The notes under the pieces are model-generated. The model was not told the DNA's origin and ran no database searches. It was given only the letters and a program-made list of their open reading frames with translations. This document shows, in pieces, positions 1 to 64,000 of a stretch of 64,000 nt of DNA (positions are counted from its first letter, which is position 1; every line of letters starts with the position of its first letter). The DNA is from Dendrobates tinctorius (Eukaryota): NCBI RefSeq assembly GCF_039654945.1, contig NW_027361819.1, positions 2,418,001 to 2,482,000 of the forward strand, given 5' to 3'. Position numbers and translations under genes: made by a program.

Positions 1-1734
1 TATAACTACTATAATACTGCACCCTATGTACAAGAATATAGCTACTATAATACTGCCCCCTATGTACAAGAATATAACTACTATAATACTGCCCCCTATG
101 TACAAGAATATAACTACTATAATACTGCCCTCTATGTACAAGAATATAACTACTATAATACTGCCCCCTATGTACAAGAATATAACTACTATAATACTGC
201 ACCCTATGTACAAGAATATAGCTACTATAATACTGCCCCCTATGTACAAGAATATAACTACTATAATACTGCCCCCTATGTACAAGAATATAACTACTAT
301 AATACTGCCCCTATGTACAAGAATATAACTACTATAATACTGCCCCCTATGTACAAGAATATAACTACTATAATACTGCACCCTATGTACAAGAATATAG
401 CTACTATAATACTGCCCCCTATGTACAAGAATATAACTACTATAATACTGCCCCCTATGTACAAGAATATAACTACTATAATACTGCCCTCTATGTACAA
501 GAATATAACTACTATAATACTGCCCTCTATGTACAAGAATATAACTACTATAATACTGCCCCCTATGTACAAGAATATAACTACTATAATACTGCTCCTA
601 TGTACAAGAATATAACTACTATAATACTGCCACCTATGTACAAGAATATAACTACTATAATACTGCCCCCTATGTACAAGAATATAACTACTATAATACT
701 GTCCCCTATGTACAAGAATATAACTACTATAATACTGCCCCTATGTACAAGAATATAACTACTATAATACTGCCCCCTATGTACAAGAATATAACTACTA
801 TAATACTGTCCCCTATGTACAAGAATATAACTACTATAATACTGCCACCTATGTACAAGAATATAACTACTATAATACTGCCCCCTATGTACAAGAATAT
901 AACTACTATAATACTGTCCCCTATGTACAAGAATATAACTACTATAATACTGCCACCTATGTACAAGAATATAACTACTATAATACTGCCCCCTATGTAC
1001 AAGAATATAACTACTATAATACTGTCCCCTATGTACAAGAATATAACTACTATAATACTGCCCTCTATGTACAAGAATATAACTACTATAATACTGCCCT
1101 CTATGTACAAGAATATAACTACTATAATACTGCCCCCTATGTACAAGAATATAACTACTATAATACTGCTCCTATGTACAAGAATATAACTACTATAATA
1201 CTGCCACCTATGTACAAGAATATAACTACTATAATACTGCCCCCTATGTACAAGAATATAACTACTATAATACTGCCCCCTATGTACAAGAATATAACTA
1301 CTATAATACTGCCCCCTATGTACAAGAATATAACTACTATAATACTGCCCCCTATGTACAAGAATATAACTACTATAATACTGCTCCTATGTACAAGAAT
1401 ATAACTACTATAATACTGCCCTCTATGTACAAGAATATAACTACTATAATACTGCCCTCTATGTACAAGAATATAACTACTATAATACTGCCCCCTATGT
1501 ACAAGAATATAACTACTATAATACTGCCACCTATGTACAAGAATATAACTACTATAATACTGCCCCCTATGTACAAGAATATAACTACTATAATACTGCT
1601 CCTATGTACAAGAATATAACTACTATAATACTGCCACCTATGTACAAGAATATAACTACTATAATACTGCCCCCTATGTACAAGAATATAACTACTATAA
1701 TACTGCTCCTATGTACAAGAATATAACTACTATA
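1..1734 (+). repeat. 36-bp (35-bp variants) tandem minisatellite ATGTACAAGAATATAACTACTATAATACTGCCCCCT, left arm
   Basis: Unit read directly; ~48 copies; runs off the window start and ends at the TA preceding a Tc1 TIR. Confidence 0.97.
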
Positions 1735-3246
1735 CAGTGGGTATGGAAAGTATTCAGACCCCTTTACATTTTTCACTCTTTGCTTCATTGCAGCCATTTG
1801 GTAAATTCTATAAAGTTCATGTTTTTCTCTCTTTAATGTACACTCTGCATCTCATCTTGACTGAAAAAAACCCAGAAATGTAGAAATTTTTGCAAATTAA
1901 TTAAAAAAGAAAATTTGAAATCTCCCATGGCCATAAGTATTCAGCCCCTTTGCTCAGTATTGAGACGACGCACCTTTTGAGCTAGTACAGCCATGAGTCT
2001 TCTTGGGAATGACGCCACAAGTTTTTCACGCCTGGATTTGGGGATCCTCGGCCATTCTTCCTTGCAGATCCTCTCCAGTTCCATCAGGTTGGATGGTGAG
2101 CGTTGGTGGACAGCCATTTTCTGGTCTCTCCAGAGATGCTCCGTTGGGTTTAGGTCAGGGCTCTGGCTGGGCCGGTCAAGAATGGTCACAGAGTTGTTCT
2201 GAAGCCACGTGGTCCTTTGTTATTTTAGCTGTGTGCTTAGGGTCATTGTCTTGTTGGAAGGTGAACCGTCGGCCAAGTCTGAGGTCCAGAGCGCTCTGGA
2301 AGAGGTTTTTATCCAGGATCTCTCTGTACTTGGCCACATTCATGTTTCCTTGCCTGGTTTTCTCCACACATACTGCTTAGAATTATCACCAAAAAGCTCT
2401 ATCTTCGTCTCATCAGACCAGAGAATCTTATTTCTCATAGTCTGGGAGTCCTTCATGTGTTTTTTAGCAAACTCTATGCAGACTTTCATATGTCTGGCAC
2501 TGAGGAGAAGCTTCCGTTGGGCCACTCTGCCATAAAGACCCGACTGGTGGAGGGCTTAAGTGATAGTTGACTTTGTGGAACTTTCTCCCATCTCCCTACT
2601 GCATCTGTGGAGCTCAGCCACAGTGATCTTGGGGTTCTTCTTTACCTCTCTCACCAAGGCTCTTCTCCCACGATTGCTCAGTTTGGCTGGACGGCCAGGT
2701 CTAGGAAGACTTCTGGTGGTCCCAAACTTCTTACATTTAAGGATTATGGAGGCCACTGTGCTCTTAGGAACCTTGAGTAGAGCAGAAATTCTTTTGTAAC
2801 CTTGGCCAGATCTGTGCCTTGCCACAATTCTGTCTCTGAGCTCCTTGGCCAGTTCTTTTGACCTCATGATTCTCATTTGGTCTGACATGCACTGTGAGCT
2901 GTGAGGTCTTATATAGACAGGTGTGCACCTTTACAAATCAAGTCCTATCAGTTTAATTACACACAGCTGGACTCCAATGAAGGAGTAGAACCATCTCAAG
3001 GAGGATCACAAGGAATGGACAGCATGGGACTTACATATGAGTGTCCGAGCAAAGGGTCTGAATACTTATGTCCATGGGATATTTCAGTTATTCTTTCTAC
3101 ATTTCTTTTTTTTTTTTTCTTTCAGTCAAGATGGGGTGCAGAGTGTCCATTAATAAGAAAAAAGGAACTTTCCTGAATTTACCAAATGGCTACAATGAAA
3201 CAGAGTGAAAAATGTAAAGGGGTCTGAATACTTTCTGCACCCACTG
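1735..3246 (-). mobile_element. Decayed Tc1-like DNA transposon with IR/DR-type (~220 bp) inverted termini
   Basis: Ends CAGTGGGTATGGAAAGTATTCAGACCCCTTT / AAAGGGGTCTGAATACTTTCTGCACCCACTG; inner direct repeats at ~1933-1955 and ~3047-3069; frameshifted and deleted transposase pieces ([49 protein letters not shown]). Confidence 0.93.
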
Positions 3247-6200
3247 TTATAGTAGTTATATTCTTGTACATAGGGGGCAGTATTATAGTAGTTATATTCT
3301 TGTACATAGGAGCAGTATTATAGTAGTTATATTCTTGTACATAGGAGCAGTATTATAGTAGTTATATTCTTGTACATAGGGGGCAGTATTATAGTAGTTA
3401 TATTCTTGTACATAGGAGTAGTATTATAGTAGTTATATTCTTGTACATAGGGGGCAGTATTATAGTAGTTATATTCTTGTACATAGGAGCAGTATTATAG
3501 TAGTTATATTCTTGTACATAGGAGCAGTATTATAGTAGTTATATTCTTGTACATAGGGGGCAGTATTATAGTAGTTATATTCTTGTACATAGGAGCAGTA
3601 TTATAGTAGTTATATTCTTGTACATAGGAGCAGTATTATAGTAGTTATATTCTTGTACATAGGGGGCAGTATTATAGTAGTTATATTCTTGTACATAGGA
3701 GTAGTATTATAGTAGTTATATTCTTGTACATAGGAGCAGTATTATAGTAGTTATATTCTTGTACATAGGGGGCAGTATTATAGTAGTTATATTCTTGTAC
3801 ATAGGAGTAGTATTATAGTAGTTATATTCTTGTACATAGGGGCAGTATTATAGTAGTTATATTCTTGTACATAGGGGGCAGTATTATAGTAGTTATATTC
3901 TTGTACATAGGGGGCAGTATTGTAGTAGTTATATTCTTGTACATAGGAGCAGTATTATAGTAGTTATATTCTTGCACATAGGGGCAGTATTATAGTAGTT
4001 ATATTCTTGTACATAGGAGCAGTATTATAGTAGTTATATTCTTGTATATAGGGAGCAGTATTATAGTTATATTCTTGTACATAGGGGGCAGTATTATAGT
4101 AGTTATATTCTTGTACATAGGAGCAGTATTATAGTAGTTATATTCTTGTACATAGGAGCAGTATTATAGTAGTTATATTGTACATAGGGGCAGTATTATA
4201 GTAGTTATATTCTTGTACATAGGGGGCAGTATTATAGTAGTTATATTCTTGTACATAGGAGCAGTATTATAGTAGTTATATTCTTGTATATAGGGAGCAG
4301 TATTATAATTATATTCTTGTACATAGGGGGCAGTATTATAGTAGTTATATTCTTGTACATAGGAGCAGTATTATAGTAGTTATATTCTTGTACATAGGAG
4401 CAGTATTATAGTAGTTATATTGTACATAGGGGCAGTATTATAGTAGTTATATTCTTGTACATAGGGGGCAGTATTATAGTAGTTATATTCTTGTACATAG
4501 GAGCAGTATTATAGTAGTTATATTCTTGTACATAGGGGCAGTATTATAGTAGTTATATTCTTGTACATAGGGGCAGTATTATAGTAGTTATATTCTTGTA
4601 CATAGGAGCAGTATTATAGTAGTTATATTCTTGTACATAGGGGGCAGTATTATAGTGGTTATATTCTTATACATAGGGGCAGTATTATAGTAGTTATATT
4701 CTTGTACATAGGGGGCAGTATTATAGTAGTTATATTCTTGTACATAGGGGCAGTATTATAGTAGTTATATTCTTGTACATAGGAGCAGTATTATAGTAGT
4801 TATATTCTTGTACATAGGAGCAGTATTATAGTAGTTATATTCTTGTACATAGGGAGCAGTATTATAGTAGTTATATTCTTGTACATAGGAGCAGTATTAT
4901 AGTAGTTATATTCTTGTACATAGGAGCAGTATTATAGTAGTTATATTCTTGTACATAGGGAGCAGTATTATAGTAGTTATATTCTTGTATATAGGAGCAG
5001 TATTATAGTAGTTATATTCTTGTACATAGGGGCAGTATTATAGTAGTTATATTGTACATAGGGGCAGTATTATAGTAGTTATATTCTTGTACATAGGAGC
5101 AGTATTATAGTAGTTATATTCTTGTGCATGGGGGGCAGTATTATAGTAGTTATATTGTACATAGGGGCAGTATTATAGTAGTTATATTCTTGTCCATAGG
5201 GGCAGTATTGTAGTAGTTATATTCCTGTACATAGGAGCAGTATTATAGTAGTTATATTCTTGTGCATGGGGGGCAGTATTATAGTAGTTATATTGTACAT
5301 AGGGGCAGTATTATAGTAGTTATATTCTTGTATATAGGGGGCAGTATTATAGTAGTTATATTCTTGTACATAGGAGCAGTATTATAGTAGTTATATTCTT
5401 GTGCATGGGGGGCAGTATTATAGTAGTTATATTGTACATAGGGGCAGTATTATAGTAGTTATATTCTTGTATATAGGGGGCAGTATTATAGTAGTTATAT
5501 TCTTGTACATAGGAGCAGTATTATAGTAGTTATATTCTTGTATATAGGGAGCAGTATTATAGTTATATTCTTGTACATAGGGGGCAGTATTATAGTAGTT
5601 ATATTCTTGTACATAGGAGCAGTATTATAGTAGTTATATTCTTGTACATAGGAGCAGTATTATAGTAGTTATATTCTTGTACATAGGGAGCAGTATTATA
5701 GTAGTTATATTCTTGTACATAGGGGCAGTATTATAGTAGTTATATTCTTGTACATAGGAGCAGTATTATAGTAGTTATATTCTTGTACATAGGGAGCAGT
5801 ATTATAGTAGTTATATTCTTGTACATAGGGGCAGTATTATAGTAGTTATATTGTACATAGGGGCAGTATTATAGTAGTTATATTCTTGTACATAGGAGCA
5901 GTATTATAGTAGTTATATTCTTGTGCATGGGGGGCAGTATTATAGTAGTTATATTGTACAATAGGGGCAGTATTATAGTAGTTATATTCTTGTCCATAGG
6001 GGCAGTATTGTAGTAGTTATATTCCTGTACATAGGGGGCAGTATTATAGTAGTTATATTCTTGTATATAGGGGCAGTATTATAGTAGTTATATTCTTGTA
6101 TATAGGAGCAGTATTATAGTAGTTATATTCTTGTACATAGGAGCAGTATTATAGTAGTTATATTCTTGTACATAGGAGCAGTATTATAGTAGTTATATTC

Positions 6201-6290
6201 TTGTACATAGGGGCAGTATTATAGTAGTTATATTCTTGTACATAGGGGGCAGTATTATAGCAGTTATATTCTTGTATATGGGAGCGGCAT
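3247..6290 (-). repeat. Same 36/35-bp minisatellite in the opposite orientation (right arm)
   Basis: Unit AGGGGGCAGTATTATAGTAGTTATATTCTTGTACAT is the reverse complement of the left array; ~85 copies, degenerating towards 6290. Confidence 0.97.
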
Positions 6291-6328
6291 TATTTTATTC
6301 CATGTGACGCTTCTTTTGTTCTCACCCA

Positions 6329-6879
6329 TCACTCTTTGCCAGGCTTATTCTTCCTCTTGTTTTCCGTCTTCTGCAGTTTCTCCACAATCTTCCTCTCGTG
6401 GCCCCCGGGGTTGTCTTTATTCGTGTTCTCTTGGGCCTCTTTCTTCGTCCGTCCCTTCCTGGCTGTTGACGTTACTGTGAGGATGAAGAATGCTGGTTAG
6501 CGGTGAGGCCAGTGCTGGGTGTGGGTTGTCTCCTGGCCCCCGGCGCCCTCATCACTCTGGTTCCTGTGAGTATTCCAGCACAGATCTGCCAGATGAGCCC
6601 CATAATCAGCGCTCTGTATAATGGCTGCGCTGGCCCTTTAAAGTGGGAGATTTTGCGCCATAACGCTGATTGCAGCGTGTGACGTGAGCTACGGTATTAT
6701 TATATGTCCCCTGTACAGGTGAAGCTCCCCCATTCGCGGGGTGATTATATGGGGGCTCCCGGGGTCAAAGGTTACTTACAGGCGTAGCGGTCGGTGAGGT
6801 TGTAGTAGTCGTAGTCGTCGAAGTACCGCACCTCGAATTCGGTGGGCTGCAGCTTGTCGGCCTGTACGTAGGAGGTCAT
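6329..6879 (-). CDS. NUPR1: Nuclear protein 1 (p8), 81 aa, two coding exons: 6879-6780 and 6474-6329
   Basis: Not in the ORF track; translated by hand: MTSYVQADKLQPTEFEVRYFDDYDYYNLTDRYA|LTSTARKGRTKKEAQENTNKDNPGGHERKIVEKLQKTENKRKNKPGKE*. Carries the p8 motif RKGRTK..NTN...GGHERK. Kozak GCCACCATG; GT-AG intron in phase; a further donor (GTGAG, 6325) follows the stop, like the non-coding third exon of mammalian NUPR1; adjacent to SGF29 as in mammals. Confidence 0.93.
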
Positions 6880-6953
6880 GGTGGCGTCTCTGGGGGTCTC
6901 GTCTGTCACTCGCTGATTCTCAGGTTGTTTTTGTGTCTCTTCTTTGTCTGGAG

Positions 6954-7020
6954 TTTATATTGGAGAAATCTCCGCCCACTCAGTCCAGCTCCGCCCCCGG
7001 CCACGCCCCACATTGCATCA
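6954..7020 (-). promoter_or_regulatory. NUPR1 promoter: TATA box, GC boxes and C/EBP-ATF (AARE/CARE) element
   Basis: TATAAA at 6959-6954 (-), CCGCCC at ~6972 and ~6991, TGATGCAAT at 7020-7012 (-), an exact AARE core; NUPR1 is an established ATF4 target. Confidence 0.75.
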
Positions 7021-7052
7021 GACTCAGTGTTTACATCTGATTACAGCATCGT

Positions 7053-8190
7053 CTGCAGAATCACACCCCGTACTGCCCTGCAGAGCGTCTCACCTGGGGA
7101 ATCACACCCCGTACTGCCCTGCAGAGCGTCTCACCTGGGGAATCACACCCCGTACTGCCCTGCAGAGCGTCTCACCTGGGGAATCCCACCCCGTGCTGCC
7201 CTGCAGAGCGTCTCACCTGGGGAATCACACCCCGTACTGCCCTGCAGAGCGTCTCACCTGGGGAATCACACCCCGTAGTGCTCTGCAGAGCGTCTCACCT
7301 GGGGAATCACACCCCGTACTGCCCTGCAGAGCGTCTCACCTGGGGAATCACACCCCGTACTGCCCTGCAGAGCGTCTCACCTGGGGAATCACACCCTGTA
7401 TGGCTCTGCAGAGCATCTCACCTGGGGAATCACACCCCGTACTGCCCTGCAGAGCATCTCACCTGGGGAATCACATCCTGTACTGCCCTGCAGAGCGTCT
7501 CACCTGGGGAATCACACCCCGTACTGCTCTGCGGAGCGTCTCACCTAAGGAATCACACCCCGTACTGCTCTGCAGAGCGTCTCACCTGAGGAATCACACC
7601 CCGTACTGCTCTGCAGAGCGTCTCACCTGAGGAATCTCACCCCGTACTGCTCTGCAGAGCGTCTCACCTGAGGAATCACACCCCGTACTGCCCTGCAGAG
7701 CGTCTCACCTGGGGAATCACACCCCGTACTGCTCTGCAGAGCGTCTCACCTGGGGAATCACACCCCTTACTGCCCTGCAGAGCGTATCACCTGAGGAATC
7801 ACACCCCGTACTGCTCTGCAGAGCGTCTCACCTGGGGAATCACACCCCTTAAAGCTCTGCAGAGCATCTCACCTGGGGAATCACACCCCGTACTGCCCTG
7901 CAGAGCATCTCACCTGGGGAATCACACCCCGTACTGCCCTGTAGAGCGTCTCACCTGGGGAATCACACCCTGTATGGCTCTGCAGAGCATCTCACCTGGG
8001 GAATCACACCCTGTACTGCTCTGCAGAGCGTCTCACCTGGGGAATCACACCCTGTACTGCCCTGCAGAACGTTTCACCTGGGGAATAACACCCCGTACTG
8101 CCCTGCAGAGCATCTCACCTGGGGAATCACACCCTGTACTTCTCTGCAGAGTGTCTCATCTGGGGAATAACACCATACTGCTCTTCAGAG
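7053..8190. repeat. 41-bp minisatellite CTGCAGAGCGTCTCACCTGGGGAATCACACCCCGTACTGCC
   Basis: 41-bp period read directly, ~27 copies, just upstream of the NUPR1 promoter. Confidence 0.95.
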
Positions 8191-9345
8191 CGTCTCATTA
8201 TAACAGCGTTGTGCAGAACATTGCGCCATATTTTCAGGACACTTGTTTTGACTGTCGCACGTGTTGCTCTGCAGAGCGTCACATTCTGCTAAGGCTCGAG
8301 TCTCCGTATTCTGCAGAGCGTTGCAATCTTTTACAGTAATTTGCAGAATATTGCCGCTTTTTTGAAGTTGCAGATTTTGAGAGAAGGCTGCGGCGTGACC
8401 CACCCACAACGGCCATGTCTGCATTAACCCCTCCGGTGCCGGCGAGCTGCAGGGTGATGTAAGCGGATGGCGCGGAGAGCAGAGTCACATCTGCCGCTGA
8501 GTCCTGGTTTCCACTCACGGGACGGCAGCGGCGTTAACCCTGCGTTCACGATGAGGGATTAACGCTTTCTAACAATGTCATGTCTTCGGAGACGTTGCTG
8601 TAATTTTCCAGATTCTTGCCTGGGGCGGAGCGGGGCTGGCGATCGTCCACCGCAAACATGGCAGCAAATAAACAGGAGAGCGCGGGGAGGAGAGGACGGG
8701 GATGTTTGCGTTCCCAGTAATGAGTAACAGCGGACAGTCCGTCACATAACACCTGCAAGTCACATAACACCTGCCCCAATATGGCCTCCGTCCCCGCTGC
8801 CACCCAGCTTTCCCGGATGCCTGAGCGCCAATGAGGTCTGCAGGAATACACCTCGCTGGAGAAGACTGTGGGGATGGCTGGACAGGCAGACGATATCATG
8901 GTGGGCACCCAGCGACAGCGCTAAACACCACTAATGACTGATGGAGAGCTGTGTGAAGAACCAGACCTAGGTGGTGACCCCATGGGGCGGCCATGCTGGT
9001 GGTCACCCAGCTTTCTCAGACATTACTATAACAAGAGGACGAGTCCGGGATTGTGGGGGACATTGTGATTGCAGCTCTGAGGATGAGAACCTCCGGGCCA
9101 CGTGTCATCATCAGCACAGACTGAGTCACTCCGGTCAGGGCGCCTCGTCCTCCGCCGCCGAGCACGTGACGGTCTGTCAACAAACAACAGCGGCAGCATG
9201 TGGCCCCGAGGCGGCAGGCCTGTGCAAAAGTGTTAGGCGGGTGTGGAAAACGTGCTGGAAAGTAACAAGTCTCATACAGAAGGGGTGACATTAATGAGGG
9301 AAATACAGAGTGACTGAAGAGAAATGAAAAACCATCAGGAAAGAA

Positions 9346-10565
9346 GATGGAGGTGACCGGACACTGATGATGGAGGTGACCGGATACTAAATATGGAGGT
9401 GACCAGACACTGATGACAGAGGTGACCGGATACTGATGACGGAGGTGACCGGATACTGATGATGGAGGTGACTGGACACTGATGATGGAGGTGACCGGAC
9501 ACTGATGATGGAGGTGACCGGACACTGATGATAGAGGTGACCGGATACTGATGATGGAGGTGACCGGATACTGATGATGGAGGTGACCAGACTCTGATGA
9601 TGGAGGTGACCGGACACTGATGATGGAGGTGACCGGACACTGATGACGGAGGTGACCGGACACTGATGACGGAGGTGACCGGACACTGATGACGGAGGTG
9701 ACCGGACACTGATGATGGAGGTGACCGGATACTAAATATGGAGGTGACCAGACACTGATGACAGAGGTGACCGGATACTGATGACGGAGGTGACCGGATA
9801 CTGATGATGGAGGTGACCGGACACTGATGATGGAGGTGACCGGACACTGATGATGGAGGTGACCGGATACTGATGATAGAGGTGACCGGATACTGATGAT
9901 GGAGGTGACCGGATACTGATGATGGAGGTGACCAGACTCTGATGATGGAGGTGACCGGACACTGATGACGGAGGTGACCGGACACTGATGACGGAGGTGA
10001 CCGGATACTGAATATGGAGGTGACCGGATACTGAATATGGAGGTGACCGGATACTGATGATGGAGGTGACCAGACTCTGATGATGGAGGTGAGACACTGA
10101 TGACGGAGGAGACCGGACACTGATGACGGAGGTGACCGGACACTGATGACGGAGGAGACCGGACACTGATGACGGAGGAGACCGGACACTGATGACGGAG
10201 GTGACCGGACACTGATGACGGAGGTGACCGGATACTGATGACAGAGGTGACCGGATACTGATGACGGAGGTGACCAGACTCTGATGATGGAGGTGACCGG
10301 ACACTGATGATGGAGGTGACCGGACACTGATGACGGAGGAGACCGGACACTGATGACGGAGGTGACCGGACACTGATGACGGAGGAGACCGGACACTGAT
10401 GACGGAGGAGACCGGACACTGATGACGGAGGAGACCGGACACTGATGACGGAGGAGACCGGACACTGATGACGGAGGTGACCGGACACTGATGACGGAGG
10501 TGATCGGACACTGATGACGGAGACCAGATACTGATGACGGAGGAGACCGGACACCGATGACGGAG
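9346..10565. repeat. 23-bp minisatellite CTGATGA(C/T)GGAGGTGACCGGACA
   Basis: 23-bp period, ~53 copies; explains the 527/376/259-aa repetitive ORFs. Confidence 0.95.
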
Positions 10566-10779
10566 GCTGTGGGTCCTTCTCTTTGCTGTAGTGATCCATT
10601 AACCCTTCTATGGCTGAAGGCTCGCGCCGGTTCTTACTCTGCCCCTTCTTCCTGGCTGTCGCTTGCAGCCATAATCAGCGCGTCGCTCCGGCCCAATACG
10701 ACTTTTGTGTTGAGGGTCCGGAGTCGCCGTGTAGCCCCGGGCTAAGGGCCTGTTCACACCCGCCTGTCTCTGACGCCGC

Positions 10780-11260
10780 GGTTACGGATGTCGCAGGCCC
10801 TGATTGGTTCCGCCATCTTTCCGGTGGTCTGGGTGCAGCAGTCACAGAGACCTGTAATGTCTGAGGGAAAAATCCAGAAAAACAACTAAAATTATTAACA
10901 TTAACACTACTAACAACAGAAACCTTCCCGCATGCGCAGTTCACGGCTGCCGAAACCTGCCCTCCCGGCATGCCCCGCGAGCTCCCCGCGCGGTCTCCAT
11001 GGTTACAGTGTCGTCATCACTCCGCGCCGCCGTCCGGTCGCGCTGCCCTGCGCTTGTTCTCGGCGGCCAGGCCCGCTCTGCCCGGTAAGTGCCGCTGTTC
11101 TGTGTCGCGATATTATTGCCTCCTGCGCAGGCGTGTGTCGCGATATATAACGCTCCACCTCCCGGCCCTCAGCTAGTAATCCAGATGGCTGAGGCGTGTG
11201 AGGAGGACGCGGTGTGCAGCTTGGCTGCCTTGGCGCTGTATGTATCGCGATAGAGCACGG
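10780..11260 (+). promoter_or_regulatory. CpG-rich promoter and probable non-coding exon 1 of SGF29
   Basis: CpG-dense; ATTGG at ~10803, NRF1-like GCATGCGCA ~10930, RFX-like GTCTCCATGGTTAC ~10993-11006, donor CCG|GTAAGT at ~11085, TCGCGA elements at 11103, 11136 and 11243. Confidence 0.65.
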
Positions 11261-11674
11261 CTCTGGGGTTTGATTATTATGGATTGAGCTAAGGTTCGCT
11301 GTGATGACGGCAATGTGCTACATGAGGGGGACTATAAGTCTCAGCATGCCTGGGCCGCATGTCCTAGGTTATGAGACCATGTATATATCAATGTATTACC
11401 TCACGGGCTGCAGGACTTCAACTCCCAGCATCCTCCTCCCCCCTCCCCAATGCAAAGACTACAACTCCCAGCATGCTCGGCGAGCCTTTTGAACATTGGA
11501 GCATGCTGGGAGTTGTAGTCCAGGCCCAGTTCCAGCGCGGTGGGCGTCTTGTACACCGTCCCCCCCCCCCCCCCCTGCAATCAGTTTTCGCCTTTTCATC
11601 TCTGTCGCTCTGTGAATCATCTTGACTTCACCTTCTCTTTTCTTTCCCTCGCAAGGACGATAAAGGAAGCGGAG

Positions 11675-14600
11675 ATGGCGCTGGTGTCGGCCGACACAAA
11701 GATATCGGAGCTGCTGAGTGAGCTGCATCAGCTGATAAAGCAGACGCAGGTGGGGCAGCCTTCAGTGCCACCGTCACTGCGCAGGTGGGGTCTGCAGGGG
11801 TCCCGATGGGGCTGATTATTTCTCACACATAGTCACCTGCACAGTCTACGTATAAACTTATTGTCGTTATCTGCTGCTGGCTCTGAGGTCCCTGCACGGT
11901 GGCCGCACGCTCACCTGCCGCTCCCGTTCACTTTCAGGAGGAGCGATCAAGGAGCGAACACAACCTGGTGAATATCCAGAAAACGCACGAACGGATGCAG
12001 ACTGAGAACAAGAGTGAGTGGAGCGGCCGGAGGGGCGACCCTGCCTCCTTACAGTTCCTTGTAGTGCATTGTCGGCTTTCTGGCTGCAGGGAAATCTCTG
12101 GAGTCCTCTGAGTGACTACTGTCTCGCTCCTTATTTGGCGCCTATTCTGGAACCCTGTTACCTCCACTCGTATTAAGAGTTAATGGTGTCATTGCTTAAT
12201 ATGGTTCCTGCTTTGTCTCCTCAGTCTCCCCGTATTATCGCACCAAACTGCGTGGTCTCTACTCCACAGCCAAGGCTGACGCGGAAGCAGAATGCAAGTG
12301 AGTGAGGGGCTGGGGGTCAGCACAGGGTGTGTCAGACTAATCCTGAAACCATGGGGGGTCCTGGTAATTGTCTGTCTCCAGAGGGGAAGCTGCTGCCTTG
12401 TATTTCCAGTGTACGGTCTGTGATGCACAAGGGACCACACACCAGACCTGCTCCAATAATGTGCCGTGCTGTACTCGGCCTTATGGAGGGCGCTGCCGGG
12501 TCCCCCCCCCCCCCCCCCGTGACTCTGGCGCTGCCGGGTCCCCCCCCCCCCCCCCCCGTGACTCTGGCGCTGCCGGGTCCCCCCCCCCCCCCCCCGTGAC
12601 TCTGGCGCTGCCGGGTCCCCCCCCCCCCCCCCCGTGACTCTGGCGCTGCCGGGTCCCCCCCCCCCCCCCCGTGACTCTGGCGCTGCCGGGTCCCCCCCCC
12701 CCCCCCCGTGACTGGCGCTGCCGGGTCCCCCCCCCCCCCCCCGTGACTGGCGCTGCCGGGTCCCCCCCCCCCCCCCGTGACTCTGGCGCTGCCGGGTCCC
12801 CCCCCCCCCCCCGTGACTCTGGCGCTGCCGGGTCCCCCCCCCCCCCCCGTGACTCTGGCGCTGCCGGGTCCCCCCCCCCCCCCCGTGACTCTGGCGCTGC
12901 CGGGTCCCCCCCCCCCCCCGTGACTCTGGTGACTCTGGCGCTGCCGGGTCCCCCCCCCCCCCGTGACTCTGGCGCTGCCGGGTCCCCCCCCCCCCCGTGA
13001 CTCTGGCGCTGCCGGGTCCCCCCCCCCCCCTGACTCTGGCGCTGCCGGGTCCCCCCCCCCCCCCCCGTGACTCTGGCGCTGCCGGGTCCCCCCCCCCCGT
13101 GACTCTGGCGCTGCCGGGTCTCTCCACCCCCCCCCCCCCCCGTGACTCTGGCGCTGCCGGGTCTCTCCACCCCCCCCCCCCCGTGACTCTGGCGCTGCCG
13201 GGTCTCTCCAACCCCCCCCCCGTGACTCTGGCGCTGCCGGGTCTCTCCAACCCCCCCCCCCCCCCCCCCCCGTGACTCTGGCGCCGCCGGGTCTCTCCCC
13301 CCCCCCCCCCCCCGTGACTCTGGCGCTGCCGGGTCTCTCCACCCCCCCCCCGTGACTCTGGCGCTGCCGGGTCCCCCCCCCGTGACTCTGGCGCTGCCGG
13401 GTCTCTCCACCCCCCCCCCCGTGACTCTGGCGCTGCCGGGTCCCCCCCCCCGTGACTCTGGCGCTGCCGGGTCCCCCCCCCCGTGACTCTGGCGCTGCCG
13501 GGTCTCCCCCCCCCCCCCCCCGTGACTCTGGCGCTGCCGGGTCTCCCCCCCCCCCCCCCCCCCCCCGTGACTCTGGCGCTGCCGGGTCTCCCCCCCCCCC
13601 CCCCCCCCGTGACTCTGGCGCTGCCGGGTCTCTCCCCCCCCAGTGACTCTGGCGCTGCCGGGTCTCTCCACCCCCCCCCCCCCGTGACTCTGGCGCTGCC
13701 GGGTCTCTCCACCCCCCCCCCCCCCCCGTGACTCTGGCGCTGCCGGGTCCCCCCCCCCCGTGACTCTGGCGCTGCCGGGTCTCTCCACCCCCCCCGTGAC
13801 TCTGGCGCTGCCGGGTCTCTCCACCCCCCCCCCCCCCGTGACTCTGGCGCTGCCGGGTCCCCCCCCCCCCCGTGACTCTGGCGCTGCCGGGTCTCTCCAA
13901 CCCCCCCCCCCCCCCCCCGTGACTCTGGCGCTGCCGGGTCCCCCCCCCCCCCGTGACTCTGGCGCTGCCGGGTCTCTCCAACCCCCCCCCCCCCCCCCCC
14001 CCCCGTGACTCTGGCGCTGCCGGGTCTCTCCACCCCCCCCGTGACTCTGGCGCTGCCGGGTCTCCACCCCCCCCCCCCCCCGTGACTCTGGCGCTGCCGG
14101 GTCTCTCCACCCCCCCCCGTGACTCTGGCGCTGCCGGGTCTCCACCCCCCCCCCCCCCGTGACTCTGGCGCTGCCGGGTCTCCCCCCCCCCCCCCCCCCC
14201 CGTGACTCTGGCGCTGCCGGGTCTCCCCCCCCCCCCCCCGTGACTCTGGCGCTGCCGGGTCTCTCCACCCCCCCCCCCCCCCCCCCCCGTGACTCTGGCG
14301 CTGCCGGGTCTCTCCAACCCCCCCCCCGTGACTCTGGCGCTGCCGGGTCTCTTCCCCCCCCCGTGACTCTGGCGCTGCCGGGTCTCTTCCCCCCCCCGTG
14401 ACTCTGGCGCTGCCGGGTCTCTTCCCCCCCCCCGTGACTCTGGCGCTGCCGGGTCTCTTCCCCCCCCCGTGACTCTGGCGCTGCCGGGTCTCTCCACCCC
14501 CCCCCCCCCCCCGTGACTCTGGCGCTGCCGGGTCTCTTCCCCCCCCCGTGACTCTGGCGCCGCCGGGTCTCTTCCCCCCCCCCCCCCCCCCCCCCCGTGA

Positions 14601-17042
14601 CTCTGGCGCTGCCGGGTCTCTCCACCCCCCCCCCCCGTGACTCTGGCGCTGCCGGGTCCCCCCCCCCGTGACTCTGGCGCTGCCGGGTCTAACCCCCCCC
14701 CCCCCCCCGTGACTCTGGCGCTGCCGGGTCTAACCCCCCCCCCCCCCCCGTGACTCTGGCGCTGCCGGGTCTAACCCCCCCCCCCCCCCCCCGTGACTCT
14801 GGCGCTGCCGGGTCTAACCCCCCCCCCCCCCCCCCGTGACTCTGGCGCTGCCGGGTCTAACCCCCCCCCCCCCCGTGACTCTGGCGCTGCCGGGTCTAAC
14901 CCCCCCCCCCCCGTGACTCTGGCGCTGCCGGGTCTCCTCCCCCCCCCCCCCCCCCCCCGTGACTCTGGCGCTGCCGGGTCTCCTCCCCCAACCCCCCCGC
15001 CACCGTGACTCTGGCGCTGCCGTGTCTTCCCCCCCCCCGTGACTCTGGCGCTGCCGGGGCTAACCCCCCCCCCCCCCCCCCCCCCCCGTGACTCTGGCGC
15101 TGCCAGGTCTAACCCCCCCCCCCCCCCCCCGTGACTCTGGCGCTGCCGGGTCTAACCCCCCCCCCCCCCCCCCGTGACTCTGGCGCTGCCGGGTCTAACC
15201 ACCCCCCCCCCCCGTGACTCTGGCGCTGCCGGGTCTAACCACCCCCCCCCCCCCCCCCCGTGACTCTGGCGCTGCCGGGACTAACCCCCCCCCCCCCCCC
15301 CCGTGACTCTGGCGCTGCCGGGTCTAACCCCCCCCCCCCCCCGTGACTCTGGCGCTGCCGGGTCTAACCCCCCCCCCCCCCCGTGACTCTGGCGCTGCCG
15401 GGTCTAACCCCCCCCCCCCCCCGTGACTCTGGCGCTGCCGGGTCTAACCCCCCCCCCCCCCGTGACTCTGGCGCTGCCGGGTCTAACCCCCCCCCCCCCC
15501 CGTGACTCTGGCGCTGCCGGGTCTAACACCCCCCCCCCCCCGTGACTCTGGCGCTGCCGGGTCTCCTCCTCCCCCCCCGTGACTCTGCCGCTGACTCGCT
15601 GCTTTCTTCTCCCTTCAGCATTCTGCGGAGATCATTAGATAAAATAGCGGAGATCAAGTCCTTGCTGGAGGAGCGGCGCATTGGTGAGTGCCCCGACCGC
15701 AGCCGAACCCTGCAAATGCAGAGTACCATCCGAACTGTCTTCTCATCTGCTGCCAACGTGTGGAGGTTTCCTGGCTATGTGCACCATTACGTCTCTTTCC
15801 AGCTGCCAAGATCGCCGGCCTGTACCACGACTCTGAGCCGCCCAGGAAGACCATGAGGCGTGGGGTGCTGATGACCCTCCTGCAGCAGTCAGCCATGACC
15901 CTGCCCCTGTGGATCGGGAAGCCTGGGGAGAAGTGAGTGTGAGCTCCCTGGAGTGTGAGCCGCTGTGCATGGCTGCTATGATGCTTGTCATCTCCTCGCT
16001 CAGGCCCCCTCCTCTGTGTGGAGCGATTCCAGCATCCAGCGATTACGTAGCCAAACCCGGAGACAAGGTGGCCGCTCGTGTGAAAGCTGTGGACGGGGAT
16101 GAGCAGTGGATCCTGGCTGAGGTGGTCAGCTACAGTCACACTGCCAACAAGTAGGTTCCTGTTCTAGTCGAAGGTGGGTGGCATGACTGGGCATTAGTTA
16201 ACCCCTTCACTCTTTTCCAGGTACGAGGTGGACGACATCGACGAAGAAGGAAAGGAGTAAGTGTCACACGATCTGCATGAACATAGGAGTTCTGGGAGGA
16301 ACTGACTGATCACTGCCTCATGTCCTCTCCACTCACATCCAGAGCTGCACCCTATAAGACTACTCCTGACCAATAAGAGAAGATCCCATGATGCCCTTCT
16401 CCCTGTGAGATGCAGTTATTTATGACTGCAGCTCTGGTTGTGACTGGAGTACTCGTTTCTCAGGTGCTCTTGTACCTGTAAAGTAGGGCTGACACTGATT
16501 CCTATAACTGGCTGTTACCTCACGAGTCTGGTCTCTCCGCCAGGCGTCACACCCTCAGTCGTCGTCGGATCATCCCTCTGCCGCAGTGGAAAGCGAACCC
16601 AGAGACCGACCCGGAGGCTCTGTTCCAGAAAGATCAGCTAGTGCTGGCTCTGTACCCCCAGACCACCTGCTTCTACCGAGCCCTGATCCACACCCCCCCA
16701 CAACGGGTGAGTGCACGGCAGGTAGGGACAAGAGGAATTAACGGGAAGGGGCTTCTGTGACTAAGGGTAGGAAGGGTTGGTGACAAAATGTCATGGCTGC
16801 TCATGGTCGGTGCAGGCAGCTACTTCCTGTCTGTAGGACTAACCTGCACACGGGTGATGTGGGGTGGAGAGGCCACAGTTTTGGGCAGGATATTCGCTTT
16901 TAACACGTTTCTTGCTTGCTCTCAGCCCCAGGATGACTACTCCGTGCTGTTTGAAGACACGTCTTATGCTGATGGCTATTCTCCCCCCCTCAATGTTGCC
17001 CAGAGATACGTGGTGGCCTGCAAGGAGCCAAAGAAAAAGTGA
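11675..17042 (+). CDS. SGF29: SAGA complex-associated factor 29 (tandem Tudor H3K4me reader), 293 aa, 9 coding exons
   Basis: Exons 11675-11749, 11938-12013, 12225-12297, 15619-15683, 15803-15932, 16004-16150, 16221-16256, 16544-16706, 16926-17042; all GT-AG, phases consistent, 882 nt in total. Protein MALVSADTKISELL...YEVDDIDEEGKERHTLSRRRIIPLP...LALYPQTTCFY...YVVACKEPKKK matches vertebrate SGF29. Confidence 0.97.
12490..15590. repeat. G/C-skewed minisatellite GTGACTCTGGCGCTGCCGGGTC(TC/TAA)-C(n) in an SGF29 intron
   Basis: Constant 22-bp core plus variable poly-C (roughly 7-23 nt), ~85 copies; fills the intron between coding exons 3 and 4. Confidence 0.95.
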
Positions 17043-17148
17043 GGGCGGAGGTAGAAAGTGACTTTTGGTGTTGGATGGGGATTTTTGTTTGTTATTTTTG
17101 GGGGCCATTAAGTGATCCTTTTATTCCAGTGAATTTGTTACAAGGTGA

Positions 17149-17154
17149 AATAAA
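17149..17154 (+). terminator. Probable SGF29 polyadenylation signal
   Basis: AATAAA ~107 nt after the stop, followed by T/GT-rich sequence. Confidence 0.55.
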
Positions 17155-17674
17155 CAGAGCAGCTTTTATTCTTCAGCAGTGTGGAGTTTCTTTCTCCCAT
17201 GAGTCTGGTTTTACACCATTCTGTGCTAATACAATCACACGGACACTGCCATAACAGGTGTTGGCTGAGGGGGTTTACAGCAGTGGTCGGGAGCTTTAAG
17301 ATTCTCAAAGATCCAAATTCCATGTAGTGTCAGTAGCAGCAGGGAAGATAAATGATGGCTCTGGTCAATTAGTCTGGAAGATAACATGACTTCAGCCTTC
17401 CAAGCCTCCCGCACCATTGGATTGTGATTCCATTCCACTCATGACAGGGGCAGAGTGTCTCGCCCCTTGGACTGATGGGTGTGGTGGTAGAAAACTGAAG
17501 CCAGAAGCACAGACAATCATTTAAGGACACCCTCCCACCTGCTTGTTTTTCCTCTCTGGCTTCATACAGCCAAAGGGCAGAGAGGGTGGGAAGTCGCACT
17601 GAACTCTTTGCCTGCGGCACGAGGCACTGAGCGCCTGAACTTAGTTTAAACCGTTATTGAATAAGTCCCTTTTA

Positions 17675-18081
17675 GGCTACTTTCACACTTGCGTTTGGAG
17701 GCGCAGCATACGCTTTGTGTGAAGCGCTGCCGCCTGCCATGCCTCCTCCAGTCAGCTCTGCCTATGGGCGCATGACGCTGCATGTGGCCTGCGTACCCTA
17801 TCTTTAACATTGGGTACGCAGGTCGTGCGCAGGTATTTTGCCGGCGCATGAGTCTTTTTGATGGTGCGCCAAACGCAACGTGTTGCATTTTGGTGCGATT
17901 GCCGCACCGTCAAAAGGACTCATGTGCCGGCAAAAGCATACCTGCGTACCCAATGCTAAAGATAGGGTACGCAGGCAGTGTCATGTGCCCGTAGGTGGAG
18001 CTGATCGGAGGAGGTGTGGCAGGGGGCGGAGCCTGAGGCCGAGCACACGCTGCGCCTCCTAACCCAAGTGTTAAAGTAGCC
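17675..18081. mobile_element. PIF/Harbinger-type MITE (palindromic)
   Basis: TIRs GGCTACTTTCACACTTG / CAAGTGTTAAAGTAGCC, TTA on both flanks, internal mirror hairpins CCTGCGTACCC..GGGTACGCAGG. Confidence 0.8.
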
Positions 18082-18229
18082 TTAATGGCTCGTTTACACT
18101 CGCATGTCGCCAGTGTGTGCACCATCCAACAAGGACTTCTCCAGTCTTCGCATCCATAGAGGGGATCACACAGTATACCCAAGACCACGGCCATGAGTAA
18201 AGTCTGGGATCTAAACCTCCATGTGCAAC

Positions 18230-18480
18230 TCTTCCCATCATCCAGGACAATGTGGGGATGATGCTTTTCCCCTATGATGGAGACCAGATCATATACAAAA
18301 GTGAGAACTAATTCGCTCAGGGAACATAATTTTGATATTTTGGGTCCAGAAAACTCCCCAGACATCAGCCCCATTGAGAACCTGTGGACAATCCTCAGTG
18401 ACAAAAGCCCAGAAAGTGTGATGAGCTCCGCTCAGTGATAACAACGGGCGGCCATCAGTCAGGCTCTGCCGCTATCCAGC
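18230..18480 (+). mobile_element. Short decayed Tc1 transposase remnant
   Basis: Reads ...PENSPDISPIENLWTIL..., similar to the Tc1 [15 protein letters not shown] motif; no TIRs found. Confidence 0.55.
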
Positions 18481-18804
18481 CGCCGGGGAGAATCACGTTT
18501 GCTACTGAGGATTTGGATTCTTCCCATAAATGCGGCCTCATTGTCACCTCTGTGCGGCAGACCCTCGCTCTCTACCAGTAATGTCTGCTCTTGTGGCCAA
18601 AAGATAGAGCAATTTATTACATATCAAAGTGCATACAATAAAAACGTGCTGCTGTAGCACTACAACTCCCAGCATGCCCATAGCGGCACTGTTACAGGGT
18701 GGAGGACCAGGCAGATAACAGACGACGTTTTCTGTACAATATATACATCTTGTAGACATTTGCATCGCGCTGCCCCCCGCAGGCGTCATCCATCACCGCA
18801 GAAA

Positions 18805-20801
18805 TCAGCTGCGCAGCTCGTCCACCCAATGATTCTGCAGAAAAGGAGAAGAGTTTATATCCACGGTCAGATTACAGCAGAGGTGGCCGGTAATATCAGG
18901 TCTACTCCACCTGCGTCTGCGATAGCTCCTCCAGATCGCCATAGCAACCCTTCTTATATCGGATCAGGTCTCCCCACAGGACGGATTTCCCACAGCTGCA
19001 AGAAAGGAGGCAGAGGTCAAGGGGCGACATAATGAGCAGCACATAACCACAGAGGGGTCGGGATGAGGCCGCAGATATTTCTTCTGCAGGCTTCTAAAAT
19101 TGGGGGTTTAGACTAAACTCAAGATGTCAGTAATGTCTCTGAGGGTTTGTTACAGTGTATCAGGCAGCCAGATATAGAGAGCAATGAAAGGCGGAGATGG
19201 CACATAACGTAGGAGAGTGAGGATGAGAGTGTGATGGCAGAGGCTCAGGTGGGGCTGACCTGGGGCACAGACCCTCTACGGGGATCAGATGTTCCGGCTC
19301 GCTTTGGAGGAAGACTTTGGCCAGGCATAGGATATGGGCAGTCATAGAGCAGCCAGGGTGCAGGCAGCGCAGGGCGTCATCCTGACTCTGTGGGAGGAAG
19401 AAGAAGAGATGCCATTATCACATGGGATAATCACAACTTTTAGGTCATTGTTCACCAACAGCCTGCACCCTCCACCCCACTGTGCCCATCTGCAGCGTGA
19501 GGACTCTACTGTGCCCCTAAGTGTACAGCCAGGCGCCCCCTGCGGCGTCGGCGTACGTGCTGACACCACCTGCTGTATGCATGTGCATACTCCTCTGTAC
19601 TGCGCCCCTCACAGTACACCCAGGCACCCACCTGTAGTTTGTCGTAGCAGACCCTGCACCGCTGGGTGACGCCCTGCAGTTGGCCGCCCGTCTCCTCGCC
19701 TATTTCCCCTTGTGTCTTGGCAATGGGCTTGGCCCTCACTTGTCCGTACGCCAGCGGCATGTGCAGCGGAGGCTGGAGGAGGGGAGGCAGCTCCCTGTGG
19801 TACTCCTGTCTGAGCCAGCGCAGGGTGAGGGGTAAGCGCTTCCAGGGAGCCACGCGCAGCATGTGGTAGAGGACCAGGAGGTGGAAGTCGAAGCTGGACT
19901 GTTTCTTTGTCTTGCGTGGCACGTGGGTGAGCCGGCGAGAGACGTGCGGGTGCTGCCAGGCCCACTCAAACTGAGGAGAGAGGTGAAGACCCGGTTACAT
20001 CCAGAGCTGAATTACAGCCAGAGCCTAACACCATGAACCTCCAGAGCTGCACCCAGAACTCCCGTACTCCAATCACACCCAGAGCTGCGCTCACACTGCA
20101 GCCTGCTCTTTATTCCTATACAGCATAGTTCTCACCCGTAAGGCAGCGATGTCATTAGGGAATCCGTGAACGATCAGCACCATGTCCCTGTATGAGGGGA
20201 AGGAAAAGTCACTGGTGTTGTACAGTAGACGTCTCCCCCGTGCCAGGAGCCGAGGGCCCTGAGTGCTCGCTTCCCCTCCTGGGATTTCCTTCCTTCTGAT
20301 TTTCGGTCTCTGTTGCTGTAGGTGAACAGGACTGGACACCTGCTGCTCTGATGCTTCTCACAGCTGGAGGTTTGCTACACAGCATCCAGTGCACACAGTG
20401 CTCTGCGAGGGAAACACTCCGGACTGATGCAACAAACTATGAGGAAGGGAATTTCTGGGCTTCGCACACAGAGGACAGGCTGGATGATACTGTAACGACA
20501 TCTCAGCTGTGTGAAACTCACAGGCTCCATGTGTCCACATTCACTTACCACAAGCAGAGGTGCTGAAAATCATGAGGGACGGAGACAGTATATTAGGAGG
20601 ATACAACATGGATGCCAGCGCTGCTTACCAGGGGCCCCTCCCACTTGTCTTCCAGGCTCCGCCCTTTTGTTTGCCTCCGTTGTGCTGATGGATCCTTCTC
20701 TCTGGATTCACTGTGAAGCCGATGTAGATCCGACCTTTATACTTGGGGTTGGTGCAGAAAAGAAGGTAAACCCCGAAAAACCCCTCCACATCTACGACCA
20801 T
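18805..20801 (-). CDS. SLX1A: SLX1 structure-specific endonuclease subunit (GIY-YIG + RING/PHD-like zinc finger), 268 aa, 6 coding exons
   Basis: Exons 20801-20629, 20187-20136, 19970-19632, 19387-19260, 18995-18911, 18834-18805 (807 nt, GT-AG, phases consistent). [56 protein letters not shown] and C-terminal CRVC..CLHPGC..HILCL..CPSC. AATAAA on - at 18618-18613. The A/B suffix reflects a human duplication; this is the slx1 ortholog. Confidence 0.95.
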
Positions 20802-21199
20802 CCCGCCTGCGGGAGACACAGAAGAGCCGGAGATGAGCAGCAGATGAGCCCGGCGCTCCTGTATACGGTATATACTGTGCAGAGCCACACAGCATAGCAG
20901 TATGAGTCTATATACCGTATACAGACACACACACTGTATATATATTTCAATTCAAAGAAAGCCCAGATGAACGGCACCAGGGCTCTAATCCACCAGCAAC
21001 AAGTCGAGGAGCAATCACAGGCGCACAGTGTGTAAAACACTGCTGGGAATAGCGGTGCTCAGCATCAGAAAAAACATGCCGAATTTATAAAAGAAGGGAG
21101 ACGAGGCGGCTCTCCCCCAGATCTGCAGTGCTTCTTTATTCCACCATTACAGGTCACACAATAACGGACGGGCAGGTACATGAGGCATGCGGGGAGAAA

Positions 21200-21249
21200 A
21201 GCCGGATGACAGCCGTTTCCCGCACACAGACGCTCCCGCAGCTCCAGCT
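21200..21249 (-). ncRNA. Degenerate type I hammerhead ribozyme-like motif in the Penelope terminal repeat (second copy at 24498-24545, +)
   Basis: AGCUGGA-g-CUG(c)GG(g/a)A-(G)CG..CG(C)-GAAACGGCUGUC-n-UCCGGCU: stem I, stem II, GAAA and GUC present; the CUGANGA core is mutated in both copies. Confidence 0.5.
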
Positions 21250-21396
21250 GTGTCATTACCTGATGTCATTTCCTTAAACAGGTCTATGACTGACAACAGG
21301 GGAACATTTAAAAAAAAAAACACGAATGGACATTTTCAATTAAAAACAAGTAACATCATTACATCTTTATGCTGACTGCAGGAACCATCACAAGAA

Positions 21397-21820
21397 GGCT
21401 AGTTTCACACCAGCGTTTATTCCACGCAGCGCACGGCGCCGCTAAGCCCCGCCCCCTGCCCGCCCCATCCGGTCATCGCCGCCTACTATCGCACATGGAC
21501 GCATGCGATCTGCGCACCATCCTTAGCATAGGGTGCACAGATCGTGCGCGAGTAGGACTTTAGCGTGCGCTGCGCACTTTTGAAGGTGCGCCGAACGCAG
21601 CATGTTGCATTTTGGTACACCTTCAAAAGTGCGCAGCACACGCTAAAATCCTACTAGCGCACGATCTGTGCACCCTATGCTAAAGATGGTGCGCAGATCG
21701 CATGCGTCCATGTGCGATAGTAGGCGGCGATGACCGGATGGGGCGGGCAGGGAGCCAGCAGGGGGCGGGGCTTATCGGCACCGTGCTCTGCATGGAATAA
21801 ACGCAAGTGTGAAAGTAGCC
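21397..21820. mobile_element. Harbinger-type palindromic MITE nested in the Penelope 3' region
   Basis: TIRs GGCTAGTTTCACAC / GTGTGAAAGTAGCC (same family ends as 17675-18081); nearly the whole element is a hairpin centred near 21600; TSD degenerate. Confidence 0.8.
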
Positions 21821-22827
21821 TGAGAATTTCTTTTTTTTAAAAAAAGTGTATAAAGATCCTTAAAAAAAATGTCTTTTCTTTACAGAAATTTTTTTTTTTT
21901 TACAAAAGGAGTTTTTGTTTTTTTTTACAAAAAATTTTTTTCTCTCTTTACAAAAAAATGGACGGCTCCAACCTATCATCGGTCCTGAAGGACCCTGCGC
22001 TTTGGATTTAAATATCCATCTGGCTTCGTGTCTCATCAACCATTTATTATGATTATTATGTGGTGGAAATTTTACGATTTCTAAACCAGCAAAGCCCAAT
22101 AATTCCGGGTTGGATTTGTGTTTTTCTTGCCTATGTTTTATTAAGCGCAAAGACCCTTTTCCTGCACTAATCGAATGATCATGTTCACGGAATCTTGTTG
22201 CACGTGGTCTAATCGTTTTTCCTGTGTAAAAAAAATAAACAAGGACAAAACAGAATATATCCCACAAATGTACTTCTACAAGAAATAGAATCTTTCACTC
22301 TATGCTGAACGGGTGCGATTTTTAGAGGATTGGAAGTCCTATGTAAGTGACAGGAATTACAGTCACCGCATTTAAAGTTCCCTTTTGGTGGATTTTTCTT
22401 TATTTTTTTTAGTTTTTATCAAGAGCTAACAAACGCTTATAAGATCAGCGATATTATTAGTGCGTTTATATGCAGATTGCGGAGCCATAGGATGCCAGTT
22501 TCTTCTGATGGCTGTGTGTGACCCTGTCAATGGAACGATGTTTAAAGCTAAAGAAAAATCTCTTCTGTGGATTTATCTCACTCTGTATTTGCTTTTTGTG
22601 GTGTTTAGTGACCCTCTTTAATAAATCGCTTTGAGATACAGCTTTAACCCGTTCATGAGCTTCGTTCAGAACACCAATGGGATAACCGCTCCTCAACAAT
22701 CGTGGTTTTAATTCCTCAATTTGTTTATTACAGATATCGTCGTTATTGTTCTGTTTCCTTTATCTAACCATCCGACTACAAGGAAGCCCTTTCTTAGTGT
22801 GCACTGTTAAAATGTGAGAGTGAATTA

Positions 22828-23793
22828 CCGTATTTTCCGCTTTGTAAGACGCACTTTTTTTCCCCAAAATTTGGGGGGAAAACGGGTGCGTCTTACAAAG
22901 CGGACATGCCTTACCTAGGCTGTGATCGGGGGCGTCCGGCGGTTGCTGGCCGCTGCTGCGGGTGTGTCCGGTGCCGCGTTGTGTGCCCGTCGATGCCCGG
23001 GGCTCTGCCAACATTGTGCGACAGGCCAGAGCCCCGGCATTTCCTCAGTTCCCTGTGTGCCGGTAAAAAGATGGCCGCCGGCGCGTGCGCAGATGGGATC
23101 TCGGGACCCAGTTCTCGAGAGATGAGATTTGAAATCTCATCTCTCGAGAGGTGGGTCCCGAGATCCCATCTGCGCACGCGCCGGCGGCCATTTTCCCTGG
23201 GTTCCCTGTGTGCGCGCGGTGGTGCCTGCAAAAAAATGTCCACCGCGCGTGCGCAGATGGGATCTCGGGACCCAGCTCTCGAGAGATGAGATTTCAGATC
23301 TCATCTCTCGAGAACTGGTCCCGAGATCCCATCTGTGCACGCGCCGGCGGCTATTTTTTTTTTACCGGCACTTCAGCGCACATATACAGGGAACCGAGGA
23401 AATGCTGGGGCTCTGGTCTGTCGAACAATGTCGGCAGAGCCCCGGGCATCGATGGGCACACAACGCCGCACCGGAGCACCCGCAGCACCGGCCTCCAACC
23501 GCCGGACAAGTGGAGAAACCTGACACCAGCACAAGACTCTGCAGCAGCAACAGCACACATCGGAGCCCCCCCTCATCCCTGAATGCGGCCTGCAGCATCA
23601 CTCCACGCCTGCCTCCTCCAGCAGCGAGCCTGGGACCCCTCTACACCGCAGCCACCAACCCCGGTAAGCAATAAGATGGAAGGATTATAAGAGGCACCAC
23701 CATTTTATTAAAAAATATTTTTTTCTTATTTTTCTCCTCAAAAATTGTGGTGCGTCTTATAATCCGGAGCGTCTTATAAAGCGAAAAATACGG
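22828..23793. mobile_element. Non-autonomous Tc1/mariner-pogo-type element (MITE) inserted in the Penelope ORF
   Basis: TIRs CCGTATTTTCCGCTTTGTAAGACGC / GCGTCTTATAAAGCGAAAAATACGG with TA on both sides; removing it rejoins the Penelope frame KATAT|NSLSHFNSAH. Confidence 0.85.
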
Positions 23794-24664
23794 TAGTCGC
23801 GGTTGCTTTTCTATGTATCCTGGTGATCATATTACCATCGACAATATCGATTTTTACATCCAAAAATTCTATATTTTTTTGTCCAAAGCAGGAGGTAAAT
23901 CGCACGTTGTCCACATTGATTTCGTTTAGATATTTAATGAAATTATCAAAATCATTCTGAGAATGATCCCATGTGATGAAAATATCATCCACAAATCTCA
24001 GGAAGATGCGGATGTGTTCTATAAAAGGATTGGAAATATTTGTAATATATTTTTCGTCAAATGCTGCTAGAAACAAATTAGCAAAAACCCATACTACGGG
24101 CGTCCCCATAGCGGTACCAGTATTCTGAAGATACCATTGGTTCAGACATTTAAATGCGTTATGGGATAATACAAAGTCCAATCCATCTAAAACAAACGCC
24201 ATCCAATCAGAACTCCTGTCAGAACTCAGCAACATTTTTTGAATAGCTTCAATAGCATTTTTTTGAGGAATCCGTGTATAAAGGTTCACTGCATCAATTG
24301 TGGTTAGAGAAAAACTTCACTGCCAATCAAAGTTTGTTATTATTTTTTTTTTCTTGTTGTGATGGCTCCTGCAGTCAGCATTAAAGATGTAATGATGTTA
24401 CTTGTTTTTAATTGAAAATGTCCATTCATGTTTCTTTAAATGTTCCCCTGTTGTCAATCATAGATCTATTTATGGAAATGACATCAGATAATGACACAGC
24501 TGGAGCTGGGAACGTCTGTGTGCGCGAAACGGCTGTCGTCCGGCTTTTCTCCCCGCATGCCTCATGGTATCTGCCGTCCTTTATTGTGTGACCTGTAATG
24601 GTTGAATAAAGAAACACTGCAGATCTGGGGGAGAGCCGCCTCGTCTCCCTTCTTGTTTTAAATA

Positions 24665-24667
<3 letters not shown>

Positions 24668-24708
<41 letters not shown>
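24668..24708. repeat. (TA)n microsatellite
   Basis: About 20 TA units at the Penelope/satellite junction. Confidence 0.9.
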
Positions 24709-24721
<13 letters not shown>

Positions 24722-24789
24722 TATACACCGCTCTCCTGCAGACACACACTGTATATATACACCGCTCTCCTGCAGACACACACTGTATA

Positions 24790-26010
24790 CACTCACTGGC
24801 CACTTTATTAGGTACACCATGCTAGTAAGGGGTTGGACCCCCTTTTGCCTTCAGAACTGCCTCAATTCTTCGTGGCAGAGATTCAACAAGGTGCTGGAAG
24901 CATTCCTCAGAGATTTTGGACCATATTGACATGATGGCATCACACAGTTGGCGCAGATTTGTCGGCTGCACATCCCTGATGCGAATCTCCCGTTCCACCA
25001 CATCCCAAAGATGCTCTATTGGATTGAGATCTGGTGACTGAGGAGGCCATTTGAGTACAGTGAACTCATTGTCATGTTCAAGAAACCAATCTGAGATGAT
25101 TCGAGCTTTATGACATGGCGCATTATCCTGCTGAAAGTAGCCATCAGATGTTGGGTACATTGTGGTCATAAAGGGATGGACATGGTCAGCAACAATACTC
25201 AGGTAGGCTGTGGCGTTGCAACGATGCTCAATTGGTACCAAGGGGCCCAAAGAGTGCCAAGAAAAAATTCCCCACACCATGACACCACCACCACCAGCCT
25301 GAACCGTTGATACAAGGCAGGATGGATCCATGCTTTCATGTTGTTTACGCCAAATTCTGACCCTACCATCCGAACGTCGCAGCAGAAATCGAGACTCATC
25401 AGACCAGGCAACGTTTTTCCAATCTTCTACTGTCCAATTTCGATGAGCTTGTGCAAATTGTAGCCTCAGTTTCCTGTTCTTAGCTGAGAGGAGTGGTACC
25501 CAGTGTGGTCTTCTGCTGCTGTAGCCCATCTGCCTCAAAGTTCGACGCACTGTGCGTTCAGAGATGCTCTTCTGCCTACCTTGGTTGTAACGGGTGGCAA
25601 TTTGAGTCACTGTTGCCTTTCTATCAGCTCGAACCAGTCTGCCCATTCTCCTCTGACCTCTGGCATCAACAAGGCATTTCCGGCCACAGAACTGCCGCTC
25701 ACTGGATTTTTTTTCTTTTTCGGACCATTCTCTGTAAACCCTAGAGATGGTTGTGCGTGAAAATCCCAGTAGATCAGCAGTTTCTGAAATACTCAGACCA
25801 GCCCTTCTGGCACCAACAATCATGCCACGTTCAAAGGCACTCAAATCACCTTTCTTCCCCATACTGATGCTCGGTTTGAACTGCAGGAGATTGTCTTGAC
25901 CATGTCTACATGCCTAAATGCACTGAGTTGCCGCCATGTGATTGGCTGATTAGAAATTAAGTCTTAACACACAGTTGGACAGGTGTACCTAATAAAGTGG
26001 CCAGTGAGTG
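24790..26010 (-). mobile_element. Intact 1221-bp Tc1/mariner element of DD36E (Incomer-type) structure
   Basis: Perfect 29-bp TIRs CACTCACTGGCCACTTTATTAGGTACACC, TA on both sides, single ORF. Confidence 0.93.
24822..25862 (-). CDS. DD36E transposase, 346 aa
   Basis: HTH N-terminus; WSDES; FQQD followed by 36 residues then E (PDLNPIE); uninterrupted. Confidence 0.93.
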   Translation of the reverse strand: MGKKGDLSAFERGMIVGARRAGLSISETADLLGFSRTTISRVYREWSEKEKKSSERQFCGRKCLVDARGQRRMGRLVRADRKATVTQIATRYNQGRQKSISERTVRRTLRQMGYSSRRPHWVPLLSAKNRKLRLQFAQAHRNWTVEDWKNVAWSDESRFLLRRSDGRVRIWRKQHESMDPSCLVSTVQAGGGGVMVWGIFSWHSLGPLVPIEHRCNATAYLSIVADHVHPFMTTMYPTSDGYFQQDNAPCHKARIISDWFLEHDNEFTVLKWPPQSPDLNPIEHLWDVVEREIRIRDVQPTNLRQLCDAIMSIWSKISEECFQHLVESLPRRIEAVLKAKGGPTPY

Positions 26011-29000
26011 TATATACGCCGCTCTCCTGCAGACACACACTGTATATATACGCCGCTCTCCTGCAGACACACTGTATATATACACCGCTCTCCTGCAGAC
26101 ACACACTGTATATATACACCGCTCTCCTGCAGACACACACTGTATATATACACCGCTCTCCTGCAGACACACACTGTATATATACACCGCTCTCCTGCAG
26201 ACACACTGTATATATACGCCGCTCTCCTGCAGACACACACAGTATATATACACCGCTCTCCTGCAGACACACTGTATATATACACCGCTCTCCTGCAGAC
26301 ACACACTGTATATATACGCCGCTCTCCTGCAGACACACACTGTATATATACGCCGCTCTCCTGCAGACACACACTGTATATATACACCGCTCTCCTGCAG
26401 ACACACACTGTATATATACGCCGCTCTCCTGCAGACACACACTGTATATATACACCGCTCTCCTGCAGACACACTGTATATATACGCCGCTCTCCTGCAG
26501 ACACACACAGTATATATACACCGCTCTCCTGCAGACACACTGTATATATACACCGCTCTCCTGCAGACACACACTGTATATATACACCGCTCTCCTGCAG
26601 ACACACACTGTATATATACACCGCTCTCCTGCAGACACACACTGTATATATACACCGCTCTCCTGCAGACACACTGTATATATACGCCGCTCTCCTGCAG
26701 ACACACACAGTATATATACACCGCTCTCCTGCAGACACACTGTATATATACACCGCTCTCCTGCAGACACACACTGTATATATACACCGCTCTCCTGCAG
26801 ACACACACTGTATATATACGCCGCTCTCCTGCAGACACACACTGTATATATACACCGCTCTCCTGCAGACACACACTGTATATATACGCCGCTCTCCTGC
26901 AGACACACTGTATATATACGCCGCTCTCCTGCAGACACACACAGTATATATACACCGCTCTCCTGCAGACACACTGTATATATACACCGCTCTCCTGCAG
27001 ACACACACTGTATATATACACCGCTCTCCTGCAGACACACACTGTATATATACGCCGCTCTCCTGCAGACACACACTGTATATATACACCGCTCTCCTGC
27101 AGACACACTGTATATATACGCCGCTCTCCTGCAGACACACACAGTATATATACACCGCTCTCCTGCAGACACACTGTATATATACACCGCTCTCCTGCAG
27201 ACACACACTGTATATATACACCGCTCTCCTGCAGACACACACTGTATATATACGCCGCTCTCCTGCAGACACACACTGTATATATACGCCGCTCTCCTGC
27301 AGACACACACTGTATATATACACCGCTCTCCTGCAGACACACACTGTATATATACGCCGCTCTCCTGCAGACACACACTGTATATATACGCCGCTCTCCT
27401 GCAGACACACACTGTATATATACGCCGCTCTCCTGCAGACACACACTGTATATATACGCCGCTCTCCTGCAGACACACACTGTATATATACGCCGCTCTC
27501 CTGCAGACACACACAGTATATATACACCGCTCTCCTGCAGACACACTGTATATATACACCGCTCTCCTGCAGACGCACACTGTATATATACACCGCTCTC
27601 CTGCAGACACACACTGTATATATACACCGCTCTCCTGCAGACACACACAGTATATATACACCGCTCTCCTGCAGACACACACAGTATATATACACCGCTC
27701 TCCTGCAGACACACACAGTATATATACACCGCTCTCCTGCAGACACACACAGTATATATACACCGCTCTCCTGCAGACACACACTGTATATATACACCGC
27801 TCTCCTGCAGACACACTGTATATATACACCGCTCTCCTGCAGACACACACAGTATATATACGCCGCTCTCCTGCAGACACACACAGTATATATACACCGC
27901 TCTCCTGCAGACACACACTGTATATATACGCCGCTCTCCTGCAGACACACACTGTATATATACGCCGCTCTCCTGCAGACACACACTGTATATATACACC
28001 GCTCTCCTGCAGACACACACTGTATATATACACCGCTCTCCTGCAGACACACACAGTATATATACACCGCTCTCCTGCAGACACACACAGTATATATACA
28101 CCGCTCTCCTGCAGACACACTGTATATATACGCCGCTCTCCTGCAGACACACACTGTATATATACACCGCTCTCCTGCAGACACACACTGTATATATACG
28201 CCGCTCTCCTGCAGACACACACTGTATATATACACCGCTCTCCTGCAGACACACTGTATATATACGCCGCTCTCCTGCAGACACACACAGTATATATACA
28301 CCGCTCTCCTGCAGACACACTGTATATATACACCGCTCTCCTGCAGACACACACTGTATATATACGCCGCTCTCCTGCAGACACACACTGTATATATACG
28401 CCGCTCTCCTGCAGACACACACTGTATATATACACCGCTCTCCTGCAGACACACACTGTATATATACGCCGCTCTCCTGCAGACACACACTGTATATATA
28501 CGCCGCTCTCCTGCAGACACACACTGTATATATACGCCGCTCTCCTGCAGACACACACTGTATATATACGCCGCTCTCCTGCAGACACACACTGTATATA
28601 TACGCCGCTCTCCTGCAGACACACACAGTATATATACACCGCTCTCCTGCAGACACACTGTATATATACACCGCTCTCCTGCAGACGCACACTGTATATA
28701 TACACCGCTCTCCTGCAGACACACACTGTATATATACACCGCTCTCCTGCAGACACACACAGTATATATACACCGCTCTCCTGCAGACACACACAGTATA
28801 TATACACCGCTCTCCTGCAGACACACACAGTATATATACACCGCTCTCCTGCAGACACACACAGTATATATACACCGCTCTCCTGCAGACACACACTGTA
28901 TATATACACCGCTCTCCTGCAGACACACTGTATATATACACCGCTCTCCTGCAGACACACACAGTATATATACGCCGCTCTCCTGCAGACACACACAGTA

Positions 29001-32000
29001 TATATACGCCGCTCTCCTGCAGACACACACTGTATATATACGCCGCTCTCCTGCAGACACACACTGTATATATACGCCGCTCTCCTGCAGACACACACTG
29101 TATATATACACCGCTCTCCTGCAGACACACACTGTATATATACACCGCTCTCCTGCAGACACACACAGTATATATACACCGCTCTCCTGCAGACACACAC
29201 AGTATATATACACCGCTCTCCTGCAGACACACTGTATATATACGCCGCTCTCCTGCAGACACACACTGTATATATACGCCGCTCTCCTGCAGACACACAC
29301 TGTATATATACACCGCTCTCCTGCAGACACACACTGTATATATACGCCGCTCTCCTGCAGACACACACTGTATATATACACCGCTCTCCTGCAGACGCAC
29401 ACTGTATATACTGTATACACCGCTCTCCTGCAGACACACACTGTATATATACGCCGCTCTCCTGCAGACACACACAGTATATATACGCCGCTCTCCTGCA
29501 GACACACACTGTATATATACGCCGCTCTCCTGCAGACACACACTGTATATATACACCGCTCTCCTGCAGACACACACTGTATATATACACCGCTCTCCTG
29601 CAGACGCACACAGTATATATACACCGCTCTCCTGCAGACGCACACTGTATATATACACCGCTCTCCTGCAGACGCACACTGTATATACCGCTCTCCTGCA
29701 GACACACACTGTATATATACGCCGCTCTCCTGCAGACACACACTGTATATATACACCGCTCTCCTGCAGACACACACTGTATATATACACCGCTCTCCTG
29801 CAGACACACACTGTATATATACACCGCTCTCCTGCAGACGCACACTGTATATACCGCTCTCCTGCAGACGCACACTGTATATATACGCCGCTCTCCTGCA
29901 GACACACACTGTATATATACACCGCTCTCCTGCAGACACACACAGTATATATACACCGCTCTCCTGCAGACACACACTGTATATATACACCGCTCTCCTG
30001 CAGACACACACAGTATATATACGCCGCTCTCCTGCAGACGCACACTGTATATACCGCTCTCCTGCAGACGCACACTGTATATATACGCCGCTCTCCTGCA
30101 GACACACACTGTATATATACACCGCTCTCCTGCAGACACACACAGTATATATACGCCGCTCTCCTGCAGACACACACTGTATATATACGCCGCTCTCCTG
30201 CAGACACACACTGTATATATACGCCGCTCTCCTGCAGACACACACTGTATATATACGCCGCTCTCCTGCAGACACACACTGTATATATACACCGCTCTCC
30301 TGCAGACACACACTGTATATATACACCGCTCTCCTGCAGACGCACACTGTATATATACACCGCTCTCCTGCAGACACACACTGTATATATACACCGCTCT
30401 CCTGCAGACGCACACAGTATATATACACCGCTCTCCTGCAGACGCACACAGTATATATACACCGCTCTCCTGCAGACACACACTGTATATATACACCGCT
30501 CTCCTGCAGACGCACACAGTATGTATACACCGCTCTCCTGCAAACACACACAGTATATATATACCGCTCTCCTGCAGACACACACAGTATATATACACCG
30601 CTCTCCTGCAGACACACACAGTATATATACACCGCTCTCCTGCAGACACACTGTATATATACACCGCTCTCCTGCAGACACACACAGTATATATACGCCG
30701 CTCTCCTGCAGACACACACTGTATATATACGCCGCTCTCCTGCAGACACACACTGTATATATACGCCGCTCTCCTGCAGACACACACTGTATATATACGC
30801 CGCTCTCCTGCAGACACACACTGTATATATACGCCGCTCTCCTGCAGACACACACAGTATATATACACCGCTCTCCTGCAGACACACACAGTATATATAC
30901 ACCGCTCTCCTGCAGACACACTGTATATATACACCGCTCTCCTGCAGACACACACTGTATATATACACCGCTCTCCTGCAGACACACACTGTATATATAC
31001 ACCGCTCTCCTGCAGACACACACTGTATATATACACCGCTCTCCTGCAGACACACACTGTATATATACACCGCTCTCCTGCAGACACACACTGTATATAT
31101 ACACCGCTCTCCTGCAGACACACACTGTATATATACACAGCTCTCCTGCAGACACACACTGTATATATACACCGCTCTCCTGCAGACACACACTGTATAT
31201 ATACACCGCTCTCCTGCAGACACACACTGTATATATACACCGCTCTCCTGCAGACACACACTGTATATATACACCGCTCTCCTGCAGACACACACTGTAT
31301 ATATACACCGCTCTCCTGCAGACACACACTGTATATATACACCGCTCTCCTGCAGACACACACTGTATATATACACCGCTCTCCTGCAGACACACACTGT
31401 ATATATACACCGCTCTCCTGCAGACACACACAGTATATATACACCGCTCTCCTGCAGACACACACAGTATATATACACCGCTCTCCTGCAGACACACTGT
31501 ATATATACACCGCTCTCCTGCAGACACACACAGTATATATACACCGGTCTCCTGCAGACACACACTGTATATATACACCGCTCTCCTGCAGACACACACT
31601 GTATATATACGCCGCTCTCCTGCAGACACACACTGTATATATACGCCGCTCTCCTGCAGACACACACTGTATATATACGCCGCTCTCCTGCAGACACACA
31701 CTGTATATATACACCGCTCTCCTGCAGACACACACAGTATATATACACCGCTCTCCTGCAGACACACTGTATATATACGCCGCTCTCCTGCAGACACACA
31801 CTGTATATATACGCCGCTCTCCTGCAGACACACACTGTATATATACGCCGCTCTCCTGCAGACACACACTATATATATACGCCGCTCTCCTGCAGACACA
31901 CACTGTATATATACGCCGCTCTCCTGCAGACGCACACTGTATATATACACCGCTCTCCTGCAGACGCACACTGTATATATACACACCGCTCTCCTGCAGA

Positions 32001-34777
32001 CGCACACTGTATATATACGCCGCTCTCCTGCAGACGCACACAGTATATATACGCCGCTCTCCTGCAGACACACACACATTATATATACACCGCTCTCCTG
32101 CAGACACACACTGTATATATACACCGCTCTCCTGCAGACACACACTGTATATATACACCGCTCTCCTGCAGACACACACTGTATATATACACCGCTCTCC
32201 TGCAGACACACACTGTATATATACACCGCTCTCCTGCAGACACACAATGTATATATACACCGCTCTCCTGCAGACACACACTGTATATATACACCGCTCT
32301 CCTGCAGACACACACTGTATATATACGCCGCTCTCCTGCAGACACACACAGTATATATACGCCGCTCTCCTGCAGACACACACTGTATATATACGCCGCT
32401 CTCCTGCAGACACACACTGTATATATACACCGCTCTCCTGCAGACACACACTGTATATATACGCCGCTCTCCTGCAGACACACACTGTATATATACGCCG
32501 CTCTCCTGCAGACACACACTGTATATATACGCCGCTCTCCTGCAGACACACACTGTATATATACACCGCTCTCCTGCAGACACACACTGTATATATACAC
32601 CGCTCTCCTGCAGACACACACTGTATATATACACCGCTCTCCTGCAGACGCACACTGTATATACCGCTCTCCTGCAGACGCACACTGTATATATACGCCG
32701 CTCTCCTGCAGACACACACTGTATATATACACCGCTCTCCTGCAGACACACACAGTATATATACACCGCTCTCCTGCAGACACACACTGTATATATACAC
32801 CGCTCTCCTGCAGACACACACAGTATATATACGCCGCTCTCCTGCAGACGCACACTGTATATACCGCTCTCCTGCAGACGCACACTGTATATATACGCCG
32901 CTCTCCTGCAGACACACACTGTATATATACACCGCTCTCCTGCAGACACACACAGTATATATACGCCGCTCTCCTGCAGACGCACACTGTATATACCGCT
33001 CTCCTGCAGACACACACTGTATATATACGCCGCTCTCCTGCAGACGCACACTGTATATACCGCTCTCCTGCAGACGCACACTGTATATATACGCCGCTCT
33101 CCTGCAGACACACACTGTATATATACACCGCTCTCCTGCAGACACACACAGTATATATACACCGCTCTCCTGCAGACACACACAGTATATATACACCGCT
33201 CTCCTGCAGACACACACTGTATATATACACCGCTCTCCTGCAGACACACACAGTATATATACGCCGCTCTCCTGCAGACACACACAGTATATATACGCCG
33301 CTCTCCTGCAGACACACACTGTATATATACGCCGCTCTCCTGCAGACACACACTGTATATATACACCGCTCTCCTGCAGACACACACTGTATATATACGC
33401 CGCTCTCCTGCAGACACACACTGTATATATACACCGCTCTCCTGCAGACACACAGTATATATACACCGCTCTCCTGCAGACACACACTGTATATATACGC
33501 CGCTCTCCTGCAGACACACACTGTATATATACGCCGCTCTCCTGCAGACACACACTGTATATATACACCGCTCTCCTGCAGACACACACAGTATATTTAC
33601 ACCGCTCTCCTGCAGACACACACTGTATATATACACCGCTCTCCTGCAGACACACTGTATATATACGCCGCTCTCCTGCAGACACACAGTATATATACAC
33701 CGCTCTCCTGCAGACACACTGTATATATACGCCGCTCTCCTGCAGACACACACTGTATATATACGCCGCTCTCCTGCAGACACACACTGAATATATACGC
33801 CGCTCTCCTGCAGACACACACTGTATATATACACCGCTCTCCTGCAGACACACACTGTATATATACACCGCTCTCCTGCAGACGCACACTGTATATATAC
33901 ACCGCTCTCCTGCAGACACACAGTATATATACACCGCTCTCCTGCAGACACACTGTATATATACGCCGCTCTCCTGCAGACACACACTGTATATATACGC
34001 CGCTCTCCTGCAGACACACACTGAATATATACGCCGCTCTCCTGCAGACACACACTGTATATATACACCGCTCTCCTGCAGACGCACACTGTATATATAC
34101 GCCGCTCTCCTGCAGACACACACAGTATATATACACCGCTCTCCTGCAGACACACACTGTATATATACACCGCTCTCCTGCAGACACACACAGTATATAT
34201 ACACCGCTCTCCTGCAGACGCACACAGTATATATACACCGCTCTCCTGCAGACACACACTGTATATATACACCGCTCTCCTGCAGACGCACACAGTATGT
34301 ATACACCGCTCTCCTGCAGACACACACAGTATATATATACCGCTCTCCTGCAGACACACACAGTATATATACACCGCTCTCCTGCAGACACACACAGTAT
34401 ATATACACCGCTCTCCTGCAGACGCACACAGTATATATACACCGCTCTCCTGCAGACGCACACTGTATATATATACCGCTCTCCTGCAGACGCACACTGT
34501 ATATATATACCGCTCTCCTGCAGACGCACACTGTATATATATACCGCTCTCCTGCAGACACACACAGTATATATACACCGCTCTCCTGCAGACACACACA
34601 GTATATATACACCGCTCTCCTGCAGACACACACTGTATATATACACCGCTCTCCTGCAGACACACACAGTATATATACACCGCTCTCCTGCAGACACACA
34701 CAGTATATATACGCCGCTCTCCTGCAGACGCACACAGTATATATACGCCGCTCTCCTGCAGACGCACACAGTATATA

Positions 34778-36371
<1,594 letters not shown>

Positions 36372-39300
36372 TTTATACCGCTCTCCTGCAGACACACACA
36401 GTATATATACGCCGCTCTCCTGCAGACGCACACTGTATATATACACCGCTCTCCTGCAGACACACACTGTATATATACACCGCTCTCCTGCAGACACACA
36501 CTGTATATATACGCCGCTCTCCTGCAGACACACACTGTATATATACACCGCTCTCCTGCAGACACACACTGTATATATACACCGCTCTCCTGCAGACACA
36601 CACTGTATATACACCGCTCTCCTGCAGACACACTGTATATATACACCGCTCTCCTGCAGACACACACTGTATATATACACCGCTCTCCTGCAGACACACA
36701 CTGTATATATACGCCGCTCTCCTGCAGACACACACAGTATATATACACACCGCTCTCCTGCAGACACACACAGTATATATACACACCGCTCTCCTGCAGA
36801 CACACACTGTATATATACGCCGCTCTCCTGCAGACACACACTGTATATATACACCGCTCTCCTGCAGACACACTGTATATATACGCCGCTCTCCTGCAGA
36901 CACACACTGTATATATACCGCTCTCCTGCAGACACACTGTATATATACACCGCTCTCCTGCAGACACACACAGTATATATACACCGCTCTCCTGCAGACA
37001 CACAGTATATATACACCGCTCTCCTGAAGACACACACTGTATATATACACCGCTCTCCTGCAGACACACACTGTATATATGCCGCTCTCCTGCAGACACA
37101 CACTGTATATATACACACCGCTCTCCTGCAGACACACACTGTATATATACACCGCTCTCCTGCAGACACACACTGTATATATACGCCGCTCTCCTGCAGA
37201 CGCACACTGTATATATACACCGCTCTCCTGCAGACACACACTGTATATATACACCGCTCTCCTGCAGACACACACTGTATATATACACCGCTCTCCTGCA
37301 GACACACACTGTATATATACACACCGCTCTCCTGCAGACGCACACTGTATATATACACCGCTCTCCTGCAGACACACACTGTATATATACACCGCTCTCC
37401 TGCAGACACACACTGTATATATACACCGCTCTCCTGCAGACACACACTGTATATATACACCGCTCTCCTGCAGACACACACTGTATATATACACCGCTCT
37501 CCTGCAGACACACAGTATATATACGCCGCTCTCCTGCAGACACACACTGTATATATACACCGCTCTCCTGCAGACACACACTGTATATATACACCGCTCT
37601 CCTGCAGACACACACTGTATATATACACCGCTCTCCTGCAGACACACACTGTATATATACACCGCTCTCCTGCAGACACACACTGTATATATACACACCG
37701 CTCTCCTGCAGACACACACTGTATATATACGCCGCTCTCCTGCAGACACACAGTATATATACGCCGCTCTCCTGCAGACACACACTGTATATATACGCCG
37801 CTCTCCTGCAGACACACACTGTATATATACACCGCTCTCCTGCAGACACACACTGTATATATACGCCGCTCTCCTGCAGACACACACTGTATATATACAC
37901 CGCTCTCCTGCAGACACACACTGTATATATACACCGCTCTCCTGCAGACACACACTGTATATATACACCGCTCTCCTGCAGACACACACTGTATATATAC
38001 ACACCGCTCTCCTGCAGACACACACTGTATATATACACACCGCTCTCCTGCAGACACACACAGTATATATACACCGCTCTCCTGCAGACACACACAGTAT
38101 ATATACGCCGCTCTCCTGCAGACACACACTGTATATATACGCCGCTCTCCTGCAGACACACTGTATATATACGCCGCTCTCCTGCAGACACACACTGTAT
38201 ATATACGCCGCTCTCCTGCAGACACACACTGTATATATACACCGCTCTCCTGCAGACACACACAGTATATATACACCGCTCTCCTGCAGACACACTGTAT
38301 ATATACGCCGCTCTCCTGCAGACGCACACAGTATATATACACCGCTCTCCTGCAGACGCACACAGTATATATACACCGCTCTCCTGCAGACACACACTGT
38401 ATATATACGCCGCTCTCCTGCAGACACACACTGTATATATACGCCGCTCTCCTGCAGACACACACTGTATATATACGCCGCTCTCCTGCAGACACACACT
38501 GTATATATACACCGCTCTCCTGCAGACACACACAGTATATATACACCGCTCTCCTGCAGACGCACACTGTATATATACACCGCTCTCCTGCAGACGCACA
38601 CTGTATATATATACCGCTCTCCTGCAGACGCACACTGTATATATATACCGCTCTCCTGCAGACACACACAGTATATATACACCGCTCTCCTGCAGACACA
38701 CACAGTATATATACACCGCTCTCCTGCAGACACACACAGTATATATACACCGCTCTCCTGCAGACACACACAGTATATATACACCGCTCTCCTGCAGACA
38801 CACACAGTATATATATACCGCTCTCCTGCAGACGCACACTGTATATATATACCGCTCTCCTGCAGACACACACAGTATATATACACCGCTCTCCTGCAGA
38901 CACACACTGTATATATACACCGCTCTCCTGCAGACACACACAGTATATATACACCGCTCTCCTGCAGACACACACAGTATATATACGCCGCTCTCCTGCA
39001 GACGCACACAGTATATATACGCCGCTCTCCTGCAGACGCACACAGTATATACTGTATATACCGCTCTCCTGCAGACACACACAGTATATATACGCCGCTC
39101 TCCTGCAGACGCACACTGTATATATACGCCGCTCTCCTGCAGACACACACTGTATATATACACCGCTCTCCTGCAGACACACACTGTATATATACGCCGC
39201 TCTCCTGCAGACACACACTGTATATATACGCCGCTCTCCTGCAGACACACACTGTATATATACACACCGCTCTCCTGCAGACACACACAGTATATATACA

Positions 39301-42300
39301 CCGCTCTCCTGCAGACACACACTGTATATACACCGCTCTCCTGCAGACACACTGTATATATACACCGCTCTCCTGCAGACACACACTGTATATATACACC
39401 GCTCTCCTGCAGACACACACTGTATATATACGCCGCTCTCCTGCAGACACACACAGTATATATACACACCGCTCTCCTGCAGACACACACAGTATATATA
39501 CACACCGCTCTCCTGCAGACACACACTGTATATATACGCCGCTCTCCTGCAGACACACACTGTATATATACACCGCTCTCCTGCAGACACACTGTATATA
39601 TACGCCGCTCTCCTGCAGACACACACTGTATATATACACCGCTCTCCTGCAGACACACAATGTATATATAAGCCGCTCTCCTGCAGACACACACAGTATA
39701 TATACACCGCTCTCCTGCAGACACACAGTATATATACACCGCTCTCCTGAAGACACACACTGTATATATACACCGCTCTCCTGCAGACACACACTGTATA
39801 TATACGCCGCTCTCCTGCAGACACACACTGTATATATACGCCGCTCTCCTGCAGACACACACTGTATATATACACACCGCTCTCCTGCAGACACACACTG
39901 TATATATACACCGCTCTCCTGCAGACACACACTGTATATATACGCCGCTCTCCTGCAGACACACACAGTATATATACGCCGCTCTCCTGCAGACACACAC
40001 TGTATATATACGCCGCTCTCCTGCAGACACACACTGTATATATACGCCGCTCTCATGCAGACACACACTGTATATATACGCCGCTCTCCTGCAGACACAC
40101 ACTGTATATATACGCCGCTCTCCTGCAGACACACACTGTATATATACGCCGCTCTCCTGCAGACACACACTGTATATATACGCCGCTCTCCTGCAGACAC
40201 ACACAGTATATATACGCCGCTCTCCTGCAGACACACACAGTATATATACGCCGCTCTCCTGCAGACGCACACTGTATATATACGCCGCTCTCCTGCAGAC
40301 GCACACTGTATATATACGCCGCTCTCCTGCAGACGCACACTGTATATATACGCCGCTCTCCTGCAGACGCACACTGTATATATACGCCGCTCTCCTGCAG
40401 ACGCACACTGTATATATACTCCGCTCTCCTGCAGACGCACACTGTATATATACGCCGCTCTCCTGCAGACGCACACTGTATATATACGCCGCTCTCCTGC
40501 AGACACACACAGTATATATACACCGCTCTCCTGCAGACACACACTGTATATATACACCGCTCTCCTGCAGACACACTGTATATATACGCCGCTCTCCTGC
40601 AGACGCACACAGTATATATACGCCGCTCTCCTGCAGACGCACACTGTATATATACGCCGCTCTCCTGCACACACACACTGTATATATACGCCGCTCTCCT
40701 GCAGACACACACTGTATATATACACCGCTCTCCTGCAGACACACACTGTATATATACACCGCTCTCCTGCAGACACACTGTATATATACGCCGCTCTCCT
40801 GCAGACACACACTGTATATATACGCCGCTCTCCTGCAGACACACACTGTATATATACGCCGCTCTCCTGCAGACACACACTGTATATATACGCTGCTCTC
40901 CTGCAGACACACACTGTATATATACACCGCTCTCCTGCAGACACACACTGTATATATACACCGCTCTCCTGCAGACACACACTGTATATATACACCGCTC
41001 TCCTGCAGACACACACAGTATATATACACCGCTCTCCTGCAGACACACACAGTATATATACGCCGCTCTCCTGCAGACACACACTGTATATATACGCCGC
41101 TCTCCTGCAGACACACTGTATATATACGCCGCTCTCCTGCAGACACACACTGTATATATACGCCGCTCTCCTGCAGACACACACTGTATATATACACCGC
41201 TCTCCTGCAGACACACACAGTATATATACACCGCTCTCCTGCAGACACACACTGTATATATACACCGCTCTCCTGCAGACACACTGTATATATACGCCGC
41301 TCTCCTGCAGACGCACACAGTATATATACACCGCTCTCCTGCAGACGCACACTGTATATATACGCCGCTCTCCTGCAGACACACACTGTATATATACGCC
41401 GCTCTCCTGCAGACACACACTGTATATATACGCCGCTCTCCTGCAGACACACACTGTATATATACACCGCTCTCCTGCAGACACACACAGTATATATACA
41501 CCGCTCTCCTGCAGACGCACACTGTATATATACACCGCTCTCCTGCAGACACACACTGTATATATACACCGCTCTCCTGCAGACACACACAGTATATATA
41601 CACCGCTCTCCTGCAGACGCACACAGTATATATACACCGCTCTCCTGCAGACACACACTGTATATATACACCGCTCTCCTGCAGACGCACACAGTATGTA
41701 TACACCGCTCTCCTGCAGACACACACAGTATATATACACCGCTCTCCTGCAGACACACACAGTATATATATACCGCTCTCCTGCAGACACACACAGTATA
41801 TATACACCGCTCTCCTGCAGACGCACACAGTATATATACACCGCTCTCCTGCAGACACACACAGTATATATACACCGCTCTCCTGCAGACACACACAGTA
41901 TATATACACCGCTCTCCTGCAGACGCACACAGTATATATACACCGCTCTCCTGCAGACGCACACTGTATATATATACCGCTCTCCTGCAGACGCACACTG
42001 TATATATATACCGCTCTCCTGCAGACACACACAGTATATATACACCGCTCTCCTGCAGACACACACAGTATATATACACCGCTCTCCTGCAGACACACAC
42101 AGTATATATACACCGCTCTCCTGCAGACACACACAGTATATATACACCGCTCTCCTGCAGACACACACAGTATATATATACCGCTCTCCTGCAGACGCAC
42201 ACTGTATATATATACCGCTCTCCTGCAGACACACACAGTATATATACACCGATCTCCTGCAGACACACACAGTATATATACACCGCTCTCCTGCAGACAC

Positions 42301-45300
42301 ACACTGTATATATACACCGCTCTCCTGCAGACACACACAGTATATATACACCGCTCTCCTGCAGACACACACAGTATATATACGCCGCTCTCCTGCAGAC
42401 GCACACAGTATATATACGCCGCTCTCCTGCAGACGCACACAGTATATACTGTATATACCGCTCTCCTGCAGACACACACAGTATATATACACCGCTCTCC
42501 TGCAGACACACAGTATATATACACCGCTCTCCTGCAGACACACACTGTATATATACACCGCTCTCCTGCAGACACACACTGTATATATACGCCGCTCTCC
42601 TGCAGACACACACTGTATATATACGCCGCTCTCCTGCAGACACACACTGTATATATACACACCGCTCTCCTGCAGACACACACTGTATATATACACCGCT
42701 CTCCTGCAGACACACACTGTATATATACGCCGCTCTCCTGCAGACACACACAGTATATATACACCGCTCTCCTGCAGACACACAGTATATATACGCCGCT
42801 CTCCTGCAGACACACACTGTATATATACGCCGCTCTCCTGCAGACACACACTGTATATATACGCCGCTCTCCTGCAGACACACACTGTATATATACGCCG
42901 CTCTCCTGCAGACACACACTGTATATATACACCGCTCTCCTGCAGACGCACACAGTATATATACACCGCTCTCCTGCAGACGCACACAGTATATATACAC
43001 CGCTCTCCTGCAGACGCACACAGTATATATACACCGCTCTCCTGCAGACGCACACAGTATATATACGCCGCTCTTCTGCAGACGCACACAGTATATATAC
43101 GCCACTCTCCTGCAGACGCACACAGTATATATACGCCGCTCTCCTGCAGACGCACACAGTATATATACGCCGCTCTCCTGCAGACACACACAGTATATAT
43201 ACGCCGCTCTCCTGCAGACACACACAGTATATATACGCCGCTCTCCTGCAGACACACTGTATATACACGCCGCTCTCCTGCAGACACACACTGTATATAT
43301 ACGCCGCTCTCCTGCAGACACACACTGTATATATACGCCGCTCTCCTGCAGACACACACTGTATATATACGCCGCTCTCCTGCAGACACACACTGTATAT
43401 ATACGCCGCTCTCCAGCAGACACACACTGTATATATACGCCGCTCTCCTGCAGACACACACTGTATATATACGCCGCTCTCCTGCAGACACACACTGTAT
43501 ATATACGCCGCTCTCCTGCAGACACACACTGTATATATACGCCGCTCTCCTGCAGACACACACAGTATATATACGCCGCTCTCCTGCAGACACACACTGT
43601 ATATATACGCCGCTCTCCTGCAGACACACACTGTATATATACGCCGCTCTCCTGCAGACACACACTGTATATATACGCCGCTCTCCTGCAGACACACACT
43701 GTATATATACGCCGCTCTCCTGCAGACACACACTGTATATATACGCCGCTCTCCTGCAGACACACACTGTATATATACGCCGCTCTCCTGCAGACACACA
43801 CTGTATATATACGCCGCTCTCCTGCAGACACACACTGTATATATACGCCGCTCTCCTGCAGACACACACTGTATATATACGCCGCTCTCCTGCAGACACA
43901 CACTGTATATATACGCCGCTCTCCTGCAGACGCACACTGTATATATACGCCGCTCTCCTGCAGACGCACACAGTATATATACGCCGCTCTCCTGCAGACA
44001 CACACTGTATATATACGCCGCTCTCCTGCAGACACACACAGTATATATACGCCGCTCTCCTGCAGACACACACTGTATATATACACCGCTCTCCTGCAGA
44101 CACACACAGTATATATACACCGCTCTCCTGCAGACACACACTGTATATATACGCCGCTCTCCTGCAGACACACACTGTATATATACGCCGCTCTCCTGCA
44201 GACGCACACAGTATATATACGCCGCTCTCCTGCAGACACACACTGTATATATACGCCGCTCTCCTGCAGACACACACTGTATATATACGCCGCTCTCCTG
44301 CAGACACACACTGTATATATACGCCGCTCTCCTGCAGACACACACTGTATATATACACCGCTCTCCTGCAGACACACACTGTATATATACACCGCTCTCC
44401 TGCAGACACACACTGTATATATACACCGCTCTCCTGCAGACACACACTGTATATATACACCGCTCTCCTGCAGACACACACTGTATATATACGCCGCTCT
44501 CCTGCAGACACACACTGTATATATACGCCGCTCTCCTGCAGACACACACTGTATATATACACACCGCTCTCCTGCAGACACACACAGTATATATACGCCG
44601 CTCTCCTGCAGACACACACAGTATATATACGCCGCTCTCCTGCAGACACACACAGTATATATACACCGCTCTCCTGCAGACACACACTGTATATATACGC
44701 CGCTCTCCTGCAGACACACACTGTATATATACGCCGCTCTCCTGCAGACACACACTGTATATATACGCCGCTCTCCTGCAGACACACACAGTATATATAC
44801 GCCGCTCTCCTGCAGACACACACTGTATATATACGCCGCTCTCCTGCAGACACACACTGTATATATACGCCGCTCTCCTGCAGACACACACTGTATATAT
44901 ACGCCGCTCTCCTGCAGACACACACTGTATATATACACCGCTCTCCTGCAGACACACACTGTATATATACACCGCTCTCCTGCAGACACACACTGTATAT
45001 ATACGCCGCTCTCCTGCAGACACACACTGTATATATACGCCGCTCTCCTGCAGACACACACTGTATATATACGCCGCTCTCCTGCAGACACACACTGTAT
45101 ATATACGCCGCTCTCCTGCAGACACACACTGTATATATACGCCGCTCTCCTGCAGACACACACTGTATATATACACCGCTCTCCTGCAGACACACACTGT
45201 ATATATACGCCGCTCTCCTGCAGACACACACTGTATATATACGCCGCTCTCCTGCAGACATACACTGTATATATACACCGCTCTCCTGCAGACACACACA

Positions 45301-46338
45301 GTATATATACACCGCTCTCCTGCAGACACACTGTATATATACACCGCTCTCCTGCAGACACACACTGTATATATACACCGCTCTCCTGCAGACACACACT
45401 GTATATATACACCGCTCTCCTGCAGACACACACTGTATATATACACCGCTCTCCTGCAGACACACACTGTATATATACACCGCTCTCCTGCAGACACACA
45501 CTGTATATATACACCGCTCTCCTGCAGACACACACTGTATATATACACCGCTCTCCTGCAGACACACACTGTATATATACACCGCTCTCCTGCAGACACA
45601 CTGTATATATACACCGCTCTCCTGCAGACACACACTGTATATATACACCGCTCTCCTGCAGACACACACTGTATATATACACCGCTCTCCTGCAGACACA
45701 CACTGTATATATACACCGCTCTCCTGCAGACACACACTGTATATATACACCGCTCTCCTGCAGACACACACTGTATATATACACCGCTCTCCTGCAGACG
45801 CACACTGTATATATACACCGCTCTCCTGCAGACACACACTGTATATATACACCGCTCTCCTGCAGACACACACTGTATATATACACCGCTCTCCTGCAGA
45901 CACACACTGTATATATACACCGCTCTCCTGCAGACACACACTGTATATATACACCGCTCTCCTGCAGACACACACTGTATATATACACCGCTCTCCTGCA
46001 GACACACACTGTATATATACACCGCTCTCCTGCAGACACACACTGTATATATACACCGCTCTCCTGCAGACACACACTGTATATATACACCGCTCTCCTG
46101 CAGACACACACTGTATATATACACCGCTCTCCTGCAGACACACACTGTATATATACACCGCTCTCCTGCAGACACACACTGTATATATACACCGCTCTCC
46201 TGCAGACACACACAGTATATATACACCGCTCTCCTGCAGACACACACTGTATATATACACCGCTCTCCTGCAGACACACATACACACGGTGCGGTTCCTC
46301 TTCCCCATGACGTCACACACCGCACAGCCGCCTCTCAC

Positions 46339-46803
46339 CTGCGCTCCCCGCTCTCCTCTCCTCGGTCAGGTCCTCACTTCCTGGTTACGGGTCCTCCGTG
46401 TGCGGTTTCCATGGTGACAGACACGTCCTGCACTGACGCCTGTAACCTGCTCCCCGCGGTGACACACTACACGAGGTCAGTGACCAAAATTCTCTTATTA
46501 TCATCACATGAAATATTCATCTAACACTGAGGAACGATTGCAAATCAAAAATAATATTTTCAGGCAATATTTCGAGCAGCTCAGGCCATAAATGCTGGGT
46601 CCTACATCGATCCTGTTTCTGATTGGCTGCTTTGTACTTGTCTCCACCTCTTTCTTTATCTAGTGCTCACTGATTGGAGGAGGATCCTGTCAGTCACGGG
46701 ACTCACTGCTGCTTGGAGACCGTCTGGCCAATGAAATGAGTCGATGCCCAGTACAGGGTGGTAATGTTTGCACATGCGCAGTAGTTAGTCAGGTTGGAGA
46801 ATC
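46339..46803. promoter_or_regulatory. Bidirectional SLX1/BOLA2 promoter with probable non-coding exon 1 of SLX1
   Basis: Minus-strand donor CAG|GTGAG at 46339/46338; ETS-like CACTTCCTG; RFX-like GTTTCCATGGTGAC 46405-46418; CCAAT boxes ~46622, ~46673, ~46728; NRF1-like GCACATGCGCA 46770-46780. SLX1 and BOLA2 are head-to-head in mammals, and the SLX1 ATG exon begins with an acceptor at 20806. Confidence 0.7.
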
Positions 46804-47242
46804 ATGGCTGCAGACGGCGCGATCAGTGCAGAGACTCTGAAGGAGAAACTGACGCGGGAGCTGCAGGCGGAGCATGTGGTGAGGAGCGAGCGCGGGGTCA
46901 CATGACCAGGAGGACTACAAGGCTCACACAACCTTCCCAGTGTTTCCTGTCACGGTGCTGTGCTCCCCTTAATAACACTGATGTCACGTGTCTGGATTAT
47001 CAGACTGAGCTCTGGTTACAGCTGCGACCACTCATCTCCTTCCCCAGAGCAGAGACCGGCAGACGGGGAGGAGAGACTGCTGAGCATTGTAGTCCCCCAG
47101 GTGTATACTGCTGTGTAATTACTGATCATCTCTGTGTCCTCCAGGAAGTAGAAGACACCTCCCCAAACCACTGCTCCACCAGCTTCAGAGTGCTAGTGGT
47201 CTCCGCGCAGTTTGAAGGAAAAGCGCTGCTCCAGAGGCACAG
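46804..47242 (+). CDS. BOLA2: BolA family member 2, exons 1-2 (46804-46878, 47145-47242); last exon not found in the window
   Basis: MAADGAISAETLKEKLTRELQAEHV|EVEDTSPNHCSTSFRVLVVSAQFEGKALLQRHR matches BOLA2 (EVEDT..C..SFRVLVVS..FEGK.LLQRHR); GT-AG sites. Confidence 0.93.
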
Positions 47243-47267
47243 GTGAGAACCGGACACAAGCTGCGCT

Positions 47268-47822
47268 ATGCCCCAGAGCTGCACTCACTGTGTGCATACA
47301 TTACTGATCCTGAGTTACATCCTGTATTATACCCCAGAGCTGCACTCACTATTCTGCTGGTGCAGTCACTGTACACATACATTACTGATCCTGAGTTACA
47401 TCCTGTATTATACCCCAGAGCTGCGCTCACTATTCTGCTGGTGGAGTCACTGTGTACATACATTACATTACTGGTCCTGAGTTACATCCTGTATTATACC
47501 CCAGAGCTGCACTCACTATTCTGCTGGTGCAGTCACTGTGTACATACATTACTGATCCTGAGTTACATCCTGTATTATACCCCAGAGCTGCACTCACTAT
47601 TCTGCTGGTGCAGTCACTGTACACATACATTACTGATCCTGAGTTACATCCTGTATTATACCCCAGAGCTGCGCTCACTATTCTGCTGGTGGAGTCACTG
47701 TGTACATACATTACATTACTGGTCCTGAGTTACATCCTGTATTATACCCCAGAGCTGCACTCACTATTCTGCTGGTGCAGTCACTGTGTACATACATTAC
47801 TGATCCTGAGTTACATCCTGTA
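47268..47822. repeat. 81/86-bp satellite, left array (~7 units)
   Basis: CCAGAGCTGCACTCACTATTCTGCTGGTGCAGTCACTGTGTACATACAT(TACAT)TACTGATCCTGAGTTACATCCTGTATTATAC(C/T). Confidence 0.95.
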
Positions 47823-48243
47823 TCTCTTTTATTATAAAAAAATATCAAAAACACAATACATAAGACAGACAAAAACAACATTCCAGAAATCAAAAACCAC
47901 GATACATGAACTAAAATAAACCACACCGACATACAAAAAAAAACTTGTGCAAATATGCGAGCTTACGACAGTCCATCTCTGAAGGACATAGTGCAGTGTC
48001 TCCAGGCTTTGCAGCCTGAGGGACCCCCAGCAGGAACCTCCAAAAAAAAAAAAAAAAAAAAAAAGAAAACAAACAAAAATCCATTCCTTCACATTCAAAC
48101 CCATTCACACCTTCACTCATGCTCCCATTCATTCCTATATACTGGATTTAAAACAGGAAAGTAAACACTTTTTCTGGCCCACTGCCTTAAACAGAAAAAA
48201 CAGCCATCTTGGCAGACCCTCAACTACTTCCCCTCAACACAGC

Positions 48244-48419
48244 NNNNNNNNNNNNNNNNNNNNNNNNNNNNNNNNNNNNNNNNNNNNNNNNNNNNNNNNN
48301 NNNNNNNNNNNNNNNNNNNNNNNNNNNNNNNNNNNNNNNNNNNNNNNNNNNNNNNNNNNNNNNNNNNNNNNNNNNNNNNNNNNNNNNNNNNNNNNNNNNN
48401 NNNNNNNNNNNNNNNNNNN
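48244..48419. other. Assembly gap (176 N)
   Basis: Run of N. Confidence 1.
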
Positions 48420-49238
48420 CAGGTCCACAAGTTCGTAGCCTTTTCCACACCTAGGTCCATGAAAGTTTATGGCCTCAGAAAAAAAACAGCACCTCAGGGT
48501 CCAGGAAAGTTTATGGCCCGTATCTACATTTCCTTATATATTTCCCATGGTCCTTGGTGTAGTTCCCAGGCCATCTCCTTCTGATCTTCGGCCCTTGATT
48601 TCTCAGGGTCCATTCCAGGGTCCAAACTTCCCCCCTCCCTCCCGCAAGAAACCCCCACCCAACCTGACTGTACCCCTTCCCCCTTTCCTAACTATAATAT
48701 ATACATTTTTTTTAAAAGCACCATCCTAGCGACATACAATACTGCATACATGTACAGATACACAAAAAGCACATACTACACTTGTTATACACCTAAGATA
48801 CGACCTGCTATAACCAGTGATAATATTACCCAAACAATAAGTATTAACCACATTTCCAAAAACCTTGCCACAGGCCCAAGTTTGGTGCCTGCAAGCCCAA
48901 TATCCATTAAATTTCATGCTTCCAAAACAAAAAGCTAAAGTGACATGCACCAGCCCAACACCAGGAAAGGAGTTCTGGAGGCCCCATCCCTCACTAACAC
49001 ATTCACCCTGTCCCTCAACAACTAAGACTGTCCCTACTTCTGTCCCTAAAGAAACTGTCCCTATCTGTCCCTACCTGCCCCTACTCTACCTAACTTATCA
49101 TAACTAACTCTCTATCTGTCCCTCAGTGCCTGTCCCTCCCTGTCCCTATCTGCCCCTAATTCTGTCCCTAACACCCAGTGAAACTTATGCTATCCCTACC
49201 CTCATTCACACGGAGCTAGCTCTCCCTTGAGTGCGTTT

Positions 49239-52200
49239 CTAAAAGGAGAGGCCCCTCCAAAGCCAAGAGGCCTTCCTCACACCCAACCTTTCGAACTCCA
49301 AAGAACGGACCTTCACCAGGTCACCCAAGATGTTTCCTACCACCTCATCCCTCGGAAGGGTTTTTTTCCGCGTCGAAACTAGGCACCGTGCATTCCAAGT
49401 GTAGAACCTAACCACTACACTGACTAGGAATAAAGTGCACGGGTCCCGGCCACCCAGGGATCTGAACGCTCCATAGGCCCACTCAGCGTAGGAGAGGGAC
49501 GCCAGCCGCGGCCAACGTATGGAAGCACCCACCCTGTTGTAAACCTCTGCATTAAAGGGACAATGAAGCAGGAAGTGCTCCATGCTTTCCAGCACGTCGC
49601 CACACTCCTCACGGGGACAACCCCGATCATCGGATTTCCTGCACTTCAAGTTATCCTTTACATACAGCCTCCCGTGGAAGCAGCGCCAAGTCAAGTCCCA
49701 AAACTTCATGGGGATCCGCTTAGAATTTAAAAGCCCCAGCCCGACCTCCAGATCCCGGCCTGGGCAATCCTTAAGGGCCAGGGGCTTCTGGAAATGTGTC
49801 AACAGGACCCTCCTGTCAAGGCATTGCCTCGACATGGTCCTGATTTCCCACATTCCCAAACCCCACCGGCGGATCACCTTCAGAACCGGGGTAGCGTAAG
49901 CCGGGAGATGCCCATGAGGTGAGCGTAGGTCCTTCACCTGCCCTCCTGTCTCCCATTCCTGGAAGAAAGGCCAAAGCCAACCCTTGCAGGAGACTACCCA
50001 CGGAGGAGCCCTCTCTAGCCAGAGGTTGGAGATGTTAGTCTTAAGAAAGGTGTTTACTAGAAACACCACCGGGTTGACCATACCCAACCCACCTAGTCTC
50101 CTCGTACGGTATGTAACCTCCCTCTTGATTAGGTTAAGCCTATTCCCCCATAACAATTGGAAGAACAGGCTATAGACCCGTGTCCAGAGAGGTTCCGGCA
50201 AGATGCACACACTGCCCAGGTATATTAATAAAGGTAGCAGAAAGCCTTTAGCCAGGGCAACCCTTTCCCTCAGGGTTAAAGACCAACCCTTCCATTGGTC
50301 CACCTTTTGGGCGGCGATCTTAAGTCTGCCCTCCCAATTTTGCTGGGGGTAATCCCCGGGGCCAAATTCGATGCCTAGAATTTTGGCGGTGGCCTGGGGC
50401 CCTGGAAGGGTGTCCAGGAGATCAAACCTGGGATCTCCCCCTCCCAGCCAGAGACTTTCACACTTATCCCGGTTGATCATGGACCCGGATGCCTCCGAGT
50501 AGCGCACTACCTCCGACATGACCCAATCCGCCTCCCTTCTCGAGGACACGAAAAGGGAAACATCATCAGCATACGCCACCACCCTCAGAGAGGACCCAGA
50601 GCCCGCCTGGTCCATCCCGACTCCCGCCAACGGTCCACGATCTACCCTCCTTAGGAAGGGATCGATCGCGAACACGTATAAAAGCGGGCTCAGCGGACAG
50701 CCCTGACGGACCCCAGAACCCACCTCAAAAGGGCGACCCGACCAACCGTTCACCAGCGGAAAAGTCTCAGCCCCTTGGTACAAGATCTCTAACCATTTTA
50801 CAAACCTCCCAGGCAGACCATACCTCAAAAGGACGGACCAGAGGTACTCGTGGTTGACCCGGTCAAAGGCTTTCGCTTGATCTAATGACAGCAAGTACCC
50901 CCTCCAGTGACCTGCCCTACCCTGCTCCACTGCCTCTCGGACACCGAGCACAGCACTAAAAGTACTGCGGCCCGGAACAGAGCAATGCTGGGCCCCTGAA
51001 AGGAGCCGGGGTGCAAACTTCACCAGCCGATTAAACAGCACCTTGGCCAGAACCTTCCGGTCCGTATCGAGAAGCGCTATGGGACGCCAATTCTCGATAC
51101 GGGACGGATCCTTACCCTTTGACAGAATAATGAGGGCTGACTTCCTCATTGAGTCGGGAAGAGTGCCCGAGGAGAGACACTCATTAAATACCCCTGTCAA
51201 GAGGGGGACCAAGGAGTCCCTAAAAGTCTTATAGAACTCGGATGTTAAGCCATCCGGACCTGGCGATTTCTTGGGCCGAAGCCCATCAATGGCCAGTCTC
51301 ACTTCCTCTTCCCTGATTTCCTCTGCCAAAACACCAAGAGAGGGATCACCCCCTGGCTCAGGGACGGTTTCAGCCAGGAAAGCCGACATCCTGTCCCGAT
51401 CCAGATCCTTCTTTTCCAAGAGGTGTGAGTAGAAGGATCTGACCACCTCCAGGATCCCTGATTTGGATCTGTTCAGGGACCCCGTACTGTCGATCAGTCC
51501 TGTCACCATCTTACAATTCACTGACATCTTACAGTTTCTGTAAGGGTCGGGTGAGCGGTACTTCCCGAAGTCCCTCTCAAAAACTAAAGATGTGTGTCTA
51601 TCATACTGACACCTCTTGAGCAAAGATTTCACTCTGGAGATTTCCTCACGGTCACCTCCAGTCGAGACAAGCTGCTCGAGTTTCCTCCCCAGGGCCTGGT
51701 ACAAGCGGTGCCTGTTCAGACTCCTGAGGCTCGAGAGCTGACGGAAGAACCCCGCCACCCGCTTTTTGAAGATCTCCCACCACTCTGACTTACTACTACA
51801 GAGATCCAACAGCGGTACCTGGCTCTGAAGAAAGTCCTCGAAGGATTGTCTCACCTCCGCTTCTTCCAGCAGGGACGAATTGAGCTTCCACAGCCCTCTT
51901 CCCATCCGATGAGTCTCTGCAACATTCAGAGAAAAGAAAATTAGACAGTGATCGGAGAACTCCACCTCAACGGCGGACACAGCAGAAAAGATGGCGTCCT
52001 CCTTCAAAAAAAACCTGTCTATTCTAGACCTACAGCTACCCCTATGGTAGGTGAAACCTCCGTGACCTGGGGTGTGCCGGATGTGGACATCCACCAGGCG
52101 AGCTTCGCTGGCTATGCTATTCAACGCGACGCTATCATAAGCCAGGCGATCTCCGGGACCCCCCCGGTCACGGGACCTCGTAATGGTGTTGAAGTCCCCA

Positions 52201-52631
52201 CCGAAGACCACCTGCCGGCTCGTAAAAAGAAAGGGCTTGATCCTCAGGAAGAGACATTTGCGGTCCCACTTGGACTGCGGGCCGTAGATGTTGATGAGCC
52301 GGAGCTCTTGTCCCCTCATGAAGACATCTAGGATCAGGCACCTCCCCATTTCCAACTCAGTAACCCGTCGGCATTCAACAGCTGCAGTCTTAAAAAGGAC
52401 TGCCACCCCGCTATACGGCTCGGCCGCAAGAGACCAGTATGAGGGCCCGCACCTCCACTCCCTCCGTGCTTTATAGATGGCCCCCATGTCTGTTAGTCTG
52501 GTCTCTTGCAAGAATAAAATTTCTGCCTCAATCCGGGAGAAAAAATCAAAGGCCGTGAAGCGAGCCGCATCTGACTTTATGCTGGCAACATTAATAGATG
52601 CCAGCGTCAACGGGGCGAGTTCCGCCATCAT
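49239..52631 (-). CDS. LINE ORF2: APE endonuclease + reverse transcriptase + C-terminal zinc finger, 1130 aa, intact
   Basis: SINV, FLQET, NIYGP, GGDFN, SRIDRF, FSDH; KSPGPDG, NWRPIAL, LDQAKAFD, GVRQGCPLSP, AYADD; CPREEC..ESMEHFLLHC. Confidence 0.95.
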   Translation of the reverse strand: MMAELAPLTLASINVASIKSDAARFTAFDFFSRIEAEILFLQETRLTDMGAIYKARREWRCGPSYWSLAAEPYSGVAVLFKTAAVECRRVTELEMGRCLILDVFMRGQELRLINIYGPQSKWDRKCLFLRIKPFLFTSRQVVFGGDFNTITRSRDRGGPGDRLAYDSVALNSIASEARLVDVHIRHTPGHGGFTYHRGSCRSRIDRFFLKEDAIFSAVSAVEVEFSDHCLIFFSLNVAETHRMGRGLWKLNSSLLEEAEVRQSFEDFLQSQVPLLDLCSSKSEWWEIFKKRVAGFFRQLSSLRSLNRHRLYQALGRKLEQLVSTGGDREEISRVKSLLKRCQYDRHTSLVFERDFGKYRSPDPYRNCKMSVNCKMVTGLIDSTGSLNRSKSGILEVVRSFYSHLLEKKDLDRDRMSAFLAETVPEPGGDPSLGVLAEEIREEEVRLAIDGLRPKKSPGPDGLTSEFYKTFRDSLVPLLTGVFNECLSSGTLPDSMRKSALIILSKGKDPSRIENWRPIALLDTDRKVLAKVLFNRLVKFAPRLLSGAQHCSVPGRSTFSAVLGVREAVEQGRAGHWRGYLLSLDQAKAFDRVNHEYLWSVLLRYGLPGRFVKWLEILYQGAETFPLVNGWSGRPFEVGSGVRQGCPLSPLLYVFAIDPFLRRVDRGPLAGVGMDQAGSGSSLRVVAYADDVSLFVSSRREADWVMSEVVRYSEASGSMINRDKCESLWLGGGDPRFDLLDTLPGPQATAKILGIEFGPGDYPQQNWEGRLKIAAQKVDQWKGWSLTLRERVALAKGFLLPLLIYLGSVCILPEPLWTRVYSLFFQLLWGNRLNLIKREVTYRTRRLGGLGMVNPVVFLVNTFLKTNISNLWLERAPPWVVSCKGWLWPFFQEWETGGQVKDLRSPHGHLPAYATPVLKVIRRWGLGMWEIRTMSRQCLDRRVLLTHFQKPLALKDCPGRDLEVGLGLLNSKRIPMKFWDLTWRCFHGRLYVKDNLKCRKSDDRGCPREECGDVLESMEHFLLHCPFNAEVYNRVGASIRWPRLASLSYAEWAYGAFRSLGGRDPCTLFLVSVVVRFYTWNARCLVSTRKKTLPRDEVVGNILGDLVKVRSLEFERLGVRKASWLWRGLSF

Positions 52632-55600
52632 GGGTGATCAAGTTGGATGGCCAACTTCTTACCACTGCTATCACCTCCACCTGGGGAGGGGTCGGACACC
52701 TTCCTTTTCAGGGAAGCTCCCGTTGTGTCCATCCCACCCCCCCCGGTGTCCTCGCCCCTGGGTTCCAGGTCTGTCCCCCCCCCAGGAGGAACACTGCCCC
52801 CTGAGGGACGGACCCCACCATCCCCCGAAGGACCCTCCGGTGGTACCCCCGGCCCAGCATCCTCGTCTTGCGGCCCATCATCCGAGCCTCCGAGGACGCT
52901 GAACCGGTTGGAGAGATCAATCAGAGGGGGGTCAGCGGGCCCTTCCGTGCGCACCCTGGTGGTCGGGGGCGGGGGAGATTTTGAAGGCTTGCCAGCCTTC
53001 TTCCCCCCCGATTTGTTACGATTGGCATGTTTACTTTTGCCACCCGCTGCTGTAGGCTGCTCCTGGACCTCCTCATCAACACTTTCATACTGTGAGGACC
53101 CGTCCGAGTCAGCCGCTTTATCCTCCCTCTCCATCCTCCTGATCTCCTCTCTCACCACACTCTCCCTCAGGACCTCAGAGGCTTTTGCCACGGGCCTGGA
53201 GGGAGGAGCAGGCATCGACCCGGTTGCCCGAGACTTCACCTGCCCCCCACCCCCATGGCGTTTTTCTTGCCTCCGCACGTACGCGGGGCCCCTCACCTTG
53301 GCATTGCCCTTCCTCACCGGTCCCTCAGCCCCTTCCCCTCTGCCACCACCTGCCACAGCTGCAGGAGCGCCGCCAGAGGTTTCTCCCTCACGGACTCCTC
53401 CCGCCGGGCCTGCAGCGGCATTAGAAAAGGAGCGAGGGCAGCGGCTGAGAGGGTGACCTAGGTCACCACACAAGTGACACCGAATGTCTTTACACGAGGC
53501 GGCCAGATGACCTACCCCACCACACAAGGCACATTTCTGTACCTTGCAGCTAGCGCTGAAGTGAGTGGGGTCGCCGCACTTGTGGCAGACCTTCGGTTGC
53601 CCCTGGTAGAAGACCAGGATCCTGTCCCTTCCCAGGAACGCCGAGGAAGGGATGTGGGTGACCGTGCCGCCGGAAACCTTCAGTTTAACCATGAAGGTCC
53701 AGCCCCCCGACCAGATGCCGAATTCGTCCCTGTTCTTTTTGGGGACCTCGGTGACTTCCCCGTAACGGGAAAGCCACGTCATAATGTCCACGCCGGCAAG
53801 TGACTCGTTACAAGTGACCACAGTCACTCACTTGACGGAATTTTGGCGAGACACCGCTTGCGCAACGAAGTCTCGCCATCCGGGCTCTTCCCGCACCAGC
53901 TCATAGTTAGACCAGAAGAGCTCAAGCCCCTCTGGCCGCACAAAGCTGACGTCGAAGAAGCGGGACGCCGAAGGATGTATCAGGGCAAAGATGTCATTCG
54001 CCCCGAAGCCCATCTTAAGGAGGAGCTCCACCACCTTGCTCCTAGGTGGACAAGCTTCACTGCCCCCCCACCTAAGACGGACCACATTCCTCCTTTGCGG
54101 CCCCTGCCCGGCTGTGGGGAGAGACCAAACAGTCCCTCCCTCCCTTTGGTTTTGGAAGGCAGCAAGGCCATGTCTCTCTATCCAGAAAGACAAGTCCACT
54201 GTCCTCCCCTCTACCACTATCGACCTTTCTCCTTTTTTGAGGGCCTCCAGGAAACGGTGGTGCAAAGCGCCGTCCCTGGAGCCCGGAGGCGAGGAGACCC
54301 CCCCCAGGACCACCCCGACCCCCAGCCGCGGCCCCTGCATAACTATGTTGGGGTCTTGCGGCCAGGGGGGCAGACGGGCCAGCCCGTGCACTTTTCTTCA
54401 CCCCCGCCGCCGGCTTGCCAGGGAGCGCCAGAGTCCCCGCACCCTCAGATGAAGGTAGGTGGGCCGGGGACCCCGACAACTCCCCGCCAGCTTTTGGGGG
54501 CAGCACAGCATTACTTGGAAGGGTGGGTGGGACAGAGGGCAGCGGGCCCGCAGCGGCCACGCCCCCCCCGCCGGTCGCAGCCACCCCAGGCAGAGCCGCG
54601 GCCCCCTGCGAGGCCACGGCCCCCCCGGGTGACGCGAGCACAGCGGGCGGAGTCGCGACCGCTGAGGCCACGCCCCCCCCGCCAGTCACAGCCACCACGG
54701 GCAGAGCGGCGACCCCTTGCGAGGCCATGCCCCCCCGGGCGACGCAGACGCAGCGGGTGGGATGACGGCCGAGGAGGACATCCCCCCCCCCCCCCCCCCC
54801 GCACGCCACAGCCTTTGCAGGCCGGGCAACACTCGGGGAGGCCACGCCCCCCTCACGGACCACCGCTGCCACCCCATGCCCACCACTTGAGACAGGCAAG
54901 GCCGGCCACTCCCCCTCGTCGCCCAGCGGCGGCGGAGCCCCCTGCACGGACCCCTTTTTGGGTCGACGTGCCGGAGACCCCGCTCTCACCACAGGCGCCG
55001 ACATGGGAGCGACCAGCACTTTGCACCGCCTCAGCTGCTGCTTGATGTTCTGTTCGCCCTTCCTAGGCTTCTGGACCCCCACTAGCGATCCAGACTTAGC
55101 GGATCCGTACGTGGGGGGTCCAGAAGCCCCAGCACTCGCCGCCGGAGGTGCGGCCCTGGCTGTACCAACTTTACCTGGTGCCAGGCCAGCCTCCCCTGCC
55201 ACCAAGGGCTGAGCCTGGACACCACCACCAACACCACAACCAGCACCGACCTCCATGTCGCTGCCCTGGTCTGAACTGTCACCAGATGCGACAGTCAGGT
55301 CACAACAGTCATCTCTCTCCCCGCTCCCTCGCTGCGGACCCACCACAGGGCCCGAGCCGGGGTGGGTAGCGGGTTCCACACAGCGGGACAGAGGGGCCCC
55401 GGGAAGAGGAGCAAAAACCAGTTGTTCCTCCACGCCTTCAGAGGCCTTACGCCTGCGCCTCCTGTTTCTCCTCTTCCCGGTTGCCTCATCCTCCTGGCAG
55501 ACCTCATACCCAAACAACAGCGTGCCAAACCGTGCTGGGGATTCAGTCTGCCGTACTTGTTTAAGGATGAGGCAGCCCCCCTCAGAACTACTCCCGCTCC

Positions 55601-56252
55601 CTCCATCCTCCCCCTCGCTCCCGCTTTCCTCCGCGTTACTGGAGTCCAGCGGGAGGGCCACCTGCTCGGGGGCTATCCCGCTGCCTGTTACCTGGCTCAC
55701 GCTGGTGTCCGCCAGGTCTTCAGGTGGAGGTGGCCCGGATGTGGTGTGGGCGCCATCTTGCTCTTCCTCCTCCTCGCTTTCCTCCACCTGGACGGGGACT
55801 CCTGACCCCCCAGGAGACCCACCGGCCATGGCCCTGAACCGGTCCTCGTTCTGCAGCTTCTCCTGGAAGGGGCCGCTGCCGGCCATGATGGTACTTCGCC
55901 GGTCCTCCAGGGCCCGAATCTCCCCTTTCAGCCGCTTGACCGTGGCGGTGACCTCCGCTCTCTTTGAGGCAGGGAGCCTGTTTTTACTGGTGACCCGGGC
56001 TCCCTCCAACTCCCCCCGGAGTCTCCTGAGCTGCTTGCCGGCCTCCTCGTACTCGGAGAGGTGGGCATGAATGCGGGAGGCGTAGGTGGTAGCTGGCTCT
56101 CCCGCAACCTTGGAGCCCCAGATGTTAAGGGGGGGCCCCGCCTCACCTCTGCCGGCTGCTGCACCTCCGGGGGAAGGGCCCGCCACAGCCTTCACTTCGG
56201 GGGTCCCGGACCCTGGAGCCTTGCGGCCCCCTGGGGTCCGCTTTTTCCCCAT
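52628..56252 (-). pseudogene. LINE ORF1 (~1207 aa reconstructed; coiled coil, low-complexity region, RRM-like region, 3x CCHC; ZCCHC3-like), disrupted
   Basis: Three track ORFs join if one base is removed from the G8 run at 54298-54305 and the in-frame TGA at 53830-53828 is ignored; CHKCGDPTHFSASC, CALCGGVGHLAASC, CHLCGDLGHPLSRC. Confidence 0.8.
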
Positions 56253-56500
56253 CCCTGGGACTGGCTGGCTGTGCCTTGGGCCTCCTGGTGGTGGATGAGG
56301 CCCCCCACCCCCAGCTGGCTTGCCGGAGGGTGGGAGCCAGGTGCACAGCCCCGGCGCTCAGTCCCAGGTAGAGTCCTCTTTCCTGGGAAGGGGGCAGATG
56401 GAAAGTCCTTGCAGGAAAAAAAAAACCTCCCTTCCCAGGAGCTTAGCAAAAGCCTAGCCTGCAGAGCTCAGCCCAGACGCTCCTCCTCTTCCTGGGCATG

Positions 56501-58214
56501 CCCAGAGCTGCACTCACTATTCTGCTGGCGCAGTCACTGTGTACATACATTACATTACTGATCCTGAGTTACATCCTGTATTATACCCCAGAGCTGCACT
56601 CACTATTCTGCTGGTGCAGTCACTGTGTACATACCTTACATTACTGATCCTGAGTTACATCCTGTATTATACTCCAGAGCTGCACTCACTATTCTGCTGG
56701 TGCAGTCACTGTGTACATACATTACATTACTGATCCTGAGTTACATCCTGTATTATACTCCAGAGCTGCACTCACTATTCTGCTGGTGCAGTCACTATGT
56801 GCATACATTACATTACTGATCCTGAGTTACATCCTGTATTATACTCCAGAGCTGCACTCACTATTCTGCTGGTGCAGTCACTGTGTACATACATTACATT
56901 ACTGATCCTGAGTTACTTCCTGTATTATACCCCAGAGCTGCACTCACTATTCTGCTGGTGCAGTCACTGTGTACATACATTACATTACTGATCCTGAGTT
57001 ACATCCTGTATTATACTCCAGAGCTGCACTCACTATTCTGCTGGTGCAGTCACTGTGTACATACATTACATTACTGATCCTGAGTTACATCCTGTATTAT
57101 ACCCCAGAGCTGCACTCACTATTCTGCTGGTGCAGTCACTGTGTACATACATTACATTACTGATCCTGAGTTACATCCTGTATTATACTCCAGAGCTGCA
57201 CTCACTATTCTGCTGGTGCAGTCACTGTGTACATACATTACATTACTGATCCTGAGTTACATCCTGTATTATACCCCAGAGCTGCACTCACTATTCTGCT
57301 GGTGCAGTCACTGTGTACATACATTACATTACTGATCCTGAGTTACATCCTGTATTATACCCCAGAGCTGCACTCACTATTCTGCTGGTGCAGTCACTGT
57401 GTACATACATTACATTACTGATCCTGAGTTACATCCTGTATTATACTCCAGAGCTGCACTCACTATTCTGCTGGTGCAGTCACTGTGTACATACATTACA
57501 TTACTGATCCTGAGTTACATCCTGTATTATACCCCAGAGCTGCACTCACTATTCTGCTGGTGCAGTCACTGTGTACATACATTACATTACTGATCCTGAG
57601 TTACATCCTGTATTATACTCCAGAGCTGCACTCACTATTCTGCTGGTGCAGTCACTGTGTACATACATTACATTACTGATCCTGAGTTACATCCTGTATT
57701 ATACTCCAGAGCTGCACTCACTATTCTGCTGGTGCAGTCACTGTGTACATACATTACATTACTGATCCTGAGTTACATCCTGTATTATACTCCAGAGCTG
57801 CACTCACTATTCTGCTGGTGCAGTCACTGTGTACATACATTACATTACTGATCCTGAGTTACATCCTGTATTATACCCCAGAGCTGCACTCACTATTCTG
57901 CTGGTGCAGTCACTGTGTACATACATTACATTACTGATCCTGAGTTACATCCTGTATTATACTCCAGAGCTGCACTCACTATTCTGCTGGTGCAGTCACT
58001 GTGTACATACATTACATTACTGATCCTGAGTTACATCCTGTATTATACTCCAGAGCTGCACTCACTATTCTGCTGGTGCAGTCACTGTGTACATACATTA
58101 CATTACTGATCCTGAGTTACATCCTGTATTATACTCCAGAGCTGTACTCACTATTCTGCTGGTGCAGTCACTGTGTACATACATTACATTACTGATCCTG
58201 AGTTACATCCTGTA
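56501..58214. repeat. 86-bp satellite, right array (~20 near-identical units)
   Basis: 86-bp period, also seen as the 64-aa ORFs recurring every 86 nt. Confidence 0.97.
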
Positions 58215-61200
58215 GCTCTTTTTTATTATAAAAGTATCAAAACACAATACATAACAGACTACATAATACAAAACACAATACATAGCAGACAAACAATGCT
58301 CCCGACATAAATATTTGTGCAAACCTCGCAATTTTACCTGATCCCCCAGGCTTTCCAGCCTAGAGGGCCCCAGCAGGATCCCTCCACCCCTATACAACTT
58401 GAAATAAAGAAACCCCTATGTAACACATTCATCCCCTACGCACACCCTTTCACACTCCATTCGCGCTTTGCACCCATACCTATATACAAGTAATAAAGAA
58501 AAAAAACCATATTCCGGCCCTTCTGCCTTAAAAAAAACCATAGCCACTTATACTGGCAAAACCCCAGCACCAGCCTAACACCTCTACGAAAAATTTATTT
58601 ATTTTTTTTTAAATTTTAATAATTTTTTCCTTTTTTGTTTTTATTTATCATCCCCCCACCACACCCAAGGTCCAAAAGTCCATGGCCCATTACACGAAAC
58701 ACACAAGGTCCATCAATGTTCATGGCCTATCACATCTATCTCTTGGCAAAAAAAGTTTATGCTCCAAGAGGAAAACCCTCACCCGGCTCCACCCAAAACC
58801 TATGCTATTTACCACGTGGTCCATTCTTCTTTTCCTTTCCACGATTTGTCCATCCACTTTCCCTTCAGATAAAGGTCCTCTTTTCCCATTCTCACCCCCC
58901 ATTCACCCCCCTCCCAACCTCACTACACCCTCCCATGCACTCCTAACTAAAACAAAAGAAAGTATGTATAATACACAAAAATACAAATATACAATATATA
59001 TCTACATATACACCACATAACATTATTACCATATTTGTTTTGGCTTGCCACCACACACTTTTCTTTGCAGACCCAAGATCAGTGCCTGCAAGCCCAATAT
59101 CCATTAATGCTCTATGTTTCCAAAACAAAAGTCTAGAGTGGCATGCTTTAGCCCACCACCAGGAAAAGGAGTTCTCGAGGCCCCGTCCCTCACTAACTCA
59201 TTCACCCTGTCCCTCAACAACTAAGACTGTCCCTGCTTCTGTCCCTAAAGAAACTGTCCCTATCTGTCCCTTCCTGTCCCTACTCCACCTAACTTAATAT
59301 AACTAACTTTCTATCTGTCCCTCAGTGCCTGTCCCTCCCTGTCCCTATCTGCCCCTACTTCTGTCCCTAGCACACCCAGTGAAACTTATGCTATCCCTAC
59401 CCTCATTCACACGGAGCTAGCTCTCCCTTGAGTGCGTTTTTAAAAGGAGAGGCCTCTCCAAAGCCAAGAGGCCTTCCTCACACCCAACCTTTCGAACTCC
59501 AAAGAACGGACCTTCACCAGGTCACCCAAGATGTTTCCTACCACCTCATCCCTTGGGAGGGTTTTTTTCCGCGTCGAAACTAGGCACCGTGCATTCCAAG
59601 TGTAGAACCTAACCACTACACTGACTAGAAATAAAGTGCACGGGTCCCGGCCACCCAGGGATCTGAATGCTCCATAAACCCACTCAGCGTAGGAGAGGGA
59701 CGCCAGCCGCGGCCAACGTATGGAAGCACCCACCCTGTTGTACACCTCTGCATTAAAGGGACACTGAAGCAGGAAGTGCTCCATGCTTTCCAGCACGTCG
59801 CCACACTCCTCACGGGGACAACCCCGATCATCGGATTTCCTGCACTTCAGGTTATCCTTTACATACAGCCTCCCGTGGAAGCAACGCCAGGTCAAGTCCC
59901 AAAACTTCATGGGGATCCGCTTAGAATTTAAAAGCCCCAGCCCGACCTCCAGATCCCGGCCTGGGCAATCCTTAAGGGCCAGGGGCTTCTGGAAATGGGT
60001 CAACAGGACCCTCCTGTCAAGGCATTGCCTCGACATGGTCCTGATTTCCCACATTCCCAGACCCCACCGGCGGATCACCTTCAGAACCGGGGTAGCGTAA
60101 GCCGGGAGATGCCCATGAGGTGTGCGTAGGTCCTTCACCTGCCCTCCTGTCTCCCATTCCTGGAAGAAAGGCCAAAGCCAACCCTTGCAGGAGATTACCC
60201 ACGGAGGAGCCCTCTCTAGCCAGAGGTTGGAGAGGTTAGTCTTAAGAAAGGTGTTTACTAGAAACACCACCGGGTTTACCATACCCAACCCGCCTAGTCT
60301 CCTCGTACGGTATGTAACCTCCCTCTTGATTAGGTTAAGCCTATTCCCCCATAACAATTGGAGAAACAGGCTATAGACCCGTGTCCAGAGAGGTTCCGGC
60401 AAGATGCACACACTGCCCAGGTATATTAATAAAGGGAGCAGAAAGCCTTTAGCCAGGGCAACCCTTTCCCTCAGGGTTAAAGACCAACCCTTCCATTGGT
60501 CCACCTTTTGGGCAGCGATCTTAAGTCTGCCCTCCCAATTTTGCTGGGGGTAATCCCCGGGGCCAAATTCGATGCCTAGAATTTTGGCGGTGGCCTGGGG
60601 CCCTGGAAGGGTGTCCGGGAGATCAAACCTGGGATCTCCCCCTCCCAGCCAGAGACTTTCACACTTATCCCGGTTGATCATGGACCCGGATGCCTCCGAG
60701 TAGCGCACTACCTCCGACATGACCCAATCCGCCTCCCTTCTCGAGGACACGAAAAGGGAAACATCATCGGCATACGCCACCACCCTCAGAGAGGACCCAG
60801 AGCCCGCCTGGTCCATCCCGACTCCCGCCAACGGTCCACGATCTACCCTCCTTAGGAAGGGATCGATCGCGAACACGTATAAAAGCGGGCTCAGCGGACA
60901 GCCCTGACGGACCCCAGAACCCACCTCAAAAGGGCGACCTGACCAACCGTTCACCAGCGGAAAAGTCTCAGCCCCTTGGTACAAGATCTCTAACCATTTT
61001 ACAAACCTCCCAGGCAGACCATACCTCAAAAGGACGGACCAGAGGTACTCGTGGTTGACCCGGTCAAAGGCTTTCGCTTGATCTAATGACAGCAAGTACC
61101 CCCTCCAGTGACCTGCCCTACCCTGCTCCACTGCCTCTCGGACACCGAGCACAGCACTAAAAGTACTGCGGCCCGGAACAGAGCAATGCTGGGCCCCTGA

Positions 61201-64000
61201 AAGGAGCCGGGGTGCAAACTTCACCAGCCGATTAAACAGCACCTTGGCCAGAACCTTCCGGTCCGTATCGAGAAGCGCTATGGGACGCCAATTCTCGATA
61301 CGGGACGGATCCTTACCCTTTGACAGAATAATGAGGGCTGACTTCCTCATTGAGTCGGGAAGAGTGCCCGAGGAGAGACACTCATTAAATACCCCTGTCA
61401 AGAGGGGGACCAAGGAGTCCCTAAAAGTCTTATAGAACTCGGATGTTAAGCCATCCGGACCTGGCGATTTCTTGGGCCGAAGCCCATCAATAGCCAGTCT
61501 CACTTCCTCTTCCCTGATTTCCTCTGCCAAAACACCAAGAGAGGGATCACCCCCTGGCTCAGGGACGGTTTCAGCCAGGAAAGCCGACATCCTGTCCCGA
61601 TCCAGATCCTTCTTTTCCAAGAGGTGTGAGTAGAAGGATCTGACCACCTCCAGGATCCCTGATTTGGATCTGTTCAGGGACCCCGTACTGTCGATCAGTC
61701 CTGTCACCATCTTACAATTCACTGACATCTTACAGTTTCTGTAAGGGTCGGGTGAGCGGTATTTCCCGAAGTCCCTCTCAAAAACTAAAGATGTGTGTCT
61801 ATCATACTGACACCTCTTGAGCAAAGATTTCACTCTGGAGATTTCCTCACGGTCACCTCCAGTCGAGACAAGCTGCTCGAGTTTCCTCCCCAGGGCCTGG
61901 TACAAGCGGTGCCTGTTCAGACTCCTGAGGCTCGAGAGCTGACGGAAGAACCCCGCCACCCGCTTTTTGAAGATCTCCCACCACTCTGACTTACTACTAC
62001 AGAGATCCAACAGCGGTTCCTGGCTCTGAAGAAAGTCCTCGAAGGATTGTCTCACCTCCGCTTCTTCCAGCAGGGACGAATTGAGCTTCCACAGCCCTCT
62101 TCCCATCCGATGAGTCTCTGCAACATTCAGAGAAAAGAAAATTAGACAGTGATCGGAGAACTCCACCTCAACGGCGGACACAGCAGAAAAGATGGCGTCC
62201 TCCTTCAAAAAAAAACCTGTCTATTCTAGACCTACAGCTACCCCTATGGTAGGTGAAACCTCCGTGACCTGGGGTGTGCCGGATGTGGACATCCACCAGG
62301 CGAGCTTCGCTGGCTATGCTATTCAAAGCGACGCTATCATAAGCCAGGCGATCTCCGGGACCCCCCCGGTCACGGGACCTCGTAATGGTGTTGAAGTCCC
62401 CACCGAAGACCACCTGCCGGCTCGTAAAAAGAAAGGGCTTGATCCTCAGGAAGAGACATTTGCGGTCCCACTTGGACTGCGGGCCGTAGATGTTGATGAG
62501 CCGGAGCTCTTGTCCCCTCATGAAGACATCTAGGATCAGGCACCTCCCCATTTCCAACTCAGTAACCCGTCGGCATTCAACAGCTGCAGTCTTAAAAAGG
62601 ACTGCCACCCCGCTATACGGCTCGGCCGCAAGAGACCAGTATGAGGGCCCGCACCTCCACTCCCTCCGTGCTTTATAGATGGCCCCCATGTCTGTTAGTC
62701 TGGTCTCTTGCAAGAATAAAATTTCTGCCTCAATCCGGGAGAAAAAATCAAAGGCCGTGAAACGAGCCGCATCTGACTTTATGCTGGCAACATTAATAGA
62801 TGCCAGCGTCAACGGGGCGAGTTCCGCCATCATGGGTGATCAAGTTGGATGGCCAACTTCTTACCACTGCTATCACCTCCACCTGGGGAGGGGTCGGACA
62901 CCTTCCTTTTCAGGGAAGCTCCCGTTGTGTCCATCCCACCCCCCCCCGGTGTCCTCGCCCCCGGGTTCCAGGTCTGTCCCCCCCCCCCAGGAGGAACACT
63001 GCCCCCTGAGGGACGGACCCCACCATCCCCCGAAGGACCCTCCGGTGGTACCCCCGGCCCAGCATCCTCGTCTTGCGGCCCATCATCCGAGCCTCCGAGG
63101 ACGCTGAACCGGTTGGAGAGATCAATCAGAGGGGGGTCAGCGGGCCCTTCCGTGCGCACCCTGGTGGTCGGGGGCGGGGGAGATTTTGAAGGCTTGCCAG
63201 CCTTCTTCCCCCCCCGATTTGTTACGATTGGCACGTTTACTTTTGCCACCCGCTGCTGTAGGCTGCTCCTGGACCTCCTCATCAACACTTTCATACTGTG
63301 AGGACCCGTCCGAGTCAGCCGCTTTATCCTCCCTCTCCATCCTCCTGATCTCCTCTCTCACCACACTCTCCCTCAGGACCTCAGAGGCTTTTGCCACGGG
63401 CCTGGAGGGAGGAGCAGGCATCGACCCGGTTGCCCGAGACTTCACCTGCCCCCCACCCCCATGGCGATTTCTTGCCTCCGCACGTACGCGGGGCCCCTCA
63501 CCTTGGCATTGCCCTTCCTCACCGGTCCCTCAGCCCCTTCCCCTCCGCCACCACCTGCCACAGCTGCAGGAGCGCCGCCAGAGGTTTCTCCCTCACGGAC
63601 TCCTCCCGCCGGGCCTGCAGCGGCATTAGAAAAGGAGCGAGGGCAGCGGCTGAGAGGGTGACCTAGGTCACCACACAAGTGACACCGAATGTCCTTACAC
63701 GAGGCGGCCAGATGACCTACCCCACCACACAAGGCACATTTCTGTACCTTGCAGCTAGCGCTGAAGTGAGTGGGGTCGCCGCACTTGTGGCAGACCTTCG
63801 GTTGCCCCTGGTAGAAGACCAGGATCCTGTCCCTTCCCAGGAACGCCGAGGAAGGGATGTGGGTGACCGTGCCGCCGGAAACCTTCAGTTTAACCATGAA
63901 GGTCCAGCCCCCCGACCAGATGCCGAATTCGTCCCTGTTCTTTTTGGGGACCTCGGTGACTTCCCCGTAACGGGAAAGCCACGTCATAATGTCCACGCCG
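58215..64000 (-). mobile_element. Tx1-clade LINE, copy 2 (5' part runs off the window)
   Basis: ORF region nearly identical to copy 1; ORF2 62833-59440 broken by A9 versus A8 near 62207-62215; ORF1 C-terminal part has small indels; 3' end AATAAAAAAGAGC abuts the satellite. Confidence 0.92.

What the first reader, a model, noticed from the sequence alone, without database searches (positions are those of the whole stretch)
47268..64000. Candidate satellite-targeting Tx1 retrotransposon: two copies end at the same base of an 86-bp satellite
Seen: both LINE 3' ends join the satellite right after GAGTTACATCCTGTA (47822/47823 and 58214/58215), in the same orientation, giving satellite-LINE-satellite-LINE inside BOLA2 intron 2. 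The distal 3' UTRs differ strongly right up to the junction (TCTCTTTTATTATAAAAAAATATC vs GCTCTTTTTTATTATAAAAGTATC), which argues against simple tandem duplication of one insertion. Known: Tx1-clade APE elements are often sequence-specific (Xenopus Tx1L/Tx2L into Tx1D/Tx2D, Keno into U2, Mutsu into 5S, Dewa into tRNA repeats, Kibi/Koshi into microsatellites). Inference: this family uses an intronic 86-bp satellite as its target; I do not recognise this target from described families. Only two junctions are visible.
Basis: partly seen in the sequence, partly recalled or inferred. Interest (0 to 1): 0.85.

Follow-up and report, generated by a model that had tools for sequence, protein, structure and literature searches.

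The report
Frog LINE that targets one satellite
Two copies of a young L1/Tx1-type jumping gene in a frog BolA-gene intron each end at the same base of an 81/86-base tandem repeat, and sequencing contigs plus a second frog family show the same joint. It is therefore most likely a repeat-targeting retrotransposon, which is a known kind, with a target not found in the literature searched.

Summary
Two minus-strand LINE copies (47823-56500, and 58215 to beyond 64000) each join the 81/86-bp satellite directly after GAGTTACATCCTGTA, in the same orientation. Their bodies are 98.5% alike. The last ~1 kb of the 3' UTRs is only 40-70% alike, so this is not a simple tandem duplication.

The assembly gap (48244-48419) lies in the non-coding tail of copy 1. 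Its flanks are colinear with copy 2.

Independent support:
- Contigs of two studies of the same species carry the copy-2 joint without a difference, at the same depth as the inner tail.
- Further tail variants share the joint, also in another species.
- In Anomaloglossus (Aromobatidae) a relative with 81% ORF2 identity ends before TACAGGAT of the same satellite.
- The closest relative found, in Ranitomeya, sits in register inside a different, 40-bp satellite.

Best reading (0.75): target-specific retrotransposition, with the nick at CCTGTA^TTATAC. Satellite targets are already listed for the Tx1 clade (PMC4494074), so this is a new member of a known kind.

Tx1-clade membership and the genome-wide share of satellite-flanked copies were not tested.

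The scan noted this LINE-satellite pair before on other pieces of this genome, and a follow-up described a 36-bp-minisatellite-targeting relative.

The parts
47145..47242 (+). BolA-family exon (host gene context). The satellite starts about 25-40 nt into the following intron.
   Evidence: Pfam BolA, E 3.7e-7. AG and GT splice signals read.
47280..47822 (.). Satellite array L: 6.6 units of 81/86 bp forming a 248-bp higher-order repeat. This is the 3' flank of LINE copy 1.
   Evidence: TRF; unit table.
47823..49238 (-). 3' UTR of LINE copy 1 (tail type 1). It ends ...ATAATAAAAGAGA at 47823 and contains the assembly gap 48244-48419.
49239..52631 (-). ORF2 of copy 1, uninterrupted, 1130 aa: AP-type endonuclease, reverse transcriptase, zf-RVT.
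   Evidence: Best solved relative is LINE-1 ORF2p, E 2.5e-69.
52628..54391 (-). ORF1 region of copy 1: ZCCHC3-type RNA-binding domains 1 and 2 plus a CCHC knuckle, in one frame but interrupted by an in-frame TGA at 53828-53830.
54072..56252 (-). 5' ORF of 726 aa, low complexity with no Pfam family, in a different frame from the RBD region. Contains GC-rich 57/111-bp tandem repeats at 54548-54791.
56253..56500 (-). 5' UTR and 5' end of copy 1. The joint to the satellite lies at 56495-56500/56501 inside a 14-nt palindrome, CTGGGCATGCCCAG. There is no target-site duplication, and 2-6 nt of the satellite unit are missing.
   Evidence: The 5' end is colinear with the Ranitomeya relative.
56501..58214 (.). 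Satellite array R: 20 units of 86 bp. It is the 5' flank of copy 1 and the 3' flank of copy 2.
58215..59439 (-). 3' UTR of LINE copy 2 (tail type 2). It ends ...ATAATAAAAAAGAGC at 58215.
   Evidence: Contigs of runs X1 and X19 cover 58200-58506 and 58193-58591 with no base differences (X19: 1 gap).
59440..64000 (-). Body of LINE copy 2. ORF2 is split by one extra base in a homopolymer run near 62200-62208, and part of ORF1 follows. The 5' part lies beyond the window.
   Evidence: About half of the depth in X1, and nearly all in X19, lacks the extra base (table 4).

Best explanation
**What it is.** A young L1/Tx1-type non-LTR retrotransposon family that integrates by target-primed reverse transcription at one fixed position of the 81/86-bp satellite.

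**Proposed steps.**
1. The element's AP-type endonuclease, or its ribonucleoprotein, nicks the satellite strand that reads ...GAGTTACATCCTGTA^TTATAC (window + strand).
2. The freed 3' end primes reverse transcription at the very end of the element RNA (...ATAATAAAAGAG plus one variable base). The DNA joint therefore has no poly(A).
3. Second-strand joining happens a few bases away (...GCAGCTCTGGG | element 5' end), losing 2-6 nt and making no target-site duplication.

**Why the start site may be so exact.** The element keeps AATAAA only 5-8 nt before its end. Transcripts should therefore be cut inside the first downstream satellite unit. Pairing of this read-through piece with the nicked target may set the exact start.

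**The two copies here.** They are separate insertions by two sublineages that share a nearly identical body but carry different 3' UTR tails.

**Shown:** the anatomy, the repeated joint, and its presence in other runs and in another frog family.
**Inferred:** which strand is nicked first, the role of the endonuclease, and the read-through pairing.
For: **1. Same base, same orientation at two joints that are not duplicates.**
- Joints at 47822/47823 and 58214/58215.
- Bodies 98.5% alike; tails 38-69% alike per 100 columns, right up to a more conserved ~45-nt end.

**2. Copy 1 is full length and has satellite on both sides.** The unit is almost continuous across it...CCTGTA | LINE | CCCAGAGC..., with 2-6 nt missing.

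**3. Public-run contigs.**
- The copy-2 joint contig in X1 (58200-58506, 0 differences) has depth 256. The inner-tail contig has depth 250, and diverged single LINE contigs have depth 4-8. This suggests tens of copies of this tail, essentially all joined to the satellite at this base.
- The same joint is in X19, from another study, at depth 77.
- Total depth just inside the tail (58219) is 1297 in X1 and 1233 in X19. Several other tail variants therefore share the joint.
- One such variant is seen directly: a loose end at 58222 in X19.
- In another species (X9) the depth there is 11599, with contigs that differ in T-run length.

**4. Cross-family locus L011, Anomaloglossus baeobatrachus (Aromobatidae).** A LINE with 80.6% ORF2 identity ends ...TTTTATAATAAAAGATG and is followed by TACAGGAT... 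of a 97-bp variant of the same satellite, in the same relative orientation, at an unrelated locus.

**5. The lineage inserts precisely into satellites.**
- Its closest relative found (L009, Ranitomeya variabilis; grouped with the window copy at 98/95 support) lies in register between two arrays of a 40-bp satellite.
- A 50%-identical Pelobates relative forms two head-to-tail copies sandwiching a 13-nt duplication.

**6. The family looks recently active.** ORF2 of copy 1 is intact, and much or most of the contig depth lacks copy 2's frameshift (about half in X1, nearly all in X19).

**7. Established knowledge.** Many Tx1-clade elements are target-specific, with satellites among the listed targets (PMC4494074).
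Against: - No genome-wide table of flanks could be made. Contigs drop rare variants, so copies with other flanks may exist unseen.
- The depth argument lacks a measured single-copy depth.
- Tens of identical joints could partly reflect amplification of LINE-bearing satellite blocks rather than separate insertions.
- In L011 no satellite is seen upstream of the LINE. A DNA-transposon end abuts its ORF1, so that copy shows a 3' joint only.
- The copy-1 joint and the stretch across the assembly gap were not checked with reads.
- Endonuclease identity to the window copy is the same for the relative with the same target (84.5%) and for the relative with a different target (83.8%). Nothing yet ties specificity to the endonuclease.
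Confidence: 0.75

Rival explanations
1. The satellite belongs to the mobile unit. The LINE carries satellite units behind its tail, either as its own 3' repeats or by 3' transduction from read-through transcripts. The fixed joint would then be internal to what moves, and the arrays would be seeded by the LINE rather than targeted by it.
For: - AATAAA lies 5-8 nt before the joint, so transcripts must run into the flank.
- In L011 the LINE has 4.5 satellite units downstream and none upstream.
- In the window each LINE is followed by an array.
Against: - Copy 1 has satellite on its 5' side too, in register to within 2-6 nt. I estimate the chance of this under random phase at 8-15%.
- The sister element in Ranitomeya has its satellite on both sides with the unit continuous across it.
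- Cleavage after AATAAA would fall inside the first unit, not 4-20 units later.
- Uninterrupted satellite is about 10^3 times deeper than the joint.
Confidence: 0.12
2. One old insertion was duplicated locally, by unequal crossing-over within the satellite, as a satellite-plus-LINE block. The bodies were later homogenised by gene conversion, while the tails kept their old divergence.
For: - Layout is satellite-LINE-satellite-LINE in direct orientation, 10.4 kb apart.
- There is a sharp identity boundary near 49000/59190, as a conversion tract would give.
Against: - The near-identical body and the type-2 tail are each multi-copy genome-wide. The body is about twice as deep as that tail in X19, so body-tail mosaics are a family trait, not a local conversion.
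- At least a third tail variant shares the joint.
- The flanking arrays differ in structure: an 81+86+81 higher-order repeat against plain 86-bp units.
- The same joint exists in another frog family at another locus.
Confidence: 0.08
3. Assembly artefact. Repeats were mis-joined or scaffolded across the gap, so that the layout, and copy 1's joint in particular, is not real.
For: - An assembly gap (48244-48419) lies inside copy 1's tail.
- The region consists of satellite and high-copy LINE.
Against: - The copy-2 joint is reproduced with no base differences in contigs of two independent studies.
- The gap flanks are colinear with copy 2.
- The same joint is seen in a separate assembly of another species.
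Confidence: 0.03

Closest known systems
Tx1L of Xenopus laevis, which inserts into the Tx1D DNA transposon (as cited in PMC4494074; Christensen et al. 2000, not readable here)
   Same: A frog LINE of the L1/Tx1 group with an AP-type endonuclease, inserted at one defined site of another repeated sequence in a fixed orientation.
   Different: The target here is a short 81/86-bp tandem satellite, not a transposon. Here there is a small target loss instead of a duplication. Relatedness to Tx1L itself was not tested.
Kibi and Koshi, and crocodilian Tx1 families specific for (TC)n, (TTC)n and (TTCC)n microsatellites; Tx1 families marked 'Sat' in Fig. 3 of PMC4494074
   Same: Tx1-clade elements whose targets are tandem repeats. 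Tandem or repeated insertions occur within arrays.
   Different: The unit here is 81-86 bp with a single fixed position per unit, so phase can be scored. Which satellites the published 'Sat' families use could not be read, because the figure is not held.
R1 and R2 in 28S rDNA; Keno in U2 and Mutsu in 5S genes (from memory; PMC4494074 cites Kojima and Fujiwara 2004 for Keno, Kibi and Koshi only)
   Same: Precise joints without poly(A). Dependence on, or use of, flanking target sequence in the transcript has been proposed for R1 and R2. Multicopy targets act as safe havens.
   Different: Those targets are functional RNA genes. R2 uses a restriction-like endonuclease.
Sister elements found here: the Ranitomeya variabilis copy in a 40-bp satellite (L009) and the 36-bp-minisatellite-targeting LINE reported by this scan (s1-389112)
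   Same: Same ORF layout and the same terminal motif TTTTATAATAAAAGAG (L009). Precise, in-register insertion into a short satellite.
   Different: The satellite targeted is different, although L009 is the nearest relative in the RT/C-terminal tree.

Membership tests
L1 superfamily (L1/Tx1 group) of non-LTR retrotransposons | ORF2 with an N-terminal AP-type endonuclease, a reverse transcriptase and a C-terminal zinc-binding region | tested here: met
   Pfam Exo_endo_phos 12-228, RVT_1 512-755, zf-RVT 970-1030. Best solved relative is LINE-1 ORF2p, E 2.5e-69 over residues 7-865.
L1 superfamily (L1/Tx1 group) of non-LTR retrotransposons | ORF1 with RNA-binding domains and CCHC knuckle(s) upstream of ORF2 | tested here: met
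   RBD_ZCCHC3_1st, RBD_ZCCHC3_2nd and zf-CCHC. In copy 1 this ORF is interrupted by an in-frame TGA.
Tx1 clade | RT phylogeny places the element with named Tx1 references (Tx1L, Keno, Kibi, Koshi) rather than with the L1 M/F lineages | not testable with these tools
   No named Tx1 sequence could be obtained. Relatives carry only generic names. The tree holds unnamed frog relatives only.
Target-specific non-LTR retrotransposon | The same sequence flanks more than 20% of copies (criterion of PMC4494074, Methods) | tested here: inconclusive
   All readable 3' joints of this family (2 in the window, 1 in L011) are to the satellite. The joint contig is as deep as the inner tail contig (256 against 250). 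No copy-by-copy census was possible.
Target-specific non-LTR retrotransposon | Insertions at the same nucleotide and in the same orientation in independent events | tested here: met
   Joints at 47822/47823 and 58214/58215 carry tails that differ by more than 30%. There is a third tail variant and another species in contigs, and L011 in Aromobatidae.
Target-specific non-LTR retrotransposon | Target sequence on both sides, continuous across the element | tested here: met
   Copy 1...CCTGTA | LINE | CCCAGAGC..., with 2-6 nt lost. Not visible for copy 2 (off the window) and not met in L011.
Target-specific non-LTR retrotransposon | The element's endonuclease cleaves the target site specifically | not testable with these tools
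   Needs biochemistry.

The most novel reading that the evidence does not exclude
**Reading.** Target choice in this frog LINE lineage is set mainly by the stretch of flanking target that the transcript carries, not by the endonuclease. AATAAA sits at the extreme end, so the RNA ends inside the neighbouring repeat. This read-through piece then guides priming at matching repeats. A copy that lands by chance in a new tandem repeat could so found a lineage that homes to that repeat.

**What it would explain.**
- Elements about 84% identical in the endonuclease sit in quite different satellites: 86 bp here and in Anomaloglossus, 40 bp in Ranitomeya. The 40-bp-targeting copy is nested among the 86-bp-targeting ones.
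- This genome seems to hold many such LINE-satellite pairs (unchecked scan notes).
Probability: 0.2. Interest if true: 0.75.

Novelty: new member of a known kind. Interest (0 to 1): 0.5.

Why it matters
Site-specific LINEs with AP-type endonucleases are few. How they choose a site is known in detail only for a handful, such as R1, TRAS/SART and Tx1L.

This case offers a young family with an intact ORF2 and a long, easily scored target unit. It also has very close relatives that use a different satellite. That combination gives a natural swap experiment for locating the determinant of specificity: the endonuclease, the C-terminal region or the read-through RNA.

It also bears on how short satellites inside frog genes gather large insertions. 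Here about 19 kb or more sits in one BolA-gene intron, which adds to gene and genome size in poison frogs.

As a kind of element it is not new.

Tried and rejected
- **Metagenome pattern scan.** The joint pattern gave 4 hits in JGI metagenome contigs. All were chance matches with unrelated flanks.
- **Protein search with an ORF crossing joint 1.** No candidates. Short frog ORFs are not in that collection.
- **Contigs of the closest ORF2 relatives (L001-L003).** They stop about 350 nt after the stop codon, before the tail. The Bufo and Hyperolius gene models were too long to fetch.
- **Rfam on the satellite and tail.** Nothing.
- **Folding the last 150 nt of both tails.** No better than shuffles, z = 0.42 and -0.33.
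- **Satellite words in papers.** None found. No frog satellite paper matched.
- **Source names of relatives.** Only generic ones. The Atlas gave only generic LINE clusters. The Tx1 label therefore stays untested.
- **Christensen et al. 2000.** Not held.
- **Bacterial promoter/terminator scan of the 5' end.** Not applicable to a frog.
- **L010 (Hyla sarda).** A decayed relative without a recognisable tail or satellite.
- **The other end of the DNA transposon that abuts the L011 LINE.** Not in the locus, so its 5' flank stays unknown.
- **Complex prediction and structure prediction.** Not used. No binding claim is made.
Full report
**1. What is there**

The window's right third holds, on the + strand in this order:
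- a BolA-family exon at 47145-47242 (Pfam BolA, E 3.7e-7);
- a short satellite array at 47280-47822;
- a LINE on the minus strand at 47823-56500;
- a second array of the same satellite at 56501-58214;
- a second minus-strand LINE from 58215 that runs off the window.

The left array has 6.6 units arranged as an 81+86+81 higher-order repeat. The right array has 20 plain 86-bp units. No other copy of the LINE or the satellite lies in the window.

**2. The observation**

GAGTTACATCCTGTA ends at 47822 and at 58214, and LINE tail follows at once. At copy 1 the first tail base could equally be the next satellite base, so the joint is defined to within 1 nt. The orientation is the same.

**3. The assembly gap**

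The gap (48244-48419) lies inside copy 1's 3' UTR.
- Its left flank aligns to copy 2 at 58402-58581.
- Its right flank aligns to copy 2 at 58668-58904.
- Both align on the same strand and in the same order, with scores well above shuffles and above the opposite strand.
- The two sides are therefore colinear parts of one non-coding tail.
- In copy 2 the matching interval is 86 nt of A/T-rich sequence.

**4. The element**

Copy 1 is about 8.7 kb long. From 5' to 3' on the minus strand it has:
- a 248-nt leader;
- a 726-aa low-complexity ORF without a Pfam match;
- an ORF1 region with two ZCCHC3-type RNA-binding domains and a CCHC knuckle, interrupted by an in-frame TGA at 53828-53830;
- an intact 1130-aa ORF2 with AP-type endonuclease, reverse transcriptase and zf-RVT domains;
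- a 1.4-kb 3' UTR.

The best solved relative is human LINE-1 ORF2p (E 2.5e-69). Copy 2's ORF2 is split by one extra base in a homopolymer. About half of the contig depth in X1, and nearly all in X19, lacks this base (table 4).

This places the element in the L1 superfamily. The Tx1-clade label could not be tested, because no named Tx1 reference was obtainable.

**5. Not a simple duplication**

The copies are 98.5% identical over 4934 bp. Identity drops within about 200 bp, near 49000/59190, to 38-69% per 100 columns for the remaining ~1 kb. Short conserved blocks remain, and the last ~45 nt are about 85% alike.

Contig depths indicate that this mosaic is a family trait:
- In run X19 the near-identical body contigs have depth 133-164, while the type-2 tail has depth 77.
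- In X1 the summed body depth is 3000-11000, against 400-640 for this tail.
- Contigs of relatives in other species break about 350 nt after the stop codon, roughly where the tails begin to diverge. This could reflect a branch point in the assembly graph.

**6. The joint is multi-copy and shared by several tails**

- In X1 a contig covers 58200-58506 without a difference at depth 256. The inner-tail contig (58643-58924) has depth 250.
- Diverged single LINE contigs in the same run have depth 4-8. The type-2 tail is therefore present in tens of copies, and essentially all assembled ones run into the satellite at this base.
- The contig stops 15 nt into the satellite. This is expected if other tails sharing the first ~15 nt converge on the same joint.
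- X19, from another study, has the same joint (58193-58591, no base differences, 1 gap).
- Depth just inside the tail (58219) is 1297 in X1 and 1233 in X19, several times that of the type-2 contig.
- A loose end at 58222 shows a third tail variant directly.
- In organism C (X9) depth there is 11599, and two contigs differ only in T-run length.
- No well-supported loose end lies just before 58215. However, contigs drop rare variants and most rows were not shown, so this is weak evidence.

**7. Other species**

*L011, Anomaloglossus baeobatrachus (Aromobatidae).*
- It holds a LINE with 80.6% ORF2 identity.
- Its tail ends ...TTTTATAATAAAAGATG and is followed by TACAGGAT... and 4.5 units of a 97-bp variant of the same satellite (89-92% identical), in the same relative orientation, at an unrelated locus.
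- The 97-bp unit has two TACAGGAT motifs, so which one was used is ambiguous.
- Upstream, a DNA-transposon end abuts the LINE's ORF1 and no satellite is seen. This copy therefore gives a 3' joint only.

*L009, Ranitomeya variabilis (Dendrobatidae).*
- It holds a LINE with 78-85% ORF2 identity and the same terminal motif.
- It is flanked on both sides by a different, 40-bp satellite.
- The unit is continuous across the element...CACTAGGAG(C) | LINE | T(T)CACTACATACAG.

*Tree.* In a tree of the RT and C-terminal part, the window copy pairs with L009 (98/95). L011 is the next branch out (81/79).

*Endonuclease identity.* Identity to the window copy is 83.8% for L009 and 84.5% for L011.

*L008, Pelobates.* A 50%-identical relative forms two head-to-tail copies sandwiching a 13-nt duplication next to a 42-bp repeat.

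**8. Mechanism**

Shown:
- a fixed joint;
- no poly(A);
- satellite on both sides of copy 1 with 2-6 nt lost;
- a 14-nt palindrome (CTGGGCATGCCCAG) across the 5' joint;
- AATAAA 5-8 nt before the end in all tails;
- one variable last base (A, C, T or TG).

Inferred:
- The first nick is on the strand reading CCTGTA^TTATAC, whose 3' end primes the cDNA.
- Second-strand joining is at ...GCAGCTCTGGG.
- Transcripts end within the first downstream unit. This read-through piece may pair with the target and fix the start point. A similar role has been proposed for R1; this is from memory and was not checked here.

If the joints are independent, three further joints at the same one of 172 position-orientation states have a chance of about 2e-7. 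This is my own arithmetic.

**9. Rivals**

- *Satellite carried by the element (0.12).* It fits L011 and the terminal AATAAA. It does not fit the in-register 5' flank of copy 1, the two-sided flanks of L009, or arrays of 4-20 units.
- *Local duplication plus gene conversion (0.08).* It fits the layout and the sharp identity boundary. It does not fit the genome-wide mosaics, the third tail, the different array structures or the Aromobatidae joint.
- *Assembly artefact (0.03).* It is countered by independent contigs and by another assembly.

**10. Known or new**

Many Tx1-clade families are target-specific, and Fig. 3 of PMC4494074 lists satellites among known Tx1 targets. The paper's criterion is that the same sequence flanks more than 20% of copies.

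This scan has unchecked first-stage notes of the same LINE-satellite pair on other pieces of this genome (s1-376915, s1-362343, s1-364474, s1-386064). It also has a follow-up on a relative that targets a 36-bp minisatellite (s1-389112).

I found no paper containing the satellite's sequence. Repbase and Dfam could not be queried.

Verdict: a new member of a known kind. The more interesting side is the apparent change of target between very close relatives.

Noticed in passing
window 40000-46280; L009 1-6416: A 34-bp satellite (185 copies) lies upstream of the BolA-family exon. A 34-bp satellite with a shared CGCTCTCCTG core also lies upstream of the Ranitomeya LINE locus.
   Followed up: no
window 47990-48015 and 58345-58365 (minus strand): Inside the otherwise diverged tails, both copies keep a small hairpin: stem AGGCU/AGCCU with a GNRA loop (GCAA in copy 1, GGAA in copy 2). 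It may be a conserved 3' UTR signal.
   Followed up: partly
window 56487-56505: The 5' joint of copy 1 lies in a perfect 14-nt palindrome, CTGGGCATGCCCAG. It reads as an inverted copy of the satellite end (CCCAG) with a CATG spacer. This could be a trace of how the second strand was joined.
   Followed up: partly
window 47262-47290; L011 15885-15905: In the LINE's direction, the far end of the downstream array stops at ...CAGCT followed by TGTG, both here and in Anomaloglossus. That is close to the phase of the LINE 5' joint. The left edge here also carries a TATGCCCC variant that resembles the GCATGCCC at copy 1's 5' joint. Unexplained.
   Followed up: partly
window 62199-62208: Copy 2's ORF2 is split by one extra base in a homopolymer run. 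About half of the contig depth in X1, and nearly all in X19, lacks it, so the defect is not shared by the whole family.
   Followed up: yes
window 54548-54791: GC-rich 57/111-bp tandem repeats lie inside the 726-aa 5' ORF of the LINE. That ORF has no Pfam family. Its first ~366 residues are recognisably conserved (42%) only in the Ranitomeya relative; its last ~80 residues also match L009, L011 and L001.
   Followed up: partly
L008 3958-21249 (Pelobates cultripes): Two head-to-tail copies of a 50%-identical LINE are separated only by the 13-nt TACTGTCTCCCCT. The same 13 nt also flank the pair, next to a 42-bp tandem repeat with the same motif.
   Followed up: partly
L009 15357-19469 (Ranitomeya variabilis): About 4 kb of nested repeats (including telomere-like TTAGGG runs and a 391-bp tandem repeat), bounded by TTAACCCC...GGGGTTAA ends, is inserted right after the LINE's ORF2 stop codon.
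   Followed up: no
L011 1-9562 (Anomaloglossus): 184-bp and 118-bp tandem repeats (the latter in both orientations) and a DNA-transposon end ...CTCGCTCATCACTAG abut the LINE's ORF1 start.
   Followed up: partly
window 47823, 58215; L009 20493; L011 15463-15464: The tail ends AAAAGAG plus one variable base: A, C or T (TG after AAAAGA in L011). This may reflect imprecise or untemplated initiation of reverse transcription.
   Followed up: no
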